Shown: in pieces, positions 1 to 64,000 of the stretch | Layout of the letters: each line of letters begins with the position of its first letter | Position numbering within the stretch: position 1 is the first letter of the stretch | DNA from: Escherichia phage FL33 | Sequence record: PP400788 | DNA length: 64,000 nucleotides | Reading direction: 5' to 3' (one strand) | Notes under the pieces: model-generated | What the model was told of the DNA's origin: nothing | Databases searched by the model: none | What the model saw: the letters and a program-made list of their open reading frames with translations, nothing else | Program-made: the position numbers and the translations under genes

Positions 1-1
1 A

Positions 2-301
2 GTGTCATTACAGAATAGCTGGGCGCCAAATGCTACAGCAGGTGGCGGTGGCGGCAGACCATTTGGCCTCGGCGGCGGTGGCGTTAATTGGCCTGGCGGT
101 AATGCTAGTTTGACGTCTCCGGGCAGTGCCGGTTACACTTCCCAATTCGGCGGAGGCAATGGCGGTGATGCTGGAGGTCGGGGCGGAGATGGATGGGGTA
201 ATCACTTATCTAGATCTGGCGGTGGTGCTCCTGGCAGAGCAGTATTCGGTTCTTCACCATCATGGGGCGCTACAGGCACGATCTACGGCTCCTGGATTTA
301 A
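2..301 (+). CDS. 38: Long tail fiber adhesin gp38-like, C-terminal fragment (5' end outside window)
   Basis: ORF open to window edge; glycine-rich blocks (GGGGG, GGGNGG, GGRGGDG) typical of T2-type gp38 adhesins; directly upstream of holin t. Confidence 0.55.
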   Translation: MSLQNSWAPNATAGGGGGRPFGLGGGGVNWPGGNASLTSPGSAGYTSQFGGGNGGDAGGRGGDGWGNHLSRSGGGAPGRAVFGSSPSWGATGTIYGSWI

Positions 302-319
302 ACGATAATACCTCTCAGT

Positions 320-327
320 TATAAATA
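320..327 (+). promoter_or_regulatory. T4-type late promoter TATAAATA upstream of holin t
   Basis: Exact TATAAATA about 20 nt upstream of the t start codon, followed by GGAGG RBS. Confidence 0.55.
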
Positions 328-346
328 TTGATAAATTGGAGGTAAT

Positions 347-1003
347 ATGGCAGCACCTAGAATATCATTTTCGCCCTCTGGTATTCTGTTTGGTGTTCTA
401 GATCGCTTGTTCAAAGATAACGCTACCGGGAAAGTTCTTGCTTCCCGAGTAGCTGTCGTAATTCTTTTATTTATGATGGCGATTGTTTGGTATAGGGGAG
501 ATAGTTTCTTTGAGTACTATAAGCAATCAAAGTATGAAACATACAGTGAAATTATTGAAAAGGAAAGAAATGCACGCTTTGAATCTGTCGCCCTGGAACA
601 ACTCCAGATAGTTCACATATCATCTGAGGCAGACTTTAGTGCGGTGTATTCTTTCCGCCCTAAAAACTTAAACTATTTTGTTGATATTATAGCATATGAA
701 GGAAAATTACCTTCAACAATAAGCGAAAAATCACTTGGAGGATATCCTGTTGATAAAACTATGGATGAATATACAGTTCATTTAAATGGACGTCATTATT
801 ATTCCAACTCAAAATTTGCTTTTTTACCAACTAAAAAGCCTACTCCCGAAATAAACTACATGTACAGTTGTCCATATTTCAATTTGGATAATATCTATGC
901 TGGAACAATAACCATGTACTGGTATAGAAATGATCATATAAGTAATGACCGCCTTGAATCAATATGTTCTCAGGCGGCCAGAATATTAGGAAGGGCTAAA
1001 TAA
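347..1003 (+). CDS. t: Holin T (lysis protein t)
   Basis: 218 aa, same length as T4 holin; N-terminal TM segment plus large periplasmic domain; sequence near-identical to remembered T4 T; GGAGG RBS. Confidence 0.92.
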   Translation: MAAPRISFSPSGILFGVLDRLFKDNATGKVLASRVAVVILLFMMAIVWYRGDSFFEYYKQSKYETYSEIIEKERNARFESVALEQLQIVHISSEADFSAVYSFRPKNLNYFVDIIAYEGKLPSTISEKSLGGYPVDKTMDEYTVHLNGRHYYSNSKFAFLPTKKPTPEINYMYSCPYFNLDNIYAGTITMYWYRNDHISNDRLESICSQAARILGRAK

Positions 1004-1276
1004 TTATTTGTTTGTATACATCTCTAGATATCGATATACACCTTCAAAACCCTCGTTGAATTCGTCGATGAGGGTTTTCTTATCTTCTTGAGTTAATTCA
1101 GAAACAATTTTACGGAATGAATTCTGATTTAATTTTCTACCTTCATGCGTTACTCCAATCTCATTCAGAAATGCAATAAAATTAGCACGATTCTCAACAA
1201 TATCTTCTCTGGAAAATTTAATCAAAATAGATGCAACAGTAATAATTTCACGAACTGTATCAATGTTTTTATTCAT
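1004..1276 (-). CDS. asiA: Anti-sigma-70 factor AsiA
   Basis: 90 aa; sequence MNKNIDTVREIITVASILIKFSREDIVENRANFIAFLNEIGVTHEGRKLN matches remembered T4 AsiA; convergent with t. Confidence 0.92.
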   Translation of the reverse strand: MNKNIDTVREIITVASILIKFSREDIVENRANFIAFLNEIGVTHEGRKLNQNSFRKIVSELTQEDKKTLIDEFNEGFEGVYRYLEMYTNK

Positions 1277-1307
1277 TAACTATACCACTCAATTAGTTGA
1301 CTTTGTT

Positions 1308-1336
1308 ATAATATCATCAGACGTTTGATTTGTAAA
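1308..1336 (-). promoter_or_regulatory. Early sigma70-type promoter upstream of asiA
   Basis: Minus-strand TTTACA, 17-bp spacer, TATTAT about 30 nt upstream of asiA ATG. Confidence 0.4.
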
Positions 1337-1512
1337 CTGGTCTGTGCTATTTTCTTCAAAAATTTTTTCTACGAATTCCTTGAACGACTTACGTTCCTGA
1401 GCTACATTATGCTCGATTACCTTTTCAAGATTATGACTCATTCGAAATAATCTTCAATTTCATAATCATGGACATAAATCATTATAGTTTTTAATACATC
1501 ATCAATACTTTT

Positions 1513-1716
1513 TCATGGAGCTGGAATTACGTAAAAATATCCTGCTTTTGAGAGGTCTTTATAAGTTCCAATCAAGAAATCATTATTCTCAAGATGTAGT
1601 TCTTCAACTAATTCATTGACAATTGAATGGTATAAATTTGGTAGAAACTTATATAGCTTTTCTAAAATATCAATTTTGATTGTGTATTGAACCACGGACT
1701 GAGAATCAATAATCAT
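1513..1716 (-). CDS. Hypothetical protein (asiA-motA interval)
   Basis: 67-aa minus-strand ORF in co-oriented early gene array. Confidence 0.45.
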   Translation of the reverse strand: MIIDSQSVVQYTIKIDILEKLYKFLPNLYHSIVNELVEELHLENNDFLIGTYKDLSKAGYFYVIPAP

Positions 1717-1799
1717 AGACCTTCCCCTTATGTTTCTGTTTGCGATTAGATTCTTTAAACGCTTTCTTCTTATCCTTATGAACAGAAGCTTTATTAAAA

Positions 1800-2018
1800 T
1801 TATGTTTTGCGACTAAATTGTTCATAGTGCTGAATTACCTCTCTTAAACATTTGCATGTGAATGAAAACTTTTTAGCTACACCACATTCAAATATATGTT
1901 CTCTTAAATCACGTGTATCGGTATATCCCATCTCAACAATAAAATGCCGTATTAAATTTTTATCTTTATCATTGAGAGAATTAAAATAGTCAGATTTTGA
2001 ATTAATTTCCCTGGCCAA
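1800..2018 (-). CDS. Hypothetical protein (asiA-motA interval)
   Basis: 72-aa ORF, co-oriented, several Cys residues. Confidence 0.45.
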   Translation of the reverse strand: MAREINSKSDYFNSLNDKDKNLIRHFIVEMGYTDTRDLREHIFECGVAKKFSFTCKCLREVIQHYEQFSRKT

Positions 2019-2298
2019 ATTGAATCACCTTCAGTTGACGTTTTAGCTCTTTTATCATCTCTTCGTTCATCGCAATATAAAGATCGCGTAAAGCAGGTTT
2101 TAGCATTCCATTTACCGGAGAACTAAATGGGCATACATAATCTTTTCCTACAAGCTTTTTGGTAAATTCCATATCACAAAATTTAAATGCTGGCTCATTC
2201 GCATAAATTCCCCAATTGGTTGACATCATTTTATTAGCATATTCCAGTGCCTGGATTTGATTCATAATTCCATCAATTTGAAACTTTTTAATATTCAT
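2002..2298 (-). CDS. Hypothetical protein (arn-region of T4-like phages)
   Basis: 98-aa ORF; position corresponds to T4 arn/arn.x block; identity not verifiable here. Confidence 0.5.
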   Translation of the reverse strand: MNIKKFQIDGIMNQIQALEYANKMMSTNWGIYANEPAFKFCDMEFTKKLVGKDYVCPFSSPVNGMLKPALRDLYIAMNEEMIKELKRQLKVIQFGQGN

Positions 2299-2759
2299 TA
2301 GTAAAGGTCCTCAGAGTAAAGTTCTTTTTCACTACCACCACGTTCAATACGTACTTGTCCAGCGTAAGTTGCAATAATCATTGCTTCTTCACGTGTCCAA
2401 TAATTACTATATTGGTCAATAAACCCTTGGTCATCATCACAAACTTGTTGAGTAACTAATTGAGGTTTAACTACATCTAAAACTTCTGCCATATCTTTAG
2501 AATAATGACGAGCACCTGGAATAATAAGAGTTCGTCCATCTTTTAATTTAAAACGGTTGGCTGCGCAAACAATTCGTCGTTGATACTTTTGGTTTTCATC
2601 CCAATACGCAGTCTGCCAACAGATTTCAGGAACTTCTTTCAGAATATCTTCTTCTGTGCATTTATAACCGTGTGCTTTAAATTTTTGAACAAGACTTTCT
2701 GGAGTCTCACGAGATAAAGGAACATTCAGCATTTTTAAACGATTAATAAATGGGTTCAT
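2298..2759 (-). CDS. Hypothetical protein
   Basis: 153-aa ORF, stop/start abutting neighbours. Confidence 0.55.
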
Positions 2760-3085
2760 TTAAACCATCCTTTAATACGTTGCCACAAAGTTTTCTGTTG
2801 AGCTTTGTTAACACCAATTGAACGAATAACCGGTTGAGATTCCTGGAATTCTTTATAATCAGCAAGGTAAATTTCGTAAGCTGCATCTGTAAAGGAACTT
2901 ATCGCTGCCATAAAATTATTGCGAATACCTACTGGAGCATCTTTACTTTCACGAATAATCATGTATTTACCAGTCTTAATCTTTACGATAGTTCCAAGAT
3001 AAGCTCCATGATACCAGATGTCCCAACCCTCTTGAGTGGGTTCTGCACAACGACGAAGTTCATTGACAATTTCTAACTTGTTCAT
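2756..3085 (-). CDS. Hypothetical protein
   Basis: 109-aa ORF overlapping downstream gene start by 4 nt. Confidence 0.55.
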
Positions 3086-3095
3086 TATTTATTCC

Positions 3096-3731
3096 TCACA
3101 GTTCAGATGCTACAGTGATTACAGCTTCAATGTTTTCTGCTGAGCGTTTAATGTCAAGATACACATTACCGTTTTTAGCGATTTTACAAGACATTCCGAT
3201 ATCAGTAAATTTCTGAATATGATGTTCCATCATTTTGTATCCAAAAATTCGCATGTTTCCATTGTTGTTAATTTCAAAATTGCGAATTCCGTGAGTGCGT
3301 TTTTCTAAAATAGCAAGATAGTTACTGCGGTAAGTTTCAACCTTTTTAAGAACAAATCCATTTTCATCTAAAAGTTTTAACATGAGGTCTTTATCTTCTT
3401 CCATATCAGAAGTAATCTCACGAGCTTTACGAGTAGCACGTTTTTTCAGAAGTTCTGGAGCATTTTCCTGTGCATATAAAGTTGCTGCATTTGAAATAAT
3501 ATCTTGCGCTTCGCCTGTAATGATTAATCCATCACCTGATTTCTCTACCAGGCCTTTTTTAATTAATACCCCAATATTACTATTAACTACTGCGTTACCT
3601 AAATCTGGATGCACCTCACGAACTTCTGCAGCTGTAATGAAATCTTTCTTAGCAATAGTAATTAAAATCGCAGCAGTTTTTTCATTCAGAACATCGTTAG
3701 AAGCTTTGATGATGTAAGTTACTTTAGACAT
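3096..3731 (-). CDS. motA: Middle transcription activator MotA
   Basis: 211 aa as in T4 MotA; position between asiA block and gene 52. Confidence 0.88.
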   Translation of the reverse strand: MSKVTYIIKASNDVLNEKTAAILITIAKKDFITAAEVREVHPDLGNAVVNSNIGVLIKKGLVEKSGDGLIITGEAQDIISNAATLYAQENAPELLKKRATRKAREITSDMEEDKDLMLKLLDENGFVLKKVETYRSNYLAILEKRTHGIRNFEINNNGNMRIFGYKMMEHHIQKFTDIGMSCKIAKNGNVYLDIKRSAENIEAVITVASEL

Positions 3732-3772
3732 TTTCTAATCTCCGTAATTCTGTATCAGTAGTTGATAGTTGT

Positions 3773-3801
3773 ATAGTACCACAGTATGCTTTGGTTGTAA
3801 A
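3773..3801 (-). promoter_or_regulatory. Early sigma70-type promoter (member of repeated element)
   Basis: Minus-strand TTTACA-17bp-TACTAT within conserved ~50-bp element upstream of motA. Confidence 0.6.
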
Positions 3802-3811
3802 CCGTTTTGTG

Positions 3812-3854
3812 AAAAAAATTTTTGAAATAAAAAAGGGAGAGCCGAGGCTCTCCC
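3812..3854 (-). terminator. Intrinsic terminator after gene 52
   Basis: GGGAGAGCC-TCGG-CTCTCCC hairpin followed on the minus transcript by a U-run. Confidence 0.65.
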
Positions 3855-4005
3855 TAAAATTATTGCATGACTGTGATAACTGTCATGATAACACGTTGAA
3901 TGCCGAACGCAAGAAGACCTCCTGCTACGGCTGGAACAACACCTAAACCCGCCAGTAAAATGCTACCGGATACTAATGCAGCGCTTGTAATACCTATGAA
4001 TGGAC

Positions 4006-5334
4006 TCATTTGATTTCCTCTAAATCTTTGGTGTATTCTGTAACTACATCAGTAGTTTTCCAATATTCGTTTTCTTCTTTTTTAGCTTTAGCTTCTTCAG
4101 CAAGTTTCTTTGCTTCATCAGAAGTCATATGAAAAATATTCATACCAACTAGTTTATCAACATAAGAAGAATACATATCAATTTTAGAAAGTTCTTCGGT
4201 CAGTTCTTTACGAGTTTTACCTTGAACAACAATTTCACCTGAAATTACTTTCTTAATGAAATGCGCCTTGGCAAAGGCTAAACGAAAAGCTGACTCAGTT
4301 TCTTTGATTTTGTTATCAATTCGTTTTTGGACATAAGTTTTACGAACTTCAACAAAGTCTTTAATTAAATCGACTACGTTATCGTAAACTTGTAGCTTTC
4401 CTTTCTCATTAATAACCGTAATATTCTGAGAACGACGCTCAATCAACCCGAAGTCTTTCATAATTTTCGCGTGACGTTCTTCTTCGTTATCGCTCAAAGC
4501 GTATTCTTTGCGGAATTTAACTTTAAAGCCAAAACCATGCTCACCACAAGCATCATCCCATGTAATGAAGCCTTTATCTTCAAGTGGATCTAAAATTTTG
4601 CTCACATAAGTTTCACGATCATACTTATACGGAATCTCAGTGATATGCATTTGAGTTCGTGAAGTAAACTTATATGTTCCACGAATTTCATATTGTCCAT
4701 CAATTTCAACGACTTCACCACGAAATTCTGGGAATTCTACCTTCGGTTTAGTTACTTTCTTTCCTTGAAGAGCTTGTAGTACAGCTTTCTTGACAGAAGA
4801 AACACTATGAGGAAGAATGTAAGTTGCATAACCAGTTGCAATACCGGAAACGCCATTAAGAAGAACAGTAGGAATAATAGGCAAATAGAAAGCAGGCGGA
4901 ATGTGTTCTTTATCTTGATGTACCGGAGCATATTCAGTATCTTTATATACGTTATAGAAATTTTTACTTACACGAGCAAAAATATAACGACTTGCCGCTG
5001 CCTTTTGGACAGTACGAGAACCAAAGTTTCCTTGACCATCTAATAGAGGAAAGTTATTATTCCAAGTATTAGCCATCAAAGCACCTGCGTCTTGCGCAGA
5101 GTTTTCACCATGATGATATCCAAGGTCCGCTACACCGCCTGCGATAGAAGCGAGTTTGTGAAACTTATCTTTATTTCCTCGTGCCAAATCAAGAGCTCGA
5201 GCAATAACAAATCGTTGAACTGGCTTAAATCCGTCAATCATATTTGGGATAGCACGATTTTCAACCGTGTACATAGCATAAGCCAATGCTTCATTATCAA
5301 TGATACTTTTTAAATCGCGATTATTCAGTTGCAT
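4006..5334 (-). CDS. 52: DNA topoisomerase II medium subunit gp52
   Basis: 442 aa, same as T4 gp52; GyrA-like motifs; conserved position next to stp/ndd. Confidence 0.93.
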   Translation of the reverse strand: MQLNNRDLKSIIDNEALAYAMYTVENRAIPNMIDGFKPVQRFVIARALDLARGNKDKFHKLASIAGGVADLGYHHGENSAQDAGALMANTWNNNFPLLDGQGNFGSRTVQKAAASRYIFARVSKNFYNVYKDTEYAPVHQDKEHIPPAFYLPIIPTVLLNGVSGIATGYATYILPHSVSSVKKAVLQALQGKKVTKPKVEFPEFRGEVVEIDGQYEIRGTYKFTSRTQMHITEIPYKYDRETYVSKILDPLEDKGFITWDDACGEHGFGFKVKFRKEYALSDNEEERHAKIMKDFGLIERRSQNITVINEKGKLQVYDNVVDLIKDFVEVRKTYVQKRIDNKIKETESAFRLAFAKAHFIKKVISGEIVVQGKTRKELTEELSKIDMYSSYVDKLVGMNIFHMTSDEAKKLAEEAKAKKEENEYWKTTDVVTEYTKDLEEIK

Positions 5335-5338
5335 AAAT

Positions 5339-5479
5339 TTACCATACTAGTGAATGTAGTGCCATAATAACATCAGAAATGAAAAGCACGACTTGAATTA
5401 ATCCGAACATTACTCCATAATATAACGCTATTAATAAAATAGCAAGGGCTAATGAATAGCCCAAGATTTTCTTAATCAT
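5339..5479 (-). CDS. Small hydrophobic protein (46 aa), 52.1-like
   Basis: ATG overlapping upstream stop (ATGA); hydrophobic; below ORF-track size cutoff. Confidence 0.45.
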   Translation of the reverse strand: MIKKILGYSLALAILLIALYYGVMFGLIQVVLFISDVIMALHSLVW

Positions 5480-5630
5480 TAGTAGATAACAACACAAATG
5501 TTAAATATGCACACATACCCTGGGCTAAAGCTTGTGAAAACACACTGCTAGCATCGATACAGATAGTTAAAACACATGCTACTATCCAACAAATAAATGA
5601 AATAACTCCTAATAATTTTGCGATATTCAT
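5472..5630 (-). CDS. Small membrane protein (52 aa), ac-like
   Basis: 52-aa hydrophobic ORF; start overlaps stp stop; T4 ac is about 51 aa at this position (memory). Confidence 0.5.
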
Positions 5631-5716
5631 ATTTTCCTCTGGCGTCCGAAGACGCCTTTGATTTTAAGATTGTTACGATAAAACTGCATCACATGTTCGT
5701 TATGGAAATTACTCAT
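5627..5716 (-). CDS. stp: Stp peptide (activator of PrrC anticodon nuclease / inhibitor of EcoprrI)
   Basis: 29-aa [32 protein letters not shown] matching remembered T4 Stp; ATG overlaps ndd stop. Confidence 0.75.
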
Positions 5717-6163
5717 TAATATGCCTGCAAAACAAATTTAAAGTTATCAGCCAACATACGGTTCATTTCTTCAAGTGTTTGATACTCAGAATGATGATTA
5801 CGAGTAAACGCTAAAGCTAACTGTCCTTTTCCAAATCCCGTCGTCAGAGGTTTCATCTTAGAAGCAGGCAGATAAAATACTGTGTATGGAACATTGTTAT
5901 TTGCAATAGTACGTGCAAGCTGAGACCGACGTTGACGAATATGACTTAGAACTGCGCTGAATCCTTGCTTAGAACGTTGATTACCTACATAAAATCGTGC
6001 AGACACACATGGATTACTAAATGGACGACCATCTAATTTACTTACTAAAAAGTTTAGATAAAATATCTTTATGTGGAACTCCCAAAAACCATTCACCGTT
6101 CTTGATTGTACCAATAACAGTAGCGCCTGCGTTGTTCAGATCAGTAACAGTCATATATTTCAT
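5716..6163 (-). pseudogene. ndd: ndd (nucleoid disruption) disrupted by frameshift
   Basis: ATG at 6163 opens 41 codons ([37 protein letters not shown]..) then stop at 6038-6040; remaining ~110 codons (..[23 protein letters not shown]..) are in +1 frame with no ATG. Confidence 0.7.
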
Positions 6164-6223
6164 ATTAATTTCCTCTAAATTATTTTCTACTCCAAGGCCG
6201 CATGAATACACACGGCCATTAAA

Positions 6224-6439
6224 TTACTCGTCGCAGTCGACGCTCAATTCCCAGAATTCTTCTACGGTATAAGTTTCAGTATCATTTTCAATACAGAAAC
6301 GTTCATTACTATTATTTGCTAAAGTAGCATTAACTGTCGGTTTCTCGCTAGTGCTCTTAAGAGGTGAAATACGAATTAACTGATCACCGTTATCTAAACA
6401 AAAAATTTCACCAACTTTTACATCTTTAAAAATTTTCAT
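6224..6439 (-). CDS. Hypothetical protein (ndd-denB interval)
   Basis: 71-aa co-oriented ORF. Confidence 0.5.
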   Translation of the reverse strand: MKIFKDVKVGEIFCLDNGDQLIRISPLKSTSEKPTVNATLANNSNERFCIENDTETYTVEEFWELSVDCDE

Positions 6440-6554
6440 AATTCACCTCAAGGAGTATAAAATCCAAATGCAGTTGTTGACCATCCCATCCAATATGGGA
6501 AATTTGCACCAATGTAAAACATAAGAATATAAAACCAACCGCTCAGCAAATTCA

Positions 6555-6773
6555 TCATTTTACACCATTCCAAATTGTTTCAACTACGGATTTTAAACCA
6601 TTTTGATGAATATCAATTCCGACTACTGTCATCAAATAGATTCCAACTACAACTGAACCTAAGGCAAAAATCAGCATGAAAATGAATAAAGCCGGAAAAA
6701 TATTATCGAAAAACCATTCAATAAATGTAAAAGCACTGCGTTTACGCTTCATATTTTCCTCACATAAATCCAA
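6555..6773 (-). CDS. Small membrane protein
   Basis: 72-aa ORF with hydrophobic core; start not refined. Confidence 0.5.
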   Translation of the reverse strand: MDLCEENMKRKRSAFTFIEWFFDNIFPALFIFMLIFALGSVVVGIYLMTVVGIDIHQNGLKSVVETIWNGVK

Positions 6774-6873
6774 AGTAAACGTTTAATACATCAATCATTA
6801 AAACGATTGGGAATATACTCAAAACTACTAGTATTATAACTACATTCCATATAGCTTTAATAATCTTTTTCAT
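6760..6873 (-). CDS. Small membrane protein (37 aa)
   Basis: ATG with GGAGG RBS directly downstream of an early promoter; longer ORF-track version would include the promoter. Confidence 0.45.
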   Translation of the reverse strand: MKKIIKAIWNVVIILVVLSIFPIVLMIDVLNVYFGFM

Positions 6874-6901
6874 TTTCTGTTCCTCCGTAGTTGATAATTG
6901 T

Positions 6902-6930
6902 ATAGTACCACGGAAGAACAGTCTTGTAAA
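6902..6930 (-). promoter_or_regulatory. Early sigma70-type promoter (repeated element)
   Basis: TTTACA-17bp-TACTAT plus conserved flanks. Confidence 0.6.
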
Positions 6931-7113
6931 CAACTTTTTTAAAAATATTCGTAATAAATGTGAATACCAACTACTACCGCTGAAACCTGTGCAACCCACC
7001 ACGCACAAGCAATAAGTACAGAATTCAAAATTTTCATAATAACCTCATTACAAAAGTAAATGTTAAACAAATTACTGGAATACTAATTAACCAAACAAAA
7101 CACCACAGTGAAC

Positions 7114-7377
7114 TCATAGTTCAATCTCAGCGATTTTCATTTCATTACTATTAATAGCCGCTTTAAGACTATCTGAAAGAATTACATTCCAATGGTCATT
7201 CATATGACCACTAACTAAGCGTGTAATTTCTTCGGGAGTTGAAAAATAAGGCGTATCAGACTCCCAATGTGATAGTCCCAAACGAGTATAAATCATACCT
7301 TCATCATCGCTAGAATATTCAACTGACACAAACTCATCAGTTATTTTATGTTTAGCGTAATAAAATTTAAATTTCAT
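7114..7377 (-). CDS. Hypothetical protein
   Basis: 87-aa ORF immediately downstream of an early promoter with GGAGG RBS. Confidence 0.55.
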   Translation of the reverse strand: MKFKFYYAKHKITDEFVSVEYSSDDEGMIYTRLGLSHWESDTPYFSTPEEITRLVSGHMNDHWNVILSDSLKAAINSNEMKIAEIEL

Positions 7378-7404
7378 TTTTACTCCTCCGTAGCTGATAG
7401 TTGT

Positions 7405-7433
7405 ATAGTACCACGGTCCTTGTGGTATGTAAA
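7405..7433 (-). promoter_or_regulatory. Early sigma70-type promoter (repeated element)
   Basis: TTTACA-17bp-TACTAT, conserved flanking sequence. Confidence 0.6.
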
Positions 7434-7450
7434 CCGTTTTGTGAAAATTT

Positions 7451-8008
7451 TTAAATGGAAAGATACCATCCGTTGTAGTTGCTTTTTCTTACAACCTTAC
7501 GAAGGTCTTCTCTATCACCGATGAACTTCGGAGTGTACTGGATGACACCTGGATGAATTTCTTTAGTGTTGAATATAATTATACAGTCAGCGACCTGATG
7601 ATTCAGAATGGGCCCTAGATTTATTCCAGAACCGTATGGATACTCTCCGCTGCATCCGGTTGTTACTGAAATCCAACGTGAGTCAGTTTGATGTGTTTTG
7701 ACTTCTACACGAAGCCCGCAGTATTTTGGATGCGCTAATACATCCCATGCGTACGTATATGGGTCATTAACATCCTCTTGACCTTTATTAACATACCCGC
7801 TCAGCCAATCGGCTACAAAAAACTCTGCATACACAGCGATACGACATCTTTCAATAACTTCTGCTTTATCCTGATTAGGATTTTGTTTTAAAGAGTATCT
7901 TGCTGTATCAGCAATTTTGACCTTCATTTCACTAGTCAAATCATTGTTCGATAGGGTAAATGTTGGAATCTGAAATAGTCTCTGTAAACCCGGATTCGTT
8001 TTCTGCAT
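7451..8008 (-). CDS. denB: Endonuclease IV DenB (probable)
   Basis: 185 aa, same length as T4 DenB; located between ndd block and rIIB. Confidence 0.7.
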   Translation of the reverse strand: MQKTNPGLQRLFQIPTFTLSNNDLTSEMKVKIADTARYSLKQNPNQDKAEVIERCRIAVYAEFFVADWLSGYVNKGQEDVNDPYTYAWDVLAHPKYCGLRVEVKTHQTDSRWISVTTGCSGEYPYGSGINLGPILNHQVADCIIIFNTKEIHPGVIQYTPKFIGDREDLRKVVRKSNYNGWYLSI

Positions 8009-8057
8009 TAAACTTTCCTTTCACGTCGGAATCACTGATATTCATATAATAAATCAT

Positions 8058-8090
8058 AGTTTCTCTTAAAACAAAAGGGCCGAAGCCCTT
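8058..8090 (-). terminator. UUCG-loop hairpin with U-tract
   Basis: AAGGGC-UUCG-GCCCUU on minus transcript followed by UUUUGUUUU. Confidence 0.5.
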
Positions 8091-8094
8091 TATT

Positions 8095-8289
8095 TTATTT
8101 GAATTGTGCAATTCTTTTCTCTAAACAATCTGCATAAGATTTCATTGAGATAAACTGCGAAAGCAACAGTTCTTGCTCAACTGCATTAACCGTTGAAAAC
8201 TTTTCACTTTCTAAAAATTTGCTCAATGCATTAATTTTGAGCATTAATTGATCGTATTCTTCTTTTACTCGTGCTTGATAACCTAACAT
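8095..8289 (-). CDS. Hypothetical protein (denB-rIIB interval)
   Basis: 64-aa ORF with GAGG RBS. Confidence 0.5.
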   Translation of the reverse strand: MLGYQARVKEEYDQLMLKINALSKFLESEKFSTVNAVEQELLLSQFISMKSYADCLEKRIAQFK

Positions 8290-8317
8290 AATTTTCCTCA
8301 GTTAAGGGCCGAAGCCC

Positions 8318-9256
8318 TTATTTAAATTGTTCAGTAACGTCTTCAACTACTTCGTATTGGCAGGTACGCATTTTAGCATCGTTGTAATCAATTGGAATTG
8401 ATACTACATCACGAGGATGCACTTTAACTTTTACAACTCGACTAGTTGAACTGCCAAAGTGACGAATATAAGATTTAGAACACACATGCAGACCACGAGA
8501 ACAAGTTTGTGTATCATCGTCATTCACACGAGTGCGTGGCATTTTAACTACTTTACCAGGACTGTTATCAAAAGTATTTGAGTGACAGTCAAAGTAATTG
8601 CTGCGAACTACTTTCCAAGCATAGAAGTAGCCATCTTCTGTAATTTCAATATCGTTTGCTACCAAGAAATCAAAGAGTCGAGATACCGCTTTTTGGCTCG
8701 GGTTTTCCAACAGATTTTCCAAGAACGGAAAATAAAATTCAAAGTTTTCGCCTTTTTCCATCGAATCAAGAATACGATCAACTAAACCAGACCGCAATTC
8801 AATGTTTTGATAGAACAAGCTTCCACCTTCAATTCGAACATCACCGGAAATATATTTTTCAACAGCGCGACGAACGTTAATTTTTTGTGCTGCTTCTTCC
8901 AATTTATCTGCAACAAGCAGATTAAGAATTTCCTGGAAGTTTGAATGAGTATTAGGAGTTGCGTTATAAGTTACACCGTCAACAGTAATTGAAATGAATT
9001 TTTTAGATGCATTCCAAATAATGTCAGATTTAGCAACTGGAGCAATAGCTACATCACTCTTAACTTCAACTGTAATGTCACCGCTAATGGTAACTTTGGA
9101 GCGCTCAGCTTCTTCAGCATTTTTCAAAACACGACGGATGGTGTCAACCGATACACCTTGCCAATCAGCCAATTCCTGTTGGGTGTAATTACCACTTGAA
9201 TACAGTTTGACAATTTCAGCTTGTTCGTTTTTGGTCAGGCATTTAATATTGTACAT
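8318..9256 (-). CDS. rIIB: rIIB protein
   Basis: 312 aa as T4 rIIB; N-terminus MYNIKCLTKNEQAEIVKLYSSGNYTQQELADWQGVSVDTIRR matches; adjacent to rIIA. Confidence 0.92.
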   Translation of the reverse strand: MYNIKCLTKNEQAEIVKLYSSGNYTQQELADWQGVSVDTIRRVLKNAEEAERSKVTISGDITVEVKSDVAIAPVAKSDIIWNASKKFISITVDGVTYNATPNTHSNFQEILNLLVADKLEEAAQKINVRRAVEKYISGDVRIEGGSLFYQNIELRSGLVDRILDSMEKGENFEFYFPFLENLLENPSQKAVSRLFDFLVANDIEITEDGYFYAWKVVRSNYFDCHSNTFDNSPGKVVKMPRTRVNDDDTQTCSRGLHVCSKSYIRHFGSSTSRVVKVKVHPRDVVSIPIDYNDAKMRTCQYEVVEDVTEQFK

Positions 9257-9267
9257 AATTTTCCTTA

Positions 9268-11445
9268 TTAGGCCGCAAGGGCCTTCATAGTTTTAGCGAT
9301 TTGGGAAACTTCATCATCACTTAAAGAGTTGCGATAACCGATGAAGTCGGAAACAATACGGAATTTCTTGGTAAACTCAGCAACCATTTTATCACTGTTT
9401 TTTGAAGCATTATTTGATAATACATCAAAAAGATTAGTTACTGTCCAGATGTCATGACCGATGGTATCTTTTCCACCGTTGAAATATACACCCTGTAATG
9501 AACTAACCATATTAGCGAGTCGTGTATATTCTTCAGAAACTTCATCTACACTGAAGTACTTCATCATAAAATCTAGTTCAGGATACTTAATAATTTTATC
9601 AATATATCGTTTAGCTGAACTTGAATAACCTACATACTTATCATAATCTACATCATCAAAAGCATCTACATATAAATCACGCAGAGTTTCAAAAATACAT
9701 TGGCACTGACCAAGTTCTTTTACCTTTTTCTGCAAAAGCGGACGAATAACATAAAATTCATTAATGCCAATAAGATTAGCCATACGAGTCAAAATACTCG
9801 TAGATGGATGACAAAGCGATGTAGTACCATCCATAGAGAAAATATCAGAACGATGCATGTATGCTACATAACCAGTAATTTCATCTGCTTCTGACGTAAG
9901 TGTAAACAGTTCCTCTTTTTCCCAGCGCCCGTCTTTAATTTCAAACTTAAATGCAGTAACAGCTTTAGGACGAGGAGCTTTACTTTTAACTGCCTTCGGA
10001 ATATAACTTTTAACTAAATCTTCAATTTCTGACAAATAATGAATGTTAACTTCATCACTTTCAAACATTGCCATAATATCAGGAAGCAAATCAATCTGCG
10101 ATTCTACTTCCGGATTAATAAACAGAAGACGCTCATTGTGATGAATATTTAAGGTGTTATTAAATTCATTATCATCTAACGCACGTGCTAATCCACGGAC
10201 AATATTAACACGATTTTTAATATTATCAATGACGATATTAATTTTTGTTGTGTTAATACCAAACAGACGATAACTTGATGCAACGGCTGAAGTTTCATGG
10301 CTTTGCTTAATGCGTTTCAGTCGAGGGTCAAGATTTACTTCATACACAACCCCTGCATTGCATAACTTACTGTCAGGCTCAAACATGCTCTGCATCTTCT
10401 TATATGACAGATTTTTAGTCGTGAATTTGACCGAATTACTAATCATATAATCTCGAGCAGAATATCCCATCTTCATCAATTCACGGTATGTATGACGAGG
10501 AGATGTAGATTCTTTAAATCGTTTTACATCTTCATTAAATGCCTTCTCACTAAGCTCTTTAACACGCTCAATAATATTTTTACGAGTACGATCATCTAGT
10601 GAAAGAGCCTCACGCGATGGAGCAATATCAAGTGAACCCATTGGAAACTTAATGTAATTCACTTCATTGCGAATGCTTAACCAGTTACGGTCTCTAATAA
10701 CGCCATCAATAGGATAAACAATACCACCATAGATAGCATATAATCCACCACGATCTGGCCAGTATCTTTCTGGATTTACACCATAATAATCATCAAAATC
10801 CGGAAAATAATCAATTTCACGGTCAAGACCGTTAATGATAGCTAAATCTTTGAATGGTCGCATGATATAAGAAACTTCATAAGCAAAGTTTTTAAAGTCT
10901 TTTTCTTCAACTGGAACTACGATTTCAATACCAGTTTTATCGTCTGGACCCATTTCCTTTACGAATGTAGGTTTAATCTGCGGACCGTCACCATCCATAT
11001 AAGCTACATAACCGCGAATTTCACCTTTATGGTACGAAGTAATACTAAACGTATCAGTATAACTAAACGGAGATTTAGAACCTAAACCAAATCCACCAAT
11101 GAAATCGTTAGATTCAGCCTTAGATGAACTAAAGTATGAATTATACAACCCAGGAGAATTATCATCACCTTGAATATCAAAATCACTCATACCTGGACCA
11201 AAGTCTCGACAAACAAATCGTGGGTCTAATCGTCCTGGAACTTGAATGATAAATTTTTCAGGATTTCCATTAAGAGCATGGGCATCAATCATGTTGGTAA
11301 TCAATTCACGGACTACTGCGCGAATCTTGTTTGTATACAAATCAGATGATAGAATTTTAAATACTTTAGGAGATGCTGTGATGCTAAATGCTTTTGATTT
11401 AGAACCATTACCAAGAATTGTTTCTTTTTCAGTGGTGATAATCAT
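9268..11445 (-). CDS. rIIA: rIIA protein
   Basis: 725 aa as T4 rIIA; ATPase-like N-terminal region; conserved synteny. Confidence 0.92.
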
Positions 11446-11455
11446 AATTTCCTCA

Positions 11456-11659
11456 TTAATTCATATTGCGTTTAATAACTTCAGCAACTTCTAGTAGTTC
11501 ATCTTTAGTTGCGGTGTCGGATTGAATTTTATCTCTAATATCCTTAAAGCGGTTTTTAAACTCTTCGGCTTCTCCCATATCGAAAAAGCGTTGAATGATT
11601 CTATATTCTCGATGAACTGCTTTATCAAAAAGTTCTAAATTTACTCTATATGATTTCAT
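11456..11659 (-). CDS. rIIA.1-like small protein
   Basis: 67-aa ORF between gene 39 and rIIA, downstream of an early promoter. Confidence 0.6.
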
Positions 11660-11684
11660 TTCAATATCCTCATTTGCCCAATTA

Positions 11685-11713
11685 ATTATACCACATCCTT
11701 GTGGTAAAGTAAA
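11685..11713 (-). promoter_or_regulatory. Early sigma70-type promoter
   Basis: GTTTACT-17bp-TATAAT on minus strand upstream of rIIA.1. Confidence 0.55.
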
Positions 11714-13534
11714 CTATTGGCTCATCCATTCTTTACGAAGGTCAGCATTATCTCCCATGAGCATTTCAAAAAGCTCTTTCCAGTTCTCAGGAAGTTTAAC
11801 AACATCATATACTGGGTTTTGAATCATCTCACGATATTCAGATTTTTCCAAAGAGCCAAGTCCCTTAATATAACGGATGCTATGTTTAGGTAGAGCATCT
11901 TTAGCACTCTCATATTCAGCGACTGTATAAAACCATTCTTGTTTTTTACCGACCTGAGCGATGATTACAGGAGTTTTGACAAAGCGAATTCTTCCTTGTT
12001 CAAACAGTTCTGGCCAATTACTAAAAAATCCGAGCAGAGAAGGATAAATGCTTCCTAGACCATCATGGTCAGCATCAGTCATAATAGCAATATTATGATA
12101 ATTCAAGTTTTCGGCTTTTTCACCAAGAACTAATCCAGTGATTGCGCAAATATCAAACAGCTCTTTGTTTTTAAGCATATCAGCATATGACATACCCCAG
12201 CTGTTAAGAACTTTACCACGCAATGGATAACCGCCATGAAGTTCTTTATCACGAACATCAATAAGATATCCGATAGCAGAATCACCCTCAGTCAAGAAAA
12301 GAGTAGTGTCAGCATCTTTACCGCAAAGATTCGCTTTAATATGTTTGTGAACCTTAGCTTTAGAGGCCTTTTTAGCTGCTTTAGTTTCTGCTGCTTTTTC
12401 TGCCGCCAATTTACGAGCTAATGCTGCTTCAACAATAGGCATAATCAAGGCTTCGTTTTTAAGAAGTGCCTGAGCAATTTTCTTAGCATCTAATTGGATA
12501 TGATTACGAATATCACCATACGTTGACGTTAAACGTTCTTTAGTCTGAGAATCAAAACGCATGTTGCTCATGTCTCTAATAAACATCAACATTGTGAGAC
12601 ATTCTTTAACACGAGCTTTAGTGACTTCAATACCCTTATATTTCTTTTTAATACCAGGCAAAAGATGTTCACAGATATCATCCATTACACATTCAACATG
12701 ATGACCACCATTTTTAGTATGGATGTTATTCACATAAGTTAAATGACGGAAGCCATCTGGTGATGTTGTGAATGCTATAGAGACTTTATCATTTTCTTGA
12801 ATGATGTTATCTTCGCCAAATTGTTTAGCAAATCGTTTAAAATTACCATCAACCTTTTTACCATTAAATGTGAACTTGATATCAGGATAAACGACTGCCA
12901 ATGTTTGAAGTCGGTCTAAAGTAATATCTAAATAAATTTGAGATAAATTATGCTCTTCAAATGAAGAGAAATCAGGAGTGAAGATTACTTTAGTGCCTTT
13001 ACCTTTAGATTTCTTAGAAGACCATGATTTGTTTTCCATTCCGTTTGAACAGTTAACAGTGATTTCGTTTTCGCCATCTGACGTGATGCCTGTAAACAAC
13101 GTAGAGAAGATATTAGTTAAACTACTCCCGACGCCGTTCATACCACCAGTCTTGCGTTCAGAGTCATCACCAAAGTTACCACCGGCCTTTGGAATAGTCC
13201 AGGCTGCTACAGGCCCAGGAATTTGTTCACCCGTTTGGTCGGTAACTAAACCTTGAGGAATACCACGTCCGTTATCTTCCACCGAAACTTGATTATTTTT
13301 AATTTGCACATCAATTTTATTTGCAAACTTAAATGATGTACGAATAGCTTCATCAACCGAGTTGTCAATAATCTCATCGATTAATTTAACCAGGCCAGGA
13401 ACATATTCAACTTGTTGATATTTACCAAACAAAAAACGCTCGTGGGCTTCTTTAGCCGAAGAACCAATATACATACCACTACGTTTCTTAATATGTTCTA
13501 CATCTGACAATACCTTAATTTCATTTTTAATCAT
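11714..13534 (-). CDS. 39: DNA topoisomerase II large subunit gp39 (single ORF including the gene-60-equivalent C-terminal region)
   Basis: 606-aa GyrB-like ATPase; C-terminus ..LMGDNADLRKEWMSQ; no interruption, no intervening endonuclease gene. Confidence 0.92.
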   Translation of the reverse strand: MIKNEIKVLSDVEHIKKRSGMYIGSSAKEAHERFLFGKYQQVEYVPGLVKLIDEIIDNSVDEAIRTSFKFANKIDVQIKNNQVSVEDNGRGIPQGLVTDQTGEQIPGPVAAWTIPKAGGNFGDDSERKTGGMNGVGSSLTNIFSTLFTGITSDGENEITVNCSNGMENKSWSSKKSKGKGTKVIFTPDFSSFEEHNLSQIYLDITLDRLQTLAVVYPDIKFTFNGKKVDGNFKRFAKQFGEDNIIQENDKVSIAFTTSPDGFRHLTYVNNIHTKNGGHHVECVMDDICEHLLPGIKKKYKGIEVTKARVKECLTMLMFIRDMSNMRFDSQTKERLTSTYGDIRNHIQLDAKKIAQALLKNEALIMPIVEAALARKLAAEKAAETKAAKKASKAKVHKHIKANLCGKDADTTLFLTEGDSAIGYLIDVRDKELHGGYPLRGKVLNSWGMSYADMLKNKELFDICAITGLVLGEKAENLNYHNIAIMTDADHDGLGSIYPSLLGFFSNWPELFEQGRIRFVKTPVIIAQVGKKQEWFYTVAEYESAKDALPKHSIRYIKGLGSLEKSEYREMIQNPVYDVVKLPENWKELFEMLMGDNADLRKEWMSQ

Positions 13535-13554
13535 GTTGTCTCCTCGTTATGAAG

Positions 13555-13583
13555 GTATTCTATCATCCTAAATCTAAAGCAAA
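13555..13583 (-). promoter_or_regulatory. MotA-box middle-promoter-like element upstream of gene 39
   Basis: Minus-strand TTTTTGCTTTA (MotA box) followed by TAGAAT -10-like hexamer. Confidence 0.4.
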
Positions 13584-13599
13584 AAGGGCCGAAGCCCTT
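13584..13599 (-). terminator. UUCG-loop hairpin (AAGGGC-UUCG-GCCCUU)
   Basis: Hairpin abutting stop codon of upstream gene; following U-tract coincides with the MotA box. Confidence 0.5.
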
Positions 13600-14020
13600 A
13601 TTTAAATTTAATTTTCTGAAGTGCATCAATTGCAGCCAAACGCCCTTGTTCACTTTTAACTGTAATGACCACATCGCCTGATACAATCACAGAACCATCA
13701 ACAAATTCTATAGAGCCTTTTTTGAAATCGACAGCTGTATCTGGTTCCGGAACTTCTTCAAAGAATTTAAATTCTGCACCATAAAGCAGAATATCACCTT
13801 GCATACTAATGATTGTACGTCCAGGTCCATCGGTTTCAGCGGCAATCATTGAAACACCATAACCAATCATCTCTTCTACAATAAAATCTCTTGATAATAA
13901 AACTGTATGCAGAGTAGTGTTAAGACGTTTACCAGTCGTATTAAGAATTCTCAAGAAATTATCTTCCTGTCCTTTGATAATACGATATTTCTTACCAACT
14001 TCAAAACCTTTAAAAGCCAT
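13598..14020 (-). CDS. Hypothetical protein (39.1-like)
   Basis: 140-aa ORF directly upstream of gene 39. Confidence 0.6.
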   Translation of the reverse strand: MAFKGFEVGKKYRIIKGQEDNFLRILNTTGKRLNTTLHTVLLSRDFIVEEMIGYGVSMIAAETDGPGRTIISMQGDILLYGAEFKFFEEVPEPDTAVDFKKGSIEFVDGSVIVSGDVVITVKSEQGRLAAIDALQKIKFK

Positions 14021-14022
14021 AA

Positions 14023-14202
14023 TTAACCCTTCTTAAGTAAGTCGTAAAATCCACCATTCACATGCTTAGGAGCAGAAGGCCGACGAGTAGACAAACGATG
14101 ACATTTAGGGCAAACATCATTTTCTCGTTCAGAAATCTTTTTAATTTTTTCATATTCATGCCCGCAATCTTCGGATTGGCATTTATAATCATACATTGGC
14201 AT
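14023..14202 (-). CDS. Small zinc-ribbon protein (FmdB-like CxxC...CxxC)
   Basis: 59-aa ORF MPMYDYKCQSEDCGHEYEKIKKISERENDVCPKCHRL..; below ORF-track cutoff. Confidence 0.55.
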   Translation of the reverse strand: MPMYDYKCQSEDCGHEYEKIKKISERENDVCPKCHRLSTRRPSAPKHVNGGFYDLLKKG

Positions 14203-14204
14203 AA

Positions 14205-14624
14205 TTATTCCTTAAAGTGCGCTTTCAGCATCTGATACAAGGACCATGCTTGTTCGTTATTTTCAATAGTAACTTTCATTACCGGGAATTCTGTGAAATC
14301 TTCTATTTGTTCTTGCTCTTCCTGCTCTTGTTCTTCAGCTGCCTGGTATGGATTTTCAACTTCATCAAAGAACCCAGCTTCACTTTTTGAAAGCCAAATA
14401 AAGTCTTCATCCAAAACATCTTTATCAGGAGATAGTACTAAATTTCCAGTAGATGACAAAATTTTAATAGGACGCCCAAGAGCGTCCACATCTAAAATTT
14501 TAAAAGGATACATACCTAAACGGCGCGCATAAATTCCGTTATTAATATGGTCTTTAATAAAATTTTCTTGAGCTTGTTTATTTTTAAATTGATACCATTT
14601 ATTAACTTCAAATCTAATAGCCAT
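14205..14624 (-). CDS. Hypothetical acidic protein
   Basis: 139-aa ORF with [10 protein letters not shown] acidic tract. Confidence 0.6.
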
Positions 14625-14839
14625 TAATAAATTTCCTTCCAGTAAGTTGTGCCATCTTCAGTAATTTCACGAAATACGCCGTAAATTGGCTGTTTATCAC
14701 CAACCTTTTCATAAACATAAACCGAAGTCAAGTGAGTAAACTTAATGGTGTGTTCCTTTTGAACCACTACCAAATCTGGATCGAATAATACATCTTCAAA
14801 TTCGTCATTAGTGCATTTCTGAACAGTTTTACGTTTCAT
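14624..14839 (-). CDS. Hypothetical protein (71 aa)
   Basis: ORF with GAGG RBS. Confidence 0.5.
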
Positions 14840-15110
14840 TACAATTTCCTCATTAATTGAACAGTGGAGCGATGCGTTTCAGAAGAGTAGCAGCACCTTT
14901 GGCAAATTTTCCATTTTATTCTCCAAGTTGTTTTCTGTATCAGTAGTTGATATTGATATAGTACCATAATCAACTACTGATGTATATAGTTTTATGAAAA
15001 AAATTTTAAACTTTATGCATAGAGAGCTTTGCTATAATGTTTAATCCAACTTTCAGGAATGACTTTGTATGTTCCTAAAAATACCACGTTATACAACTTA
15101 ACACCGTCTT

Positions 15111-15500
15111 CTACCCACTGATGGTAATGTATCCACACATAGCACGAGTATAAACAGCCTTTCCATCATCTGGGATGAATTTAAATTCACAAGGAGCAAT
15201 GAACTTAATAGATTGACCGAGTTTCCACTTAAAGTCTACACCTACATGCGAAGTATCAATCGTTTCAATTCCTTTAGCGGGAACAGCTTTCAAAAACGCA
15301 GATTCAAGAAATTTCGCACGAACATAGCCAAACTGAGGTTTAGACTTTCCATCTTTAGGAATGATACGCACTTTTACTTCAGAATCTTCATCTTTAACAC
15401 CATGCTTAAGCTGAATGCTTACAATTTCGACCAATTTTCCTGCTGCTTTAGAACGGGATTTATCAGATACACGAGCAATTTCACCAATATTAATAATCAT
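15111..15500 (-). CDS. Hypothetical protein
   Basis: 129-aa ORF downstream of early-promoter-like element. Confidence 0.55.
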   Translation of the reverse strand: MIINIGEIARVSDKSRSKAAGKLVEIVSIQLKHGVKDEDSEVKVRIIPKDGKSKPQFGYVRAKFLESAFLKAVPAKGIETIDTSHVGVDFKWKLGQSIKFIAPCEFKFIPDDGKAVYTRAMCGYITISG

Positions 15501-15576
15501 AGTTATCTCTCACTTGTTAAAAAGATTTTATACTCCACAGGACCATTATACTCTGGTCCCAAGAGTTTGTAAACTA

Positions 15577-16110
15577 TTAATTTAAAATAGCTACCACCGC
15601 ACTACGAGGTACTACGCTAAAATCACCTGCATGAACAACGTTCAGAAGTTCAACGCCATCTTCAATCCACTGGTCTGTTACCCAACCACAGACCGAAATA
15701 AATGGAGTCTTGATAGCTACCGCATGAGTTAGAAGGTCAGTAGGATCGCATTCTTGAAAGAGGATGAACTCTGCTTCATAAACCAGGTTTTTCTCTATTT
15801 TGTTATTGTCTAAACGACGACCGTGGACAATATAAGATTTAGTAAACCATTTACTTTTTTCAAAATCTTCAACAATAAATTCACCTTCGCCAAAAACATC
15901 AGTCAGAATTTTATGGCCGGAAATCAAGGCATTAGTTTTAATTTCAGGTTCAACCAATTTGTAGGTTTTGCCGATTTCAATAGCGGTAGTCATAGTAGTT
16001 TCCTTAATTTCCAGTGGTTTAACAGGGCATACATAAGTGCTTACAACATCAAAATCAATCAGTTTAGTTACCGGATTTGGTATGTATTCAGGATTATAAT
16101 TAAATTTCAT
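15577..16110 (-). CDS. Hypothetical protein (motB region)
   Basis: 177-aa ORF. Confidence 0.6.
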   Translation of the reverse strand: MKFNYNPEYIPNPVTKLIDFDVVSTYVCPVKPLEIKETTMTTAIEIGKTYKLVEPEIKTNALISGHKILTDVFGEGEFIVEDFEKSKWFTKSYIVHGRRLDNNKIEKNLVYEAEFILFQECDPTDLLTHAVAIKTPFISVCGWVTDQWIEDGVELLNVVHAGDFSVVPRSAVVAILN

Positions 16111-16112
16111 AA

Positions 16113-16610
16113 TTATCTCATTTCAATAAAATCTACGAGTTCAGCATGCGATTTGCGGAACATTACTTGATGCCCACCAATGATAACTTCATCTTCAGGA
16201 ACTTCGTATACAGCAAGATAAAATCCTTTAGAAGATAATTCTTCACGCTCTTCTCGTGTGAACCATCTCATCATATCATATTCACTAGCGAAAGCAAAAT
16301 GATAAAGAGCTATAAACCATCCTGGAATATGATATTCTACTCCAACATAATCTTTCTTGAACTTAGTATTAATTACTATATTAGCGTTTTTAACTAATAG
16401 TTTATCTTCGTGCGGTAAAGGAATTCTTTTATTATCGCTATGATGCATAAAATTAGGTCTGTCATAACCTACGTGTAATAGCCACTCTTCGCTCCATGAA
16501 TCTATTATACTCCTGTACGGCGTTATTTGAACACAAAGATTTCGACGTATTGTTATAGCATCTTCATAATCAAGAATACTAAACGATGATTCAACACGAT
16601 AAATTTTCAT
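16113..16610 (-). CDS. Hypothetical protein (motB region)
   Basis: 165-aa ORF downstream of early promoter-like element. Confidence 0.6.
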   Translation of the reverse strand: MKIYRVESSFSILDYEDAITIRRNLCVQITPYRSIIDSWSEEWLLHVGYDRPNFMHHSDNKRIPLPHEDKLLVKNANIVINTKFKKDYVGVEYHIPGWFIALYHFAFASEYDMMRWFTREEREELSSKGFYLAVYEVPEDEVIIGGHQVMFRKSHAELVDFIEMR

Positions 16611-16673
16611 TTTATTATCCTCAGTAGCTATGGTGTTATAATACCATAACTAACCGAGGAAGTAAACAACTTT

Positions 16674-17357
16674 TTATCGTTTAGTTGGAAGAGATAGAGG
16701 ATCGCATTCTTCCTCTGATGGAGCGTCTTCAAGACCCATAGCATATCGCAAAGCATACTTCATCATCAGGATGTCTTTCGCACAGTCATGAATAGAATCA
16801 TGTGCAACGAATCCATCTAAAGTTCCCTTTGGAAGAGGACACGTGGTCATATCACGAACAAGCAGAAGTGCTTCAATTCTGGTACGAATATCACGCTGAT
16901 TCCAGAATTTACATGGTTCTAATTTAAATGTGTCAAGTTCATTCTCAGAAACGCCATTAAGACGTTGAATATCGCGAATGAGATCGACTAAAATTGGAAA
17001 ATCAAACGACATTCCACGGCACCAGCCTTGAGATTTCCAAGGATCGATATTATGCGCATTGATATAATCATTAAATTTTGCAATACCATCGATAGTGCTT
17101 ACATCTTCATCTGATGGTGCAATATTTTTTCGAGCTTCAGGAGACTGATTTTTCCACCATTCGATAGTGCTTTTAGTAAAAAGACGATGTCCTTTTTGGC
17201 TTTTTAAATCAAATTTGATTTTAATGCCACGTGAAACTAATTCATCAAATGTTTCAACCACTTCTGGGTTAGGGTCAAAGGCAATAACAGCCAAATCAAT
17301 AACAGCTGCTTTTTCACCACTTCCCATTGTTTCAAAATCTATAATAAAATCAAACAT
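16674..17357 (-). CDS. dexA: Exonuclease A DexA (DnaQ-like 3'-5' exonuclease)
   Basis: 227 aa as T4 DexA; N-terminal DFETMG exonuclease motif. Confidence 0.85.
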   Translation of the reverse strand: MFDFIIDFETMGSGEKAAVIDLAVIAFDPNPEVVETFDELVSRGIKIKFDLKSQKGHRLFTKSTIEWWKNQSPEARKNIAPSDEDVSTIDGIAKFNDYINAHNIDPWKSQGWCRGMSFDFPILVDLIRDIQRLNGVSENELDTFKLEPCKFWNQRDIRTRIEALLLVRDMTTCPLPKGTLDGFVAHDSIHDCAKDILMMKYALRYAMGLEDAPSEEECDPLSLPTKR

Positions 17358-17632
17358 TAAATTTTCCTTGCTAAATCGCGAATTTGACCTATAGTATAGT
17401 CTTGAATATAAACTTTATTAATAGGTTCATCAATAAATTTTGCCATAGATTCAATATCTTTTTGCATCTCTTCAAGACTGTATATTATCTTTAAAGCTTT
17501 TTCGCGAATGGTAATATTTTCAGGACCAGAATTTTTCTCAATGACGGCTTTAACATTTGTCATAAGAGATTTAAACTGACGCCAACTTAATTCAATCATT
17601 AATAACCGCCTTATAAAGATGGCTAATTTCAC
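17357..17632 (-). CDS. Hypothetical protein (dexA-dda interval)
   Basis: 91-aa ORF. Confidence 0.5.
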   Translation of the reverse strand: MKLAIFIRRLLMIELSWRQFKSLMTNVKAVIEKNSGPENITIREKALKIIYSLEEMQKDIESMAKFIDEPINKVYIQDYTIGQIRDLARKI

Positions 17633-17852
17633 CTAAAATGTAATCACTGATTGTAACAGTTTTTACTTCACCACAAAAGAATTCTAACGCAATCAAATCT
17701 CGTTCAATTTCTTCTAGTTGAAGCATTAACTTGCCTGATTTAATTTTTACATTTGTACGATTTTTACTATAAGCTATTTCATAAATTTCGCTTACTTTAT
17801 CTTGAAGTAAATAAAACTGGTCTTTAGTTATTTCCACGAATAGCTTCCTCAA
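17592..17852 (-). CDS. Hypothetical protein (dexA-dda interval)
   Basis: 86-aa ORF. Confidence 0.5.
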   Translation of the reverse strand: MRKLFVEITKDQFYLLQDKVSEIYEIAYSKNRTNVKIKSGKLMLQLEEIERDLIALEFFCGEVKTVTISDYILGEISHLYKAVIND

Positions 17853-17858
17853 ATTTAA

Positions 17859-19178
17859 TCATACATAAAACACATCATAACGACCACGTGTTACACCAAC
17901 ATAAAGAAGCTGCTGAGCTAGTTCAGCATCTGCATAATGAATACAAGGCGTATAGATGAAAGCACGATCTACAGACATGCCCTGAGCTTTATGGAATGTT
18001 GACGCAGGAAGTGCTTTCACTTTACTAAACTGTGATTTAGCATCCCAAAAATCACTCCATGGAGCCTTTCCGCCTTTATTCCAATTTTTGTAAGTTTCTG
18101 CAGTTTTACCTAAAAATAAGTTAAACTTATACAGCTCTTCATCAGATGAAATTATTTTAATCTTTTCACGATAATATTCATCATCGCCGTAAGTTTCTAC
18201 TGTTAAATCCCAATAACGAATTAGATATTCTCCAGGAACACCACGAGCTTTAACAAATGTTGATGTATACTCTGCTTCTATAATACGAACTAATTGTCCG
18301 TTATTAAAAATAATTTCTGACACAGGCTTTCCATCAATTTTATATGTTTTAATTAACGGTTCCTGCATTACAATAATTTCACCGACAATAAAATCTTTAT
18401 CAGTTTCAAAAATCTTTTTACGAATAATGCTATTTAACTTATCAACAGATTTATTCGTAAATGCCATTACACGATTTTCAAACAAATCATCTAGCGATTT
18501 GACGATTGAAAAATAATTTACCATAAAATCGCGTAAAGCGGTATCACCGGTAAATCCACGTACTCCATGCCCATCAATAATTTTATCATAAATCCACTTA
18601 CCGTTACGAACATCAGTAGCTACATCAATAATAGGAGCATTACTGCGTTTAACTTCAGTGAGTTCACACTGATAAAAATCTTTGTGTGTAAAGAATGGAC
18701 TGATATAAGCAGTGTTTTCTCCTGGGTCAACAGGTCTAATTTGCTTATTATCGCCTATTCCAATTATAGTACACCAAGGTGGAATAGTTGAAAGCAGAAT
18801 TTTAAATAGCTTTCTATCATACATTGATACTTCGTCGCAGATTAATACTCTGCATTTAGCTAAATCCGGTACTTCTTTTTGTTCAAAAAGAACGTTTTCT
18901 TCGTATGTTACTGGGTTAATTTTAAGAATACTGTGAATAGTACTCGCTTCTTTCCCTGATAGTTTTGAAAGAATCTTTTTAGCTGCATGAGTAGGAGCTG
19001 CTAAAATAATGCCAGTTTCGCCCGTAGATATTAAGGCTTCAATGATGAACTTAGTAAGAGTAGTCTTACCGGTACCAGCAGGTCCATTAATAGTTACATG
19101 ATGTTTCTTTTCTTTGATAGCCCTCATAACGATGTTAAAGGCATTTTTCTGGCCTTCTGTCAAATCATCAAATGTCAT
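17859..19178 (-). CDS. dda: DNA helicase Dda (SF1B)
   Basis: 439 aa; MTFDDLTEGQKNAFNIVM..GPAGTGKTT Walker A; near-identical to remembered T4 Dda. Confidence 0.95.
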   Translation of the reverse strand: MTFDDLTEGQKNAFNIVMRAIKEKKHHVTINGPAGTGKTTLTKFIIEALISTGETGIILAAPTHAAKKILSKLSGKEASTIHSILKINPVTYEENVLFEQKEVPDLAKCRVLICDEVSMYDRKLFKILLSTIPPWCTIIGIGDNKQIRPVDPGENTAYISPFFTHKDFYQCELTEVKRSNAPIIDVATDVRNGKWIYDKIIDGHGVRGFTGDTALRDFMVNYFSIVKSLDDLFENRVMAFTNKSVDKLNSIIRKKIFETDKDFIVGEIIVMQEPLIKTYKIDGKPVSEIIFNNGQLVRIIEAEYTSTFVKARGVPGEYLIRYWDLTVETYGDDEYYREKIKIISSDEELYKFNLFLGKTAETYKNWNKGGKAPWSDFWDAKSQFSKVKALPASTFHKAQGMSVDRAFIYTPCIHYADAELAQQLLYVGVTRGRYDVFYV

Positions 19179-19486
19179 CGTAAATTCCCTGCAATTGGTA
19201 TACTAACAATACGCCCAGTATCTAAAATTCGCCGATATAATCTTTGTGTGTCTACATCAGGCTTAACGTGTTTAACTTCTATTTTATTAAACCAAAACTT
19301 ACGTGGAGTCTCAACTAATCTCGGAATTCCCATACCTAAAGCTAGTTGATACTGCTCTTTAAGAGTTGTAAATACTTTATCAGCAATCTCCCTTTCAAAA
19401 AATACAGCAGGGCGATGTTCATCAAGAGGAACAGGCACCGCAAATCCATCTTTATCTCTATACACTATCGCGTATACATAAAACAT
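19175..19486 (-). CDS. Hypothetical protein (dda.1-like)
   Basis: 103-aa ORF overlapping dda start by 4 nt. Confidence 0.55.
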   Translation of the reverse strand: MFYVYAIVYRDKDGFAVPVPLDEHRPAVFFEREIADKVFTTLKEQYQLALGMGIPRLVETPRKFWFNKIEVKHVKPDVDTQRLYRRILDTGRIVSIPIAGNLR

Positions 19487-19487
19487 A

Positions 19488-20234
19488 TTATCCTCGGATA
19501 AGTTTAAAAATTGAACAATTTAGCGGGTATCCTCTTTTCAGTTTAAATTTATCAATAAAAGACAAGTTTTGATACCGCTCTACACCTTGAATAATTTTAT
19601 CACACATATCATATTGCATTTCTGCTTCTGACAACTTTTTCACAGTTTTCCAATCCGAGCCTTTAAGAAGAACGTTCAATTTAACAACTTCAGCGCCTTC
19701 TGCTATACGAGAACTATCAATACGAGCTTTAAGTGCTATAATCGTTAGCTTAACGTCAGAAGTTTGTTTTGATTTAGAAAGCTGAGAAATGTGCTCAATT
19801 CGGTTTTCACGTTTTTTCTGTATAGCTTTAATTTGATTATAAGTCTTTTTGATTTTAGCCCATTTCTTTTCATCTAAATTTAGTTTATGAACTTTTTTCG
19901 CAGATGAACGACCAATTCGCAAAGCAAATAAATCACGCTTTTCAATCAACTCTTCTAAAGTATAATCAGAACGAAATGTATTATACTTTTTCTTTACTGC
20001 AATAACATTCCCTTTAATGTATCCAACGTTATTATCAAAACGTTCTAATGATAATTTCTCTCCTTCAATACGATTATCAAAAGGTTCTCCCGAGTAAGCA
20101 CAAACTTTCTGATCTAAAATGTTCTTAATGTAATTGAAGTCTAAGTTAAAATCTTTAGAACGTCTTTTTGCAGATGCCTGAGTATGCTCTAGACGACGTT
20201 TAATTTTACGAATTTGGTTATTAGACAGCTTCAT
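19488..20234 (-). CDS. srd: Srd-like protein (putative sigma-related early protein)
   Basis: 248-aa basic protein at T4 srd position between dda and modA. Confidence 0.5.
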   Translation of the reverse strand: MKLSNNQIRKIKRRLEHTQASAKRRSKDFNLDFNYIKNILDQKVCAYSGEPFDNRIEGEKLSLERFDNNVGYIKGNVIAVKKKYNTFRSDYTLEELIEKRDLFALRIGRSSAKKVHKLNLDEKKWAKIKKTYNQIKAIQKKRENRIEHISQLSKSKQTSDVKLTIIALKARIDSSRIAEGAEVVKLNVLLKGSDWKTVKKLSEAEMQYDMCDKIIQGVERYQNLSFIDKFKLKRGYPLNCSIFKLIRG

Positions 20235-20356
20235 ATTTTTCTCACATCTTACGGACGGTTAACTACTTATACTATAACATTTTTACTTTAACTTGTAAAC
20301 AACTTTATGAAAAATGCTTTAAAACTTTCATGGTATAATGAATCTAAGTCCTTCCA

Positions 20357-20959
20357 TTATAGATTAAATCCTTCAAAATCAAGAGTATAGATAGTGTATG
20401 TTGAATACTTTTTATACTCATATCTATCTGCAATTCTAAATACACTTCCAGCTGGTATCATTACTTCTTGTTCATCTGAAACTAATTCCATATTACGATA
20501 GCGATGGCTATCCGGAAACTTAAAGTTTGGATTGTATTCTTTACAGCGTAGAGCTTTTATGGCATACTCCTGGAAATTGAATACCATAGGAGCTTTGAAT
20601 TCAAAAATAACTTGTGTGTTGTATTCTAATCCAGAAGCAAAATGTAGAGCTATATTTTTATCATATGAAGCTGATACTACTTTATCAAATGTAATAATAT
20701 CAATTCCTTGATTTAACACTTGCTTAGTCTCAACTGGAACACCTCTCCAAAGAGGTTTATCGTTTGGTTCCAAACGAGATTTGATTATTTCATTTAACCA
20801 AGAGTGGTCGTCTGGCTTATTAGTAATACAATGAATTAAAAGTTCAATTTCGGATAAATTAAATCCTTCAGAAAGTAATTCTTCACGAATAGAAGCACGC
20901 ACCGATGCATCCATTGATTTGATTTTAAAATCTTTTAATTGCATTGCTGAATATTTCAT
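20357..20959 (-). CDS. modA: ADP-ribosyltransferase ModA (probable)
   Basis: 200 aa as T4 ModA; paralogous to adjacent ORF. Confidence 0.6.
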   Translation of the reverse strand: MKYSAMQLKDFKIKSMDASVRASIREELLSEGFNLSEIELLIHCITNKPDDHSWLNEIIKSRLEPNDKPLWRGVPVETKQVLNQGIDIITFDKVVSASYDKNIALHFASGLEYNTQVIFEFKAPMVFNFQEYAIKALRCKEYNPNFKFPDSHRYRNMELVSDEQEVMIPAGSVFRIADRYEYKKYSTYTIYTLDFEGFNL

Positions 20960-21579
20960 TCAACTACCTCAATATCATACACTTTAAATGTTCCAAATGA
21001 ATCGTGTAATTTTTCTTTTGAAATAGAAGTTATTTTATACTTTCCAATTGGAATCATCCATTCTTGTTCACGCACAATCATCATTAAGTTATCAGTACGT
21101 TCTGAATCTAATCCATCAGTATCTTCATATGTATACTTAAACTCAGTATTAGGAGAAGAAAGTATAATATCGCTGATATGGTCAGAGTAATTAAAAGCTT
21201 TATCAGTTTTTAAGCGAAGTACTATTTCAGTGAAATATTCAGCATAAGAAAAAGAACACGCTGTATGCAAACTAGTAGTAAATGAATCTACTCTGTTCGT
21301 TGAAAACACTTCTCCAACTTGTAAATCTTTAATGAGTTCTTTTGTCGATTTTGATATACCACGATATAGCTGATAAGGCGATTTAGTTAAATGCTTTTTA
21401 ATGATTTTATTCAACTGCCGATGAAGAGCTTCATTCTTTTTGGCTTCCATACATTGCCAAAGAACTGACTGTTCAAAGTCAGTAAATTTTTCACAGACCT
21501 TTTTATACATATCATATTGAAAATCAACACTTTCAGCTTTTATAGATAACTGTTCAACATCTGCAAGATTAATAATCAT
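20956..21579 (-). CDS. modB: ADP-ribosyltransferase ModB (probable)
   Basis: 207 aa from ATG at 21579 preceded by GGAGG (ORF-track start 21591 gives 211 aa). Confidence 0.6.
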   Translation of the reverse strand: MIINLADVEQLSIKAESVDFQYDMYKKVCEKFTDFEQSVLWQCMEAKKNEALHRQLNKIIKKHLTKSPYQLYRGISKSTKELIKDLQVGEVFSTNRVDSFTTSLHTACSFSYAEYFTEIVLRLKTDKAFNYSDHISDIILSSPNTEFKYTYEDTDGLDSERTDNLMMIVREQEWMIPIGKYKITSISKEKLHDSFGTFKVYDIEVVE

Positions 21580-21646
21580 GATAGCCTCCATATACTTCAG
21601 AAGCTATCATATCATTGTTAGGAAGGAAAGTAAACAACTTTTTGAA

Positions 21647-21829
21647 TTATTTTGCCCAGGGAGCCCAGGGCGGAGGGTCAAGATGGTATGAAGCTAGTTC
21701 TTCTAGAAGAGCATCTGGGGCTTCAATTCCATAATTCTGTAATACTATACGGTATTCTTTCTTATAATCACTAGAATCATTCTGGATATTCGTAGAATGA
21801 TTATCTTCTAACATCTCAAATAAATCCAT
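21647..21829 (-). CDS. Hypothetical protein (60 aa)
   Basis: Small co-oriented ORF. Confidence 0.4.
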   Translation of the reverse strand: MDLFEMLEDNHSTNIQNDSSDYKKEYRIVLQNYGIEAPDALLEELASYHLDPPPWAPWAK

Positions 21830-21837
21830 ATTAATTC

Positions 21838-22308
21838 CTAGCGATAAAAACCAAAGTGACGATTAGCTTCAATGATCTTTCTTTCTTCTTCGGACATTCT
21901 CCAGCGTAGTCCAACATCAAAATGAGCCCAGACCATCCTAACAAATGCATTTATATCTTTAATATCTTCAATAATGAATGTTTTACTTTTAGAAGGTTGA
22001 CTCGCTAATTTAACTTTATCGTCTTCAAACATGTCAAAAAGACCATATTCATGAGCTCTTTTATAGCCTTTAATAGTTAAAGCTTCAGAAGAAGAAAACG
22101 GTGAATCAGTATTCTGCAAAATATCTTCAGTATGCTTTATAATTAGAATAACATTTTCTGGATATTTTCTTTCTTTTATATCTTTAATTAAAATATCCGG
22201 ATTTTCTGCTAAAGGAATAATCAATGAGCAATTTTTATCAAGCGTATTTACTGATTTACCTTCTTTAGACATAAATTCTATTGAATAATGTTTTGCTACT
22301 TCAATCAT
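21838..22308 (-). CDS. Hypothetical protein (modB-soc interval)
   Basis: 156-aa ORF. Confidence 0.55.
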
Positions 22309-22461
22309 GTGATTTCCTTTTGCCTACTAATGGACCGTCAGGAATTTTGTTTTCCTGAATGTATTTCTCATTTTCTTCCATCATTTTACTGCCAATTTTA
22401 AGAAGCAAATCCATTGCTTCATTTGCTTTTGCTTTAGCCTCTTCTAACGTCATATCTTTGT

Positions 22462-22665
22462 TCATGATTTATCACCATAGATGTCTCTCATCAATTTAAG
22501 CGCTGAGCGTTCTAATTTCTTTTCTTTCTCAGCACTAATCATTGATTTCATCCATTCTTCCGATTCGTTCTGAATTTCTTTATTTGCTTGTTCAACCCAA
22601 CCATCATCAATATACATTGAGTTTGGTCTACTAAACCATTCAAGAATCTTCTTGAGAACTTTCAT
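22462..22665 (-). CDS. Hypothetical protein (67 aa)
   Basis: Small co-oriented ORF. Confidence 0.4.
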
Positions 22666-23137
22666 TTGTTTTACCTAAAACAATAGTAGGAGAATCGTCA
22701 AATTCATGAATTTTTAGCAATTTTGGATTTAAATTATTCCATACATAATAAATAAAGTATGATAAAGCATCTTCACTCGCAATTATAAATTTATTTCCTT
22801 TATCTATTTTCCAGTCATATACTGAATCGTACGAATAAAAAGATAAAGGGTTATCATTATATTGTTCTGCGCTAACATTAATGTATTCGGATTTAGTAAA
22901 TGCTTCAATTGCTCTAAACGGACTATTTGACACAGTTTCAATAATTCCGATCTTTTTAAGTTTTATTTCAGCATCTTCTGGAACTGGCATTGAAACGAAA
23001 TTTTCTACGAGATACATAGGGTTACGATAACCCTTATCAATCATTACGGCTACAGTAATTGGAACATCTTTAGCAAACGACATGCTATTACTGCTAATAT
23101 ACATTTCAAACAAAATCGCTTCCATAATTTTCCTCAA
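22640..23137 (-). CDS. Hypothetical protein (modB-soc interval)
   Basis: 165-aa ORF. Confidence 0.55.
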
Positions 23138-23478
23138 TCACAAGATGTAGATGAACAACTAGAATCACAAGAACTTCCACATGAATCGCCCGTCCATACA
23201 TGAACAGGAACATTAGTATCATATGAATCAGAACTAGACTGTGTATTCTGTGTGTTAGATGATGTAGTAGGTACTGACCAGCGCCAAGGATTTTTATAAT
23301 ATTCTTGGGCTTCTTCATAAGTCATAGTAACTGCTTCTATTGTTCCATCTCCCATATAAACATACTCAACTACAGTTAAAGGAAGGTAGTCATTTGAAAT
23401 AGGAACTACACCTTCCCCAGGAGTTGTAGAGAAAAAATCCGTAAAGAAACTTTTAAACCAATTAAAGATAAACATCAC
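23134..23478 (-). CDS. Hypothetical protein with Cys/Ser-rich C-terminal tail
   Basis: 114-aa ORF ending ..[19 protein letters not shown]. Confidence 0.5.
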
Positions 23479-23687
23479 AAAAATCCTCTTTGAAATTCGA
23501 CTCTTTGAAATCCACCCCAGTCAGTATATCGCATTTCAGCATTGAACTCGACTGAACCATCTGCATGCATCATGAATGAATGCGTGACGACATCACAATC
23601 CCAGCTTTTCATACCCCATTTATCAGCGATAGCTTTATCAAGAACCTTCTGGAGGTCTTCATTTGGTTTAATCCAACGATTTAACAT
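23475..23687 (-). CDS. Hypothetical protein (70 aa)
   Basis: ORF downstream of early promoter-like element. Confidence 0.5.
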   Translation of the reverse strand: MLNRWIKPNEDLQKVLDKAIADKWGMKSWDCDVVTHSFMMHADGSVEFNAEMRYTDWGGFQRVEFQRGFL

Positions 23688-23746
23688 AGTGTTCTCCTAT
23701 ATAAGATATTTTTATTATACCACACTCATTTTGACATGTAAACCAT

Positions 23747-23778
23747 AAAATGAAAAAAGGAATCCCGGAGGATTCCTT
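23747..23778 (-). terminator. Intrinsic terminator after soc
   Basis: GGAAUCC-UCCG-GGAUUCC hairpin followed by UUUUUUCAUUUU on minus transcript. Confidence 0.6.
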
Positions 23779-23785
23779 AAATTAT

Positions 23786-24043
23786 TTAACCACCGACACC
23801 TGGTGTCGGTGTAACAGTCCAAAGACCTTCATTAGCAGTGATCCATTCAGTACGCTGATTTTCTTCATATACTGTAGAATATGCTGCTTTTTCAGAAGGG
23901 AATGTCTGATAATGAGCACCAGAAATTTTGTGAACATCAGAATAAAGAGGGAAAGCTACAGAAATTTCTTTACCCTGAATTGTACCACCATCAACTGCTT
24001 GGTCAAATGTTTTGATATTAACATAACCGCGAGTACTAGCCAT
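23786..24043 (-). CDS. soc: Small outer capsid protein Soc
   Basis: 85 aa; MASTRGYVNIKTF..ISVAFPLYSDVHKISGAHYQTFPSEKAAYSTVYEENQRTEW matches remembered T4 Soc; C-terminal ~10 residues differ. Confidence 0.9.
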   Translation of the reverse strand: MASTRGYVNIKTFDQAVDGGTIQGKEISVAFPLYSDVHKISGAHYQTFPSEKAAYSTVYEENQRTEWITANEGLWTVTPTPGVGG

Positions 24044-24073
24044 GTAATTCTCCTTTTATTTAAATTACATGAT

Positions 24074-24081
24074 TATTTATA
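24074..24081 (-). promoter_or_regulatory. T4-type late promoter TATAAATA for soc
   Basis: Exact TATAAATA on minus strand about 30 nt upstream of soc ATG. Confidence 0.55.
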
Positions 24082-24111
24082 ATAAATTCTCGCGGCTTTT
24101 AAGACGAGCTG

Positions 24112-24630
24112 TTAATAACCTCGGTCTTGACGAGCGAAGTTTTCAGCATTTTTCAGATAATAAAGTTTAAAGATTTCTTCTGCTGTAAGACCAAGACCTT
24201 GGAACATGTTCAGAACGAAATGGAGAATATCAATCATTTCAAATTTAATTTCCAATTGGTCTTGTGGAGACAAATCAGTAATCAGAGTTTCACGGCGTTC
24301 ACCATGCTGAGCTTTCCACGGCTTCCATACAGCAGATGCATCTTTTTCGCCATTGCTCATACCACCAAGAGAAGTCAGAAGTTCGCGGAATTCATCATCA
24401 ATATAATCTTTCTGATTACGCAGCCAATCAACAACTTCACCTGCAGTAGCCAAATCATCAGGATGACGGTTATATTCAGGTTTATCTTTAGCTAAACGAA
24501 TCTGCAGAGATTTCTGCATGTCAAGCATTACCTGCAGCGGGTCTTTTTCATCACCGAGAATATCCCAATATTCATTTTGAGCTTTATCAGCGCCTTCAAT
24601 CAGTTGTGAACATTCGTTAAAGTAAGCCAT
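24112..24630 (-). CDS. 56: dCTPase/dUTPase gp56 (dCTP pyrophosphatase, MazG-like)
   Basis: 171 aa from ATG at 24630 with AGGAAA RBS (ORF-track start gives 203 aa); T4 gp56 is 171 aa. Confidence 0.82.
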   Translation of the reverse strand: MAYFNECSQLIEGADKAQNEYWDILGDEKDPLQVMLDMQKSLQIRLAKDKPEYNRHPDDLATAGEVVDWLRNQKDYIDDEFRELLTSLGGMSNGEKDASAVWKPWKAQHGERRETLITDLSPQDQLEIKFEMIDILHFVLNMFQGLGLTAEEIFKLYYLKNAENFARQDRGY

Positions 24631-24664
24631 TATTTTTCCTTTCAATTCATGGGTTAGTAGATTA

Positions 24665-24690
24665 ATTATACAATAAATATATAAAGCAAT
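24665..24690 (-). promoter_or_regulatory. MotA-box middle-promoter-like element upstream of gene 56
   Basis: Minus-strand ATTGCTTTATA then 11 nt then TATAAT. Confidence 0.4.
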
Positions 24691-24701
24691 AAGGAGGACA
24701 T

Positions 24702-24902
24702 ATGGTACAAAAATTAATGGCACTTGTTAATGCCATCAAAGGTAATAAAAAACGTATAGCTTTTACTATTTCTGCTATGATAGGAATTTTACTTTGGAAT
24801 TTTGTTTTATCACCAGTTGCTATTGCTCATGGCGTTAGTATTCCAGTAATTACTCTTGATACATTCGTGGATTTAGCATTTGCTTTAGTTGGGTTAATTT
24901 AA
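24702..24902 (+). CDS. Small membrane protein, plus strand (66 aa)
   Basis: ATG preceded by AAGGAGG; two hydrophobic segments; imperfect late-promoter-like AATAAATA 23 nt upstream. Confidence 0.45.
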   Translation: MVQKLMALVNAIKGNKKRIAFTISAMIGILLWNFVLSPVAIAHGVSIPVITLDTFVDLAFALVGLI

Positions 24903-25927
24903 ATCTTAGCATATTTAGATAGCCGCATTTTAGCCATCAACCCTTGGGCAATATTATTTTTCATATATTCCATAATTTGTTCAGGGGTTGCACCTTCCTT
25001 TCTAATCATATCATTGACGTCTTTTGATTTCCAGGGAGATTTATCCCAAAACATAACCCTTTCTCCTGCATCAACTAATTTAGTCATTCGTTTGATAGTG
25101 TCAGGGTGACGAGGTTCATTATCTAAAACCCACACTCGTCTATCTTTAAATGGAACAATTTCTAGGTCTAATTGACCGCCTGTAATAGCTATACCATTTT
25201 CAATAAAAAGCGAATCTATAGGTCCTTCTAGAACATATACATCGCCATCTTTAACCCGTTCGACACCGTAAATTTTTGTTGCCTCAGGATAAGCTTTGAT
25301 GGTAATATACTTTTGTGGAGCATCTTTCTTTAATGCACGCCCTTGAAACGACTCGGCTTTTCCATTAGCATTATAAATTGGAATAACAAGACGAGGCTCA
25401 GGTATTTCCTTTTTATATGTTCCCGGTGCTATGCTATTAACTAATTTAGGCCATTCAGTTGTAAACCAAAGATATTTCCATTTATCCTTTGGAATACAAC
25501 GAGCTTTTACGTATTTTATAATTGGATGGTCTTCCGCCAGTTTATCTAATCTAATGCATGACGGAAGAGATTTAATTATTTTCTTCTCAGGTTGTTTAGG
25601 AAGTTCTTTAGGTTTTTCTACTGGACGACTTTTACCTTTTTCTTTTCTTATTTCAAAGATATACTCACGATATAAATCAGGTTCAAACTCCTTTAAATAT
25701 ATTCCGATTGGTGCATGATAGTTACAGTTATAACAATGAATATTTCCTTCATTATTATCGCCATAATACCATCCACGAGCTTTATTCTGGTCGGTTTTTG
25801 AATCTCCACAAACAGGGCATCTAAACCGCAATTTAAAAGTTGAACTATTATTTACTTGTGTGAATTTAGGTAAATGAGCTAATGCACGGTATGCAAACTC
25901 ATTATCAATCCAAGGTATTGATGACAT
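24899..25927 (-). CDS. 61: DNA primase gp61
   Basis: 342 aa as T4 gp61; N-terminal zinc-binding CPVC...HCYNC motif. Confidence 0.9.
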   Translation of the reverse strand: MSSIPWIDNEFAYRALAHLPKFTQVNNSSTFKLRFRCPVCGDSKTDQNKARGWYYGDNNEGNIHCYNCNYHAPIGIYLKEFEPDLYREYIFEIRKEKGKSRPVEKPKELPKQPEKKIIKSLPSCIRLDKLAEDHPIIKYVKARCIPKDKWKYLWFTTEWPKLVNSIAPGTYKKEIPEPRLVIPIYNANGKAESFQGRALKKDAPQKYITIKAYPEATKIYGVERVKDGDVYVLEGPIDSLFIENGIAITGGQLDLEIVPFKDRRVWVLDNEPRHPDTIKRMTKLVDAGERVMFWDKSPWKSKDVNDMIRKEGATPEQIMEYMKNNIAQGLMAKMRLSKYAKI

Positions 25928-26095
25928 TTTTACTCTTCTTTTTCTTTAGATTCCTCTTTTTTCTTTTTAGGAATCTGTTCAGGACCTTTATTTACTACAG
26001 CGCCTGATGTTGTTCCAGTAGAGATATTTTCAGGATTACCACCTGAATCTCCAGCGACCATATCTTCTTTGATAAATTCTTTATATGTTTTCATA

Positions 26096-26722
26096 TTAAC
26101 CTCTATTCATAAAAGCATTAAAAATTTGGTCATCAATAGAAACATTTACTTTAGACTGTTTTTCAGATGGCAATTCATATCCACATATTACAATTTTATG
26201 ATCAATATCAAAATACACAGAAGCAATATGATTAATGATATTTTCAGTGAAGTCTAAATCAACATCAATGTCTTTTTGACCAAAACCCAAAGGATAAATA
26301 ATGCGAGTAATTCGATTATCTTTAACAAAGATTCCACCGACATACTCTGTGCTGCGTTTAAAGTCTACACGCCGACGAAATGAAAAATATTCAGGCTCTT
26401 TATGAGCTCGGCTCATAGGGCACAACGAATAACTAGAATAAGAGATGTCAAATCCTACGCCTTCAATATGAACTAAATTGTCATGATTAAACCAATTATA
26501 ATCATATGCCAAGTCCATTAGATTGTCATATGTGAAAGGCACCGGATTAACATCATTGGTCACAAGCATATAATTAGCAACTGCTATAATTTCATTATTT
26601 TTAACGAAAACAAACCGTGATTGATGCGAATGACCTGGACCTGTGTTTTCACGATTAATGATATAACACTGGGCACCTTTATATTTGTACGTGTCTTTAC
26701 ACTTGTGCATTTGATAAAGCAT
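26096..26722 (-). CDS. Hypothetical protein (61.1/61.2-region)
   Basis: 208-aa ORF between gene 61 and sp. Confidence 0.6.
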   Translation of the reverse strand: MLYQMHKCKDTYKYKGAQCYIINRENTGPGHSHQSRFVFVKNNEIIAVANYMLVTNDVNPVPFTYDNLMDLAYDYNWFNHDNLVHIEGVGFDISYSSYSLCPMSRAHKEPEYFSFRRRVDFKRSTEYVGGIFVKDNRITRIIYPLGFGQKDIDVDLDFTENIINHIASVYFDIDHKIVICGYELPSEKQSKVNVSIDDQIFNAFMNRG

Positions 26723-27015
26723 TATTCACCTACCACTTCAGCGATGATATTTTTATTATTAAAGTTTTTATCGCAATACAGAACATAATTATACTGCATT
26801 ACACCGCCAGACTTAAGTTGTTTTTGAACTTCGGCTTTCATTTCAGGACGATCACGCTCAACGATATTCATAATATCTGCTTCAATTTGAGTTTCAACCT
26901 CAGTCTGATCTGCAGTCATAGACCATTCGCACAAATCTTTATCATAACCTGCCATAGCAGGCTGAGCAGCACAAGAAGCTAAAGCAAAAATTGTGGCAAA
27001 GATAAATTTTTTCAT
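26722..27015 (-). CDS. sp: Spackle periplasmic protein Sp
   Basis: 97 aa as T4 Sp; N-terminal signal peptide MKKFIFATIFALASCAAQPAMA. Confidence 0.85.
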   Translation of the reverse strand: MKKFIFATIFALASCAAQPAMAGYDKDLCEWSMTADQTEVETQIEADIMNIVERDRPEMKAEVQKQLKSGGVMQYNYVLYCDKNFNNKNIIAEVVGE

Positions 27016-27075
27016 GATAATCTCCTCAGTAGTTTATGTTTATATAGTATCTCAATTTTCAACAAAAGTAAACAG

Positions 27076-27333
27076 TTATTTTAAAACTTCTGCGTAATCA
27101 CATGTTACAAACTGTTTCTCTAACTTGACGATTTTACGAAAGTATCTTTTGCATTGGCGAATCTGCCGCTTCGTAGGGCGAACAGCAAACTTAATAAATT
27201 CCACTCGACCAAATGGAGGACTTTCTTCTGCTGGAATATCTAACACCAATTCCCACGTATCTGCAATAAGTGCTTTGAATTGCGTATTTTTCCTGACGTT
27301 ATACGGAGTGGGTTTAAATAAAACAATATGCAT
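27076..27333 (-). CDS. Hypothetical protein, 61.4-position (possible TifA-like)
   Basis: 85-aa basic ORF immediately downstream of dmd; assignment by position only. Confidence 0.45.
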   Translation of the reverse strand: MHIVLFKPTPYNVRKNTQFKALIADTWELVLDIPAEESPPFGRVEFIKFAVRPTKRQIRQCKRYFRKIVKLEKQFVTCDYAEVLK

Positions 27334-27334
27334 A

Positions 27335-27517
27335 TTATCCTCGGCAATCTACTTCACATACTTTCTTGTCATCAATGAAAGCTTTAACTAATGCTTTATT
27401 AACTTCAGCATATTGAGTAGTAGCCCATTGAACGTCATCTTTCATCATTGTGATTTCTTTAGTAAACATGCTTTCATTCTTAAACCACCCCATAAAAACT
27501 ACCTTTACCAATTCCAT
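27335..27517 (-). CDS. dmd: Dmd antitoxin (inhibitor of host RnlA/LsoA toxins)
   Basis: 60 aa; MELVKVVFMGWFKNESMFTKEITMMKDDVQWATTQYAEVNKALVKAFIDDKKVCEVDCRG as remembered for T4 Dmd. Confidence 0.8.
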   Translation of the reverse strand: MELVKVVFMGWFKNESMFTKEITMMKDDVQWATTQYAEVNKALVKAFIDDKKVCEVDCRG

Positions 27518-27546
27518 AACAATCTCCTCATTTAACCAACAAGACT

Positions 27547-27575
27547 ACTATACCATAGTCTTGTCAGCTTGTAAA
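27547..27575 (-). promoter_or_regulatory. Early sigma70-type promoter upstream of dmd
   Basis: TTTACA-17bp-TATAGT on minus strand. Confidence 0.55.
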
Positions 27576-29003
27576 CTAAAATTTTAATTCATTTGCCAAA
27601 GCATCTAACTGGGCTCGAGTGGATTCATTTCTTTGATAGCGATTCTGTTCAGCCTGAATCTGTTGTGAACCTGCTACTTCGTTCACTTCAGTTGGAGTAG
27701 AATCTTGTTCAATTTCTACCCATTTCTGATTTCCTTTTTGAACACCCATCAAAAACTTATTCCATTTATTCTTATCACCATATCGTGATTTGATTTGCTT
27801 AATGAGTTGTTGTTCAGCAGCTGCCAACTCCTCGGTTTCAATGACCGCAAGCATAAAATCAGCTGTTGCTGGAAGACCAGCAGATTCTGCAATATCGCTC
27901 ATGTTAACATCAGAAGAATCCCAAGCTTGTTTGCCGACCTGTGCTGCAGTCCAAAGAACAGTTTCGGTTTCAACAGCCAGAGCACGCAATTCCTCTGCAA
28001 TAGCTTTAACAGTTGTGTAACTATTTTCTGAATAAACTCTAATGCGGCAAGATTTACAAATACCCAGATAGTCTACAATAATGATTGTTGGAACAAAATT
28101 CTTCTTGAGCTTCAATTCATTCAAGAGAGACCTGAATGTGTTAGCATCTGCCCCACCAGTAGGATACTGTTTAACGATTAAACGGCCGAGAGTAGATTTC
28201 TCACGCCATTTTTCCATTTTTCCTTTATATTCAGCGTAAGAAATATGCCCATCATCAATGTCATCAAGAGAAACATCGAGCATATTAGCGTCAATACGTT
28301 TAGCACAGACTTCTTCTGCCATTTCCATGGAAATGTAAAGAACATTATGTCCGAGCTGTAAATAATCTGCTGCTAATGAACACAATCCTAATGACTTACC
28401 AACGTTAACGCCAGCCATTAAAACGTTCAGTGTTCCAGTCTCAGCTCCGCCTTTAGTAATTTTGTTTAGAATTCTGAGTTTAAATGGAACCTTACGAGCT
28501 TTATTCATATAAGATAGCCAACGTGCTTCGTAGTCATCCATCCAATCATGACCAACGTAGCTATCAAATGAAATTGATAATGCTTGACGCATAATGTCAG
28601 GAATAGCACCAACATCCGGCATTTTTTTATTTCGTTTTTCCGGAGGAAGCTCAGCATTAGTTTGAATTTCGATTATTTTAGACGTAGCATTAAACATCGC
28701 CCTTTGCTGAACATATTTTTCTGTTTCTTTTACTAACCAACTGTGGTCTTCTGGAGAATCGGCTAGTTTTGAAATAAGTGTTTTTACACCAGAATATTCT
28801 GTTTCAGTAAATGAACTATTTTCTAATGCAACATTTAACGCATTAATAGATGGAACGCTATGGTACTCATTAACATGAGATTTAATTAATTTGAATGTAT
28901 TTTTAGCTGGACCACTTTCAAAATATTCTGAATCCATATATGGCCAAACTTTTGAAAAATAAGCTTGATCAAATATGAGATGAGAAAGAATAATTTCTAC
29001 CAC
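27576..29003 (-). CDS. 41: Replicative DNA helicase gp41 (DnaB-like)
   Basis: 475 aa; Walker A GVNVGKS; GTG start with AAGGAG RBS. Confidence 0.95.
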   Translation of the reverse strand: MVEIILSHLIFDQAYFSKVWPYMDSEYFESGPAKNTFKLIKSHVNEYHSVPSINALNVALENSSFTETEYSGVKTLISKLADSPEDHSWLVKETEKYVQQRAMFNATSKIIEIQTNAELPPEKRNKKMPDVGAIPDIMRQALSISFDSYVGHDWMDDYEARWLSYMNKARKVPFKLRILNKITKGGAETGTLNVLMAGVNVGKSLGLCSLAADYLQLGHNVLYISMEMAEEVCAKRIDANMLDVSLDDIDDGHISYAEYKGKMEKWREKSTLGRLIVKQYPTGGADANTFRSLLNELKLKKNFVPTIIIVDYLGICKSCRIRVYSENSYTTVKAIAEELRALAVETETVLWTAAQVGKQAWDSSDVNMSDIAESAGLPATADFMLAVIETEELAAAEQQLIKQIKSRYGDKNKWNKFLMGVQKGNQKWVEIEQDSTPTEVNEVAGSQQIQAEQNRYQRNESTRAQLDALANELKF

Positions 29004-29012
29004 ACTTACTCC

Positions 29013-29369
29013 TTAAAAGAATTTAAATTTTTTCTTTGACCTTTTATTAAATGCATCTTGTAGTTGCATTGTAATACATTTTTCTACATGAGGAGCTAAC
29101 TCAGCTTTTCTTTCTTGGTCAAGAACAGCAAAGTCCATTACGACTTTTCCATCAACCCAATCTAATTTTGTCACATACACAATGTGTGTAGAACCATCTT
29201 CTAGTTTAATGATAATCTCCTGGATAACATTTTCCATGGCAGATTTAATTATCTTAAGAGATTCATTAAAAAGACGTTCTTTTCTTTCTTCTTCCCCCTC
29301 CGAAGAGGGGGATTCGTCGATAATTTCTAAATCTAAATCATCTTTATTCATTAAATTCTTCCATATCAC
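29013..29369 (-). CDS. 40: gp40-like head assembly protein
   Basis: 118-aa ORF between 41 and uvsX. Confidence 0.6.
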   Translation of the reverse strand: MIWKNLMNKDDLDLEIIDESPSSEGEEERKERLFNESLKIIKSAMENVIQEIIIKLEDGSTHIVYVTKLDWVDGKVVMDFAVLDQERKAELAPHVEKCITMQLQDAFNKRSKKKFKFF

Positions 29370-30525
29370 TTAACTGATCTAGGTCAGTTTCTAAATCAGC
29401 TGCTGATTTACTTTTACTTTCTGGAGATTTAAATTTTTCAACCTTTGAGTTAATTAATTCATCAACTTCGGCTTCAACAATTTCATTACTATCAATAGCA
29501 CCTAATTGATAAGCACGTTTAATAGCATCTCGGAATGGTTGATGCTTAAATAAAGGACCCCAGAATGTAGTGCAGTTGGTATCTTTTGCACGCCAAGATT
29601 TTTCTTCGCGAATCATCTCGCCTGTTTCTTCGTCAAGAAATTCACGAGCATACCAGCCATTTTTAGGTTTTACTACAAATCCTAATTCAAGAGCCATATC
29701 TAACAATCCAGAATAAGGATCGATACCACCGTCAAATTTAACATCAATAAAGAATTTACTTTTTTCTTTAACGGTACGAGATTTTTCTACATTTAGAACA
29801 AATTGATACCCCTGAAGATCAGAACCATCTTTAATCTGGCGCTTACCGATAATGAATACAGTATCAGCCGAATACATTACGCCTGTACCACCTGTCATCA
29901 CGGTTTTACTAAACATTTCAATTGTTTCAATTGTATGGTTAACCGCAACGCATGGAATATTTTTAATACTAAAATAAGGAGTAACAATACGGAATAATGA
30001 CTTCAGCGATTTAGCACGAGTCATATCTGCCACAGATTTTTCATTCAAGGCATCTTCCGTTTCTTTCTTAGAAGCCATATTACCGATTGAGTCGATGAAT
30101 ACAATAACCTTTTCACCACGCTCAATAGCTTCAAGCTGATTCACCATATCAATTTTCAGTTGTTCAACTGACTGAATTGGTGTATGAATTACTCGTTCCG
30201 GGTCAACTCCCATGGATCGCAAATAAGCTGGAGTGATACCAAATTCGCTATCATAAAATAGACAAACTGCATCAGGATATTTGTTCAAATACGCCGCAAC
30301 CATAGTCAAAGACATATTTGATTTAAAGTGTTTAGAAGGACCTGCAAAAATGGTTAAACCAGACTGCATACCACCATCAATCGCACCGGAAATAGCAATA
30401 TTAAGCATTGGGATTTTTGTACGGATTACATCCTTTTCATTAAAGAATTTAGATGTAGTCAGTTCAGCAGTCATTTTAGAAGTGGAAGCTTTAATCAAAC
30501 GGGATTTTAAATCTGCAATAGACAT
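29344..30525 (-). CDS. uvsX: Recombinase UvsX (RecA/Rad51-like)
   Basis: 393 aa; N-terminus and core highly similar to remembered T4 UvsX. Confidence 0.95.
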   Translation of the reverse strand: MSIADLKSRLIKASTSKMTAELTTSKFFNEKDVIRTKIPMLNIAISGAIDGGMQSGLTIFAGPSKHFKSNMSLTMVAAYLNKYPDAVCLFYDSEFGITPAYLRSMGVDPERVIHTPIQSVEQLKIDMVNQLEAIERGEKVIVFIDSIGNMASKKETEDALNEKSVADMTRAKSLKSLFRIVTPYFSIKNIPCVAVNHTIETIEMFSKTVMTGGTGVMYSADTVFIIGKRQIKDGSDLQGYQFVLNVEKSRTVKEKSKFFIDVKFDGGIDPYSGLLDMALELGFVVKPKNGWYAREFLDEETGEMIREEKSWRAKDTNCTTFWGPLFKHQPFRDAIKRAYQLGAIDSNEIVEAEVDELINSKVEKFKSPESKSKSAADLETDLDQLSDMEEFNE

Positions 30526-30602
30526 TCATTTTTTCCATAGGCATCATTATATTTTCCTCACCGGTTAAAGATAGAGTAATTATAACACAATAAATTTAGG
30601 CA

Positions 30603-31445
30603 TTAATCAACTACTATTGGATGAATAGCATTAAACTTATGAAACGCTTCTGATTTTTCTTTGCGCGAAACACACATGCGAAGAACCTTTAATGGCTCAT
30701 CTTCTTCACCCAACGATTTTCTCTTTTCAATATTCGATGTTTTCCAACGAGCTTGCTCTGGAAATTCTCTATTGATTTGCTCAAGCGCTCTATTATGTTT
30801 AGAATTGCTACGAATTGAACTACATCCACCGGGGGCTTGTGCTTTTCCGGATACAACCAGATATTTGAACAAGGCCAAATGCGGATAACCTTGATTAATT
30901 AAATTGAGAAATGCATACATATCTTCGCATAAATCAATTTTTCCATACCCAATTTGTTCTGTTGTAAGTTTTCCAAGGTCATACCATGTATTCGTGAATC
31001 CATATGAATTTTCACGATAATTACCCCAAGATGAAGTAATTTTAAAAATAGGTAGACGAGCATGGCCATGATAATACCCGCAATCCATGGCATCTTCAAC
31101 GTATTGAATCAATTCATAGAACTGTTCACGAGTTAATTGATTAATTTTATCTACGCAGCGACGATCATCTTTCTTTCGCATTGAACTCATACGAATAGTA
31201 GTATCATCATCGATCATCCAAATTCGTTGACCTGCATACATATCAGTAATTGCTTTACGAGTACCGGCAATTCCATTAACATCATCAGGAATAGCTATAA
31301 TTTTAGCTCTAGACCCATAAGCATCATAATAAGCTTTTTCTTCGTGTTCACGCACTACAATATGGGGTTCATAATCAGTCGGAAACATATTAAGGGCAGA
31401 AACTGCCCCGACACGCTGATAACTTGGAATTACGAATTGAATCAT
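30603..31445 (-). CDS. Glycosyltransferase, GT-A/GT2-like (hydroxymethylcytosine sugar transferase candidate)
   Basis: 280 aa; N-terminal VIPSYQRVG and WMIDDD DxD motif; occupies the T4 beta-gt locus but unlike T4 beta-gt. Confidence 0.6.
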   Translation of the reverse strand: MIQFVIPSYQRVGAVSALNMFPTDYEPHIVVREHEEKAYYDAYGSRAKIIAIPDDVNGIAGTRKAITDMYAGQRIWMIDDDTTIRMSSMRKKDDRRCVDKINQLTREQFYELIQYVEDAMDCGYYHGHARLPIFKITSSWGNYRENSYGFTNTWYDLGKLTTEQIGYGKIDLCEDMYAFLNLINQGYPHLALFKYLVVSGKAQAPGGCSSIRSNSKHNRALEQINREFPEQARWKTSNIEKRKSLGEEDEPLKVLRMCVSRKEKSEAFHKFNAIHPIVVD

Positions 31446-32083
31446 TTAAGTGCCTTACATTTGTCAAAATGGTATCTTGTCATATTTGGCCCACGTCCTT
31501 TTAGTCCGCAATGCGGACATATTTTTTCTATCAAATTATGAGGTTTTCCTTTACGATTTTTAGACATCGTTTCTTTAATTATTTTAGCTTTTTCTGCGCC
31601 AAAAATTTCTTCATAAGTTTTACCAGAATTTTCCTTTGCTCGATTTATAATTCCATATGCCTGCTCATTTTTACCATACATTGGATTACCTTCGCCTTTC
31701 ATTCTTTTAGAATGGTCAGGACGCTTAATTCCACGAAAGGCATTTCCACATTTATATCTTTCTTCTGGAGATAGTTTCTTACCGTACATTCCATTTAATT
31801 TGCCCGGAAAACTTCCTCCCCATGCTTCATTCTTTAAATTATATGAATCTGGACAATTAGCAGCATCTAAACAAGTTAAAATAATTTCTTCAACCTGTCT
31901 AAACATTGGTCCTTCATATAATATTTCTTTATTAAAGGATTTTATTCCATATTTCTTTTTAGCATGTTGCCAAACTACACCCGAACCATCATAATTCAGG
32001 TTGTGACCATCATGACTTCCTATATACCACTTTTTAGTTTTAGGATGTTTATACTTATAAACATGTGGCGCATTTACTTCCAT
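31442..32083 (-). mobile_element. Free-standing GIY-YIG homing endonuclease gene (Seg-like)
   Basis: 213 aa; N-terminal VYKYKHPKTKKWYIGS GIY-YIG motif, NUMOD3-like repeats (GKLNGMYGK, GEGNPMYGK), C-terminal CPHCG..C; overlaps gene 42 end and glycosyltransferase start. Confidence 0.7.
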
Positions 32084-32814
32084 TTTCCAGTATAATCCTT
32101 TTTAGCAATATGGGTTTCACCGGTGTTCCACCAATGGTCAACCAAATAAAACTGATTTTCGTACACATGAAGACTTCCAACATTCCATATAATAGAACCT
32201 GCTTTATACTGTCGTGATGGGTCGCCTGCATTCAAATCAGATACTAATTTATCTAGTACGTATTTTTGCCACGCATAATCATTACGATAGCCTGCCCAGC
32301 AGTCATTGCTTCTCATATTAACAACTGCATTGACTTTCTTATCACGAATTAAGTATTGTACTGTATTAGTACACATGAAATCTGACATACCATCTTTATT
32401 GTAGTCAAATTGCATGGATGGACGAGTATAAATCATGATACCACGTCGAGAATCAGGATTTTGACCAAGTTCAGCTAAACACATATCATACTGGGCATAG
32501 TTATCTTCTGACCAGATAGCCCAACCATAATTCGAGTTAATTTCGCCTTTAGAAGATGCTACTTGCTGCCAAATCTTCGGTGTTTCACCCGGAATATCTT
32601 TAACGAACAAGCTTTTAGATTTATACCATTCAAGTTCACGCTGAATGTATTCATCATTAAGAGCGCCAAAAATAAACGGTTCATCTGCTACAAATGATGC
32701 GCCAATAATTTCAATAGTTTTAACACCAGTTTTATCAACTACGAAATCTTTTTCTTTTAATGCAAGCCCCAAATGAAGACGGATTTCTTCAACTGTCATA
32801 GAGTCACTAATCAT
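32074..32814 (-). CDS. 42: dCMP hydroxymethylase gp42
   Basis: 246 aa as T4 gp42; thymidylate-synthase-like fold. Confidence 0.93.
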   Translation of the reverse strand: MISDSMTVEEIRLHLGLALKEKDFVVDKTGVKTIEIIGASFVADEPFIFGALNDEYIQRELEWYKSKSLFVKDIPGETPKIWQQVASSKGEINSNYGWAIWSEDNYAQYDMCLAELGQNPDSRRGIMIYTRPSMQFDYNKDGMSDFMCTNTVQYLIRDKKVNAVVNMRSNDCWAGYRNDYAWQKYVLDKLVSDLNAGDPSRQYKAGSIIWNVGSLHVYENQFYLVDHWWNTGETHIAKKDYTGKWK

Positions 32815-32821
32815 TTAAACC

Positions 32822-32971
32822 TCAATTGATACATTCATATTTAACTTGTAACAGTAATAAACCCCAACCTAAAATAATAGTTGGAATCATAAGAGGAACC
32901 GTTACACTATAGTATATACTTATTATAATCATCAAGATTAAAAGCAACACTGCTATAATTTTGCTTTTCAT
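32822..32971 (-). CDS. Small membrane protein (49 aa)
   Basis: Hydrophobic ORF whose ATG overlaps imm stop (ATGA); below ORF-track cutoff; coordinates approximate. Confidence 0.4.
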   Translation of the reverse strand: MKSKIIAVLLLILMIIISIYYSVTVPLMIPTIILGWGLLLLQVKYECIN

Positions 32972-33219
32972 TCCTTCTCTCTGATGATAATTACCTGATT
33001 TGGTTGTGCAGACTTTTTGGTTTCACCCGCAATTGACCAAATAAATGTAATAAACCAACCAATAATTGACCAGTTAAACAGTAAAGATGTGAAAAAGATT
33101 CCTACTGTCGATTTTGACCCACGCATCAAGGCGATGAACCATGGAAGCATGTATATAATAATAGCCAACACACCTGAAACTAAAACCATAAAAATTGAAC
33201 CTGCTACTAAAGTTTCCAT
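32968..33219 (-). CDS. imm: Superinfection immunity protein Imm
   Basis: 83-aa two-TM membrane protein at T4 imm position between 42 and 43. Confidence 0.85.
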   Translation of the reverse strand: METLVAGSIFMVLVSGVLAIIIYMLPWFIALMRGSKSTVGIFFTSLLFNWSIIGWFITFIWSIAGETKKSAQPNQVIIIREKE

Positions 33220-33226
33220 CTTTTCC

Positions 33227-33607
33227 TCACTTAGTCAAATTTTTTACGCATGAATTATAAGAATTCACTACATACTCCATCGGAGCATTTTTACCAGTAC
33301 GCCATTGGTAATTATTAGCCCAATTAGCCCAAATTTCGGCGCAGTAGTTTTCAATTTTTTCTTCGCGTGTAATTACATCTGAATTACGATATGCTTGGGC
33401 AGATTCATCTGGACGAATAGCCTCATCAAAATTCGCCTGCATTTGTTCTACTGTCTGTTTTGGAGCTTCTTTATAACACTTGACATTAGGATTATAAAAC
33501 TTGCTTGAACAGTTTACAATTTTTCCTACATCAGACTGATTTACTACCGGTCCTTGAGCTACACAACCAGTAAGACCTAATGCAATAACCAAAATAGCGA
33601 TTTTCAT
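33227..33607 (-). CDS. Putative lipoprotein (126 aa)
   Basis: ATG at 33607 with GGAGA RBS; lipobox LTGC after signal peptide. Confidence 0.6.
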   Translation of the reverse strand: MKIAILVIALGLTGCVAQGPVVNQSDVGKIVNCSSKFYNPNVKCYKEAPKQTVEQMQANFDEAIRPDESAQAYRNSDVITREEKIENYCAEIWANWANNYQWRTGKNAPMEYVVNSYNSCVKNLTK

Positions 33608-33641
33608 TTCATTCTCCAAATCCGTATCAGTTGATAGTTGT

Positions 33642-33670
33642 ATAGTACCATGGAAGAACAGTCTTGTAAA
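33642..33670 (-). promoter_or_regulatory. Early sigma70-type promoter (repeated element)
   Basis: TTTACA-17bp-TACTAT with conserved flanks. Confidence 0.6.
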
Positions 33671-33744
33671 CAGTTTTGTGAAAAATTTTTCAATGAATTC
33701 AAAGGGTCCAGAATTATCTGTTTTTCATAAGTATAGATTTATAT

Positions 33745-33776
33745 TACTTGTATGAAAAAGGGACCCGGAGGTCCCT
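33745..33776 (-). terminator. Intrinsic terminator after gene 43
   Basis: AGGGACC-UCCG-GGUCCCU hairpin then UUUUUCAUA on minus transcript. Confidence 0.6.
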
Positions 33777-33788
33777 AGATTTATTCTA

Positions 33789-36485
33789 TCAGCCAAACAG
33801 GAAGTCTAACGAAGCTTTTTCTTCATAGTCCATACCAGCCGATTCACACATACCCGCAAGCGGTTTAACAAACGATTTTTGGAACAAAGTTGAGTAGTCA
33901 ATCCAAGACAGTACGTCAGAACGAATTTCTTTTGGAAGTTCCGTACCCGATGGCCAAGCAATACACTTGTCACCAAATGGATTTCCCTCACGTAATGGAA
34001 GAACCATTACTTTATTTCCATCCAAAATTGGAGCTACACCTAAACCGCTAACAGCTCGACGATAAGTTAGCACCCCACGAATGTGGAACGGGCATTTAAA
34101 TCCTGGCCAACCTTTATCGTCATATTTCGCTATATCGTTTGCGGTTTTTACTTCAGCAATAACTTTATAGTCAAGTTGACGATATTCTTTCTCAAAGTTC
34201 TTATAGTATTCTTGGACAGACTCTTCACCTTCCTGAAGAATGCGACGAATACTTTCTTCGAGAGCTTCTTGTACTGCTTTTGGTGTTGAACTCTGCTGAG
34301 TTTCCATACCCATGATTTTTAGATGTGGTTCAGCAAATCGCTTATCTTCCATATCATAAACGTTTAGAGCATAACGTTTTTTCGCTTTCCAAAATCCACC
34401 AACACCCTTTGAACCAAGCGGAGGACAAGAAATAGCTTCACGGTCCATATGCATCAGATGCTCGCGGTTATTCATATAATCACATAACTCACGATATGCA
34501 ACATCAATCATAGGTTCCATCTTTTTCTTACCGAACTGATTCATGAATTCAACTAAATCATTTTGTTCTTTAAAGCGGTCAAGACCTACTTTTTCAATTA
34601 CTTTATCTACACAAACATATACCGAATCAGTATCACCTGCTGCGATGAAATCTTCACCATCAGTTCCACATACTTTATTCAGATATTCATTAATTTTACG
34701 AGCAATCCACTGAATACCAACTTGACCAAAAATTGTGATAGCAGTAGCATTTCGCAAATCATAATAGCGGAAATGAATATTGCCAAGAGCACCATAAAGA
34801 CTGTTAATAAGAATTTTACGGTTCAGCTGATTTGTGTTAGCAAGTGTAGCTGCTTTTTCACATTCTTCGATCAGACTATTAAGAACAGATTCGGTGTAAT
34901 TCGATAATTCATTTAAGAAATCATCATTGAACTTAACATATCGTTCAACTTCTGGTTTAGTTGAACAAGACCCTGCACCTTTCATAATAATCTTTTTAAT
35001 AGCTTCGGCATTCATTTCTTCAGCGAACATTTTCTTTTTCCAATCTTTACGCTGGAAAAATACTTTAGCGATTTCCTTTGGAATGATACCTTCTTGATGC
35101 TTATCATACATCCATCCATTCGGAGAACATGAATACTCATCACTTGGCTTAGGAGCTGTTCCTGCGATATATTCATGAATTGGATGAACTTTGAACTGTC
35201 CGCGAATAGTCTCAGGACTAATGTTAACCTGACGAATAATACTTGGATACAGAGACGTCAAGTCAAAACTCATAATGTATCGACGGGCAATCGCTTTAGG
35301 TTCAAACACAAATGCACCTGGAAAACTTTGTTTAACGTGCGAACCTTGTTGAGGAATAACCTTATGTTCACCTTTCAATGAGTTAAAAATAATAGCATCC
35401 CAAGTTTTAATAGGACTCATTACACCAGAAAAAGGCATTTTAGCATAATAAGACATACTTAAAACTAGATCGATAAACCCACGAATTTTATCAATTGCTT
35501 GAACTGATTCTACGTCAATAATATTATAACTAATGTATCGTTGATGATTAGTCTCACGAAGTTTATTAATAGGACCATCATATGGTAATTTACCTTTTTT
35601 GGTTTCATGTTGAGCAACTGATTCCAAAGAGAATGATGGCAAATTAGTAAATGCGAATTTCTTGTACAAATCTAAATAATCAAGAATAGATACGCCATCA
35701 ATAGAATAAATTTCTTTGCTACCGTACATATTTTGAATTAGTTTAGATTTTACTCGACCGATTGGAGAGAAGCGTTTCATACTACGTTCACCGAGAACCA
35801 TTTTAACACGATTCATGATATACGGAACGTCAAATCCCTCAATATTCCAACCGGTAAAAATAGCAGGTCGTTTCTGTTCCCAGAGATTAATATATTCCAT
35901 GAGCATATCACGCTCATTATCAAATGGCATATAAATTACTCGGTCAAGAATTTCTTGAGGAACTTCATCACCACCTTCACAGTCAAGCTTAGCAGCTAAC
36001 TTTGCATCCCATTTTGATACTGAACCGTACATTGAATTCAACAAATCAAAGACGTAAAAACGGTCGTCAATTGAATCATAATGAGTGATAGCATCAATTT
36101 CATATTCTGCTTTCATTGGGTCAGGAAATTTATCGCCAGTAACCTCAATGTCACAGTTAGCTACACGAACAAATTTTCGGTCATAAACAATTTCTGAACC
36201 ATATGTATCACTGATATAAGCGAGTTTAAAATCGTTCATACCGAGAGCTTCGAGACCGATGTCTTCCATTCGTTTCATCCAATCTCGGGCATCTTTCATT
36301 GATGGAAATTTTTGAGGAGCGCAGTTTTTACCGTAAATGTCTTTGTATTTTGATTCTTCCTTACAATGTCTAAACATAGTCGGAAGATATTCTACTTCAC
36401 GAGTACGTTCCTTTCCATTTTCATCAATATAACGTTCAACAATATTATTTCCGACTGTTTCGATAGAGATATAAAATTCTTTCAT
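33789..36485 (-). CDS. 43: DNA polymerase gp43 (family B)
   Basis: 898 aa; near-identical to remembered T4 gp43. Confidence 0.97.
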   Translation of the reverse strand: MKEFYISIETVGNNIVERYIDENGKERTREVEYLPTMFRHCKEESKYKDIYGKNCAPQKFPSMKDARDWMKRMEDIGLEALGMNDFKLAYISDTYGSEIVYDRKFVRVANCDIEVTGDKFPDPMKAEYEIDAITHYDSIDDRFYVFDLLNSMYGSVSKWDAKLAAKLDCEGGDEVPQEILDRVIYMPFDNERDMLMEYINLWEQKRPAIFTGWNIEGFDVPYIMNRVKMVLGERSMKRFSPIGRVKSKLIQNMYGSKEIYSIDGVSILDYLDLYKKFAFTNLPSFSLESVAQHETKKGKLPYDGPINKLRETNHQRYISYNIIDVESVQAIDKIRGFIDLVLSMSYYAKMPFSGVMSPIKTWDAIIFNSLKGEHKVIPQQGSHVKQSFPGAFVFEPKAIARRYIMSFDLTSLYPSIIRQVNISPETIRGQFKVHPIHEYIAGTAPKPSDEYSCSPNGWMYDKHQEGIIPKEIAKVFFQRKDWKKKMFAEEMNAEAIKKIIMKGAGSCSTKPEVERYVKFNDDFLNELSNYTESVLNSLIEECEKAATLANTNQLNRKILINSLYGALGNIHFRYYDLRNATAITIFGQVGIQWIARKINEYLNKVCGTDGEDFIAAGDTDSVYVCVDKVIEKVGLDRFKEQNDLVEFMNQFGKKKMEPMIDVAYRELCDYMNNREHLMHMDREAISCPPLGSKGVGGFWKAKKRYALNVYDMEDKRFAEPHLKIMGMETQQSSTPKAVQEALEESIRRILQEGEESVQEYYKNFEKEYRQLDYKVIAEVKTANDIAKYDDKGWPGFKCPFHIRGVLTYRRAVSGLGVAPILDGNKVMVLPLREGNPFGDKCIAWPSGTELPKEIRSDVLSWIDYSTLFQKSFVKPLAGMCESAGMDYEEKASLDFLFG

Positions 36486-36564
36486 AGATATTCCTTAGTT
36501 TATAGCCCGAGTTATTAGGCTCTTGATATATTATACTCCAAATAAGGGGCCGAAGCCCCCTTGC

Positions 36565-36933
36565 TTAATTACCAATCGTATATTTAGGAACGAGTTTCCA
36601 TTCATGTTTTTGCTTAAAAGAAATAACTCGGAAGTTATTAGTTAAATCTTTCATAAAAGTTCTTTGACCAGGAACGATTTCAATCAGTCCCCAATCTTCT
36701 AACAGCCATGCAATCGAATCACGACGAACTTCATCTTCTTCTGTCATTTCAACCTGGCGACCATCCATACGAAGCATTTCTTTAAAATGAACGATATAGT
36801 ATAGTCCTTTTTTCTGGAGAATATGACAGGATTGATACAGAACTTTATCTTTATTATTAGCAATTCCCATACGAGTCAGAGTTTCTTTAACTTTCAGAAA
36901 ATCTTCAGGTTTTTTAAGAGTAATTTCAATCAT
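36565..36933 (-). CDS. regA: Translational repressor RegA
   Basis: 122 aa as T4 RegA; conserved position downstream of gene 62. Confidence 0.9.
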   Translation of the reverse strand: MIEITLKKPEDFLKVKETLTRMGIANNKDKVLYQSCHILQKKGLYYIVHFKEMLRMDGRQVEMTEEDEVRRDSIAWLLEDWGLIEIVPGQRTFMKDLTNNFRVISFKQKHEWKLVPKYTIGN

Positions 36934-36934
36934 T

Positions 36935-37498
36935 TTACCATTCCAATGCTAGTTTTTTGAGTTGTTTCTGTTCTTTTACGTTCTTAGTCACTTCTTTCAA
37001 AAAATCATCCGTGACTAAACCTTTTAGTTCCTTTAATACTAAAGGAAGTTTTCCATTTTTAGTAAGAATTGATTTATAGTTAATTGCATCATTTGTATTA
37101 ACTTGATACCGCTTAGCAAGTAACTTAATAATCAATACTTCAGTAGAATCTTCGACCAGTTTTGCCCATTTACCATATCTTTTACCACGAGGAACAGCAG
37201 CCATCAGATAATTAAAATGGGCTTCATCGCTTAAACCTGATCCAATTAAATTCATAGCATATACAGCTGGCATGCACTCCGGAAATTGTGATAATGCATT
37301 CTCAACCATGTATTTTGAATAATCTTTTTGAGCAATAGAGCATTTAGTTTTATTATTGATAGCCCCAATTATTTCAAAAAATTCATTTTCAGCTTTTTCT
37401 TTAAAAGAATCAGCAGCAGATTGGACAGCTGTCCAATCTTTTGAATACCAAGCAACTTGATGCTCGTTTAATTGAATATCATCTTCAAATAAGCTCAT
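36935..37498 (-). CDS. 62: Clamp loader small subunit gp62
   Basis: 187 aa as T4 gp62. Confidence 0.9.
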
Positions 37499-37499
37499 A

Positions 37500-38459
37500 T
37501 CACTTCCACTGCATTTCGCATGCCAATTGAATGAAAAGATATGCTAAATGTAACTCAGTATTAGCCGCAATTCCATGATACTGATTATTTTCACCAACAA
37601 TTTCATACATACGAATAATACTTTGCGGAGTTACACGTGAATAAATTTCTTCGGCAAGTTTACCTACGAACCACGAATAATCAGCTGCATATTTTGGTGC
37701 TAAAGCTCTGAGCTGTTTAACATCTTTATTTTTGAGAGATTCAAGAACATCATCAATAGCACCACGATCGTTAGTAACCAGTGATAAAATACCAGCATCC
37801 AAAACACCTTTAGATGAATAACTATCGAGCTCGCCAATAGTTTTACGAAAATCAGGAAAATTCTTTTTAACCAAAGCTGCTACAACTTTCATATCAGCTA
37901 TAGCAATTCCTTCACGCTTGCAGATTTCAGTCAATCGACGAATCATCTGCTTCATCATTTCAATTTTATCTTCATCGGTTGGTTGACCGAACGTAATAAC
38001 TCGGCAGCGTGACTGAAGCGGTTTAATAATACCATCAATATTGTTAGCAGTAATAATAATACTACAGTTTGAACTATAAGCTTCCATAAAGGAACGAAGA
38101 TGTCGCTGAGACTCTGCTAACCCTGAACGGTCAAATTCATCAATGACGATTACTTTTTGACGACCATCAAATGAAGCTGCACTAGCAAAATTGGTCAAAG
38201 GACCGCGAACGAAATCAATTTTACAATCTGACCCATTCACAAACATCATATCAGCATTTACGTCATGACACAATGCTTTTGCTACGGTTGTTTTACCTGT
38301 TCCTGGAGAAGGAGAATGAAGAATAATATGTGGAATCTTACCTTTACTTGTAATAGATTTAAAGGTTTCTTTATCAAAGGCGGGAAGAATACATTCATCG
38401 ATAGTAGATGGACGATATTTCTGTTCAAGAATGTGTTCTTTTTCATTTACAGTAATCAT
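37500..38459 (-). CDS. 44: Clamp loader large subunit gp44 (AAA+)
   Basis: 319 aa from ATG at 38459 with GAGG RBS (ORF-track TTG start gives 324); Walker A GTGKTT. Confidence 0.92.
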
Positions 38460-38510
38460 AATTTCCTCATTCAAGTTTTAGTGTAAATTATAAAGGGCCG
38501 AAGCCCTTTA

Positions 38511-39197
38511 TTAAAAATCGTGAGTAGAATCAGCTTCAAGAGCTACTACATAATTCGCATGTTCACCTTCAAATTTAGCAGCACCTTGTTTACCTTTTGC
38601 CCAGAGCAGAAGTTTATAATTTCCTGGTTGCATTTTCATATTTGCCATATTGATAATGAAATTAAATGTATTTTCACCATCATAATCACCAAGAGTCAAA
38701 GAATATTTAACACGGGTCAAAGCAGAATCTTCTACTTTATTAAAACCGTTAATTACGATTTTACCTTCTTTTACTGTGATAGCAATTGTATCAATCTGCA
38801 GACCGCGAGATACACGCAACAGCTGTTGAAGGTCTTCAGCTTTAATTTCAGTAACAACAGATGCTACTGGGAATGGAATTGGTTTATTAGGAGCAACTAC
38901 TGTACTCGGATCGGCTGCTGGCCAAAAAATTGTTGAACGGGCATCAGCAATTTTAATATTACCATCTTCTGACTGGGAAATTTCTGCATCATCATTAACG
39001 AGAGACAGAATACCGAGAAAACCGTTCAAATCGTAAATTGCTACATCAAAATCAATAGTGTCAGAAATATTTGCTTCCGCATAAGTTGTACCATTAACCG
39101 CGCGAGTCATAATAAATTGACCGGATTTAAGCATAATACCAGAGTTAATAGTAGCGAAATTTTTAAGCAGAGCAGTAGTATCTTTAGACAGTTTCAT
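38511..39197 (-). CDS. 45: Sliding clamp gp45
   Basis: 228 aa as T4 gp45. Confidence 0.92.
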   Translation of the reverse strand: MKLSKDTTALLKNFATINSGIMLKSGQFIMTRAVNGTTYAEANISDTIDFDVAIYDLNGFLGILSLVNDDAEISQSEDGNIKIADARSTIFWPAADPSTVVAPNKPIPFPVASVVTEIKAEDLQQLLRVSRGLQIDTIAITVKEGKIVINGFNKVEDSALTRVKYSLTLGDYDGENTFNFIINMANMKMQPGNYKLLLWAKGKQGAAKFEGEHANYVVALEADSTHDF

Positions 39198-39252
39198 GTA
39201 ATTTCCTTCAATTCAAATGAGATTTAATTTTATAACTAATTTAATAAAGCAA

Positions 39253-39642
39253 TTAACGATTAAAATCAGCAGCAATTGTTTCCGCAACAATTTGAGCAGC
39301 AACAATTAGACGTTCATCTGCATTACCGCAATAATCATCTTCAAGGCGTTCACCACATGAAGTCATAATAAATTTAGCACCAGCATTTAGAGATTCTGTC
39401 GTATGTTTGCGCATTAGTTCAATCCATTTATCACTCACTTCACGATCGATAGCTTCATAATACGCATGACGAGCAGGTGCAGATTTAATTTTGTTCTGAA
39501 TAACTTCCATTGCGTTATTAGAAAGAGACAAAACCCATGCTCGACGAATTTTATTTTGGTTTTGCGGATTTGATTCAGAACGCACGTGTTTTGGCTGAAT
39601 ATCTTTTACATCAACAGTATAATTCACAGTAATTTTAGTCAT
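39253..39642 (-). CDS. rpbA: RNA polymerase-binding protein RpbA
   Basis: 129 aa as T4 RpbA; located between 46 and 45. Confidence 0.75.
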
Positions 39643-39651
39643 AATACACCT

Positions 39652-39840
39652 TTAGTCATAATAATCAGTAACAGTCCAAGCTTCATTTCTGTTGGACATT
39701 ATTTTCGTATATTCTGCTTTAAATGCATTCTTAAGCATAGATTCAGTAACTATATGCTCTTCATTAGAAAAATTATTTCTCAGAATATATCGTTTTATTT
39801 CAGGAATAGTTAATAGATGCTGTCCAGTTGAATATTCCAT
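39652..39840 (-). CDS. Hypothetical protein (62 aa)
   Basis: Small ORF between 46 and rpbA. Confidence 0.5.
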   Translation of the reverse strand: MEYSTGQHLLTIPEIKRYILRNNFSNEEHIVTESMLKNAFKAEYTKIMSNRNEAWTVTDYYD

Positions 39841-39895
39841 GTTTTTCCTCCATAGAGATTATACTCTAATAAATTAAAGCATAATCTCTTATAAA

Positions 39896-41578
39896 TTAAA
39901 CCATTACAGTAAATCGACCAACTTTCTTCATTTGAAGATGCTGACCATATGCTTGTGGGTCATGGTCTCTATGTGAAATAACAAAAACATTAGTATTTTT
40001 TAAACTATCTAAAATAGTTGAAATAGCTTTTACGCCTTCAACATCAGTTGCTGAATCAAAAACTTCATCAAGAATTAGTGTGTTTATTTTAACACCTGAA
40101 ACTTTTTCAGCAATATCACGCCAAGTAAATAAAAGAGCAATATCAATTCGTGCTTTTTCACCTTGGCTAAATGAAGCATAACTAAAATCTTCACGACCAC
40201 GGGATTTAATTGTCTCATTAAATTCTTCATCTAATGTAAACACATAATCCGCTTCCATTATTTTAAGATAATGGTTAATCTGCTTATTAAATAATGGAAT
40301 GTACTTTTTAATAATAGCACCTTTAATACCAGAATCTTTGAGCATATCAGTCAAAATTCCTCTATGGTATTTTTCCATTACTAAATTAGTTTTTGTCTTA
40401 ACAATTTTATCAAGTTCTTCTTGAAGCAGTGCTATTTCATCAGCGTGGTCAATAAACTCGGATGATGCTTTTTCTATAGCCGCTTTAACTTTTTTAGCTT
40501 TATCTACCGTCGTGATTAGAGATTGCTTTTTATTGCGAATATCATTTGCCAACGTCTGCTGGGTTTTAATATTATCTCGGTATTCATCAACAAGAACTTT
40601 TAAATTATCACGGTGTGTTGAAAGCTGTTCAAACGAATGCGTGCATTCAGAAACTTTATCTTTAATTTTAGAAACAACTTTATCACCGGAACTTAATTGT
40701 GACAAACAGGTTGGACATAATCCACCTTCGTGATACATATTAATGACTTTATTATACGAGTCAATTTTTGATTTAATCAAAACTGCTTCTTGACCGATTT
40801 TATTAAATGCATCAGTCGGGTCTTCATCTAAAACAATATTAACTAATCTTTCATTAGCTTCTTCTATTTCCGATTTTAGCGTTCTAGCTTCCTTTGCCAA
40901 ATCGTCATACATATTCTGTAGACGAGTAAGGTTGTCACCAGACAATTTTTTCTGTCGTTCAACATTATCGTTATATATTTTAATTTGTTGGATAATACTA
41001 TCTTTTTTAACATCAAGCACTTGGTTTTGTGAATTTAATTCACGTATTAGTGCTTTATTAAGCTTATCCATTTCAGCTAATGTTCCTACCTCGAGCAGGT
41101 CTTCGACAAGTTTTCTTCTTGCAGGAGTGGATAGGCCCATAAAAGGGGTATATCCAGCCGTGCCGAGTACGACGATCTGTTTGAAACTGGCGTATGACAT
41201 TCCGATAAGCTGTTCAAATTCTGCTTGGAAATCTTTACTGCTGGCAGATTCATTAAGACGTGTACCGTTAACGGTGATTTCGAAAACATTTGGTTTTTGT
41301 CCTCTTTTAATATAGTATTTTTTCTCATCATATTCCATCCACAATTCAACTAAAAGTTCTTTCTTATTTGTACTGTTTATTAATTGGCCTTTCTTTACAT
41401 CACGAAATGGCTTGCCAAAAAGCCCAAATGTGATGGCTTCTAACATAGTAGACTTTCCACCGCCATTTCGTCCAGTAATAAGAGTTTTTTGAACCTTATC
41501 TAATTGAATGTCAATAGGATTTCCACCTACTGACATTATATTTTGATACCTAACTCGGTTTAGTTTAAAATTCTTCAC
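39896..41578 (-). CDS. 46: Recombination endonuclease subunit gp46 (Rad50/SbcC-like)
   Basis: 560 aa as T4 gp46; Walker A GRNGGGKST, coiled-coil middle with CPTC zinc hook. Confidence 0.93.
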   Translation of the reverse strand: MKNFKLNRVRYQNIMSVGGNPIDIQLDKVQKTLITGRNGGGKSTMLEAITFGLFGKPFRDVKKGQLINSTNKKELLVELWMEYDEKKYYIKRGQKPNVFEITVNGTRLNESASSKDFQAEFEQLIGMSYASFKQIVVLGTAGYTPFMGLSTPARRKLVEDLLEVGTLAEMDKLNKALIRELNSQNQVLDVKKDSIIQQIKIYNDNVERQKKLSGDNLTRLQNMYDDLAKEARTLKSEIEEANERLVNIVLDEDPTDAFNKIGQEAVLIKSKIDSYNKVINMYHEGGLCPTCLSQLSSGDKVVSKIKDKVSECTHSFEQLSTHRDNLKVLVDEYRDNIKTQQTLANDIRNKKQSLITTVDKAKKVKAAIEKASSEFIDHADEIALLQEELDKIVKTKTNLVMEKYHRGILTDMLKDSGIKGAIIKKYIPLFNKQINHYLKIMEADYVFTLDEEFNETIKSRGREDFSYASFSQGEKARIDIALLFTWRDIAEKVSGVKINTLILDEVFDSATDVEGVKAISTILDSLKNTNVFVISHRDHDPQAYGQHLQMKKVGRFTVMV

Positions 41579-41838
41579 AAAAGATTCCTTTTAATGTATC
41601 TTTTAGACCATTCTATCATATCATCATAATCTAAAAAGTATTCATCAAATTCAGCCATGCAAACAACACCCTGTGCTGCTTTTGATGTGATATAAATTAT
41701 TCCAACATATCTAGAATCTTCTTCGGTGTAATCAATATTTGCTATGAATTCATCGTTAATGTCAAATGTCGAAAACTTCACAGTATGCATCCTTAATACA
41801 AGATACAGCCATATCTTGTAATGATTTAGGTGTGTCAT
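41575..41838 (-). CDS. Hypothetical protein (46.1-like)
   Basis: 87-aa ORF. Confidence 0.5.
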   Translation of the reverse strand: MTHLNHYKIWLYLVLRMHTVKFSTFDINDEFIANIDYTEEDSRYVGIIYITSKAAQGVVCMAEFDEYFLDYDDMIEWSKRYIKRNLL

Positions 41839-42025
41839 TATCTAAAATGTTGAAGTTAAAAGATACAGCCCAGTCAGTGCAGACCGTAACCTTTTTAATA
41901 CAATTATCTTCAACCTCTAGTGGTTCAAACCAGTATTCAATAATTTCTTTATGCCTAATATCATCTTTTACTTCGCATTCAAAATGCTGACTCATCATAA
42001 CATTTTTAAATTCATCAAAAGTCAT
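41762..42025 (-). CDS. Hypothetical protein (46.2-like)
   Basis: 87-aa ORF. Confidence 0.5.
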   Translation of the reverse strand: MTFDEFKNVMMSQHFECEVKDDIRHKEIIEYWFEPLEVEDNCIKKVTVCTDWAVSFNFNILDNDTPKSLQDMAVSCIKDAYCEVFDI

Positions 42026-43041
42026 TGTGTTGCCTCTACATATAACTGATTTGCATATTGAATAAGTGCTTCGCGATCAGAATCAGTGATGTCTGGAATT
42101 GCATTAATGTATTCTTCCATCAACGTCTGAAGAGATTGAACTTCAACCTCTTCGCTATCATCTGACTCGACAGAGTTATCAATCTTTGACACAACTCGTA
42201 ATGAATGCACAACTTTTTCTAGTTCAGATTCGAACTTCGTCAGATTTTTGTCTACCTCAGTTACTATAACACGTACTGACAGATTTGTAAAATCTTTATA
42301 GTCAATTTTTCCCTTAAATGGATATTGAATTCGACGATGCCAGGTAGTGTTGTTTGGAATAAATTCCATTCGTTCTGTTTCTGTATCAAACATCCAGAAC
42401 CCGCGAGGGTCATTCTCGTCACCTGCAGTTAGTGTCCATGGTGTCCCAATATATTTGACGTTAGCAGCCTCAGAGATAGTATGGAAGTGACCAGACCACA
42501 CTTCTTTATAAGTCTTAAGGAAATCAGGTTCAAGACCGTGAGATTTCATTCCTTTATAAAAATAAAATCCATTCAGTTCCCAGTGACCAACACAAAAGGA
42601 AGCAGATGAAGTTTTAATATGTTCAAGAATTTCACCGGTATTTTCTTCACACATCCAAGGAATTAAATCAATCAAACATCCGTCAAAATCTACTGTAGTA
42701 GGCTTATCATATACTTTAACATTAGGATATTTAGCCAAAAGCTCAGTAGAAGCATTTGGAGTTAAAGTATTTTTAAAGTGCATATCATGGTTTCCTACAA
42801 CAGTATGTAGGGTAATACCAGCATCATCAAGCATTTGAACTATTTCACGTGCGAACTCCATAGTTTTATGCGTGATTGCTTTTCGCACATCAAAAATATC
42901 ACCGTATTGAATCCATGTAGTAATTCCATTTTTCTTAGAATATTCTATCGCCTGCTTAATTCCATCCAGCTGGATTGATTGAACCCACTCATCATCGGCT
43001 TTAACGCCTAAATGCCAATCACCTAAATTTAAAATTTTCAT
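42022..43041 (-). CDS. 47: Recombination endonuclease subunit gp47 (Mre11/SbcD-like)
   Basis: 339 aa as T4 gp47; phosphoesterase motifs GDWH, GNHD. Confidence 0.93.
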   Translation of the reverse strand: MKILNLGDWHLGVKADDEWVQSIQLDGIKQAIEYSKKNGITTWIQYGDIFDVRKAITHKTMEFAREIVQMLDDAGITLHTVVGNHDMHFKNTLTPNASTELLAKYPNVKVYDKPTTVDFDGCLIDLIPWMCEENTGEILEHIKTSSASFCVGHWELNGFYFYKGMKSHGLEPDFLKTYKEVWSGHFHTISEAANVKYIGTPWTLTAGDENDPRGFWMFDTETERMEFIPNNTTWHRRIQYPFKGKIDYKDFTNLSVRVIVTEVDKNLTKFESELEKVVHSLRVVSKIDNSVESDDSEEVEVQSLQTLMEEYINAIPDITDSDREALIQYANQLYVEATQ

Positions 43042-43217
43042 ATATCAAGAACCGTCATTGAAATGCAAAATAAAATTATTGAAATAAATCCATCTGGAGT
43101 GCTAAAGAACCCAATCCAACATGCTCTAGTGAATAGATAAAATGCGAGAAAAAGTATCACATATCCAAGAAATATCATTATATCAAACTCCGTATAAAGC
43201 TAAAGGGCCGAAGCCCT

Positions 43218-44420
43218 TTATTTTGTAATAATGTCAAACTGCTCTTTAAAGCAGAAGCTTGAATCTTGATGCTGATACAAAAATTCATAAGCTTTTTCGC
43301 GTTCACGGTCATAAAGAGCTCGGTCAGATGACAGTTCTTTAATACGTTCAAATGTTGATTCCATGTCATTTTCATCAAACCAAACGATACCGCTATCGTG
43401 CGAAATTAATGGAGTATTATCAACACGGAATTTTAAATTTTCGCCAGTAGATTTCCAAAATACTGGAATTGTTCCACATGCACCAAGCTCGAGATGAGTA
43501 TATTCTAAAGAACGCTGTAGATATTTTTTATCTAATTTACTCAGCTGATAACCAAATCCGGATTTACTCATGCGTTCAAGCATTTCGCTATTTACATAAC
43601 GGTCGAGAATTTGCGTCGGCAAATTAGGAGCAATTTTAATTTGGTCTACTTGATGAAGACGATAATACTCGTATGGAATTCCTTTTTCTTTAATAGGAAT
43701 GAACGCTGGAGAACGTTCCAGACCTTCCATAATAGTACTTAGTCCTGCAGGTTTAAGATGTTTTTCGTGAAAATCAAACATCTGATAAAAGCCTTTCCAT
43801 GTAGTAGTACGACCAATCCAACGGTTGATATTCATGTTAATTTCAGAAACATCTTTCCAGTAAGTTGATCGAACCTTCGCAATATCCATAGGAGGCTGAA
43901 AGTTATATACAGTCGGTGCTTCTTCAATATCATCAAACAGTGAAACAGTTTCTGGATACCATTCTTTCATTAAAACTTTATTAAAATCGCCATTATCAGA
44001 ATGGCTAAAAATAACATCAGCTCGACGAACAGTTTCTTCTAATCCCAAATTTCGACGCAAAGAAAGAGAAGAATGGTCATGCTGATAAACTACAACACGA
44101 ACCGAAGGTTTAATGTTATCAATAATTTTTTTATAGTTATTAATCGTGTCTTCTTCAACTGAAGTAGCAGGAACTGAATTGATAACTAGAATATCACAAT
44201 CATTTACCAACTTAAGTGTTTTATCGTATTCTTTTGCCAATAAAACCGGAATTGAAAATGATTTATAATCATGCGCGCAATTACGAGTAAATGATTTATC
44301 TTTAGCATAAACCAAAGTTACTTCATGACCATTTTTAATAAACCAATCACGCTGCTCAAGAGAAAATTTAGTTACACCGCAACCTTCAAGACCTCGAGCC
44401 ATAAAAATGCATACTTTCAT
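43218..44420 (-). CDS. DNA alpha-glucosyltransferase
   Basis: 400 aa; near-identical to remembered T4 alpha-gt. Confidence 0.9.
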   Translation of the reverse strand: MKVCIFMARGLEGCGVTKFSLEQRDWFIKNGHEVTLVYAKDKSFTRNCAHDYKSFSIPVLLAKEYDKTLKLVNDCDILVINSVPATSVEEDTINNYKKIIDNIKPSVRVVVYQHDHSSLSLRRNLGLEETVRRADVIFSHSDNGDFNKVLMKEWYPETVSLFDDIEEAPTVYNFQPPMDIAKVRSTYWKDVSEINMNINRWIGRTTTWKGFYQMFDFHEKHLKPAGLSTIMEGLERSPAFIPIKEKGIPYEYYRLHQVDQIKIAPNLPTQILDRYVNSEMLERMSKSGFGYQLSKLDKKYLQRSLEYTHLELGACGTIPVFWKSTGENLKFRVDNTPLISHDSGIVWFDENDMESTFERIKELSSDRALYDREREKAYEFLYQHQDSSFCFKEQFDIITK

Positions 44421-44444
44421 TTAATATCCTCGTTGTTTTGGTTT

Positions 44445-44470
44445 ATTTTACCAAAAATTTATAAAGCAAT
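44445..44470 (-). promoter_or_regulatory. MotA-box middle-promoter-like element upstream of alpha-gt
   Basis: Minus-strand TTGCTTTATAA then 11 nt then TAAAAT. Confidence 0.4.
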
Positions 44471-44490
44471 ATAGGAGCCGAGGCTCCTAT
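44471..44490 (-). terminator. UCGG-loop hairpin
   Basis: AUAGGAGCC-UCGG-CUCCUAU on minus transcript followed by U-rich tract containing the MotA box. Confidence 0.45.
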
Positions 44491-44662
44491 CCGCATAATA
44501 CGCCATACAGAGGCTCATTAGAGCTTCTAAATTTTATGCGCTTATATGTTATAGTTCCTTCTGCTTTAGCTTTATCATGAGACTCTTTAAAGCGTCTCAT
44601 CATTTCTACTTTAGAGGAACGAATTTTATTAAATCTATTTCAGAAGTCTGGGTGTTCATCTT

Positions 44663-44869
44663 TCACAGTTGCCACCATTTTTTGACTTGATAAGAATCAA
44701 CCCACACTTTCATATTAGGGTCTGCTCTTACAATAGGAGGATTAACTTCTTTAATTGAACTATCATGGTATTCTTTTTCAGAAATTTTCACACAAAGATG
44801 ACCGTTCAAAGATTCAGTAAATCCTGCATTAATTTTAAGACGCTTGAATTTTACGTGTGTAAGCATCAA
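44663..44869 (-). CDS. Hypothetical protein (68 aa)
   Basis: Small ORF upstream of alpha-gt. Confidence 0.4.
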   Translation of the reverse strand: MMLTHVKFKRLKINAGFTESLNGHLCVKISEKEYHDSSIKEVNPPIVRADPNMKVWVDSYQVKKWWQL

Positions 44870-45152
44870 TCATATCCTCAATCTGCGATCTAGTAGTCTT
44901 CCAAAGAATACTAATGAGTTCATCATTATATGGCTGTTTTAGAATATCCCGACTTTTCTTGATAGCATATTCGTATTGAGCAAAATTATTGTTTTCAGCT
45001 GCAATTTGAGCGTGTTTATAAAGACGGTTCAGTTCGCGTTTGTTTTTAGACAATAACTTATTTGCTTTTCTTTCTGCTTCAAGACGGTTCTTTTCTTCAA
45101 TAGAAGAAATAAGCTTTTCCACTTCATCATTAATTTCGGGTTTATCAGTCAT
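44835..45152 (-). CDS. Hypothetical protein (105 aa)
   Basis: ORF with predicted helical/coiled character. Confidence 0.5.
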   Translation of the reverse strand: MTDKPEINDEVEKLISSIEEKNRLEAERKANKLLSKNKRELNRLYKHAQIAAENNNFAQYEYAIKKSRDILKQPYNDELISILWKTTRSQIEDMIDAYTRKIQAS

Positions 45153-45153
45153 A

Positions 45154-45372
45154 TTATTTCTCTAATATAAAATAAAAATCATCATCTGTTAAATGATACC
45201 GATAGTTTAATTCTACACCATTAGATTTAAAAGCGGTATCATACGGATTTTCTGGATCAATATCAATGTCAAGAGCTAAAACTTCCCTGAGATACATTTT
45301 AAGTAAATAGGGAATAGCTTCAACTTCAGGTATTTCTTCCAAGAATCCGGAGAGGTTAATCGTTAGCCTCAT
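45154..45372 (-). CDS. Hypothetical protein (72 aa)
   Basis: Small ORF immediately downstream of gene 55. Confidence 0.5.
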
Positions 45373-45913
45373 ATAAAAAATCCAAACTAGGAGAATCGTC
45401 TACAACACTTTTCTTTTCAGCCCCCGGTGTTCTATAGGTTGATTCTTCGTAATGCGTCATTTTATCGTAGATGTCTTGAATAAAAGTTTCATCTACTAAC
45501 GCAACCATATCGTCGTCACGACTGTCATAGACATTGTGAACGAAGTAACTATATTTCTTTGCAACTTCCTTACGTTCTTTTTTAATACGTTGGACGAATG
45601 CATTAAAACAAGCTTGAGTTATATACGCATGTGGGTTTTTATATTTCGTTTCATCAAAATTATGAAGTCCCTTAATAGAAGCTTCTATACCATCTGCAAT
45701 CATTTCTTGTTTCCAAGACTGGGTGTATCCTGAAAAGTTGAAACGTTTAGATAAGCCTTCTGCAATAAGCATAATGGCTAATCCGATAGTATCATTCTGA
45801 CGAACTACTTTATTTGGGTCTTTATTATTTGCTAATTCTGTTTTCCAATCAATAATAGCTTGTAAAAGCTCTTTATTGTTTACGTAATTATATTTAGGCT
45901 TAGTTTCTGACAT
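45356..45913 (-). CDS. 55: Late-transcription sigma factor gp55
   Basis: 185 aa from ATG at 45913 with GAGGTG RBS; [24 protein letters not shown] as remembered for T4 gp55. Confidence 0.9.
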
Positions 45914-45991
45914 TTTCACCTCTTAGCTCAATTCATAGATCTATTATATCATAATATTTGAAGATCTATCTTAAAGCATAGAGGATATCAG

Positions 45992-46261
45992 TTATCTAAG
46001 TAAGCAGTATGCTTGGAATACTTTCTCCATCATCTTTTTAAATTCATGAATATCTATATAATGACTAGTTAAATCAGCATGATATAAAAAGTCTAAAAAC
46101 TTTTCATGTGTGCTAACATATTCGCTTTCATTTAATTCAGAAACATGGCTTTCCCAATATCCAACACCAGTCTTATTTGGGAAAAATGAAATTTTCATAT
46201 ATTGGTCAACATAGAAAATTCCATAATTTTCAATAGTAATAGAAATATTAATAAATTTCAT
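45992..46261 (-). CDS. Hypothetical protein (55.x block)
   Basis: 89-aa ORF. Confidence 0.5.
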   Translation of the reverse strand: MKFINISITIENYGIFYVDQYMKISFFPNKTGVGYWESHVSELNESEYVSTHEKFLDFLYHADLTSHYIDIHEFKKMMEKVFQAYCLLR

Positions 46262-46473
46262 GCATTCATCAACTTAGCCGCTTCAAGAGCTGCATCTAGT
46301 GAATCAAATTGATCGACATATTCAATCAATTCGCCGTAATTAGCATATAACCACCATTGGCTAAATTCATACTCAAGGATAAATCCATTTCCTTCAATTT
46401 GAGTTAAACCAATGCCATTTGTATTTACTTCATATCCGGCAAGACGCAAATCATTGATAAGAGATTCATTCAT
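46258..46473 (-). CDS. Hypothetical protein (55.x block)
   Basis: 71-aa ORF, ATGA overlap with neighbour. Confidence 0.5.
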   Translation of the reverse strand: MNESLINDLRLAGYEVNTNGIGLTQIEGNGFILEYEFSQWWLYANYGELIEYVDQFDSLDAALEAAKLMNA

Positions 46474-46475
46474 AA

Positions 46476-46802
46476 TTATACCTTAGTAATTTTCAGATCA
46501 GCAAATTTTTTCTTGCGTTGATTTTTCATACGACGAATAGTTTTATCAGAAATTTCATGCTTTTGATAAGCTTTAGATTCTACACCAAAAGCTTTAACAT
46601 CAAATTCTGACAAGATATATTGAACCAACAATTCACGAATAGTATTTCGTCCAATTTTCTGATCATTCTGTTTCATCATCTGATGAAGCTCTTTTTCCCA
46701 TTTATCCAAAATTTGAGGAGTTACAATATCGCCTTTTTCTAGCAGAGAAACTACTTTATCATATGCATAAGAATTGATGGCGTTTTTAATTTGAATAGTC
46801 AT
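46476..46802 (-). CDS. Hypothetical protein (55.x block)
   Basis: 108-aa ORF. Confidence 0.55.
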   Translation of the reverse strand: MTIQIKNAINSYAYDKVVSLLEKGDIVTPQILDKWEKELHQMMKQNDQKIGRNTIRELLVQYILSEFDVKAFGVESKAYQKHEISDKTIRRMKNQRKKKFADLKITKV

Positions 46803-46825
46803 ACATTATCCTCAATTGCGTTAAA

Positions 46826-46856
46826 ATTTTATTATCCAAAAAGGGCCGAAGCCCTT
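46826..46856 (-). terminator. UUCG-loop hairpin with U-tract, overlapping upstream stop codon
   Basis: AAGGGC-UUCG-GCCCUU then UUUUUGGAUAAU; stop codon of the 66-aa ORF lies inside the stem. Confidence 0.5.
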
Positions 46857-47055
46857 AGCTAAACTGTTTGGCGCCCTTCCAGCCTTCGTACATCATTGCG
46901 GCTGATATTAATATTGCTCCTGCGCATTTTGAATATTTGTGATTCCAAAACCAGTTCAGAAAAACTTCGTCATCAATACCTTGGGCTATCATATTTTCAA
47001 AGAACTGACGACGAGCTTCGGCAATTCGTTGCGATAATTTAGATTCAGGATTCAT
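46855..47055 (-). CDS. Hypothetical protein (66 aa)
   Basis: ORF with ATG start. Confidence 0.5.
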   Translation of the reverse strand: MNPESKLSQRIAEARRQFFENMIAQGIDDEVFLNWFWNHKYSKCAGAILISAAMMYEGWKGAKQFS

Positions 47056-47187
47056 TTAAATTTTCCAGTTACCATTTTCATCAATGAATTTAATCCAGTC
47101 ATTTACTGACCACTTGGTCGTATCGCCTTTTGGAGCAACATTTAAAGTGTATAATCCTTGTTTAAAAAGCATTCGTTTGATATTCAT
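47056..47187 (-). CDS. Hypothetical protein (44 aa)
   Basis: ATG at 47187 with GAGG RBS; ORF-track version extends upstream into neighbour. Confidence 0.4.
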   Translation of the reverse strand: MNIKRMLFKQGLYTLNVAPKGDTTKWSVNDWIKFIDENGNWKI

Positions 47188-47194
47188 ATTTTCC

Positions 47195-47488
47195 TCAGCT
47201 GTAACGATAGCACTCGTTTGATTTGCGCTTAGCAACTCGTTGAGAAGTATTGTAATCAAAATCATCGTCAATGTAAACTGATTTTTTCAACTTTCTTACT
47301 TCACTACGTAATTGACGATTTAGCTCATCTTTAACTTCTGAATCAATGCCTTTCATTCTACGCCATTTATCAGAGCGAAAAATGTTTTCAACCATATCTT
47401 TATGACTTACACCATCAGGAGCTTTACGCTTTCCGAAATAGTCATAATCACGCACTTTTAAATCTTTACGACGATACGTTTTACCCAT
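47195..47488 (-). CDS. Hypothetical basic protein (97 aa)
   Basis: ATG at 47488; Lys/Arg-rich. Confidence 0.5.
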   Translation of the reverse strand: MGKTYRRKDLKVRDYDYFGKRKAPDGVSHKDMVENIFRSDKWRRMKGIDSEVKDELNRQLRSEVRKLKKSVYIDDDFDYNTSQRVAKRKSNECYRYS

Positions 47489-47663
47489 GGAGTTTAATTT
47501 CCTTAGCAACTGAACTAAATACAGCACGATCACAAATCATCTGTTTATGTAACTTAAGTATAAGATAATAAACTTCAAAACCGTTTACATAAGTAACACG
47601 AACAACATTACCATTAATAAAATAATATTGTCCCTTTTTAATTTCTTTATCAACCACAACCAT
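47481..47663 (-). CDS. Hypothetical protein (60 aa)
   Basis: ORF downstream of early promoter. Confidence 0.5.
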   Translation of the reverse strand: MVVVDKEIKKGQYYFINGNVVRVTYVNGFEVYYLILKLHKQMICDRAVFSSVAKEIKLHG

Positions 47664-47789
47664 ATCAAATCCTCAAAGGCAATTCATATGTTAATAATAC
47701 CACAGTTTGAACTTCTTGTAAACAACTTTGTGAAAATTATTTTAGGGAATGATAAGAAGTGAATGATAGTTAGAATGGTAATATACAGA

Positions 47790-47818
47790 ATGTGAGAAAG
47801 AAAGGCCCAGAGGGCCCG
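47790..47818 (-). terminator. Intrinsic terminator after nrdH
   Basis: GGGCCC-UCU-GGGCC hairpin followed by UUUCUUUCUC. Confidence 0.5.
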
Positions 47819-47820
47819 TC

Positions 47821-48129
47821 TTAGTCTTCTATGATATCTCTATCATATCCAAGTGAAATGAGAGTTTCTTTGAAGTGTTTAATGTTCTTTTGTCTAGAAT
47901 CATTAATGAAAATGACTGGATAACGAATGTTAAGAGATGTGAATCCAGCGCGTTTAGCAAGAGATACAATCAGCGGACGATCATACTCAATCTTACCATT
48001 ATTTGTAAGAACTTTATAGAAAGTAAAAGGAGCATTGAGCTCCTTTAGAAGTTTTGTAACTGATTGACATCCAGGACAACGACCTACTTCATCTGGAATT
48101 CCATAGACTTCAATCTTATTTTGTTTCAC
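47821..48129 (-). CDS. nrdH: Glutaredoxin-like protein NrdH
   Basis: 102 aa with CPGC redox motif. Confidence 0.8.
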   Translation of the reverse strand: MKQNKIEVYGIPDEVGRCPGCQSVTKLLKELNAPFTFYKVLTNNGKIEYDRPLIVSLAKRAGFTSLNIRYPVIFINDSRQKNIKHFKETLISLGYDRDIIED

Positions 48130-48131
48130 AA

Positions 48132-48344
48132 CTATTCCTTACTAAGAGCAGCATTCAACTTGTTAGTAATTTTATCCAGACGCTCATTGAACTCGCTAGA
48201 AGATAAACCCTTTTCTGGAGAAATCAAACTAATCACGAAAAATATAGCAATAAAAGGAATAAGGAAAATAGCTCCAACTGCCATAAACAGAAAGAATGTT
48301 ACAGTTGTAAGAAAATCAGCTAAACCTTTACGAAATTTATACAT
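48132..48344 (-). CDS. Small membrane protein (70 aa)
   Basis: Hydrophobic ORF between nrdG and nrdH. Confidence 0.5.
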   Translation of the reverse strand: MYKFRKGLADFLTTVTFFLFMAVGAIFLIPFIAIFFVISLISPEKGLSSSEFNERLDKITNKLNAALSKE

Positions 48345-48459
48345 ATTTTACCCTTAATTGATTAACCAAGCATTGATAAGCACTAAACTATATTGGGAAT
48401 AAAATTCTGGACCAAAATGAAAAATCATATCATTTATAGTATCCATAATGTAATTCAAT

Positions 48460-48930
48460 TTAATCATGTTTCCACACCCCATCGATATTTGACCAAAGTC
48501 GCTGATTATCTGATCCTCGCCACAGCTTTTTAGTCGGAAGATTTTTCTCATACTTCCCATCAATAATAACATCAACATATTTAAGCATTTCTAGTTGTTT
48601 AATATCTTCAAACTTATATCCTGTCCACAACCAAATGCTTTTATTGGGATAAAGATTTTTTACTGTTTGAACAATGCAATGAATAACATCTCGATTGTCA
48701 GGATAGAGAGGGTCTCCTCCAGTTATAGTTAATCCTTCTATATAATCATTATTCAAACATTCAATTAATTGTTCTAGTGTTTCACCAGTGAATGGAATAC
48801 CATTTCTAGCATTCCATGTTGATTTATTATAACACCCTTCACATTTATGCAAACAACCTGTAACGAAAAGAACGACCCTGCAACCAGGGCCATTCACAAA
48901 ATCGCAAGGATAAAATCTATCATAATTCAT
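48460..48930 (-). CDS. nrdG: Anaerobic ribonucleotide reductase activating protein NrdG (radical SAM)
   Basis: 156 aa; CLHKCEGC radical-SAM cysteine cluster. Confidence 0.9.
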   Translation of the reverse strand: MNYDRFYPCDFVNGPGCRVVLFVTGCLHKCEGCYNKSTWNARNGIPFTGETLEQLIECLNNDYIEGLTITGGDPLYPDNRDVIHCIVQTVKNLYPNKSIWLWTGYKFEDIKQLEMLKYVDVIIDGKYEKNLPTKKLWRGSDNQRLWSNIDGVWKHD

Positions 48931-50744
48931 TGGTGTTTAACCCTATGCATGATTTCTTTATTTTTACCGAGATTAAATCCGCGTTCGTTCGGATTTCCCA
49001 AATAACCACATGTTCTTCTTATTGTATTCATCTTTTTAGGATCAGTTTCTCCACAAATAGAACAAACAAATCCGTTTTCAGTAGGAGTCATTTCATGGGT
49101 ACTTCCGCATGTAAAACATTTATCTACTGGCATATTAACACCAAAATAATCTAAATGTTGTGCAGCATAATCCCACACGGCCTCAAGACCTTTTAAGTTA
49201 TTTTTCATATCAGGAAGTTCAACATAAGAAATGTGACCACCTGTCGCAATGAAATGATATGGAGCTTCACGAGAAATCTTTTCAAACGGAGTAATATTTT
49301 CTTCTACTGAAACATGGAAACTGTTAGTGTACCAGCCTTTATCGGTAACATCTTTTACACTTCCATATTTCTCTGTATCAAGTTTACAGAAGCGATAACA
49401 AAGGTTTTCAGCAGGAGTCGAATATAAACTAAAAGCAAATCCGGTTCTTTCAGTCCACTGCTTAAGACGAGCATTCATTTTAGTTAAAATTTCTTGTCCA
49501 ATATCACGACCAACAAGAATATTCAATTCGTGAATACCGATGTATCCTAGAGACACTGAACTTCTGCCGTTTTTAAATAACTCAATTATATCGTCATCAG
49601 GTTTAAGACGAACCCCAAATGCGCCTTCTTGGTAAAGAATAGGAGCAACAGTCGCTTTAACTCCTTTTAAGGAACTAATTCTACACATCAAAGCTTCAAA
49701 ACACAAATCCATTCGTTCATTGAATAATTCAACAAATTTCTGTTCATTGAATTGTGTTTCAATATAAGAATCTAACGCGATGCGAGGAAGATTCAGTGTT
49801 ACAACACCAAGATTATTACGTCCATCAAGAATTTCATTACCAGTCGAATCTTTCCATACGCTCAAGAAACTACGGCAACCCATTGGAGAAACAGGAACAG
49901 ATGAACCAGTGATAGCTTTATTGTTCTTAGCTGAAATAATATCAGGATACATCCTTTTGCTTGCACACTCTAGAGCAAGCTGCTTAATATCATAGTTCGG
50001 ATCGTCTTTATAAAGATTAACACCTTCTTCAACGAACATAACAAGCTTAGGGAAAATAGGAGTTATCCCATCACGACCAAGACCTTTAATACGATTTTTC
50101 AGAATTGCTTTCTGAATCATTCGTTCAGTCCAGTCAGTTCCCGTACCAAATGTAATTGTTACAAAAGGAGTCTGTCCATTTGAACTAAAGAGAGTATTTA
50201 CTTCATATTCATAAGCTTGGAATGCATCGTATACGTCTTTTTCTGTTTTAGATTGAGCATAATTCAACGCATCAGCGATTTGCCATTTTTCTGCATCCTC
50301 AATATGTTTTGCATAGGTGCGTTTAACATAAGGAGAAAGTACTTTATCTACATTCGCAAAAGTCGTTCCGCCGTATTGGTGAGAAGCAACCTGTGCAGTA
50401 ATTTGTGCCATAATTGCAGTAGCAACGCCAATTGATTTAGGAGTTTCAATCTGCGCATTACCTAGCTTAAATCCATTTTCAAGCATTCCTTTTAAATCTA
50501 CTAAACAGCAATTAGTAAATGGAAGAGCAGGGGAATAATCAATATCATGGAAATGAATAATTCCGCTTTCATGCGCTTTCATAATAAAAGACGGGACCAT
50601 ATTTTTGGCAATGTGTTTAGACACAATACCAGCCATAAGGTCCCGTTGAGTTGGAAAAACACGAGAATCTTTATTAGCATTCTCGTTTAAAAGGTCTTTA
50701 TTAGTTTTATGAATTAATCCTTCAATTTCTTTTTCAATTGTCAT
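48927..50744 (-). CDS. nrdD: Anaerobic ribonucleoside-triphosphate reductase NrdD (uninterrupted)
   Basis: 605-aa continuous ORF; C-terminal zinc ribbon CFTCGS..CSICGE and glycyl-radical region. Confidence 0.95.
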   Translation of the reverse strand: MTIEKEIEGLIHKTNKDLLNENANKDSRVFPTQRDLMAGIVSKHIAKNMVPSFIMKAHESGIIHFHDIDYSPALPFTNCCLVDLKGMLENGFKLGNAQIETPKSIGVATAIMAQITAQVASHQYGGTTFANVDKVLSPYVKRTYAKHIEDAEKWQIADALNYAQSKTEKDVYDAFQAYEYEVNTLFSSNGQTPFVTITFGTGTDWTERMIQKAILKNRIKGLGRDGITPIFPKLVMFVEEGVNLYKDDPNYDIKQLALECASKRMYPDIISAKNNKAITGSSVPVSPMGCRSFLSVWKDSTGNEILDGRNNLGVVTLNLPRIALDSYIETQFNEQKFVELFNERMDLCFEALMCRISSLKGVKATVAPILYQEGAFGVRLKPDDDIIELFKNGRSSVSLGYIGIHELNILVGRDIGQEILTKMNARLKQWTERTGFAFSLYSTPAENLCYRFCKLDTEKYGSVKDVTDKGWYTNSFHVSVEENITPFEKISREAPYHFIATGGHISYVELPDMKNNLKGLEAVWDYAAQHLDYFGVNMPVDKCFTCGSTHEMTPTENGFVCSICGETDPKKMNTIRRTCGYLGNPNERGFNLGKNKEIMHRVKHQ

Positions 50745-51214
50745 TTTAAACTCTTTCTAAGCTGCTTCTTAAATGAAGCTATTAATTGTGTTTTAGTGTC
50801 AGATTCATTATATTCAAATCCTCTTTGAAGCATCTCAGCCATCATTTCCTCTTTTCCTAAACGGGAAAATTCCTTTGATTTATCTCCAACAAAGTTAGGG
50901 TGAATATTATTTTGGGTGTAATCGGATTTTAAATAAGTAAGTAAATTTTCTAACCATTCAAGATAATCAACACCCTGTCCCTTTAAGCCAGAACGATTAA
51001 ATTTATGCTTCATTTGACCTTCTGCGGCATTGCAGAGATTACAAAGCAATCCACGTACCTTTCCTGCTTTTGGTCCATTTAATTCATGGTCATGGTCGAG
51101 GTGATTAGCTTGAACGTCAGGATTTAGTTCTCGTTGGCAAATTAAGCATTTACCGTTTTGTGCATCATAAAATTTCTGTTTTTCTTCTTTATATAATTTG
51201 CCAGTCAATAACAT
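50741..51214 (-). CDS. 49: Endonuclease VII gp49 (Holliday junction resolvase)
   Basis: 157 aa; CLICQ and HLDHDH motifs. Confidence 0.9.
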   Translation of the reverse strand: MLLTGKLYKEEKQKFYDAQNGKCLICQRELNPDVQANHLDHDHELNGPKAGKVRGLLCNLCNAAEGQMKHKFNRSGLKGQGVDYLEWLENLLTYLKSDYTQNNIHPNFVGDKSKEFSRLGKEEMMAEMLQRGFEYNESDTKTQLIASFKKQLRKSLK

Positions 51215-51255
51215 AATAAACCCTTACCTTAAATAGATAAGGGTATTTATTATTT

Positions 51256-51741
51256 TCAAGTATTGTAAAACATTTGATTCAATCGCTTATATTGCCGAAT
51301 CTTTTGGTCAGAAAAAGAAATTTGGGTTTCAAGCCATTCAATATATTCTGCCGCAGCTTGCATCAAATTTCCTTCATAGCCATCGTTATTTTCTTGTGCA
51401 GCTAATTTAGCTAATGCGTATGAAATACGTTCACCCTGAAAATCGGCTTTAGGCTTCTGAACAACTTGATTAGTTCGCTCTACAACTTCTTCAATTTCGC
51501 CATTTTCGACTGATTCAGTATTCCACAAACACCAATACGTAATTGGCTTATCGTAGATGTTAATAATCTTTCCATCAGAAAGTTCAATTTCAATAATTCC
51601 AGTATCAGGTTCTATATCATCTTCACATTCTTTTGCAAGTTCACGAACTTTAAAGACAGTACCTGCACTAAGTTCCGGCCAGTAATTACACAGCCCTGTA
51701 TCAGCACGATTAATTCTAAACCACTTATCTACTGTAATCAT
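51256..51741 (-). CDS. pin: Pin-like protein (inhibitor of host Lon protease), probable
   Basis: 161 aa from ATG at 51741 (ORF-track TTG start gives 167); position between nrdC block and gene 49. Confidence 0.55.
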   Translation of the reverse strand: MITVDKWFRINRADTGLCNYWPELSAGTVFKVRELAKECEDDIEPDTGIIEIELSDGKIINIYDKPITYWCLWNTESVENGEIEEVVERTNQVVQKPKADFQGERISYALAKLAAQENNDGYEGNLMQAAAEYIEWLETQISFSDQKIRQYKRLNQMFYNT

Positions 51742-51864
51742 GTCCCATCTCCATATCAATTAAGTCATTTATCGTTGGTTCATTATATACTGTTTCTTCA
51801 TCAGTGTAAACCGGTTCTTCCGGCTCTGGCTCTACAGTTTCCCATCTAGCCGCCCACCAAGGTT

Positions 51865-52185
51865 TTATAGCGTAATCCATTCTCTTACTGTCTGAGTTAC
51901 TACACGTTCTCGAAGCTCAACCAGTTCAACGGTAGGAACTGCATAATACCAGTCAGAATGGTAAGAACCTGAGCGAGATTCATTTACAGCCACATGTACA
52001 TTATGTTTTGGACTAAAATAAACACACTGACGATATTGACATTTACCATCTTGCACCCAGTCTTCTATTTCGATAGGTTTAAGATAATCGGAAAAATCGA
52101 AATCATAGTTTTCTGAAAATGCATCGTGGTCTTCGATGATTTCGCTCAGAACTGCATCAACATCTAATTTATTTTCAATAGTCAT
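51865..52185 (-). CDS. Hypothetical protein (106 aa)
   Basis: Co-oriented ORF. Confidence 0.5.
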   Translation of the reverse strand: MTIENKLDVDAVLSEIIEDHDAFSENYDFDFSDYLKPIEIEDWVQDGKCQYRQCVYFSPKHNVHVAVNESRSGSYHSDWYYAVPTVELVELRERVVTQTVREWITL

Positions 52186-52195
52186 TTTTCACCAA

Positions 52196-52405
52196 TTAAT
52201 TTCGCAATTTATTAAGTTCTTCATAATCAATCCAGGATTCTAATCCTGATGGCAAATCAGATTCAATTTCCCAAAGAAGTTCTTCAATTTTATGAAGACG
52301 ATCTAATTCTTCAGCTGGAATAGTAACCATTGATGGAGTTCTTGATACACTAATATCGTAAATCATATTTACCCCAGTTTGACCATACAATCGCCGTATT
52401 TCCAC
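52196..52405 (-). CDS. Hypothetical protein (69 aa)
   Basis: Co-oriented ORF. Confidence 0.45.
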   Translation of the reverse strand: MEIRRLYGQTGVNMIYDISVSRTPSMVTIPAEELDRLHKIEELLWEIESDLPSGLESWIDYEELNKLRN

Positions 52406-52584
52406 TTAGAAATAGACTTTTCGCCGTTAGAATAATAAACTTCGAGTTTAGCACGATTATTTTTAATTTGAATAACCTTGGCTGTCATCAAAGTTCCATA
52501 CCCGTAGTAAACTGCAACTTCATCACCTACATATACCGCGCTTCCGCGGTAATCATGGATATAATCAGTTCCTTCGAGAATCAT
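52369..52584 (-). CDS. Hypothetical protein (71 aa)
   Basis: Co-oriented ORF overlapping nrdC start. Confidence 0.45.
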   Translation of the reverse strand: MILEGTDYIHDYRGSAVYVGDEVAVYYGYGTLMTAKVIQIKNNRAKLEVYYSNGEKSISKWKYGDCMVKLG

Positions 52585-52844
52585 TTAAAGTATTCCCGCA
52601 ATTGGTCAAATCCACCAATATGACTTCCATCAGGAGCAAATACCTGAGGCATTGTTAAGCCGATTTGAGTATCACGACCTAGTTTAGTCAGAAGCTCAGC
52701 GATTTTCTCATCATCAAAAACACCTTTTTCCGGCATAATGTTGATAAATTCAAACGGCTGTTTCTTCACGGTCAAAAGACGTTTTGCATTATCGCAGTAC
52801 ACACATTTGTGGATGTTGCTATCATAACCATATACTTTAAACAT
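52581..52844 (-). CDS. nrdC: Thioredoxin/glutaredoxin NrdC
   Basis: 87 aa with CVYC active site. Confidence 0.85.
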   Translation of the reverse strand: MFKVYGYDSNIHKCVYCDNAKRLLTVKKQPFEFINIMPEKGVFDDEKIAELLTKLGRDTQIGLTMPQVFAPDGSHIGGFDQLREYFK

Positions 52845-52845
52845 A

Positions 52846-53103
52846 TTATTCCTTAATTCCTAGTACTTGTTTAAAAGTCTCGTCGTAATCAAGACTTTGG
52901 CCCGTTTGTTCTTTATGTTTGTATATAATATCACTTACTTCTGATAGCATATTTTTATATGAACGAGTTAAAGCAGATTTAAGCACGCTATATCTATCAG
53001 GAAATTTACCATGTTCATTATAATAAGCTATTGCTAATTCACGGACTGCTTTTTCAGCAATCTCCATATATTCTTTACGCTTTGTCATTTTCTTCTCGGT
53101 CAA
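52846..53103 (-). CDS. Hypothetical protein (85 aa)
   Basis: Co-oriented ORF. Confidence 0.5.
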
Positions 53104-53389
53104 ATCGGTGTTTACAATGGCGGCATTTATAACGAAGATTACTAGTCTGCCAATGAACTAATTGTACCTGTTCAGTACCGCATTCAGGACAATTAGGAAC
53201 GTTTTTAGAAGCACGTTCGCGGCGTTCAACCATGACCATTACAGAATCCCAATTAACAGGAGGGCTATAATCATCACAACCATAAATCTTTCCACGCATT
53301 TCCAGATCGTCTTCTTCACCAGCCATAATAATTTTAATTAGACTAGAATTACTTGAAGCTGCAATGTCTTCTAATAGACGCTTTTTCAT
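53075..53389 (-). CDS. Hypothetical zinc-finger-like protein (104 aa)
   Basis: Contains CPECG...CRHC cysteine pairs. Confidence 0.5.
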
Positions 53390-54315
53390 TTCAATACCTC
53401 AATAGCATTACGTAAACCATTTGCTTTTGCATTAAGAGCTTTTAACAATTTGGTGTGTTCTGCAATTTGGGCTTCAACTTCAATCAAACGAGCATTGAGA
53501 TATTCACGTTCTTCGCTCAAGTTATCAACCTTTTCTACTTTAGGTTCTTTTACAACTGGCTTATACGTATTAGGATTCTTCAGTTTAATTAGAATGCGTG
53601 AACTGTATAACATTGAACCATTATCTTCGGTTTCATCATACATTTCTACTACGTCCATGATTTTTAACATCATGCGAAGTTTATAAGACAACGAACGAAT
53701 AGTTTTGTTGTGCTTATTAATTTCTTTAGCTGTCATGGTGCCGAGATTACGTGAGTAATAATAAGGAACCTGGATATTAATTAACACTGATGAACCACCT
53801 GGCTTGTGTGTTACTTCATCAGCAATAACCCAGTCCTTAACATGAACTGTATTTGTACGGTCATCGCCCATGGTAAACAGTTTGCGAGCATGCTTAAAAA
53901 GCATATTCACTTGAGTATTGAATTGACAAGCAAATTTATCAGCAAATTTAGTTTCAGGAATGGTAGATAACCAATCAGCCAAATGGGTCTTTTTAACATC
54001 GTTAATAATAGTAAATTCAACCAAATCGGTTATAGATGTCGCAGATTTAATGAAGCTCGGCTTCATAAAGTTTTTAATGTTATCACGAGCTACAGTAGAA
54101 GATAACATACGAGAACGTTTAAACCATTCAAGCAAATTGCCTAACGAATGAGAATAAGCGTTTTGAGTATCTTTACAGATATGATTTTCCTGGCCAACAT
54201 ATTGAAGGAAATCACGAAGAATATTATTGATTACTGCTCTGTGTCCGATCTGATAATTACGGTGTTTAGTAATAAGACTGTCAAAATAATCAATATAATG
54301 TTTACGAGTTTTCAT
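53386..54315 (-). CDS. Paralog family member 1 (309 aa), C-terminal coiled coil
   Basis: N-term MKTRKHYIDYF; C-terminal heptad-like [42 protein letters not shown]. Confidence 0.65.
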   Translation of the reverse strand: MKTRKHYIDYFDSLITKHRNYQIGHRAVINNILRDFLQYVGQENHICKDTQNAYSHSLGNLLEWFKRSRMLSSTVARDNIKNFMKPSFIKSATSITDLVEFTIINDVKKTHLADWLSTIPETKFADKFACQFNTQVNMLFKHARKLFTMGDDRTNTVHVKDWVIADEVTHKPGGSSVLINIQVPYYYSRNLGTMTAKEINKHNKTIRSLSYKLRMMLKIMDVVEMYDETEDNGSMLYSSRILIKLKNPNTYKPVVKEPKVEKVDNLSEEREYLNARLIEVEAQIAEHTKLLKALNAKANGLRNAIEVLK

Positions 54316-54366
54316 GTTCTTCTCACTTATTAATGATTTATACTCCGAGCCATCCTTGGCTTTAAA

Positions 54367-55368
54367 TTACTTAATTAACTGTAAAGCTTGTTCAAGACGA
54401 TCCAAGCGATTAACAGATTCTTCCCAAATCCTTTTAGCCTGCTCATATTCTTTCTGCGCTTTATTAGAAATTTCTAGAACTTCTTTATAAGCTTTTTCTA
54501 GTGCAATAACTTCTGGACGAATTTCTACCGATTCACCTGAATCGTCAAGACATTCCATTAGTTCCTCAAGGGTAGTTTCTTCTTTAGGAGTATTCACAAT
54601 TTCATCACATTTTTGTTGGTAAATTTCTTTATCAGTAGGTGAGTACGCACACTTTACTTCACGAAGACTAATTACGAGTTTATATCCTTCCCAGCCGCAT
54701 ATATTCTTAAAAGGATATGTATGAATATTTTCTACTGTTTCCATACAAAGTAATGCGGTCTCTAATTGACGAGTTATAGTGCTAGCAATTGAGAAAAATT
54801 TATTAATATTCTTTTGGTTAGTTTCTGGTGTAAAAAATCCATAATTCACAAAAATAGCTACTTTATTTTTATCAAGTTCATATTCTTTTATGATAATCAT
54901 ATCAGAAGCCAAAGGATGAATTTGACGATAATCGCCATAACATAATTTAGAAGCTGATTTTAGAATTTGCTTCTTAAAAAGTCTGAAATTACTAATCCAA
55001 CGACGAGTAAAAATATTCTCAGGGTCTTCTTTGACAGTAAGATGATAAGAATTAACATCACCGAACCAATTATATCCTACTACATCTTTGGTTCGTTTAA
55101 TTTCTTTCCCAAAATTACCAAGAATATCCCGATTAACCAAATATGAAAGAAGACGAGACTCTTTAAAGGTTTTCTTGATAACATCTTTATCTACACGGCT
55201 AGAAATTTTACGAATTTCATGAATAAATTTAGTAGAAGAAACAATACTTGCATCAACACTATTGAGCCATTGATTGATAATAGAAAGAACGCTATTTTGG
55301 CCAAACACTGGTATAGCTTTATCATCAATAACACTATTGAATGATTTGATATATTCGTTACGAGTCAT
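54367..55368 (-). CDS. Paralog family member 2 (333 aa), C-terminal coiled coil
   Basis: ATG at 55368 (MTRNEYIKSF) downstream of early promoter; shared motif RRWISNFRLFKKQILKSASKL. Confidence 0.65.
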   Translation of the reverse strand: MTRNEYIKSFNSVIDDKAIPVFGQNSVLSIINQWLNSVDASIVSSTKFIHEIRKISSRVDKDVIKKTFKESRLLSYLVNRDILGNFGKEIKRTKDVVGYNWFGDVNSYHLTVKEDPENIFTRRWISNFRLFKKQILKSASKLCYGDYRQIHPLASDMIIIKEYELDKNKVAIFVNYGFFTPETNQKNINKFFSIASTITRQLETALLCMETVENIHTYPFKNICGWEGYKLVISLREVKCAYSPTDKEIYQQKCDEIVNTPKEETTLEELMECLDDSGESVEIRPEVIALEKAYKEVLEISNKAQKEYEQAKRIWEESVNRLDRLEQALQLIK

Positions 55369-55396
55369 ATTAATCTCCTCAGTAGAAAGTAAGAAC

Positions 55397-55425
55397 ATTA
55401 TACCACATCCGTGTGGTAAAGTAAA
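55397..55425 (-). promoter_or_regulatory. Early sigma70-type promoter
   Basis: TTTACT-17bp-TATAAT on minus strand. Confidence 0.55.
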
Positions 55426-56454
55426 CTAGTTCAGTGCATTTAGTGCATTGTTCAGTTTAGAACGTTGCTTCGTGAGATTTTTGACTTTTTCTTGAGCTTT
55501 TTCTAGCATCTTTTCAGCTTCTAACACTTCATTAGTTGCTTTAACGAGTTCATCATCTACTGCTTTAAGAGACTCCTCAATCGCATCTGCATGCCATTTT
55601 TCAACAGGTTTAAGACTCGGATTTTCAATAGGAAGAAAATTCACTTTATTGAATTTCCATGCATCTTTATTACCTGAACTATACATCCAAAATTTAGGAT
55701 CGTTTGATGAGTAATTGGATAAATTTAAATTTAAGTTATCTTGCACTTCCTGCTTTTTCTCTTGCGTGACTTCGTCCTTTCTTAAAAAATCGTATTTAAA
55801 TGAAACGATCATATCAAGTTCATATGTTGTTGTGTCTAATTTAAATCGTTCGAAATGCTTTGAAATCTTAGACTGAACACCAGCAACAACATCCATATAC
55901 TTAAATGCTTCTGTCAACTGTGATTTAAGGCATTCACAAATTGAAAGAGAATTTTTTGTATTAGGTTTAAAGCTAATTCGTGCGGTTCTATTATTTTCTT
56001 TTAATGGTCTTACTTCCATCTGAAGAGTATAACCATCAAATTTCAGATTCTTTAAGTTAATTTCAGAACCTTTTAATCGACTCGCAGTTGATAAAATTTG
56101 CTTTAATTGTCTACGGAACAGAGCAATAAATCTCCATTCAATACGATAATGATTTGGATTGAAAAATCCAGATGATAAATTGACCTTACTTTGACCAACG
56201 CCTTGAACAAATAGAGGATTTTTATAATCAATAGTTTTACAGAAATCGGTGAGCTGCTCACGAGCAGTCATTTGCGTAATATACCCTGCTTTACTAAAAT
56301 TACGCACCCATTCACTGCTATTCAGATATTTAAAGTGATGAATAGCACGATTAACTTTATCAAAGTCTAAATTATTTTCACACAAAAATGTCATAACATC
56401 ACGAGTATCGCTAGCGTTACGAACCATATCTTCAATTTGAGAACGAGTTTTCAT
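55426..56454 (-). CDS. Paralog family member 3 (342 aa), C-terminal coiled coil
   Basis: N-term MKTRSQIEDM; shared motif YRIEWRFIALFRRQLKQILSTASRLK. Confidence 0.65.
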   Translation of the reverse strand: MKTRSQIEDMVRNASDTRDVMTFLCENNLDFDKVNRAIHHFKYLNSSEWVRNFSKAGYITQMTAREQLTDFCKTIDYKNPLFVQGVGQSKVNLSSGFFNPNHYRIEWRFIALFRRQLKQILSTASRLKGSEINLKNLKFDGYTLQMEVRPLKENNRTARISFKPNTKNSLSICECLKSQLTEAFKYMDVVAGVQSKISKHFERFKLDTTTYELDMIVSFKYDFLRKDEVTQEKKQEVQDNLNLNLSNYSSNDPKFWMYSSGNKDAWKFNKVNFLPIENPSLKPVEKWHADAIEESLKAVDDELVKATNEVLEAEKMLEKAQEKVKNLTKQRSKLNNALNALN

Positions 56455-56462
56455 AGTGTTCC

Positions 56463-57353
56463 TTAAGATTTAAGTAAATCAACAATTTTAATTAACTTTT
56501 CACGCTCAGATTTAGCTTTACTACTCAATCCAGATAGTCTGAAAATTTCATCGTCATATTGTTGAATAGAAATATTCAGCTCTTCAATCTGTTTATTAAA
56601 ATAATCAATTTGTTCAGAATGTTTTTCGTTACTACGAACTGGTACAGGTTTCGTAGGCAATTTAGTTGAACTGGATTCATCCGGGCGATAAATTAAAATA
56701 CAACTTGAACCAATAGGGCATTTTGCACCAGATGAATATTCTAATGTTCCAGCTTCTTTTAAAACTTCAAAAGCCAAACAGAGATGATGCCCCATATTAA
56801 CATAATCTGTAGAGCGAGCTCTGATGTAATAATCATCTCCACGAATACTAAATTTAAAGCATTTAAGGTCTTCTGTATTATTGGTCTTAAAAATCATTTG
56901 TTTATCTAGACCTTTAGCTAATCGAGCGCCTAATGCTAATAATCGTCGTTGATTTTCCCACAAATCCGCTATCATTTGATCGAATGATAATTTCGGCATT
57001 AGTCGACCATAAAGGTCATATCCTTTATTATAATTACGAAGGATTTCACTCGCATTAATACGAGACAACGCTCCAATTTTATTAAGGGCTTTCATAATGC
57101 GATTAGATAAACTCATTCCAGACCCATTTGTTCGCTGTAAATGTTTTTCTAATCCAAAGCCAATATCAACTTTAAACTTATCTAAAATTTCGGCATGAAC
57201 ATCTCTGTCAATAACATTCAAATCCAAAGTTGGGTTAAATCTATGAAAAAATTTATCTGGCTCTCCACGACGAAATACAGTCCATTCATTCATCATTTTT
57301 TTATTAACTAAAGATTTAATTACTGCATTGACATTATTAATTACGACTGACAT
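56463..57353 (-). CDS. Paralog family member 4 (296 aa), C-terminal coiled coil
   Basis: ATG at 57353 with GAGG RBS; shared motif WENQRRLLALGARLAKGL. Confidence 0.6.
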   Translation of the reverse strand: MSVVINNVNAVIKSLVNKKMMNEWTVFRRGEPDKFFHRFNPTLDLNVIDRDVHAEILDKFKVDIGFGLEKHLQRTNGSGMSLSNRIMKALNKIGALSRINASEILRNYNKGYDLYGRLMPKLSFDQMIADLWENQRRLLALGARLAKGLDKQMIFKTNNTEDLKCFKFSIRGDDYYIRARSTDYVNMGHHLCLAFEVLKEAGTLEYSSGAKCPIGSSCILIYRPDESSSTKLPTKPVPVRSNEKHSEQIDYFNKQIEELNISIQQYDDEIFRLSGLSSKAKSEREKLIKIVDLLKS

Positions 57354-57360
57354 ATTTTCC

Positions 57361-57768
57361 TCACTCAATTTCAATTTTACTAAATACACAGAATATGATT
57401 GAACAGACTACATAAGCACCGCACACAGATTGAACTAATACCATTCCAAAGAACCAAACAATATTATCAAACAGTGTCTGTTTTACGTCGAAAGGACGTA
57501 AACTTACAGTAATATTATCACCTTTTTCTATTGAAGAATACATCTCTGGGGAAATATATTCACTAAATCTATAACCGTCTTTAAGTTCATATACGGCAAT
57601 AAACGATAAACTAGACCCCTTTCCTTGTGTTCCTGTAATGGTATTAACTACAGTAACATCATAATCTTTATAGTGCATATAATCATTAATAGCATAATAA
57701 CCGTATGCAACTACTACACATAAACAACATATCAATAAATTCAATCTTTTAATTATCAACTGTTTCAT
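57361..57768 (-). CDS. Membrane protein (135 aa)
   Basis: N- and C-terminal hydrophobic helices. Confidence 0.55.
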   Translation of the reverse strand: MKQLIIKRLNLLICCLCVVVAYGYYAINDYMHYKDYDVTVVNTITGTQGKGSSLSFIAVYELKDGYRFSEYISPEMYSSIEKGDNITVSLRPFDVKQTLFDNIVWFFGMVLVQSVCGAYVVCSIIFCVFSKIEIE

Positions 57769-57823
57769 AATAATCTCAATTAAAAGGGCTTAGAACCATT
57801 ATACCATCCTTGGTATAAAGCGG

Positions 57824-58351
57824 TTATGCGAGTACCGTCTTTAACCGTTCTTCAAACTTCCGAAGAGTATTTTGGCGTTCAGCTCTTTGCTTTTTGTAAG
57901 TTTCAATACGCTCTGAAATGAGAGAGTATCGTTCATTTACTGATTCTTTCATAAAATCAGGAATTTCACGAGAAGCTTTAATCTCATCAAATTTATCAAT
58001 AACAGCTTGCTCTTCAGCAATTAAGTTATCATACATTAAAATATCTTTCTTGATGAACTCAATATCTTCTTGAGTTACACGAGATAATTTAGATACTTTA
58101 TCCTTTTTGTACTGTTCGTTAGTATCACGAGACCAGTGCAATGTACGATTTTTATTCGTATTCTTGTAAATTTCTACAATACCAATCTCATCGATAATAA
58201 CGATCCAATTCCAACGGGATTTGTAAATTTGTCCTCCATCAACAGTGATTTCACCTCCGATTGAGATGTCATTAAAGAACTTACTTTGTGCTTCAGATTT
58301 AAATTTACCATCGTTGTAATTTACCAAGTTGAAAATATCTTTAGCGTTCAT
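57824..58351 (-). CDS. Hypothetical protein (175 aa)
   Basis: ORF downstream of early promoter; charged C-terminal helix. Confidence 0.55.
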   Translation of the reverse strand: MNAKDIFNLVNYNDGKFKSEAQSKFFNDISIGGEITVDGGQIYKSRWNWIVIIDEIGIVEIYKNTNKNRTLHWSRDTNEQYKKDKVSKLSRVTQEDIEFIKKDILMYDNLIAEEQAVIDKFDEIKASREIPDFMKESVNERYSLISERIETYKKQRAERQNTLRKFEERLKTVLA

Positions 58352-58379
58352 TTTGTGTTCCTCCGTAGTTGATAGTTGT

Positions 58380-58408
58380 ATAGTACCACAGAGGAACAGT
58401 CTTGTAAA
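58380..58408 (-). promoter_or_regulatory. Early sigma70-type promoter (repeated element)
   Basis: TTTACA-17bp-TACTAT with conserved flanks. Confidence 0.6.
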
Positions 58409-58411
58409 CCA

Positions 58412-58714
58412 CTAAAAGAAACTTCTTTCACAATTTTTTCCACTGAACCATGCGCTTACCGCTTTCTTAGTCTCAGGAGCAGTGTTATCCATAAACCATT
58501 CAAAGGCAGCCTTTTTATGATTCTGGAGGGCTTCTCGGGCTTTAATCTGCTCACGGTCTATTAACACTAACATATGAGCCTTTCTTGTCACCATGGGCTT
58601 CTTATGATTTTTTGAATACTCCCAGTCATTTGTCCATCGCATTGTCGTTGCAAATTGAAATACAGCTTCTTTAATCTTAGTTTCGTAAATTTCACGAGCC
58701 TTTGAGTATAACAT
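58412..58714 (-). CDS. Hypothetical protein (100 aa)
   Basis: ATG at 58714 with GGAGG RBS. Confidence 0.5.
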   Translation of the reverse strand: MLYSKAREIYETKIKEAVFQFATTMRWTNDWEYSKNHKKPMVTRKAHMLVLIDREQIKAREALQNHKKAAFEWFMDNTAPETKKAVSAWFSGKNCERSFF

Positions 58715-58796
58715 CACTACCTCCATTTACCAGTTTAATTCTAGTCATCTTTTTAATGGCAGTCCATATAATCTATTTCTGAACTGCCTTTTTGTC

Positions 58797-59516
58797 TTAG
58801 GATTCTTCTAAATGTCTTTTCTGAAAAGTTGATACCATACTACGATACGGTTCATTTGGATATCCATGTTTTATAGCTTCCTTTGTAAATTTTCTCCATC
58901 CACATTTAGTTTCTTTCCAAAGCTCGAATAATTCATCTTCATACTGCCATATAGTTAAATGAGAACGCTTTGCAGCTTTAATTCCATTAATATGCTTTTC
59001 TTTTACTACAGGATTGCTTAGTTTCTTTTTAATAATATTACTAACTTTTCTAACAAAAACTGGGTCCTTATATCGTTGCGAAGTTTTTATTGAAGTGTTT
59101 AATTTAGCTTCCGGCGTGGATGTGACCTCTTTCATCTTTTTCTTCATATGCTGTATATGATTAGGATTTTTCCATAAATTTATAGAATGCTTTTTGCATT
59201 TTATCCTAGTTTCATCTGCAACCTTTCCTCCTTCACCCCCGTATGACAGGTTAACGCAGTTTTTTCCATATTTCAATTTACCTGCCATGATATATAATAT
59301 TTCGGCTTGTACCATTTTATCATAATTATCAAAAACTTCTAAAACCGTTTTTGATAATATATGGTCATTTGACACTTTTACACGTTCTATATAATTTCCA
59401 CTACCAACATACGAATCATTGATGTTATTAGTTATATGTCGACCATAATAGTATTTCTTAATACCTGTCTTTAAATTTAATATTTCAGTTTTATAGATAG
59501 TAAAATATTTTTTCAT
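58797..59516 (-). CDS. Putative GIY-YIG-like homing endonuclease (candidate mobile gene)
   Basis: 239 aa; N-terminal KKYYYGRH..SYVGSG resembles GIY-x10-YIG; Lys-rich C-terminal half; start overlaps upstream ATPase stop. Confidence 0.45.
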   Translation of the reverse strand: MKKYFTIYKTEILNLKTGIKKYYYGRHITNNINDSYVGSGNYIERVKVSNDHILSKTVLEVFDNYDKMVQAEILYIMAGKLKYGKNCVNLSYGGEGGKVADETRIKCKKHSINLWKNPNHIQHMKKKMKEVTSTPEAKLNTSIKTSQRYKDPVFVRKVSNIIKKKLSNPVVKEKHINGIKAAKRSHLTIWQYEDELFELWKETKCGWRKFTKEAIKHGYPNEPYRSMVSTFQKRHLEES

Positions 59517-60481
59517 TTTAATAATACCGTTTCAGCAATTTCTTCCCAACCGTTTTTGTCGGTCATAATAAAGTCAGCAAGATAAAGAGCAGTACGCAGT
59601 GAAACATTGCGTAAACGATTAACATTAACTTTCATCCATGATAATGCTTTATAAGTTTCTTCATCAGAAAGACCGCGCTTTTGCATCATGTCAGTTGAAA
59701 GAATAACATCTTCAACCCTGACCATAATTTCTTCATTGGTGTGAACACCCAAATCCAAATAAACTGAGCGGGACACTAATGCTTGTAAGTGTGGGGCAAG
59801 TTTAGTACCACGGTCTAATTCGCGGTCAATATCAACGTTTGTGATAAAAACAATCGTTCCTTTAAATTCAAACTCACGGTCAATGCCTTTTTCTTCTAAG
59901 TAAGAAGATGCAGTGCTCCAGCAGACTTTACGGGTCTCTCCAGTGTCCAGAGCGGCTTTTAGAAGATTAAGAATATCCATATCAGAGAAAACATCCACAT
60001 CATCAATCAAAAGGACAGAATTCTCTTCACGATTATTCCAAAGCTGCTCATAAAGACCAATACCAGAGATTTTACCATTAATGCTTTTATATTCAATGTA
60101 TCCAATATCATTTGCTTTATTTAAAGCTTTATCTAAAGAATACGTTTTACCAATACCTGCTGCGCCAGAGATAATTAATGAACGAATATTTCCATTAATA
60201 ATACCATTCGTCATCATTCCCATAACATTAAATCTTTTATTAATGCGGGTTTTCATATCTTCATATGATTCTTTAACTTCTTCAACTTTTACACCATCAT
60301 ATGAAATATCTGATTTGTAAACCCAAACACCACGACGTTTACCGTCAATTTCAACAAAAACTTTACCATCTCCTTGTGCATCTACCGGAGCATTATCTGG
60401 GAACCATTCGCCTAAGAGCTCAAAAGTTCCAGAGATTTCTTTACCGAAGTAGATACCCTTATTGATAGTTACAGTTTTCAT
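59513..60481 (-). CDS. P-loop NTPase (AAA-like ATPase), function unknown
   Basis: 322 aa from ATG at 60481; Walker A GAAGIGKT, Walker B VLLIDDVD; own promoter upstream. Confidence 0.7.
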   Translation of the reverse strand: MKTVTINKGIYFGKEISGTFELLGEWFPDNAPVDAQGDGKVFVEIDGKRRGVWVYKSDISYDGVKVEEVKESYEDMKTRINKRFNVMGMMTNGIINGNIRSLIISGAAGIGKTYSLDKALNKANDIGYIEYKSINGKISGIGLYEQLWNNREENSVLLIDDVDVFSDMDILNLLKAALDTGETRKVCWSTASSYLEEKGIDREFEFKGTIVFITNVDIDRELDRGTKLAPHLQALVSRSVYLDLGVHTNEEIMVRVEDVILSTDMMQKRGLSDEETYKALSWMKVNVNRLRNVSLRTALYLADFIMTDKNGWEEIAETVLLK

Positions 60482-60515
60482 TTTATTCTCCAAATCCGTA
60501 TCAGTTGATAGTTGT

Positions 60516-60544
60516 ATAGTACCATAAAGCTTTATGCTTGTAAA
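60516..60544 (-). promoter_or_regulatory. Early sigma70-type promoter (repeated element)
   Basis: TTTACA-17bp-TACTAT. Confidence 0.6.
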
Positions 60545-60552
60545 CAGTTTTG

Positions 60553-60595
60553 TGAAAAATTTTTGAAATAAAAAAAAGGGAGCCCGAAGGCTCCC
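60553..60595 (-). terminator. Intrinsic terminator after nucleotidyltransferase gene
   Basis: GGGAGCC-UUCG-GGCUCCC hairpin followed by U8 on minus transcript. Confidence 0.7.
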
Positions 60596-60598
60596 TTA

Positions 60599-61612
60599 TC
60601 ATTTATAATAACTTCGGTGGTTTTCAAGATAAACCCTCTCAAGGAAGTCATCCCAGAAACTCATGTCTACTTTTTGCTGCATACCGTTCTTAGAAGCTTC
60701 AATGGATGCTGCTTCTACTTGATCGACCACATCTTCCAAAAACTCTTGGACAGTTTTAAATGGATGTTTACCCAACTTCACGTCGAGAATAAATGGAGCA
60801 TCTTGGAGTGGATAAACCAAATCACCAGTTTTGTAAATTTCCAATAGTTGGAGTCCACCACGGCAAGCATGACTAAGAGCTTTCCAGTCAATGCCCTCAT
60901 TCGCTTCAGCCTTACGAGCACGTTCGCCGTATTCAGCATCTAATTTGTTCAGTGACTGCTTAAGCTCAATAAGAGAAAGCGTTGTCTGATATTTACGACC
61001 CAACACAGTATAGAACGTTTGCGGGCCTGTTTTCTCGTGATTATGGAACACCCATTCACAGAACTCGTTCTCTGGAAGACGATGCTTAATATCTTCAACT
61101 TTAGTGCGACGCTGCTTAATGGAACCGTCTTCTTGATAATCAACCCACTGATCGGGGATTTGATTAACTACTTTCAATACATCACGCAATGCGGCCAAAC
61201 GAGAACCCTTAACACCATATTTAGAAGCTTGCTTGCGAACATATCCTAAATAGGATTTCATGTTAGTTGTATAAAAACGAGAACGATTGTCTTGAATAAA
61301 CTTCCATACATCAGGCAAATCTGATTTAACTACCAGTTCAGGTGGAGTATGGAGCATATCCAATGCTACGGTTTCACCATCTGCTGCTAATTTAAAGAAA
61401 TATTTAAGACTGTATAGTTCATGGTCAATATCATCTTTAGTGTTTTTAGATGATGTGTTGTTAGTGTTTTTACTCATATGCTCTTTAACATTTCCGATAA
61501 GAATATCGCGAGCAGGAGGAACAAAGATTTCTTTAAAATCTACATCAGATTCTGGAGTAGAAGTTCCATAAAGATGACTACCAAAATAGCTTTTCATTAC
61601 TGTTTTCATCAT
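60599..61612 (-). CDS. Pol-beta-superfamily nucleotidyltransferase, function unknown
   Basis: 337 aa; N-terminal FGSHLYGTSTPESDVDF (GS-x9-SDxD) NTase signature with later ALDMLH acidic strand; ATG overlaps stop of upstream membrane-protein gene. Confidence 0.7.
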   Translation of the reverse strand: MMKTVMKSYFGSHLYGTSTPESDVDFKEIFVPPARDILIGNVKEHMSKNTNNTSSKNTKDDIDHELYSLKYFFKLAADGETVALDMLHTPPELVVKSDLPDVWKFIQDNRSRFYTTNMKSYLGYVRKQASKYGVKGSRLAALRDVLKVVNQIPDQWVDYQEDGSIKQRRTKVEDIKHRLPENEFCEWVFHNHEKTGPQTFYTVLGRKYQTTLSLIELKQSLNKLDAEYGERARKAEANEGIDWKALSHACRGGLQLLEIYKTGDLVYPLQDAPFILDVKLGKHPFKTVQEFLEDVVDQVEAASIEASKNGMQQKVDMSFWDDFLERVYLENHRSYYK

Positions 61613-62070
61613 TCAGCCTTATATTCAATAACAGGACATACTTTAGCTTTACGAGCTTTTAAAAATTCGACGATAATAGATTTCTTGGGTTGAATAGGAG
61701 GTAAACCTTTATACGCCCTATCAATATTTTCTACATGTAAAGCATAATCCTTTTTCCATTTATAATCTTTATATTTTTCATGCAGTTGTGCAGGAATAAC
61801 ACATGAACCGATAATAAGTAAAACAAGCAAAATAGCAAGTATAAATGCTGATGGAATAAGAGTCCATAAACTACCAAAAATAAGCCATTTCTGTATGATT
61901 TCTGCACAGATGATAGTTAGACCTGCGAGTATAGTACATCCGAAAAAAGAAACGAAAAATGTAGGAATAACAATAGACCAAAAATACGCGCACAGTGTCT
62001 TAGGTCGTTTCCATTCATCATTAAACATTTTGAATAATTTATAATGCCAAGAGTTTTCATTAATAATCAT
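61609..62070 (-). CDS. Multi-pass membrane protein (153 aa)
   Basis: Two long hydrophobic stretches and a basic C-terminal tail; stop overlaps NTase start (ATGATGA). Confidence 0.6.
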   Translation of the reverse strand: MIINENSWHYKLFKMFNDEWKRPKTLCAYFWSIVIPTFFVSFFGCTILAGLTIICAEIIQKWLIFGSLWTLIPSAFILAILLVLLIIGSCVIPAQLHEKYKDYKWKKDYALHVENIDRAYKGLPPIQPKKSIIVEFLKARKAKVCPVIEYKAE

Positions 62071-62072
62071 AA

Positions 62073-62594
62073 TTATCCTTTCATTGAAGGTGTAACAGTT
62101 GTTAAATACTTAATCATAGCTTCAGCTTCTGATTTTGATAATGAAATTTCTCCATTGTTTTGACGAATAGAAATAAAATCCGGATGACGGTCACCACCAG
62201 CTTTTAAAACACACATATAAGTATCAGTTTCATCTTCAATATTTGAAATGATTGAAGCAGTTCCACATGAATGTGGTTTTTGATAAATCAATACAGCTTT
62301 TCTTCCACCGTTTGACTGTTCATAAACTTTTAACACATCAAACAAATCACTTCTTTTATCAATAGCTAAGATGTTGTTTTCATCTTCAATGTTAAATCCT
62401 TCGGATACTTCATAAAGCGTTACCCATAAATCACCTATATCGATAGTAGCATTTTCCTTTCCATGACTTTCAAGAGCATGACAAATTTTCTTGATTTCAT
62501 CATAACTCATTTTAATAATATCATCTCCTTGAATAAGGAAGATGTCATTTTTAAATTCAACACGAATTAAACCGCTTCCACTTGAAATAAACAT
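62073..62594 (-). CDS. Hypothetical protein (173 aa), paralogous to upstream neighbour
   Basis: C-terminus EAEAMIKYLTTVTPSMKG resembles KDEAIALKTYLDSVIPTMISK of the adjacent ORF. Confidence 0.6.
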   Translation of the reverse strand: MFISSGSGLIRVEFKNDIFLIQGDDIIKMSYDEIKKICHALESHGKENATIDIGDLWVTLYEVSEGFNIEDENNILAIDKRSDLFDVLKVYEQSNGGRKAVLIYQKPHSCGTASIISNIEDETDTYMCVLKAGGDRHPDFISIRQNNGEISLSKSEAEAMIKYLTTVTPSMKG

Positions 62595-62600
62595 ATTTCC

Positions 62601-63167
62601 TCACTTTGAAATCATAGTTGGAATGACAGAATCAAGATAAGTCTTTAGCGCAATAGCTTCGTCTTTTGTAAATGTAACAATATGTGCTCGAAAATCGTCA
62701 ATTTGGCGAATAGTTAAGACATCTCCTTCTTCATAACATTTTGATACATTTAAAACAGTTTCATCATTCTGATCGCACTGATCGCAAGCGTTAGTAATAA
62801 TAGCATTGCAATTTTTGAGCCATTTTAAACTATGTTTTCTTTCATTAGAATAATAAAAATATTTAATCTTAGCTATAAAACTATCCCAATGGATAACTGA
62901 TAAACACATTGACTCACTTTTAATATTAAATCCTGGGCATGAAGAATAAAAATGAATTTTGTGCTCATCATTGATGCTTACTATTTTATCAGTATAAGGA
63001 TATTCAATTTGGATTAAATGAACGATTTCACTAGGCGTAAAATATAGCATATCGTCTTCTTGCGTCAAACGATACATGTTATTTACTTTTTCTATAGCCA
63101 ATTCACCAAAAAGCGGACTAACTTCTAATACTAATCGTTTCATATTGATTCTCTTCGACTCACTCAC
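62601..63167 (-). CDS. Hypothetical protein (188 aa), paralogous to downstream neighbour
   Basis: GTG start 6 nt after AAGGAG; Cys-rich middle (CDQCDQ); shared C-terminal motif. Confidence 0.55.
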   Translation of the reverse strand: MSESKRINMKRLVLEVSPLFGELAIEKVNNMYRLTQEDDMLYFTPSEIVHLIQIEYPYTDKIVSINDEHKIHFYSSCPGFNIKSESMCLSVIHWDSFIAKIKYFYYSNERKHSLKWLKNCNAIITNACDQCDQNDETVLNVSKCYEEGDVLTIRQIDDFRAHIVTFTKDEAIALKTYLDSVIPTMISK

Positions 63168-63302
63168 AATTACATACTCCTTTGAATAATATCAATAATG
63201 TTGTTCACCAGATTATAAGTAAACATTGGGTAATTATATTGAATCATCACATACACAACAAACAAAACTTTCATTCTCTTCTCCTTGACCGTTGACAAGA
63301 TT

Positions 63303-63331
63303 ACTATACCATAACCTTGTCAACTTGTAAA
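63303..63331 (-). promoter_or_regulatory. Early sigma70-type promoter
   Basis: TTTACA-17bp-TATAGT on minus strand. Confidence 0.55.
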
Positions 63332-63497
63332 CCATTAAATGACGTTTTCAATAAAATTCTGAAGCTTTGTGTGAGCATCAACCATAATTTTCATTTCTTC
63401 CTTTGCGAAAGCTGTACCTCTTTCCCGAGCAGAATACTCATAGTCAGAAACTGCATTAGCATATTCTTCAATTAGCTTCATTAAAAACATTTGCTTT

Positions 63498-63728
63498 TCA
63501 GTTTTCATTATTCCACCTAATCATTTCAAGATATTGAACTAACTTAGCTTTGGATTTATCCAAATCCTTTTTAGCTGCTTCTATACCGTCGTATGAATAT
63601 CCTTCACAGTGCTCAACTGCCAATTGATATGAATCTATTTCAATATCACGTGCTAATTTAATGATTTTTTCAAACTGTTCACGTGTTAGCATACTAAACT
63701 CTCGTATTATGATCAATAATTTCATCAA
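63498..63728 (-). CDS. Hypothetical protein (76 aa)
   Basis: Co-oriented ORF; start not refined. Confidence 0.45.
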   Translation of the reverse strand: MMKLLIIIREFSMLTREQFEKIIKLARDIEIDSYQLAVEHCEGYSYDGIEAAKKDLDKSKAKLVQYLEMIRWNNEN

Positions 63729-63912
63729 GAAACATATCTAACGCTTCTAAAGCATTATCAACTTTAGCTTCAAATTCTTCAATACCTGATAAGGCAAAGT
63801 TAATGCGTTCCTCATCTGCTTTGCGAATTAAAGCTACCAATTCTTTAATTTTATCTGCTTGTTTGATACTAATCATTATTCCACCACATATGAAAGAGAA
63901 AATATTGCACAC
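63694..63912 (-). CDS. Hypothetical protein (72 aa or shorter)
   Basis: Co-oriented ORF; probable internal ATG start near 63876. Confidence 0.4.
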
Positions 63913-64000
63913 GCCATATGAGTTGCAGCTTCATCACACATACTATAGCGTTTCTTAAGAAGTTCTACAAGTTCTTCACTAGTAACTTCATCCATGTTGA

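Follow-up and report, generated by a model that had tools for sequence, protein, structure and literature searches.

An 11-nt deletion splits ndd in Escherichia phage FL34, probably a genuine null allele of a dispensable T4-type early gene

The ndd gene is a classical non-essential early gene of phage T4, and both null mutants and region-D deletions are viable. In the window analysed here (the whole 64,000-nt stretch of DNA), the coding sequence of ndd is divided between two reading frames, which raises the question of whether this phage carries a genuine loss-of-function allele or whether the assembly contains an indel at this point. The original prediction, made from the sequence alone, had left these two readings side by side, and the evidence gathered here favours the genuine allele. 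The window sequence was 100% identical to Escherichia phage FL34 (PP400789.1), a Tequatrovirus from Danish pig faeces with E. coli MG1655 as its isolation host. The flanking genes of FL34 are arranged as in T4 (rIIB, denB.1, denB, ndd.6 to ndd.1, ndd, stp, ac, 52), with the position of ndd between ndd.1 and stp/ac/gene 52 conserved in an order matching T4 and PaulHMueller, and with an intact denB of 185 aa.

Anatomy of the split ndd gene

All features of the locus lie on the minus strand. Reading of the sequence placed a Shine-Dalgarno motif, GAGG, at 6172..6175, 8 nt upstream of the ATG, and this motif was kept in every aligned relative. From the ATG at 6163-6161 a 5’ fragment (6038..6163) of 41 codons runs to a TAA at 6040-6038, direct reading and the ORF list both agreeing with the frame and stop first proposed; it consists of 37 native Ndd codons and four out-of-frame codons (LFSK) before the stop, and appears in GenBank as a 41-aa “hypothetical protein” (XAO17651.1). 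The 3’ remainder (5716..6051) encodes F42 to Y152 followed by a TAA at 5718-5716 and is fully open in the +1 frame, with neither an ATG nor a ribosome-binding site of its own across its 111 codons. The ORF finder takes this remainder up to a TTG at 6114 (ORF 5716-6114), an offset between the two frames of (6163-6114) mod 3 = 1, i.e. +1, and so the expectation of a +1 continuation lacking an ATG, entered at TTG and running to 5716, was correct. GenBank starts the same remainder at the GTG at 6006, giving 96 aa named “nucleoid disruption protein Ndd”.

The assignment of the gene as ndd was upheld by matches of both pieces to the Pfam family Phage_T4_Ndd (PF06591), the first fragment covering profile positions 1-38 (E 4e-14) and the second positions 42-154 (E 8e-72). 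The split of ndd into two Pfam-matching pieces is far beyond chance. Members of this family have one continuous ORF of about 142-167 codons, and FL34 has 41 + 111 codons; being split over two frames, the FL34 gene is a pseudogene of the PF06591 family and not a functional member of it.

The junction between the frames was placed at 6051..6055 (about 161,326 in PP400789.1) by alignments, including one of 16 sequences, and by a BLAST indel list. Nucleotide alignment with T4, PaulHMueller, KMB23, SG1, GEP001, DCP2 and IMG/VR contigs revealed that FL34 is short of exactly 11 nt, TCTAAACCTGGATTTTACTTTTTAG in the relatives being reduced to TCTAAACTTTTTAG, where a deletion of about 11 nt had been estimated. 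The absent bases are CTGGATTTTAC, or equivalently ACCTGGATTTT, and with them the codons for P38-G39-F40-Y41 are lost. The two placements differ by a 2-nt AC microhomology at 6053-6052, an AC...AC ambiguity that marks this as a microhomology deletion. The T-rich repeats originally suggested as flanks do not border the deletion, and slippage between the T runs was rejected as its origin because it would not yield the observed junction. The length first given for the T4 protein (151 aa) was right and the peptide wrong, as ‘...SKLDGRPF’ belongs to the 152-aa T2/RB-type protein and T4 reads SKLGGPF.

Of the 478 phage records recovered with a 101-nt query across the junction, FL34 alone showed the 11-nt gap, in a collection that does not hold the sister isolate FL33 (PP400788), and the span length of matched records is an unreliable proxy for a frameshift, since DCP2 spans 111 nt yet is intact. 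FL33 is reported to be 99.95% identical to FL34 (PMC12032242). The junction pattern gave 0 matches in IMG/VR, and the exact 41-aa product was found only in PP400789.1 in an index of 153 billion genes. Past the deletion the old frame has stayed fully open and agrees with the sequence consensus of the relatives, and from the absence of decay there the lesion is judged to be recent. A promoter and terminator scan of 5400-6600 found nothing over shuffle expectation bearing on ndd.

Origin of the frameshift

We regard it as highly probable that the 11-bp loss in FL34 ndd is real, arose at the 2-bp AC microhomology and leaves the phage Ndd-null. One alternative, which we hold to be improbable, is that the phage has an intact ndd and that the 11-nt gap, together with other gaps of 1-2 nt, was introduced during CLC de novo assembly or consensus calling. 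The FL34 genome was sequenced by Illumina MiSeq 2x250 and assembled in CLC (PMC12032242), with the reads deposited at Mendeley (gwx5zpwgs5), and the paper describing it (PMC12032242) makes no mention of ndd, motB or frameshifts. FL34 has five private indels (in ndd, stp, motB, the a-gt.2/3 junction and a vs.1-like gene), and an assembly error would account for two of their properties: all five are deletions, a possible assembler signature, and at three of them (stp, vs.1-like and a-gt.2/3) the surrounding sequence of the relatives is otherwise the same. Consensus deletions of 11 nt are, however, rare for Illumina MiSeq 2x250 data in non-repetitive sequence. The number and the location of the indels also argue against such an error. 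The count of private indels fits natural divergence, in that FL34 gp43 DNA differs by about 0.1% from its closest relative and the indel:substitution ratio of FL34 against GEP001 is about 1:45, which makes five private indels ordinary divergence.

As to location, every ORF of GEP001 was searched by tblastn against the window and the rest of FL34, and the only genes split by a frameshift genome-wide were ndd, motB and the vs.1-like gene. No essential, replication or structural gene in the whole genome was frameshifted in this search; DNA polymerase, helicase, primase, clamp and loader, topoisomerase and all head, tail and baseplate genes were intact. About half of a T4-type genome reportedly consists of essential genes, and random errors should strike these also, yet none was hit. 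That all five indels fall outside essential genes is what would be expected from selection acting on real mutations, not from random assembly errors, and we consider a genuine allele likely, with good confidence. A mutator DNA polymerase was entertained as the cause of the five deletions and rejected, as the gp43 protein is 100% identical in six other phages.

Split ndd genes also occur elsewhere. AugustSocin (Bas38, MZ501052.1), annotated with ‘Ndd part 1 / part 2’, has a -1 change in a T5 run at codon 42, 303Ecol101PP (OR062944.1) has a -1 change in a T5 run at codon 26, and a Logan contig from a public SRA run (SRR19918129) has an additional T (+1) in the codon-26 T run; Klebsiella phage KPV15 gave a two-piece tblastn match. 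AugustSocin and 303Ecol101PP resemble FL34 in being natural Tequatrovirus phages with ndd divided into a 5’ ORF of about 42 codons and a 3’ ORF in another frame, but their lesions are single-base deletions in T5 runs, they retain the PGFY codons and their motB is intact. Two further candidates were rejected as pseudogenes: the 117-aa ‘Ndd’ of WL-3 (MT968995.1) is an internal start miscalled in intact DNA, and the gene of ESh36 is cut by the end of a linear record. Otherwise ndd is one continuous ORF in >98% of relatives: 59 of the 60 records sampled gave a match in a single piece, the 117 protein clusters fall almost without exception at 142-167 aa, and all 14 loci in IMG/VR are intact, none with the FL34 allele. 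Judged by these comparisons, ndd is normally maintained, with losses that are rare but recurrent.

Recurrent loss could mean that the mutation is real but adaptive, the loss of ndd having been favoured because of a cost imposed by Ndd, or because a host defence senses the protein, either in the host used for isolation or in natural ones. At least 4 independent ndd frameshift alleles, all in the first 43 codons, would fit such selection, as would the isolation of both FL34 and AugustSocin on K-12 and the finding that the PUA-Cal-HAD defence selects frameshifts in denA, which acts in host-DNA degradation (bioRxiv 10.64898/2026.01.15.699771). Bas38, although ndd-negative, does not escape restriction by PUA-Cal-HAD (bioRxiv 10.64898/2026.01.15.699771), so ndd loss is unsupported as an escape route from that system. 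Moreover, T5 runs are expected frameshift hotspots, and with single-base lesions at such hotspots the recurrence needs no selection. Against the adaptive reading, too, ndd is intact in the vast majority of K-12-isolated relatives and FL34 is similarly damaged in unrelated dispensable genes, and we consider selected loss unlikely.

That the split gene still yields an active Ndd or a two-piece Ndd, whether by a programmed +1 frameshift at AAA-CUU-U or by re-initiation, is hardly credible: the FL34 junction does read AAA-CUU-UUU, containing CUU_U, and three other genomes have a two-frame ndd, but a +1 product would be without the invariant PGFY motif, the first in-frame start past the stop is the GTG at 6006, which has no Shine-Dalgarno motif, and the remaining split alleles each have a lesion of their own, with shifts in opposite directions required (so that no common recoding mechanism can serve them) in a gene that is otherwise a single ORF. 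In prfB the slippery site is CUU followed by U, and FL34 ndd shares with the programmed +1 frameshift of prfB a CUU then U at the place where the +1 frame takes over; unlike prfB, it lacks a Shine-Dalgarno-like upstream stimulator, an A-site stop (the A-site codon is an ordinary UUU) and conservation in relatives. Relatives sharing a two-frame ndd with programmed frameshifting, which the original prediction had named as evidence to the contrary, were looked for and not found. By its sequence, the FL34 junction reads as a mutation and not as a recoding signal, though a trace of +1 read-through may conceivably occur at its prfB-like CUU_U.

Expected consequences for Ndd and the host nucleoid

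For the deletion allele, translation would begin normally from the ribosome-binding site and ATG, add 37 native residues, pass into the wrong frame, add LFSK and stop. When 34 Ndd homologues with identities as low as 52% were aligned, G39, F40, Y41 and F42 proved invariant and P38 nearly so, and FL34 is without this G-F-Y-F motif as the codons for P38-Y41 are gone. AlphaFold modelled Ndd as a single alpha/beta domain with strands at 15-21, 39-45, 56-63 and 97-103 (pLDDT 74.6; a homologue of 50% identity was modelled at 77.0), and the break made by the deletion coincides with the beginning of this model's second core strand. With a single predicted domain broken at that point, neither fragment would be expected to fold. 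A true null allele is most likely the outcome, since a plausible restart codon and a frameshift signal are both absent.

Several T4 mutants offer a guide to what such an allele would do. Ndd is present at about 4000 molecules per cell (PMC6071114), and the deletion saΔ9, which removes 52.1-ac-stp-ndd-denB, still permits a burst of about 50% (PMC6071114). Loss of ndd and denB raised generalized transduction roughly tenfold (PMC12115623). FL34 resembles the T4 ndd point mutants and the region-D deletions (saΔ9, NB5060) in having lost the same non-essential early gene while remaining a viable phage. From the phenotype of the T4 mutants it would be expected that the host nucleoid is not moved to the periphery and that transduction is somewhat higher (PMC12115623, PMC6071114), so that in cells infected with FL34 the nucleoid would probably not migrate to the cell periphery as it classically does. 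The T4 mutants differ from FL34 in being laboratory strains, whereas FL34 was newly isolated from the environment, has denB intact and bears an 11-bp microhomology deletion of its own. Since ndd can be dispensed with on laboratory hosts, FL34 should stay viable, as its propagation and host-range testing also imply (PMC12032242).

FL34 thus probably has a new and genuine null allele at a dispensable locus that is already well known. FL34 serves as a wild-type reference in host-range work, yet is predicted to be Ndd-null, and with motB and stp also carrying lesions, host-takeover phenotypes should not be generalised from it. Among the changes with which generalized transduction by T4-type phages reportedly increases is the loss of ndd, a point relevant to the choice of phages for therapy (PMC12115623). 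The GenBank label “nucleoid disruption protein Ndd” on the 96-aa, GTG-started remnant masks a pseudogene, and this annotation needs correcting.

The structural model also provided a lead, at the level of the predicted fold, connecting Ndd to GIY-YIG nucleases. The predicted beta-beta-alpha-alpha-beta-alpha order of Ndd fits the GIY-(x)n-YIG core in AlphaFold models, two models that share one alignment, with candidate motifs at G-F-Y (39-41) and F-Y-V-G (61-64). Of the residues considered as candidate counterparts of the catalytic Tyr (GIY), Tyr (YIG), Arg, Glu and Asn, Y41, R80/R83, E136 and N138 were invariant or nearly so in the alignment of 34 homologues, and the second Tyr (Y62) was F or A in some. 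Searches by sequence did not recover the link: the GIY-YIG Pfam family PF01541 matched none of the 34 Ndd members, a profile search of PDB sequences with Ndd gave no GIY-YIG match, hhalign probabilities stayed below 1% whether Ndd was compared with DenA or with four aligned GIY-YIG sequences, and none of the papers searched names Ndd together with GIY-YIG. If the link is true, the FL34 deletion excises the “GIY” strand, and if confirmed it would offer, for the first time, a structural way into the question of how Ndd binds host DNA and displaces it. A wider proposal, that ndd is a divergent GIY-YIG-fold relative of EndoII and a conditionally costly nucleoid effector repeatedly knocked out in wild T-even phages, with losses that are selected and not neutral, seems to us doubtful; under selected loss, FL34, AugustSocin, 303Ecol101PP and the SRA contig might represent, for example, escapes from a host system sensing the action of Ndd.

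Other private deletions in FL34

On the reading of ndd as a genuine deletion allele, its lesion would be one of several private small deletions surviving in or beside dispensable early genes. The nearest of the others lies in stp (5627..5716, minus strand), making two private deletions within about 415 nt. The stp ATG (5716-5714) overlaps the ndd stop in TAATG, an arrangement by which stp may normally be translationally coupled to ndd, and as the start and stop overlap, early termination in ndd might, speculatively, lower stp expression. The stp deletion removes 2 nt at 5638-5640, near 161,740 of PP400789.1, CAGTGAGG becoming CAGAGG; this loses the TGA and lengthens Stp from 26 to 29 aa (…GRQ-RKI), with the new stop overlapping the ac start (ATGA). 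The stp of the nearest relative, 121/2022-2B, is identical save for the 2-nt gap.

The motB gene (15013-15500, minus strand) has a private 1-nt deletion at 15123, near 152,256 of PP400789.1 (ATTACCGATCA to ATTACCATCA), at a non-homopolymer site, and is thereby divided into a 129-aa ORF and a 41-aa remnant, annotated in GenBank as two ‘transcriptional regulator’ CDS. Joint loss of Ndd and MotB, both of which act on the nucleoid, was considered as a pattern and rejected, as motB is intact in AugustSocin and 303Ecol101PP. At the a-gt.2/a-gt.3 junction (about 44632 in the window and about 122,747 in PP400789.1, minus strand) a private 1-nt deletion (GATTATAAT to GATTTAAT) removes the first 9 or so codons of a 57-aa ORF or shifts its start, and at least 9 relatives are identical there save for the gap. 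The fifth deletion lies outside the window, in the vs.1-like macro-domain/‘phosphatase’ gene (about 100,467-100,942 in PP400789.1), where a private change of GGG to GG frameshifts the gene at about codon 130 of 159, near position 100,856, the closest relatives again being identical save for the gap.

Some further features were observed during these comparisons. Gene 32 of GEP001 is annotated at 392 aa, apparently fused to the next ORF. Also outside the window, nrdA of FL34 is in two pieces around an HNH/I-HmuI-like homing-endonuclease ORF, and td has the expected I-TevI intron. Two similar intergenic insertions of about 40 nt relative to GEP001 lie at about 3795-3837 and about 60527-60564 of the window; both share ...CTTGTAAAC(C/A)GTTTTGTGAAAAA..TTTTT, and a small regulatory cassette present in repeated copies may account for them.

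Follow-up and report, generated by a model that had tools for sequence, protein, structure and literature searches.

The genes soc, 56 and 61 are separated by segF and dam in Escherichia phage T4. A compact soc-56-61 interval that lacks both therefore raises two questions: whether the arrangement is unusual, and whether a small open reading frame (ORF) on its plus strand takes the place of dam. The window, a stretch of 64,000 nucleotides from Escherichia phage FL33 (PP400788), exhibits 100% identity to Escherichia phage FL34 (PP400789.1) over the soc-56-61 region, with 0 mismatches over 63,853 nt. FL34 is a T4-like Tequatrovirus whose close relatives include RB32 and RB33, and genome-wide searches were performed on its complete sequence of 167,231 bp. 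The best explanation, in which considerable confidence is placed, is that the interval is a compact and probably ancestral form, that dam and segF look like insertions in other lineages, that the plus-strand ORF is a real gene and no substitute for dam, and that the spacers hold four working elements: the soc late promoter, the gene 56 middle promoter, the gene for a small membrane protein, and a terminator-like hairpin for gene 61. For the locus itself this is mainly a clarification, as public annotation and Nolan et al. 2006 already include both the arrangement and the ORF family; the T4 reference, however, omits a conserved and probably late membrane-protein gene.

Layout and regulatory elements of the interval

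The interval is defined by three minus-strand genes. Gene soc (23786-24043) encodes the small outer capsid protein of 85 aa and matches Pfam Soc (E=2.7e-45) and PHROG 1715; gene 56 (24112-24630) encodes the dCTPase/dUTPase of 172 aa, matches dUTPase_2 and PHROG 173, and is annotated as gene 56 in RB32 and RB51; and gene 61 (24899-25927) encodes the DNA primase of 342 aa and matches the PHROG 47 primase family. The soc-56 gap spans 68 bp (24044-24111) and the 56-61 gap 268 bp (24631-24898), and all the coordinates and gap sizes of the initial annotation, which gave 68 bp and about 270 bp, were confirmed.

The late promoter that had been placed within the 68-bp gap is present and homologous to that of T4. 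It consists of a perfect TATAAATA at 24074-24081 on the minus strand, identified by octamer match and by comparison with T4, and is followed by the soc Shine-Dalgarno site AAGGAG (24050-24055, minus strand). Downstream of the octamer, the soc leader agrees with that of T4 apart from one extra A, and T4 P(L)15.32 is marked at the equivalent site in an old T4 record. Only 2 sites in the 64-kb window carry TATAAATA, compared with about 10 expected, and the other copy (320-327, plus strand) is located 19 nt ahead of t, the holin gene. Downstream of soc is a bidirectional terminator-like hairpin (23757-23778) with a 9-bp stem, a 4-nt loop and a minus-strand T-run.

A MotA-dependent middle promoter of gene 56 occupies 24665-24689 on the minus strand, with the -10 element TATAAT at 24665-24670 and the MotA box TTGCTTTA at 24682-24689. 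Middle promoters were defined by a MotA box (a/t)(a/t)TGCTT(t/c)A near -30, located 11-13 bp from a TAnnnT -10 element and with no -35, and the minus strand from 24690 to 24665 conforms to this definition, with 11 nt separating ATTGCTTTA from TATAAT. Counting this one, the window contains 7 matches on its minus strand. The promoter aligns with the mot-box and -10 of T4 P(M)16.53, which is the oriA primer promoter, and the T4 reference ties the transcript of genes 56/segF to oriA primer RNA. The counterpart in RB69, Pm:16038, has been predicted with a high score (Nolan et al. 2006, PMC1524935). A middle promoter for gene 56 at this site, as initially proposed, is thus shared with T4.

The plus-strand ORF (24702-24902) encodes 66 aa and belongs to the RB32ORF030w / RB69ORF029w family (PHROG 2024). 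It is preceded by the Shine-Dalgarno site AAGGAGG (24691-24697, plus strand), and its stop codon overlaps that of gene 61 by 4 nt. In the annotation of the FL34 record it is the sole opposite-strand CDS among ~158 consecutive CDS spanning ~81 kb. Both the AAGGAGG ribosome-binding site and the rare orientation ascribed to the ORF are borne out. Codons 5-13 of the ORF contain the fourth element, a minus-strand terminator-like hairpin with its T-run (24704-24739), which is located downstream of gene 61. This hairpin is annotated as a terminator in fPS-90 and is confined to Tequatrovirus sequences.

Distribution of dam and segF

T4 records give the order soc-segF-56-dam-61, with an unannotated ORF between dam and 61, and the T4 arrangement given in the initial annotation, an endonuclease gene and dam near soc, 56 and 61, was therefore correct. 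Both genes are missing from the interval in the window. The 68-bp soc-56 gap is without any ORF, including one of the SegF GIY-YIG type, and the sole similarity to SegF in FL34 is a 26%-identical GIY-YIG gene at 58917-59498 of the window. A tblastn search of the complete FL34 sequence with T4 Dam, a D12-class N6-adenine methyltransferase, identified no homologue (best E=1.3), and no methyltransferase is annotated in the FL34 record. A dam gene located elsewhere in the phage genome would have contradicted the initial annotation, which stands, given that FL34 possesses no Dam homologue and that dam is thus missing genome-wide.

The T4 interval (NC_000866 15331-18963; X01416) possesses the same soc, 56 and 61 genes, the same soc late promoter and leader, the same MotA-dependent promoter upstream of 56, P(M)16.53, which is linked to oriA, and the same 66-aa ORF adjoining gene 61, although the ORF is unannotated. 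It differs from FL34 in the presence of segF (675 bp) between soc and 56 and of an 879-bp dam cassette that extends from the MotA box to the ORF Shine-Dalgarno site. The borders of the dam indel are sharp: the T4/FL34 alignment stops at the MotA box and resumes at the Shine-Dalgarno site, and between the two lie 879 bp in T4 but a single T in FL34. The same flanking genes and the same two insertion points are found in T2-type phages, which carry soc.1 and soc.2, and in fPS-90, whose homing endonuclease gene lies upstream of 56, in the 56-ORF interval at the position of T4 dam; FL34, in contrast, has no cargo at either point.

The contiguous dam-less junction is common to about two thirds of sequenced Tequatroviruses. 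The 268-bp spacer is matched by 502 phage records, and in 334 of these the match spans its whole length, a count that concerns the 56-61 spacer only, the search at the soc-56 junction being one that merges matches up to about 600 bp apart. The remaining spacer-matching records, T4 and T2 among them, match only from the ORF Shine-Dalgarno site onward. About 182 records, or roughly one in three Tequatroviruses, carry a dam of the T4 type, with nucleotide identities of about 94-100%. Far from being unusual, the compact layout is the majority state in the genus (334/502 records). As most relatives are without dam, a dam-less phage is not remarkable, and it is T4 that is the exception at soc-56-61, most of its relatives lacking both dam and segF. 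Collinearity extends over the whole soc-56-ORF-61 block of 2.3 kb in RB32, RB33, RB27, RB51, RB68 and others. Outside the genus, 56, the ORF and 61 occur without dam in RB69 (Mosigvirus), VR20 (Gaprivervirus), JS98 (Dhakavirus), CGG4-1 (Gelderlandvirus) and Klebsiella phage Roth76, and other small genes lie between 56 and the ORF in ZX14 and Klebsiella phage phi1_146055.

The absence of dam between 56 and the ORF in five outgroup lineages suggests that the compact state is ancestral and that the T4 form is derived. The interval in FL34 is then probably the ancestral, as well as the common, form of a known variable spot in T-even genomes. T4 segF, a mobile GIY-YIG endonuclease gene, and dam, the 879-bp cassette, look like lineage-specific insertions at two junctions, and the soc-56 and 56-ORF junctions appear to be insertion hot spots. 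The direction of the change at dam, gain in T4 or loss in FL34, is drawn from outgroup parsimony and not from a dated tree.

The opposite history, in which FL34 descends from a T4-like ancestor with segF and dam and has deleted both, so that the compact layout is derived, is unlikely. The high nucleotide identity of dam (about 94-100%) across only a third or so of Tequatroviruses does indicate frequent gain and loss within the genus, and homing endonuclease genes come and go, as illustrated by T2, which has soc.1 and soc.2 in place of T4 segF according to a passage of PMC5931544 that cites Belle et al. 2002. Deletion, however, does not account for the five outgroup lineages in which dam is missing between 56 and the ORF, and FL34 retains no dam remnant, with only a single T from the MotA box to the Shine-Dalgarno site. 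The T4/FL34 alignment also revealed no flanking repeats at the indel borders that could mediate a deletion, and the Dam homologues of Klebsiella T4-like phages sit at other loci. A similarity of 11 nt, AATTATACAAT, between the -10 region of FL34 gene 56 and the DNA upstream of T4 dam was considered as a deletion crossover and rejected, as recombination there would not yield the FL34 sequence.

A plus-strand gene convergent to the primase gene

The initial annotation described the plus-strand ORF as present instead of dam. This reading is not supported, given that T4 possesses the same ORF, with 92% amino-acid identity, between dam and 61. The ORF matches the PHROG 2024 profile with E=1.9e-30 over ORF residues 2-66 and positions 1-65 of the 65 in the profile, and the copy in the window differs from the RB32ORF030w / RB69ORF029w family only by a few conservative substitutions, with the same position and the same convergent orientation beside 61. 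A tblastn search identified the family in 695 phage records, 685 of which cover at least 80% of the ORF, and a search with the ZX14 copy widened it to Dhakavirus, Gelderlandvirus and Klebsiella phages. At every locus examined, representing seven named genera and Klebsiella phages, the ORF adjoins the primase gene and is convergent to it. Identity to the window copy is 86-100% within Tequatrovirus, 52% in RB69, 49% in VR20 and 31-40% in ZX14. Judged from these comparisons, the small gene is no substitute for dam, and all through the enterobacterial Tevenvirinae it faces the primase gene in convergent orientation.

The pattern of substitution is that of a protein-coding sequence. The pN/pS ratio (Nei-Gojobori) is 0.11-0.23 in ORF frame +1, the lowest of the six frames, and frame +1 contains no stops, compared with 1-8 in each of the other five. 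Between the VR20 and TH15 ORFs, dS is 0.58 and dN is 0.095, and comparisons across genera show saturation at synonymous sites but retention of 46-52% of residues. A strong Shine-Dalgarno site and the ATG are kept in all ORF lineages compared; within the window, a Shine-Dalgarno motif precedes only three of the plus-strand ATG ORFs that reach 50 aa, t and the 66-aa ORF among them. By these measures of conservation, the plus-strand ORF is a real, conserved gene, T4 included. It is called in one re-annotated T4 record but is absent from the annotation of NC_000866, AF158101, X01416 (1984) and JS98. A conserved gene for a small membrane protein is therefore missing from the T4 reference annotation, and transcriptomic, proteomic and genetic screens that are based on this annotation miss it.

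The DNA immediately upstream of the ORF contains a putative late promoter. On the plus strand, AATAAATA (24672-24679) ends 22 nt before the ATG, on the opposite strand to the gene 56 promoter and within its spacer, and agrees at 7/8 positions with TATAAATA (-13 to -6), the octamer of T4-type late promoters dependent on gp55, gp33 and gp45. The variable position is -13, which is often A (A or T) in T4-like late promoters (PMC1524935). The distance to the ATG resembles those of the perfect octamers elsewhere in the window, which are 19 nt for gene t and 30 nt for soc. ATAAATA occurs in the window in 8 copies compared with about 40 expected, an approximately fivefold depletion, and it lies 12-22 nt upstream of the ATG in 10/11 lineages despite unrelated flanking DNA: within the gene 56 promoter spacer in FL34, within dam-upstream DNA in T4, and beside the MotA box in VR20. 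ZX14 possesses a perfect TATAAATA located just past the start of another, opposite-strand gene, and CGG4-1 has only ATTAAATA upstream of the ORF. No candidate sigma-70 promoter was found upstream of the ORF on the plus strand, and there is no room for one: in FL34 the MotA box of the divergent promoter lies directly beside the ORF Shine-Dalgarno site, so that only a promoter with a single short element fits. ATAAATA was also considered as a conserved part of the minus-strand middle promoter; this was rejected, as its position relative to the MotA box varies by lineage, ZX14 and phi1_146055 have no middle promoter there, and only the distance to the ATG is constant.

The late-promoter HMM list for RB69 includes no site upstream of RB69ORF029w, and RB69 late promoters have been reported only upstream of orthologues of T4 late genes (Nolan et al. 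2006, PMC1524935). Literature searches identified no transcript, ribosome-footprint or peptide evidence for the ORF. If the gene is expressed late, the T-even late gene set gains a member. As proposed here, AATAAATA, 22 nt ahead of the ATG, would serve the ORF as a gp55-type late promoter of its own, and the mRNA would be translated from the strong Shine-Dalgarno site.

Such a transcript would have further consequences for the neighbouring genes. No plus-strand terminator was found downstream of the ORF through 27200, a distance of at least 2.3 kb, and a late ORF transcript would therefore run antisense into gene 61. The late-type octamer in FL34 lies inside the spacer of the middle promoter, and the two promoters could therefore not be occupied together. 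If late expression holds, dam-less phages offer a compact case of two promoters that overlap at a replication-origin promoter and are active at mutually exclusive times. Taken to its full extent, the reading would be that all enterobacterial T-even phages conserve a gene overlooked in the T4 reference, that it is the only late opposite-strand gene in an early/middle block of ~80 kb, that its product is a late-acting membrane microprotein with a cytoplasmic N terminus, engaged for instance in lysis timing or another process at the inner membrane, and that in dam-less phages its overlapping promoter switches the gene 56/oriA promoter off. This combination is put forward tentatively, as a possibility that leans towards the improbable.

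The same features could mean that the main plus-strand product is an antisense RNA that lowers the level of primase (gene 61) mRNA late in infection and perhaps occludes the gene 56/oriA promoter, with the peptide being secondary. The overlapping stop codons of the ORF and gene 61, the lack of a plus-strand terminator for at least 2.3 kb and the octamer inside the gene 56 promoter spacer of FL34 are all in keeping with this. An RNA alone, however, leaves unexplained the conserved amino-acid sequence, the retained transmembrane pattern and the strength of the Shine-Dalgarno site; a gap of 203 bp separates the ORF from gene 61 in VR20, and in T4 the two promoters are parted by the dam insert. 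Untranslated antisense RNA is, moreover, probably stopped by Rho. A primarily antisense role is therefore distinctly unlikely, and the translated gene remains the preferred reading.

The encoded membrane protein

The initial annotation described a membrane protein with two helices, and only one of these is a clear transmembrane helix. An AlphaFold2 model of the 66-aa protein (mean pLDDT 74) contains helices at residues 2-13, 16-42 and 52-62. The hydropathy peak spans residues 19-42 and falls within the transmembrane helix at ~16-42, whereas the C-terminal helix at 52-62 is too short for a membrane span. A single transmembrane segment, at residues 21-41, has likewise been predicted for the RB69 homologue (Nolan et al. 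2006, PMC1524935). The protein was thus correctly assigned to the membrane, but the second membrane helix is not supported. W32, N33, P38, G44 and P48 are invariant in the family, and the C terminus, ...LAFALVGLI, is hydrophobic. Across eight homologues the net charge is +1 to +5 in the N-terminal segment and 0 to -2 in the C-terminal segment; by the positive-inside rule, the positive N-terminal charge suggests a cytoplasmic N terminus and a periplasmic C terminus.

Pfam, NCBIfam, PDB sequence profiles and a BFVD fold search yielded no relatives beyond the family, and an Rfam search was also blank. A profile search of 1.84 billion representative proteins returned 6 clusters, all of which are phage copies or fragments, and no distant relative of known function therefore emerged. 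Considered together with the putative promoter, these features are consistent with a late-expressed inner-membrane microprotein with a cytoplasmic N terminus. The product would insert in the inner membrane in this orientation, and its transmembrane helix, with the invariant Trp-Asn followed by Pro, Gly and Pro, may act on a larger membrane protein late in infection. Binding of such a partner through the Trp-Asn helix, most likely in the field of lysis timing or the envelope, is a guess made with low confidence. Small bitopic or hairpin inner-membrane proteins of phages (T4 Imm, RI, the T7-type small holins) and those bacterial membrane microproteins that bind larger membrane proteins offer an analogy, as they are similar in size and in possessing a hydrophobic helix, a basic N terminus and a mid-membrane Asn; they differ, however, in having no sequence or fold relationship to the 66-aa protein and another genomic context, and the C terminus of the 66-aa protein is hydrophobic.

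One specific assignment, that the protein is a holin, has entered the databases: both UniProt and BFVD give the name 'Holin' to the OE5505 copy. Small size, a transmembrane helix and a probable late promoter would all suit a holin. The label was nevertheless rejected as being without support: the same ORF is elsewhere labelled 'head morphogenesis protein' or 'dCTP pyrophosphatase', neither Pfam nor PHROGs yields a match to any holin family, and in place of the charged cytoplasmic tail typical of holins the protein has a hydrophobic C terminus. The neighbouring genes belong to replication and nucleotide metabolism, with no endolysin or spanin gene nearby, and a T-type holin gene, t, is already present at 347-1003 of the window. 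A holin function is accordingly highly improbable.

It is very unlikely that the ORF is spurious, a by-product of a 268-bp spacer composed of the gene 61 3' UTR/terminator and the gene 56 promoter: the terminator-like hairpin in codons 5-13, annotated as a terminator in fPS-90, the missing annotation in the T4 reference, the 1984 T4 record and JS98, and a chance of ~1% that 66 codons stay open, which is not negligible genome-wide, would fit such a by-product, but they are outweighed by frame-specific conservative substitutions with low pN/pS and saturated synonymous sites between genera, by an intact ORF in 685/695 records, by a Shine-Dalgarno site and ATG kept in every genus, by conservation of the protein outside Tequatrovirus, where the hairpin is not present, and by the P0025 variant, in which a 3-aa deletion in the ORF keeps the frame.

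Homing endonuclease genes and the insertion point beside gene 56

In phage fPS-90, a homing endonuclease gene (845-1495 of the stretch compared) separates gene 56 from the small ORF that encodes a 66-aa membrane protein, occupying the interval that holds dam in T4, and has an FL34-type promoter and leader upstream. This gene is a third type of cargo at the same insertion point as T4 dam. In the window, a GIY-YIG homing endonuclease gene at 58917-59498 (-) exhibits 26% identity to T4 SegF (E=1e-6), and several further homing endonuclease genes are annotated in FL34, some of which split nrdA-like and thymidylate synthase genes. Soc (23786-24043 (-)) is 85 aa long in FL34, whereas T4 Soc is 80 aa long (243-nt CDS).

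Structure and annotation of the 66-aa ORF

A terminator-like hairpin downstream of gene 61 (24704-24739 (-); 11 pairs, a 4-nt loop and a T-run) falls within codons 5-13 of the plus-strand 66-aa ORF, and its counterpart in fPS-90 carries a terminator annotation. The hairpin is missing from the copies of the ORF compared from RB69, VR20, TH15 and ZX14, and so coding and RNA-structure constraints coincide only in Tequatrovirus.

The conserved ORF is intact in the DNA yet unannotated in the T4 reference records NC_000866 (3239-3439 of the stretch compared) and AF158101, in the 1984 T4 record X01416 (401-598 of the stretch compared), and in JS98 (1501-1701 of the stretch compared). Public annotation contains numerous evident mis-labels, both in the FL34 record, where runs of genes are named 'thioredoxin' or 'molybdenum ABC transporter', and among copies of the small ORF, which is named 'dCTP pyrophosphatase' in CGG4-1 (1501-1725 of the stretch compared), 'putative head morphogenesis protein' in the BW-1 record and 'Holin' in the OE5505 record.

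Late-promoter motifs and other features of the window

Perfect matches to the late-promoter octamer TATAAATA are rare in the 64-kb window, with two copies observed against approximately 10 expected. The copy at 320-327 (+) precedes holin gene t, which has its ATG at 347, while that at 24074-24081 (-) lies upstream of soc. The 7-mer ATAAATA is similarly scarce, with 8 occurrences against approximately 40 expected; besides the octamers and the copy upstream of the 66-aa gene, a putative late promoter, the remaining five sites lie at 22748 (+), 26294 (+), 51250 (-), 3092 (-) and 474 (-). The rarity of both motifs in the sequence suggests that stray late promoters are selected against in the early region.

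The only plus-strand ATG ORFs of at least 50 aa in the window with a Shine-Dalgarno-like motif are t, the 66-aa gene and a 72-aa ORF at 30350-30568 (+), the last of which has a weak motif and probably represents a fortuitous open frame on the strand opposite an early gene. Positions 1-147 of the window map to approximately 244-390 of the linear FL34 record (PP400789.1) and not beyond its end, indicating that the window spans the circular join of the record or a terminal overlap.

What the first reader, a model, noticed from the sequence alone, without database searches (positions are those of the whole stretch)
31442..32083. Free-standing GIY-YIG homing endonuclease wedged between gene 42 and the glycosyltransferase
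The 213-aa ORF has a canonical GIY-YIG N-terminus (VYKYKHPKTKKWYIGS), NUMOD3-like DNA-binding repeats and a cysteine-containing C-terminus. Its start overlaps the end of gene 42 by 10 nt and its TGA overlaps the ATG of the downstream glycosyltransferase. It is therefore an intron-less homing-type endonuclease inserted with no intergenic space, likely to drive marker exclusion of flanking alleles in mixed infections. As far as I recall this is not where T4 carries a seg gene.
Basis: partly seen in the sequence, partly recalled or inferred. Interest (0 to 1): 0.5.

Follow-up and report, generated by a model that had tools for sequence, protein, structure and literature searches.

The report
Seg-type homing endonuclease beside gene 42
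This is a real, intact selfish-DNA nuclease gene (a free-standing GIY-YIG "Seg-like" homing endonuclease) sitting between two DNA-modification genes of a T-even phage; it is an ordinary kind of element, but it belongs to a subfamily that is always found just after the same enzyme gene in very different phages.

Summary
The 213-aa ORF (31442..32083, minus strand) is real. It overlaps gene 42 by 10 nt and the downstream glycosyltransferase by ATGA. That transferase is the T2/T6-type beta-alpha-gt, not T4 beta-gt.

It is a Seg-family GIY-YIG protein:
- BLASTP to T4 SegC gives 4e-13.
- PHROG 314 gives 6e-31.
- The family profile and the AlphaFold model both pick the I-TevI catalytic domain first.

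It also has sub-threshold NUMOD3 repeats and an invariant C-terminal CCHC zinc finger.

It is polymorphic. It is present in 77 of about 500 T-even records and cleanly absent (632 bp) from most others. The same filled/empty slot exists in Klebsiella Jiaodavirus.

Among filled phages the ORF and the adjacent 3' end of gene 42 have very low diversity (0.008, 0.018), against about 0.04-0.06 in the other flanks. Filled-versus-empty divergence peaks (0.17) only in the 3' end of gene 42. Filled phages are not a clade.

All 18 relatives examined at 45% identity or more lie directly after a gene-42-like (thymidylate-synthase-family) gene. None of 31 more distant Seg-like relatives does.

The best reading is an active or recently active homing endonuclease that targets the 3' part of gene 42. 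Cleavage itself is untested. It is a new member of a known kind.

The parts
31442..32083 (-). 213-aa free-standing Seg-like GIY-YIG homing endonuclease gene
   Evidence: ORF. PHROG 314 'homing endonuclease' E=5.6e-31. BLASTP to T4 SegC/B/D/A/E gives 4e-13 to 6e-7. Present in 77 T-even records at 95-100% identity. dN/dS 0.10-0.49 against homologs.
31814..32068 (-). N-terminal GIY-YIG catalytic domain (about residues 6-90), with Y9, Y20-I-G22, Y31-x-G33-S34-G35, E65 and N82
   Evidence: These positions are invariant or nearly invariant in the 31-sequence family alignment. The family profile's best PDB hit is the I-TevI catalytic domain 1LN0, E=0.0014. The AlphaFold2 model has pLDDT 91-97 for residues 11-80. 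The top three Foldseek PDB hits are I-TevI 1MK0/1LN0, probability 1.00, TM 0.63-0.68.
31664..31801 (-). Linker with two NUMOD3-like repeats (about residues 95-140)
   Evidence: Pfam NUMOD3 scores 17.9 bits, below the 20.4 cutoff, with the best stretch at residues 125-138. 21 of 31 family members hit NUMOD3 at E<=0.01. This is the lowest-confidence part of the model, pLDDT 56-78.
31457..31519 (-). C-terminal CCHC zinc-finger-like module, C189-x2-C192 ... H205-x3-C209 (CPHCGLKGRGPNMTRYHFDKC)
   Evidence: C189, C192, H205 and C209 are invariant in the family. The model predicts beta-beta-alpha (E186-188, E195-197, H199-208). The motif is found nowhere else in the window or in the fetched T4 regions. 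The same module occurs on other endonuclease-like proteins in IMG/VR.
32074..32083 (-). 10-nt overlap with gene 42. The ORF's ATG is built from the last A of Lys244 and the TG of Trp245 of gene 42; gene 42 ends AAG TAA
   Evidence: Filled-specific substitutions at gene 42 nt 729, 730 and 732 create ...GGAAAATGG. Empty sites read ...GGTGAGTGGAAATGA.
31442..31445 (-). ATGA stop/start overlap with the glycosyltransferase gene. It reproduces the gene 42/gt ATGA overlap of empty sites
32075..32323 (-). 3' part of gene 42 that travels with the ORF (gene 42 nt 492-740). It has four blocks of filled-versus-empty differences: 32287..32323 (residues 164-176, CWAGY vs VVFGF), 32212..32221 (PS vs ST), 32152..32161 (ENQ vs SRH) and 32075..32125. 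It holds the probable target and immunity determinants
   Evidence: Identity to empty-site phages falls to 78-88% only here. Collection-wide the region is bimodal: 74 records >=95%, 416 at 80-90%, against a control with 480 >=95%. There are 41 fixed differences in four blocks; 9 remain (nt 690-740) when the recombinants are included. The same pattern appears in Jiaodavirus, and alleles group by ORF status across genera.
32074..32814 (-). Gene 42, dCMP hydroxymethylase (upstream neighbour and inferred target gene)
   Evidence: Pfam Thymidylat_synt. PDB 1B49 at E=1e-160, with Cys148 and Asp179 aligned.
30603..31445 (-). T2/T6-type beta-glucosyl-HMC-alpha-glucosyltransferase (downstream neighbour; not part of the mobile unit)
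   Evidence: Pfam TAGT E=4e-10. Annotated as beta-glucosyl-HMC-alpha-glucosyltransferase in T2, RB3 and others. No fixed filled/empty differences in its first 300 nt, and diversity is at background level.

Best explanation
The ORF encodes a functional free-standing homing endonuclease of the T4 Seg type. It has an N-terminal GIY-YIG nuclease domain, a NUMOD3-like linker and a C-terminal CCHC zinc-finger DNA-binding module.

It has no promoter of its own that I could find. It is probably translated from the gene 42-gt message by coupling to the end of gene 42 (inferred).

In a mixed infection with a T-even phage that has the empty 42/gt junction, the enzyme is inferred to cut the other phage's DNA within the last ~250 nt of gene 42. 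The break would then be repaired by phage recombination using the ORF-carrying genome as template. That copies the ORF together with the adjacent 3' segment of gene 42 into the recipient. The carrier's own gene 42 allele differs in short blocks, which presumably protect it from cleavage.

What is shown:
- family membership and fold;
- the clean insertion polymorphism, in two genera;
- the one-sided trough of diversity and peak of divergence in the 3' end of gene 42;
- lack of clade structure among filled phages;
- purifying selection on the protein;
- strict adjacency of the whole subfamily to gene-42-like genes.

What is inferred: nuclease activity, the position of the cut, the immunity role of the allele blocks, and the mode of expression.
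For: Family and fold.
- BLASTP to T4 SegC/B/D/A/E gives 4e-13 to 6e-7.
- PHROG 314 E=5.6e-31.
- The profile hits the I-TevI catalytic domain first, and so does Foldseek: probability 1.00, TM 0.68.
- 202 BFVD matches at E<=0.001, mostly named Seg-like, NUMOD3 or GIY-YIG endonucleases.
- Y9, Y20, G22, E65 and N82 are conserved.

Polymorphism.
- 78 of 505 records hold the full segment. Most others match as two pieces spanning 796 bp, a precise 632-bp absence.
- Jiaodavirus has empty (Kp122), filled (KP185) and frameshifted (Roth77) states of the same slot.

Spread. In 6 filled and 6 empty phages:
- diversity among filled phages is 0.008 (ORF), 0.018 and 0.034 (gene 42 nt 601-741 and 451-600), against 0.041-0.059 elsewhere;
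- filled-versus-empty divergence is 0.169 and 0.140 in the 3' part of 42, against 0.042-0.055 elsewhere;
- nearest neighbours in the flanks mix filled and empty phages.
- Collection-wide bimodality of the patch against a control stretch.
- Across genera, the 3' alleles of gene 42 group by ORF status, including a TCA versus AGC/AGT codon switch at Ser169.

Function. dN/dS is 0.10-0.49.

Target association.
- 7 of 7 looked-up relatives at 45-65% identity, and 11 of 11 IMG/VR relatives at 47% or more, lie directly downstream of a Thymidylat_synt-family gene, with unrelated genes on the other side.
- 0 of 31 full-length relatives at 25-35% identity do.
Against: - No cleavage, target site or inheritance bias was measured.
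- The catalytic Arg of I-TevI (R27) has no aligned counterpart. It falls in a ~10-residue gap of the family. The T4 Seg proteins share this feature.
- The sequence itself fails the Pfam GIY-YIG, Pfam SegE_GIY-YIG and NCBIfam TIGR01453 thresholds.
- The filled/empty differences in gene 42 come in tight, partly non-synonymous blocks separated by identical stretches. Simple hitch-hiking of a diverged donor tract would not look like that.
- Two empty phages (PD112, pSe) carry filled-type blocks, so block alleles and the ORF can be uncoupled.
- A few copies are frameshifted: PYps5T, REP2/REP3, BCH953P2, Roth04/67/77.
- The population sample analysed in detail is only 12 phages.
Confidence: 0.75

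Rival explanations
1. It is a domesticated nuclease kept for a benefit to the phage rather than for its own spread. Examples would be excluding competitor phages by cutting their gene 42 region, or promoting recombination or amplification of nearby genes, as recently reported for SegB. This overlaps mechanistically with homing and could be true in addition to it.
For: Long-term purifying selection, dN/dS 0.10-0.49. Stable association with one gene family across very different phages. A 2026 paper shows T6 SegB drives segmental amplification of anti-defence loci (PMC13096335).
Against: It is present in only about 15% of T-even records and about 7% of Klebsiella records that match gene 42. Several copies are frameshifted. 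The very low diversity of the ORF relative to its flanks fits recent horizontal spread better than long-term retention. No repeats or amplification were seen at this locus.
Confidence: 0.12
2. It is an ordinary accessory gene, inherited vertically and repeatedly lost by precise deletion. The neighbouring gene 42 differences would then be lineage history rather than co-conversion.
For: T-even genomes are mosaics with many variable small ORFs. PD112 looks like a filled-type gene 42 allele that has lost, or never had, the ORF.
Against: Filled phages do not cluster in the flanking genes. The ORF is four- to seven-fold less diverse than the surrounding essential genes. The same slot is polymorphic in a second genus, with the same allele blocks. 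Relatives at 45-65% identity keep the same upstream neighbour in unrelated genome contexts. The empty sites are identical, clean ATGA junctions.
Confidence: 0.08
3. It is a catalytically dead Seg relic that now acts only as a DNA- or RNA-binding regulator, for example an autorepressor or a translational regulator of gt, or has no function at all.
For: There is no counterpart of I-TevI Arg27. The sequence is sub-threshold for the curated GIY-YIG models. Its position between two translationally coupled genes would suit a regulator.
Against: The conserved Tyr/Tyr/Glu/Asn set is maintained across the family. The same Arg-less architecture occurs in T4 Seg enzymes that are listed as active (Table 1 of PMC2988022). 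The population signature of spread needs a drive mechanism.
Confidence: 0.05

Closest known systems
T4 SegA-SegG free-standing GIY-YIG homing endonucleases, especially SegF (soc/56, cuts gene 56) and SegG (32/59, cuts gene 32)
   Same: - About 210-225 aa with the same N-terminal motif set (Y..Y.G.H...Y.GSG...E...YN), at 31-37% identity over about 90-140 residues.
- Placed between conserved genes with overlapping or abutting reading frames.
- The inferred target lies in the neighbouring conserved gene rather than at the insertion point, with co-conversion of that gene's adjacent part. This is the behaviour described for Seg enzymes in PMC2988022 and PMC13096335.
   Different: - It is not an ortholog of any T4 seg gene; best identity is 37% to SegC.
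- It occupies a slot (42/gt) that is empty in T4, T2 and T6.
- It carries an invariant C-terminal CCHC zinc finger that is not found in the fetched T4 regions.
- One GenBank record labels it 'SegD', which is a misnomer.
- No biochemical data exist for it.
I-TevI (T4 td intron) and I-BmoI (Bacillus thyA intron), GIY-YIG endonucleases that target thymidylate synthase genes
   Same: The GIY-YIG catalytic fold. A modular layout of catalytic domain, linker and DNA-binding module, including a zinc finger (I-TevI per PMC2988022). Both are associated with a gene of the thymidylate-synthase fold family. That I-BmoI targets thyA is from my own knowledge and was not checked here.
   Different: - It is not intron-encoded: no Rfam match, and the genes are separate.
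- It lies after the 3' end of the gene, not inside it.
- It lacks the segment holding I-TevI Arg27.
- TIGR01453 scores 24.5 bits against a cutoff of 56.
- Its zinc finger is CCHC at the extreme C-terminus rather than in the linker.
Nuclease genes at boundaries of genetic exchange in phages (Barth et al. 2023, PMC10448857)
   Same: A free-standing endonuclease gene sits exactly at a boundary where sequence similarity between related phages changes abruptly on one side.
   Different: A different phage group and different nuclease lineages. I saw only the title and abstract of that paper and did not read the full text.

Membership tests
GIY-YIG nuclease superfamily | Two N-terminal Tyr-containing motifs ('GIY' ... 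'YIG') about 10-11 residues apart | tested here: met
   H7-V8-Y9 and Y20-I21-G22. Y9 is nearly invariant; Y20 and G22 are invariant in the 31-sequence alignment. They align to I-TevI I5-Y6 / Y17-V18-G19.
GIY-YIG nuclease superfamily | Conserved catalytic Glu (I-TevI E75) and Asn (I-TevI N90) | tested here: met
   E65 and N82 are nearly invariant. They fall in the aligned ...E..i.kel... and yN motifs of the profile-to-1LN0 alignment.
GIY-YIG nuclease superfamily | Conserved catalytic Arg (I-TevI R27) | tested here: inconclusive
   The R27 segment of I-TevI falls in a ~10-residue gap of the family profile. No Arg in the N-terminal domain is invariant. T4 SegA-E show the same gap. Whether another residue, such as H24 or R62, substitutes structurally was not examined.
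GIY-YIG nuclease superfamily | The alpha/beta GIY-YIG fold | tested here: met
   AlphaFold2 model with mean pLDDT 85, and 91-97 for residues 11-80. The top three Foldseek PDB hits are I-TevI 1MK0/1LN0: probability 1.00, TM 0.63-0.68, rmsd 2.8-3.0 A.
GIY-YIG nuclease superfamily | Passing the curated Pfam model (PF01541 or PF19835) | tested here: not met
   Neither model hits this sequence, even at E<=10. Among 31 family members, 6 hit PF01541 and 11 hit PF19835 SegE_GIY-YIG at E<=0.01.
T4 Seg family (free-standing GIY-YIG homing endonucleases) | Significant sequence similarity to SegA-G | tested here: met
   BLASTP: SegC 3.6e-13, SegB 3.2e-11, SegD 3.5e-9, SegA 1.7e-8, SegE 5.7e-7, SegF 1e-3. 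SegG is not significant. PHROG 314 E=5.6e-31 over residues 4-211.
T4 Seg family (free-standing GIY-YIG homing endonucleases) | Located between genes, not within an intron or intein | tested here: met
   It lies between intact gene 42 and gt. There is no Rfam match, including group I introns, at E<=1 in 29000-34000.
Homing endonuclease gene (functional definition) | Presence/absence polymorphism at one precise site in otherwise collinear genomes | tested here: met
   A 632-bp block is present in 77 T-even records and cleanly absent from most others. The same holds in Jiaodavirus.
Homing endonuclease gene (functional definition) | Co-conversion of flanking sequence, or other evidence of horizontal spread | tested here: met
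   One-sided low-diversity and high-divergence tract in the 3' end of gene 42, with no clade structure. This is population-level evidence, not an observed event.
Homing endonuclease gene (functional definition) | Site-specific cleavage of the allele that lacks the gene | not testable with these tools
   This needs the protein and DNA substrates. Candidate target blocks are named in the report.
Homing endonuclease gene (functional definition) | Super-Mendelian inheritance in mixed infections (localized marker exclusion) | not testable with these tools
   This needs phage crosses.
NUMOD3 DNA-binding repeat (PF07460) | Passing the Pfam gathering score | tested here: not met
   17.9 bits against a cutoff of 20.4, with two weak stretches. 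21 of 31 relatives hit at E<=0.01, best 4.5e-10. So the repeats are NUMOD3-like, but the score is below threshold in this copy.
Group I intron endonuclease (NCBIfam TIGR01453, I-TevI type) | Passing the curated cutoff, and an intron context | tested here: not met
   24.5 bits against a cutoff of 56.05. There is no intron.

The most novel reading that the evidence does not exclude
The ORF may be the driver of a cross-genus mobile cassette that includes a functional module of the target enzyme. On this reading, a Seg subfamily has specialised on gene-42-like pyrimidine hydroxymethylase genes. Each time it moves, it replaces the recipient's C-terminal third of the enzyme with its own allele: residues 172-176, lying between R168/S169 and Asp179, and residues 219-221, directly after H216-V-Y218. 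The selfish element would then shuffle active-site-proximal variants of a DNA-hypermodification enzyme between Tequatrovirus, Jiaodavirus and other phages, possibly with consequences for modification chemistry or for resistance to modification-dependent host defences.
Probability: 0.15. Interest if true: 0.6.

Novelty: new member of a known kind. Interest (0 to 1): 0.4.

Why it matters
Free-standing homing endonucleases are a major source of mosaicism and marker exclusion in T-even phages, but only the T4 set has been studied.

This one offers a clean, testable case. It has a defined empty site in the classic phages T2, T4 and T6. It has a short list of candidate target and immunity blocks in an essential, structurally solved enzyme (dCMP hydroxymethylase). 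It has natural recombinants (PD112, pSe) that uncouple those blocks from the gene, and an independent replicate in Klebsiella phages.

The strict tie of the whole subfamily to gene-42-like genes, set against its absence in more distant Seg relatives, gives a natural series for asking how GIY-YIG enzymes keep or switch targets.

There is also a practical point. Many therapeutic-candidate T-even phages carry it annotated as 'hypothetical protein' or, wrongly, 'SegD'.

Tried and rejected
- **Direct Pfam scan** of the ORF, even at E<=10, gave no GIY-YIG hit. Single-sequence phmmer against PDB gave only a chance hit to an ABC-transporter binding protein. I therefore moved to a family profile and a structure model.
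- **NCBIfam** gave only a sub-threshold TIGR01453 match.
- **Own promoter or terminator.** The sigma-70-type scan was not above shuffles: 17 found against 15.5 expected. There is no TATAAATA late promoter within 7 kb. I did not run a MotA-box (middle promoter) search.
- **RNA structure.** Folding around the start codon was not significant, z=-0.75. Around the stop/gt start z=-2.07, but the main hairpin lies inside gt and is also present in empty-site phages, so it does not belong to the element.
- **T4 segA or segD ortholog.** Rejected: 31% identity, a different slot, and segA-like genes coexist with it in phage Manna.
- **Intron-encoded.** Rejected.
- **Glycosyltransferase as the conserved partner.** Rejected: MHG19 has T4-type beta-gt downstream, and other relatives have unrelated genes there.
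- **Literature.** Four full-text searches and three papers inspected turned up no description of this gene. The library lacks most subscription-journal papers, so absence is not proof.
- **Cleavage site.** I could not assign one. A CNNNG-type argument by analogy with I-TevI would be speculation, and I did not pursue it.
Full report
**1. The observation**

The window is a T-even phage. The ORF region is 100% identical to Escherichia phage FL34, genus Tequatrovirus.

On the minus strand the gene order is:
- gene 43 (33789..36485);
- three small ORFs, of 130 aa (33227..33619), 83 aa (32968..33219) and 49 aa (32822..32971); relatives annotate imm.1, imm and 42.1 in this interval;
- gene 42 (32074..32814);
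- the 213-aa ORF (31442..32083);
- a 280-aa glycosyltransferase (30603..31445);
- uvsX (29344..30525).

The ORF's first 10 nt overlap the end of gene 42. Its TGA shares ATGA with the glycosyltransferase start.

The glycosyltransferase is the T2/T6-type beta-glucosyl-HMC-alpha-glucosyltransferase (Pfam TAGT; so annotated in T2 and RB3). It is not T4's 351-aa beta-gt.

Tight packing with overlaps is not unusual. In the T4 record, segF/56, segC/5.1 and mobC/nrdD/nrdG overlap in the same way.

**2. What the protein is**

Curated single-sequence models do not recognise it:
- Pfam reports no GIY-YIG domain, and NUMOD3 is below threshold at 17.9 against 20.4 bits.
- NCBIfam TIGR01453 scores 24.5 against 56 bits.
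- phmmer against PDB finds nothing meaningful.

Other evidence is decisive:
- PHROG 314 'homing endonuclease' matches residues 4-211 at E=5.6e-31.
- BLASTP against proteins I extracted from the T4 record gives SegC 3.6e-13, SegB 3.2e-11, SegD 3.5e-9, SegA 1.7e-8 and SegE 5.7e-7, at 31-37% identity over the N-terminal 90-140 residues. I-TevI, I-TevII and SegG are not significant.
- A 31-sequence family alignment has Y20, G22, G33 and the C-terminal C189, C192, H205, C209 invariant. Y9, Y31, S34, G35, E65 and N82 are nearly invariant.
- The profile's best hit among all PDB sequences is the I-TevI catalytic domain (1LN0, E=0.0014, positions 6-87).
- An AlphaFold2 model (mean pLDDT 85) has the I-TevI catalytic domain as its top three Foldseek PDB hits: probability 1.00, TM 0.63-0.68.
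- The model has 202 matches at E<=0.001 in the viral structure library, mostly named Seg-like, NUMOD3 or GIY-YIG endonucleases.
- Of the family members, 21 hit NUMOD3, 11 hit SegE_GIY-YIG and 6 hit GIY-YIG in Pfam.

One caveat. The segment holding I-TevI's catalytic Arg27 is absent from this family. It is also absent from T4 SegA-E, most of which are listed as active enzymes in the 2010 review (PMC2988022).

The C-terminal CPHC...GPNMTRYHFDKC module is predicted as a beta-beta-alpha zinc finger. It does not occur in the T4 regions I fetched (1-84,000, 100,001-125,000 and 134,001-168,903) or elsewhere in the window.

dN/dS between the window ORF and homologs at about 53-70% protein identity is 0.10-0.49, so the protein is under purifying selection. 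dS is saturated for several pairs, so the ratios are rough.

**3. It is not in an intron and not in a T4 seg slot**

No Rfam family matches 29000-34000 at E<=1. T4 has uvsX-segA-beta-gt-42, with 23 nt between beta-gt and 42 and no gene there. The review lists segA at uvsX/beta-gt and no seg gene at gene 42. The window has no segA; only 77 nt separate gt and uvsX.

One GenBank record (LR746311) calls this gene 'SegD', which the 31% identity to T4 SegD does not justify. Other depositors use 'hypothetical protein', 'putative homing endonuclease' or 'site-specific intron-like DNA endonuclease'.

**4. Insertion polymorphism**

A 1428-bp query spanning the ORF and about 390 bp of each flanking gene matches 505 phage records. 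Of these, 78 hold the full segment: 77 T-even records plus Klebsiella phage KP185 at 74.8% identity. Most of the others, including T2, RB3, RB6 and RB68, match as two pieces spanning exactly 796 bp. That is a clean absence of 632 bp. T4-type phages match only gene 42.

At nucleotide level the empty site reads ...GAG TGG AAA TGA TTC..., with the gene 42 stop overlapping the gt start. The filled site has the block inserted after TGG. It gives gene 42 a new AAG TAA ending, and it ends with its own AAATGA over the gt start.

The same three states exist in the genus Jiaodavirus: empty (JIPh_Kp122, ATGA overlap), filled (KP185) and frameshifted (Roth77).

By tblastn, 77 T-even records carry the protein at 95% identity or more, and 9 Klebsiella records at about 70%, three of them N-terminally truncated. 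A few T-even copies are 641 or 643 nt, meaning frameshifted or mis-sequenced: REP2/REP3, BCH953P2 and PYps5T.

**5. Signs of mobility**

*(a) Local divergence.* Identity between the window and empty-site phages is 91-100% across genes 43, imm, 42, gt and uvsX, but falls to 78-88% in the last 170-300 nt of gene 42. A filled phage stays at 96-98% there. The gt side shows no drop.

*(b) Collection-wide.* For the 267 nt of gene 42 next to the insert, 74 records are >=95% identical, 12 are 90-95% and 416 are 80-90%. For a control 267 nt in the middle of gene 42, 480 are >=95%, 22 are 90-95% and none is 80-90%.

*(c) Six filled and six empty T-even phages.*

| Segment | Diversity among filled | Filled vs empty |
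|---|---|---|
| ORF | 0.008 | not applicable |
| gene 42 nt 601-741 | 0.018 | 0.169 |
| gene 42 nt 451-600 | 0.034 | 0.140 |
| gene 42 nt 1-450 | 0.041 | 0.042 |
| gt nt 1-150 | 0.059 | 0.055 |
| rest of gt | 0.041 | 0.044 |

Nearest neighbours in the flanks mix filled and empty phages. The filled phages are therefore not a clade. The ORF plus the 3' end of gene 42 behaves as a young unit that has spread across older backgrounds.

*(d) Fixed differences.* Fixed filled/empty differences lie only in gene 42 nt 690-740 (9 sites), with none in the first 300 nt of gt. Leaving out two recombinant empty phages (PD112, pSe_SNUABM_01) gives 41 fixed differences in four tight blocks: nt 492-528, 594-603, 654-663 and 690-740. 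PD112 has filled-type blocks 1-3 but the empty-type end and no ORF.

*(e) Jiaodavirus replicate.* KP185 against Kp122 is 93-100% identical in both flanks. In the last ~280 nt of gene 42 it is 68-75% in four of the five 60-nt windows and 91% in the fifth. Identity recovers immediately in gt.

*(f) Across genera.* The 3' alleles of gene 42 group by ORF status rather than by genus. In nt 511-540, same-status pairs are 0.80-0.87 identical and mixed-status pairs 0.57-0.63. In nt 1-450 all these comparisons are essentially equal. The conserved Ser169 uses TCA in the empty phages in that alignment (T2, T4, HY01, Kp122) and AGC/AGT in the filled ones (window, Manna, MHG19, KP185). This synonymous codon-family switch is more easily explained by shared ancestry of the filled alleles than by convergence.

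**6. The partner is gene 42**

I looked up seven relatives at 45-65% identity in other collections. All lie directly downstream, on the same strand, of a Pfam Thymidylat_synt gene. The gene on the other side is different each time: T4-type beta-gt in Yersinia phage MHG19, small ORFs, a ResIII helicase, an NTP-transferase, dCMP deaminase plus PolA, or IMPDH.

A scan of IMG/VR keyed on the zinc-finger motif returned 80 loci. I tested them with an HMM of the gene-42-like proteins:
- **Full-length relatives at 47% identity or more:** 11 of 11 have such a gene upstream on the same strand, 9 within 48 nt and 2 at 212 nt.
- **Full-length Seg-like relatives at 25-35% identity:** 0 of 31 have one anywhere in the locus.
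- **Proteins sharing only the C-terminal part:** 4 of 38, and those four form one cluster.

The adjacency is therefore a property of this subfamily, not of Seg-like genes in general. This is what a conserved target specificity would produce.

The upstream proteins share gp42 motifs such as INSNYG and MRSND.

On the T4 dCMP hydroxymethylase sequence (PDB 1B49), with Cys148 and Asp179 aligned, the divergent blocks are:
- residues 172-176 (CWAGY against VVFGF), between R168/S169 and D179;
- residues 199-200;
- residues 219-221 (ENQ against SRH), right after H216-V-Y218;
- the C-terminus.

**7. Mechanism proposed**

*Shown:* a conserved, selected Seg-type GIY-YIG protein; a precise insertion polymorphism in two genera; a one-sided linked tract in the 3' end of gene 42; no clade structure; and subfamily-wide adjacency to gene-42-like genes.

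*Inferred:*
- The enzyme cuts the 3' third of gene 42 in phages that lack it, somewhere between about nt 490 and the junction.
- Repair from a co-infecting carrier copies the tract from the break through the ORF. This explains why linkage extends upstream into gene 42 but stops at the ORF's 3' end.
- The block substitutions protect the carrier's own gene 42.

*Expression.* Expression is probably by translational coupling to gene 42. The ATG lies 7 nt before gene 42's stop, with only a GGA directly in front. I found no sigma-70-type or late promoter and no significant RNA structure at the start.

*One feature does not fit simple hitch-hiking.* The differences are clustered in blocks separated by identical stretches, and are partly non-synonymous. 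This may reflect later homogenisation by recombination, or selection at nuclease contact points. I cannot tell which.

**8. Comparison, novelty and score**

The element works like T4 SegF and SegG. It qualifies as a Seg-family member by sequence and fold, but it is not an ortholog of any named seg gene. It has a distinctive CCHC C-terminus.

I found no paper describing it. The library lacks most subscription journals.

It is a new member of a known kind. What is mildly new is the subfamily's strict tie to gene-42-like genes across unrelated phage backgrounds, and the cross-genus sharing of the linked enzyme alleles. Interest: 0.4.

Noticed in passing
window 58797..59516 (minus strand): A second Seg-like GIY-YIG gene of 239 aa. 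Its start overlaps by 4 nt the end of the upstream 326-aa ORF (59513..60493), whose identity I did not test; a 104-aa ORF lies downstream. It is only 22-34% identical to T4 SegA-F, has no NCBIfam hit, and lacks the CCHC module.
   Followed up: partly
L009 (Salmonella phage pSe_SNUABM_01) 3817..5796: uvsX is annotated in two pieces (3817-4746 and 5655 onward) separated by a 'homing endonuclease' gene (4790-5512). This is a third endonuclease slot in the same 42-gt-uvsX neighbourhood.
   Followed up: no
L010 (PD112) 3620..4285; L027 (Manna) 5376..6041: A 221-aa gene annotated 'homing endonuclease' sits between the T2-type beta-alpha-gt and uvsX. It has the size and slot of T4 segA, but I did not compare the sequences. 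Manna carries both it and the 42/gt endonuclease, so the two slots are independent. The window has only 77 nt there (30526..30602).
   Followed up: partly
window 31393..31409 (minus strand), inside the 5' end of gt: A GC-rich hairpin, GGGGCAGTTTCTGCCCT, 37 nt into the glycosyltransferase gene was flagged as terminator-like. It is conserved in empty-site T2 and pSe, and with changes in KP185 and Kp122, so it belongs to gt rather than to the endonuclease. Its role is unknown.
   Followed up: partly
L023 (Roth77) 1882..2543; L025 (PYps5T) 3891..4533; records REP2/REP3 and OZ035785: Several copies of the endonuclease gene are frameshifted (641 or 643 nt, or split near codon 41). This could be early decay of the element or sequencing error; I could not tell which.
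   Followed up: partly
IMG/VR loci L042-L109: The C-terminal zinc-finger module (NM[TG]RYHF) appears on many proteins that match the query only over residues ~95-213 or ~150-213. This suggests the DNA-binding module is shuffled among endonucleases with different or highly diverged N-terminal parts.
   Followed up: no
L016/L017 4743..5390: The metagenomic contigs that carry family member P0041 also hold a second NUMOD3-containing 215-aa gene about 1 kb downstream. L042 and L043, which come from the same two samples, may be this gene.
   Followed up: no
whole window: The T4 late-promoter core TATAAATA occurs only twice in 64 kb (at 320 on the plus strand and 24074 on the minus strand), against about 10 expected from shuffles. 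This fits a window made mostly of early and middle genes.
   Followed up: no

Follow-up and report, generated by a model that had tools for sequence, protein, structure and literature searches.

Gene order between uvsX and gene 42

The window, meaning the whole 64,000-nt stretch of DNA analysed here, carries on its minus strand an open reading frame of 280 codons that runs from ATG to stop at 30603..31445. A reading of this frame as a pseudogene was considered and rejected. The surrounding 4 kb match Escherichia phage FL34 (PP400789.1), a Tequatrovirus isolated on an E. coli K-12 host from pig faeces in Denmark, at 100% identity, and hundreds of further Tequatrovirus genomes at 96-97%. The first 147 or so bases of the window (1..147) lie past the point where the linear record PP400789.1 ends, so that the window must derive from a copy of the genome that is rotated or circularly permuted. 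The features considered here are as follows.

29344..30525, minus strand: uvsX, downstream of ba-gt on the coding strand
30603..31445, minus strand: ba-gt (ggt), 280 aa, predicted beta-glucosyl-HMC-alpha-glucosyltransferase (ba-GT) of the TAGT family, GT-A fold
30921..30926, minus strand: E174-D175 of ba-gt, candidate catalytic base by analogy with inverting GT2 enzymes, an 'ED' motif about 95 residues after the DxD motif
31203..31211, minus strand: DDD (D79-D81) within WMIDDD (residues 76-81), DxD metal/nucleotide-sugar motif with a putative catalytic role
31407..31433, minus strand: VIPSYQRVG, N-terminal strand and loop (residues 5-13), including the invariant R11
31413..31415, minus strand: R11 codon of ba-gt
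31442..32083, minus strand: free-standing Seg-like GIY-YIG homing endonuclease gene, 213 aa, outside the sugar pathway
32074..32814, minus strand: gene 42, dCMP hydroxymethylase and source of hmC, 94% identical to T4 gp42
43218..44420, minus strand: a-gt, DNA alpha-glucosyltransferase, 400 aa, predicted to make the alpha-glucosyl-hmC acceptor

An earlier note on this DNA, made from the letters alone, had placed a 280-residue protein with the motifs VIPSYQRVG and WMIDDD between uvsX and gene 42, at the locus where T4 encodes its 351-residue beta-glucosyltransferase (beta-GT). The frame, both motifs and the flanking genes are as described, and the 351-aa T4 gene does occupy the syntenic site; what escaped that note is the endonuclease frame that intervenes before gene 42. 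T2 and T6 show the same order of uvsX and gene 42 around ba-gt, to which the window adds the endonuclease. Scans for promoters and terminators across 30300..33300 gave counts not above those in shuffled sequence.

The 213-residue endonuclease matches PHROG 314 (5.6e-31) and the PADLOC HEase family (5.6e-10) and is 30% identical to T4 SegA (E = 5e-11). Its gene lies exactly in the junction of gene 42 and ba-gt: the two frames share 10 nt where gene 42 ends and the endonuclease begins, and the endonuclease stop codon runs into the ba-gt start codon (ATGA). Copies at 95-100% identity occur in 77 phage records, but none in T2, T6, T4 or any of the eight Durham phages compared; in the Durham phages TB37, Solly, CP, Some and EH2, unlike in the window, gene 42 directly abuts the TAGT gene. 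Over the final ~340 nt of gene 42 (32074..32414), the window shows 7-24 differences per 100 nt from endonuclease-free phages, compared with 0-10 per 100 nt over the remainder of the gene (0-4 relative to T2 and T4), with amino-acid replacements in this tract such as VVFGF to CWAGY and SRH to ENQ. Judged by its sequence, the diverged 3' end of gene 42 looks like a co-conversion tract, or a target or cleavage-immunity tract, beside the endonuclease.

Identity and fold of the 280-residue protein

Aligned over its full length with the annotated ggt products, the window protein is 98% identical to the T2 enzyme (273/280) and 97% identical (~271/280) to that of T6, a comparison the earlier note had proposed. 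Matches in tblastn, far beyond chance, extend to 689 phage records, many of them annotated as 'beta-glucosyl-HMC-alpha-glucosyltransferase' and 471 of them reaching at least 95% identity, and PHROG 842 of the same name is matched at 1.8e-88. The Pfam family PF20691 (TAGT, for TET-associated glycosyltransferase) is hit with 40.3 bits against a gathering cut-off of 27.5, residues 3-207 spanning the whole 205-position model; NCBIfam and PADLOC yielded no matching family. The breadth of TAGT became apparent only in an exhaustive profile search, which recovered 927 family representatives at E <= 1e-3 where a word-indexed protein search had given just 10 relatives. Similarity to T4 beta-GT, which the earlier note had named as the result that would overturn its view, was not found by blastp, whose best alignment covers 8 residues at E = 3.4, nor did the Pfam search match the T4 family PF09198. 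The protein is an orthologue of the T2/T6 enzyme, and we put the probability that the frame encodes a T2/T6-type ba-GT, a predicted second-glucose transferase, at about 0.95. This identity is already known from textbooks and the recent literature, and nothing here is new about the enzyme family; Winkler and Rueger reportedly cloned and sequenced the T2/T6 gene in 1993.

The window enzyme shares with ba-GT of T2 and T6 its length, its uvsX and gene 42 neighbours, a partner alpha-GT and the lack of a beta-GT. It differs in four private substitutions and in the endonuclease lying between ba-gt and gene 42; moreover, it lacks both the R11H and P251S substitutions of T2 and the lesions found in two T6 records. 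In T6 record MH550421 (ba-gt at 7138-7980 of the extracted segment), a TAG stop stands at codon 10 and the annotated start is M20, whereas in AP018814 (1135-1974 of the extracted segment) an in-frame 3-nt deletion reduces the invariant DDD to DD. These differing lesions may have arisen as mutations in the stocks or as errors of sequencing.

A sequence search of the PDB with the window protein returned chance matches only (E of at least 0.77), leaving no detectable relative of solved structure, and the fold was therefore tested through a predicted model. An AlphaFold2 model built from nine homologues reached a pTM of 0.78 and a mean pLDDT of 76; ten-residue blocks within the N-terminal 90 residues score 86-95, and the C-terminal third is of low confidence, with pLDDT below 50 at residues 194-210. 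Strand E3-7 lies within the VIPSYQRVG region (pLDDT ~90), and WMIDDD follows strand E74-77. Foldseek aligned the model to the PDB entries of TarS, TarP, AvpGT, WrtF and K4CP with E ~3e-4, although TM-scores were just 0.34-0.45. As modelled, the protein consists of one Rossmann-like domain of the GT-A type that would bind the nucleotide-sugar, and its predicted fold matches GT2 enzymes, as the motifs had suggested to the earlier reader. For the T6 enzyme, too, AF3 modelling gives a GT-A fold, which clustering places as sister to GT2 (PMC13216743).

Conservation was scored on an alignment of 146 full-length family representatives. R11 is kept in all 144 non-gapped representatives; among the 146, D80 and D175 are kept in 100%, D79 in 98%, D81 and I6 in 95%, P7 in 92% and E174 in 87%. 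Together with R63, G186, G206, G207 and R212, these make up the near-invariant positions (each 87-100%), and the window protein has every one of them. Roles for individual residues follow by analogy with GT-A/GT2 enzymes: DDD (79-81) would bind the metal and the UDP-sugar, and E174/D175, by comparison with inverting GT2 enzymes, is the likely catalytic base. In its score above the gathering threshold, its near-invariant residues and its GT2-like predicted fold, the enzyme resembles TAGT at large; it differs in that, within the T-even branch, the partner enzymes are an alpha-GT and a dCMP hydroxymethylase instead of a TET/JBP dioxygenase.

Glucosylation genes and the predicted pathway

The complete FL34 genome, searched by tblastn, contains one TAGT gene and one alpha-GT gene; the same search found no beta-gt homologue (best E = 5), and no beta-glucosyl-hmC is therefore expected. 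The frame at 43218..44420 had been described as a T4-like alpha-gt. That it encodes an alpha-GT stands (PF11440, 783 bits), with identities of 395/400 (99%) to T2, 396/400 to TB37 and 364/400 (91%) to T6. The alpha-GT occurs as two alleles ~9% apart in protein, one in FL34, T2, TB37 and Solly and the other in T6, Geo and EL, and the positions at which they differ are concentrated in residues 47-118 and 221-298. Which allele a phage has does not track its gentiobiose level.

In the proposed pathway, gp42 would make hm-dCMP, which is then incorporated into DNA, and alpha-GT would attach an alpha-linked glucose to hmC in the DNA. With UDP-glucose as donor, ba-GT would then join a second glucose to the first by a beta-1,6 linkage, giving alpha-gentiobiosyl-hmC; as a GT-A, GT2-like enzyme it would be inverting. 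This is the T2/T6 type of pattern, with glucose added onto alpha-glucosyl-hmC, that the earlier note had thought possible, and the near-identity to both enzymes, the PHROG 842 match and relatives whose DNA carries gentiobiosyl-hmC (PMC13390438) bear it out. The PF20691 protein of T2 and T6 has been described as a beta-glucosyl-HMC-alpha-GT that makes gentiobiosyl-methylcytosine (PMC13216743), and deletion of ba-gt from T6 leaves DNA with alpha-glucosyl-hmC only, the second glucose being lost (PMC11078745).

T4 beta-GT (PF09198) resembles ba-GT in genomic slot and in the UDP-glucose donor, inverting chemistry and beta linkage predicted for the latter; it differs in its unrelated sequence, GT-B fold and length (351 versus 280 aa), and its acceptor is bare hmC, whereas that predicted for ba-GT is alpha-glucosyl-hmC (PMC13216743). 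A sugar pattern unlike that of T4, as the earlier note had predicted, is supported; its framing as a departure from the norm is not, as T4 is itself the rarity (PMC13216743). The majority of phages pair TAGT with an alpha-GT or a beta-GT, and the T4-like pairing of alpha-GT with beta-GT occurs in just 6 of 753 genomes (PMC13216743). By HPLC/MS, all ten Durham Tequatroviruses with alpha-GT and TAGT at this locus contain alpha-gentiobiosyl-mdC and none of the beta-glucosyl form (PMC13390438). The combination of alpha-GT and TAGT is the common Tequatrovirus state, and T4 beta-gt is the exception.

Predicted extent of the second glucosylation in FL34 and its meaning

T6 contains about 72% gentiobiose, and the difference between T2 and T6 in this respect is sixty years old. 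For an estimate of where FL34 falls, its TAGT was compared with those of TB37, Solly, CP, Some, EH2, Geo, EL, BGP, T2 and T6 (the Durham phages QOTSP and NR1 were left out), and its alpha-GT with those of T2, T6, TB37, Solly, Geo and EL (BGP and Some were left out). The DNA of TB37, Solly, CP, Some and EH2 is about one-third hmC and two-thirds gentiobiosyl-hmC, with traces of the mono-glucosyl form (PMC13390438); the FL34 TAGT agrees with those of these five phages at 273-275 of 280 positions, and its alpha-GT with those of TB37 and Solly at 396-397 of 400. In Geo, EL and BGP, which are closely related and were counted as one lineage, hmC, mono-glucosyl-hmC and gentiobiosyl-hmC stand at ~1:2:2, the second glucosylation being incomplete (PMC13390438). 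Here agreement with FL34 is 270/280 for TAGT and, for Geo and EL, 364-365/400 for alpha-GT. Six TAGT substitutions are specific to this lineage (I50V, M89I, R95K, C97R, A202S and Q203H), and FL34 has none of them.

T2 DNA, by comparison, holds ~70% mono-glucosyl-hmC and ~5% gentiobiosyl-hmC (PMC11078745). The T2 and TB37 enzymes differ solely by R11H and P251S, and both substitutions are found in each of the two T2 records:

MH751506, 7286-8128 of the extracted segment: T2 ba-gt with R11H and P251S
AP018813, 1283-2125 of the extracted segment: T2 ba-gt with R11H and P251S

FL34 has R11 and P251. Because R11 is invariant in all 144 representatives, R11H is a candidate cause of the low gentiobiosyl-hmC content of T2, so far as sequence can tell. 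At positions that mark T2 or the Geo/EL/BGP lineage, FL34 equals the five gentiobiose-rich phages except at I101, which it has in common with Geo, EL and BGP. Its own private substitutions (D19N, T51A, R92K and A278V) are conservative and all lie in variable columns.

Given that TB37 and Solly have nearly the same versions of both enzymes, and that FL34 lacks R11H, its DNA is probably gentiobiose-rich, like that of TB37 and T6. The proportions that we infer would be about two-thirds gentiobiosyl-hmC and one-third plain hmC, with little mono-glucosyl-hmC. Near-identity does not guarantee these proportions, as the enzyme pair of T2 is almost identical to that of its gentiobiose-rich relatives and yet gives only ~5% gentiobiosyl-hmC. 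Moreover, the homing endonuclease is absent from all of the measured phages, and expression of ba-gt, hence the ratio of mono- to di-glucosylated hmC, could differ in FL34.

ba-GT might instead act at a low level, as in T2, leaving the DNA mostly alpha-mono-glucosylated with a few per cent gentiobiosyl-hmC. That FL34 has the T2-type alpha-GT allele, that T2 is mostly mono-glucosylated despite a 98%-identical ba-GT (PMC11078745), and that the endonuclease replaces the direct start-stop overlap of gene 42 and ba-gt seen in T2, which could reduce expression, all speak for such an outcome. However, TB37 and Solly share this alpha-GT allele and are gentiobiose-rich (PMC13390438), FL34 lacks the only two substitutions that separate the T2 enzyme from that of TB37, and ba-gt keeps an ATGA start-stop overlap with its new upstream frame. 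We regard a T2-like level as unlikely.

Transfer of a different sugar, or formation of a different linkage, as may occur in distant TAGT members, is highly improbable. The family is large and diverse, as the 927 representatives attest, and many of its members occur without an alpha- or beta-GT (PMC13216743); against this stand the 97-98% identity to enzymes of phages with measured gentiobiose and the confinement of the private substitutions to variable columns. Least credible of all, to the point of being negligible, is that ba-GT, by virtue of its syntenic position between uvsX and gene 42, stands in for T4 beta-GT and beta-glucosylates bare hmC to give a T4-like alpha/beta mono-glucosylation, as its sequence is unrelated and its fold GT-A rather than GT-B (PMC13216743), phages with the TAGT gene show no beta-5-glc-mdC (PMC13390438), and T6 without ba-gt retains alpha-glucosyl-hmC only (PMC11078745).

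Two by-products are mildly new, namely R11H as a candidate for the T2/T6 difference and the lesions in both public T6 records. A more speculative and rather doubtful reading is that natural variation at the ba-gt locus sets, and can tune, the proportion of mono- to di-glucosylated hmC. The variation would comprise R11H in T2, the six Geo/EL/BGP substitutions, and the endonuclease insertion in FL34 and 76 other records, which takes the place of the direct coupling of gene 42 to ba-gt and comes with the diverged 3' end of gene 42. If this were true, T2 R11H would be a hypomorph, and FL34, although its enzyme is wild-type, would have a ratio unlike that of relatives that lack the endonuclease.

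Which of the host's defences can attack a phage is determined by the pattern of sugars on its hmC. In vitro, gentiobiosyl-hmC resists the Brig1 glycosylase, whereas alpha-mono-glucosyl-hmC is cut (PMC11078745); GmrSD-type enzymes, including BrxU, cleave all of these glucosylated forms (PMC13390438, PMC13216743). For FL34, both the chemistry of its DNA and its sensitivity to such defences can now be sensibly predicted.
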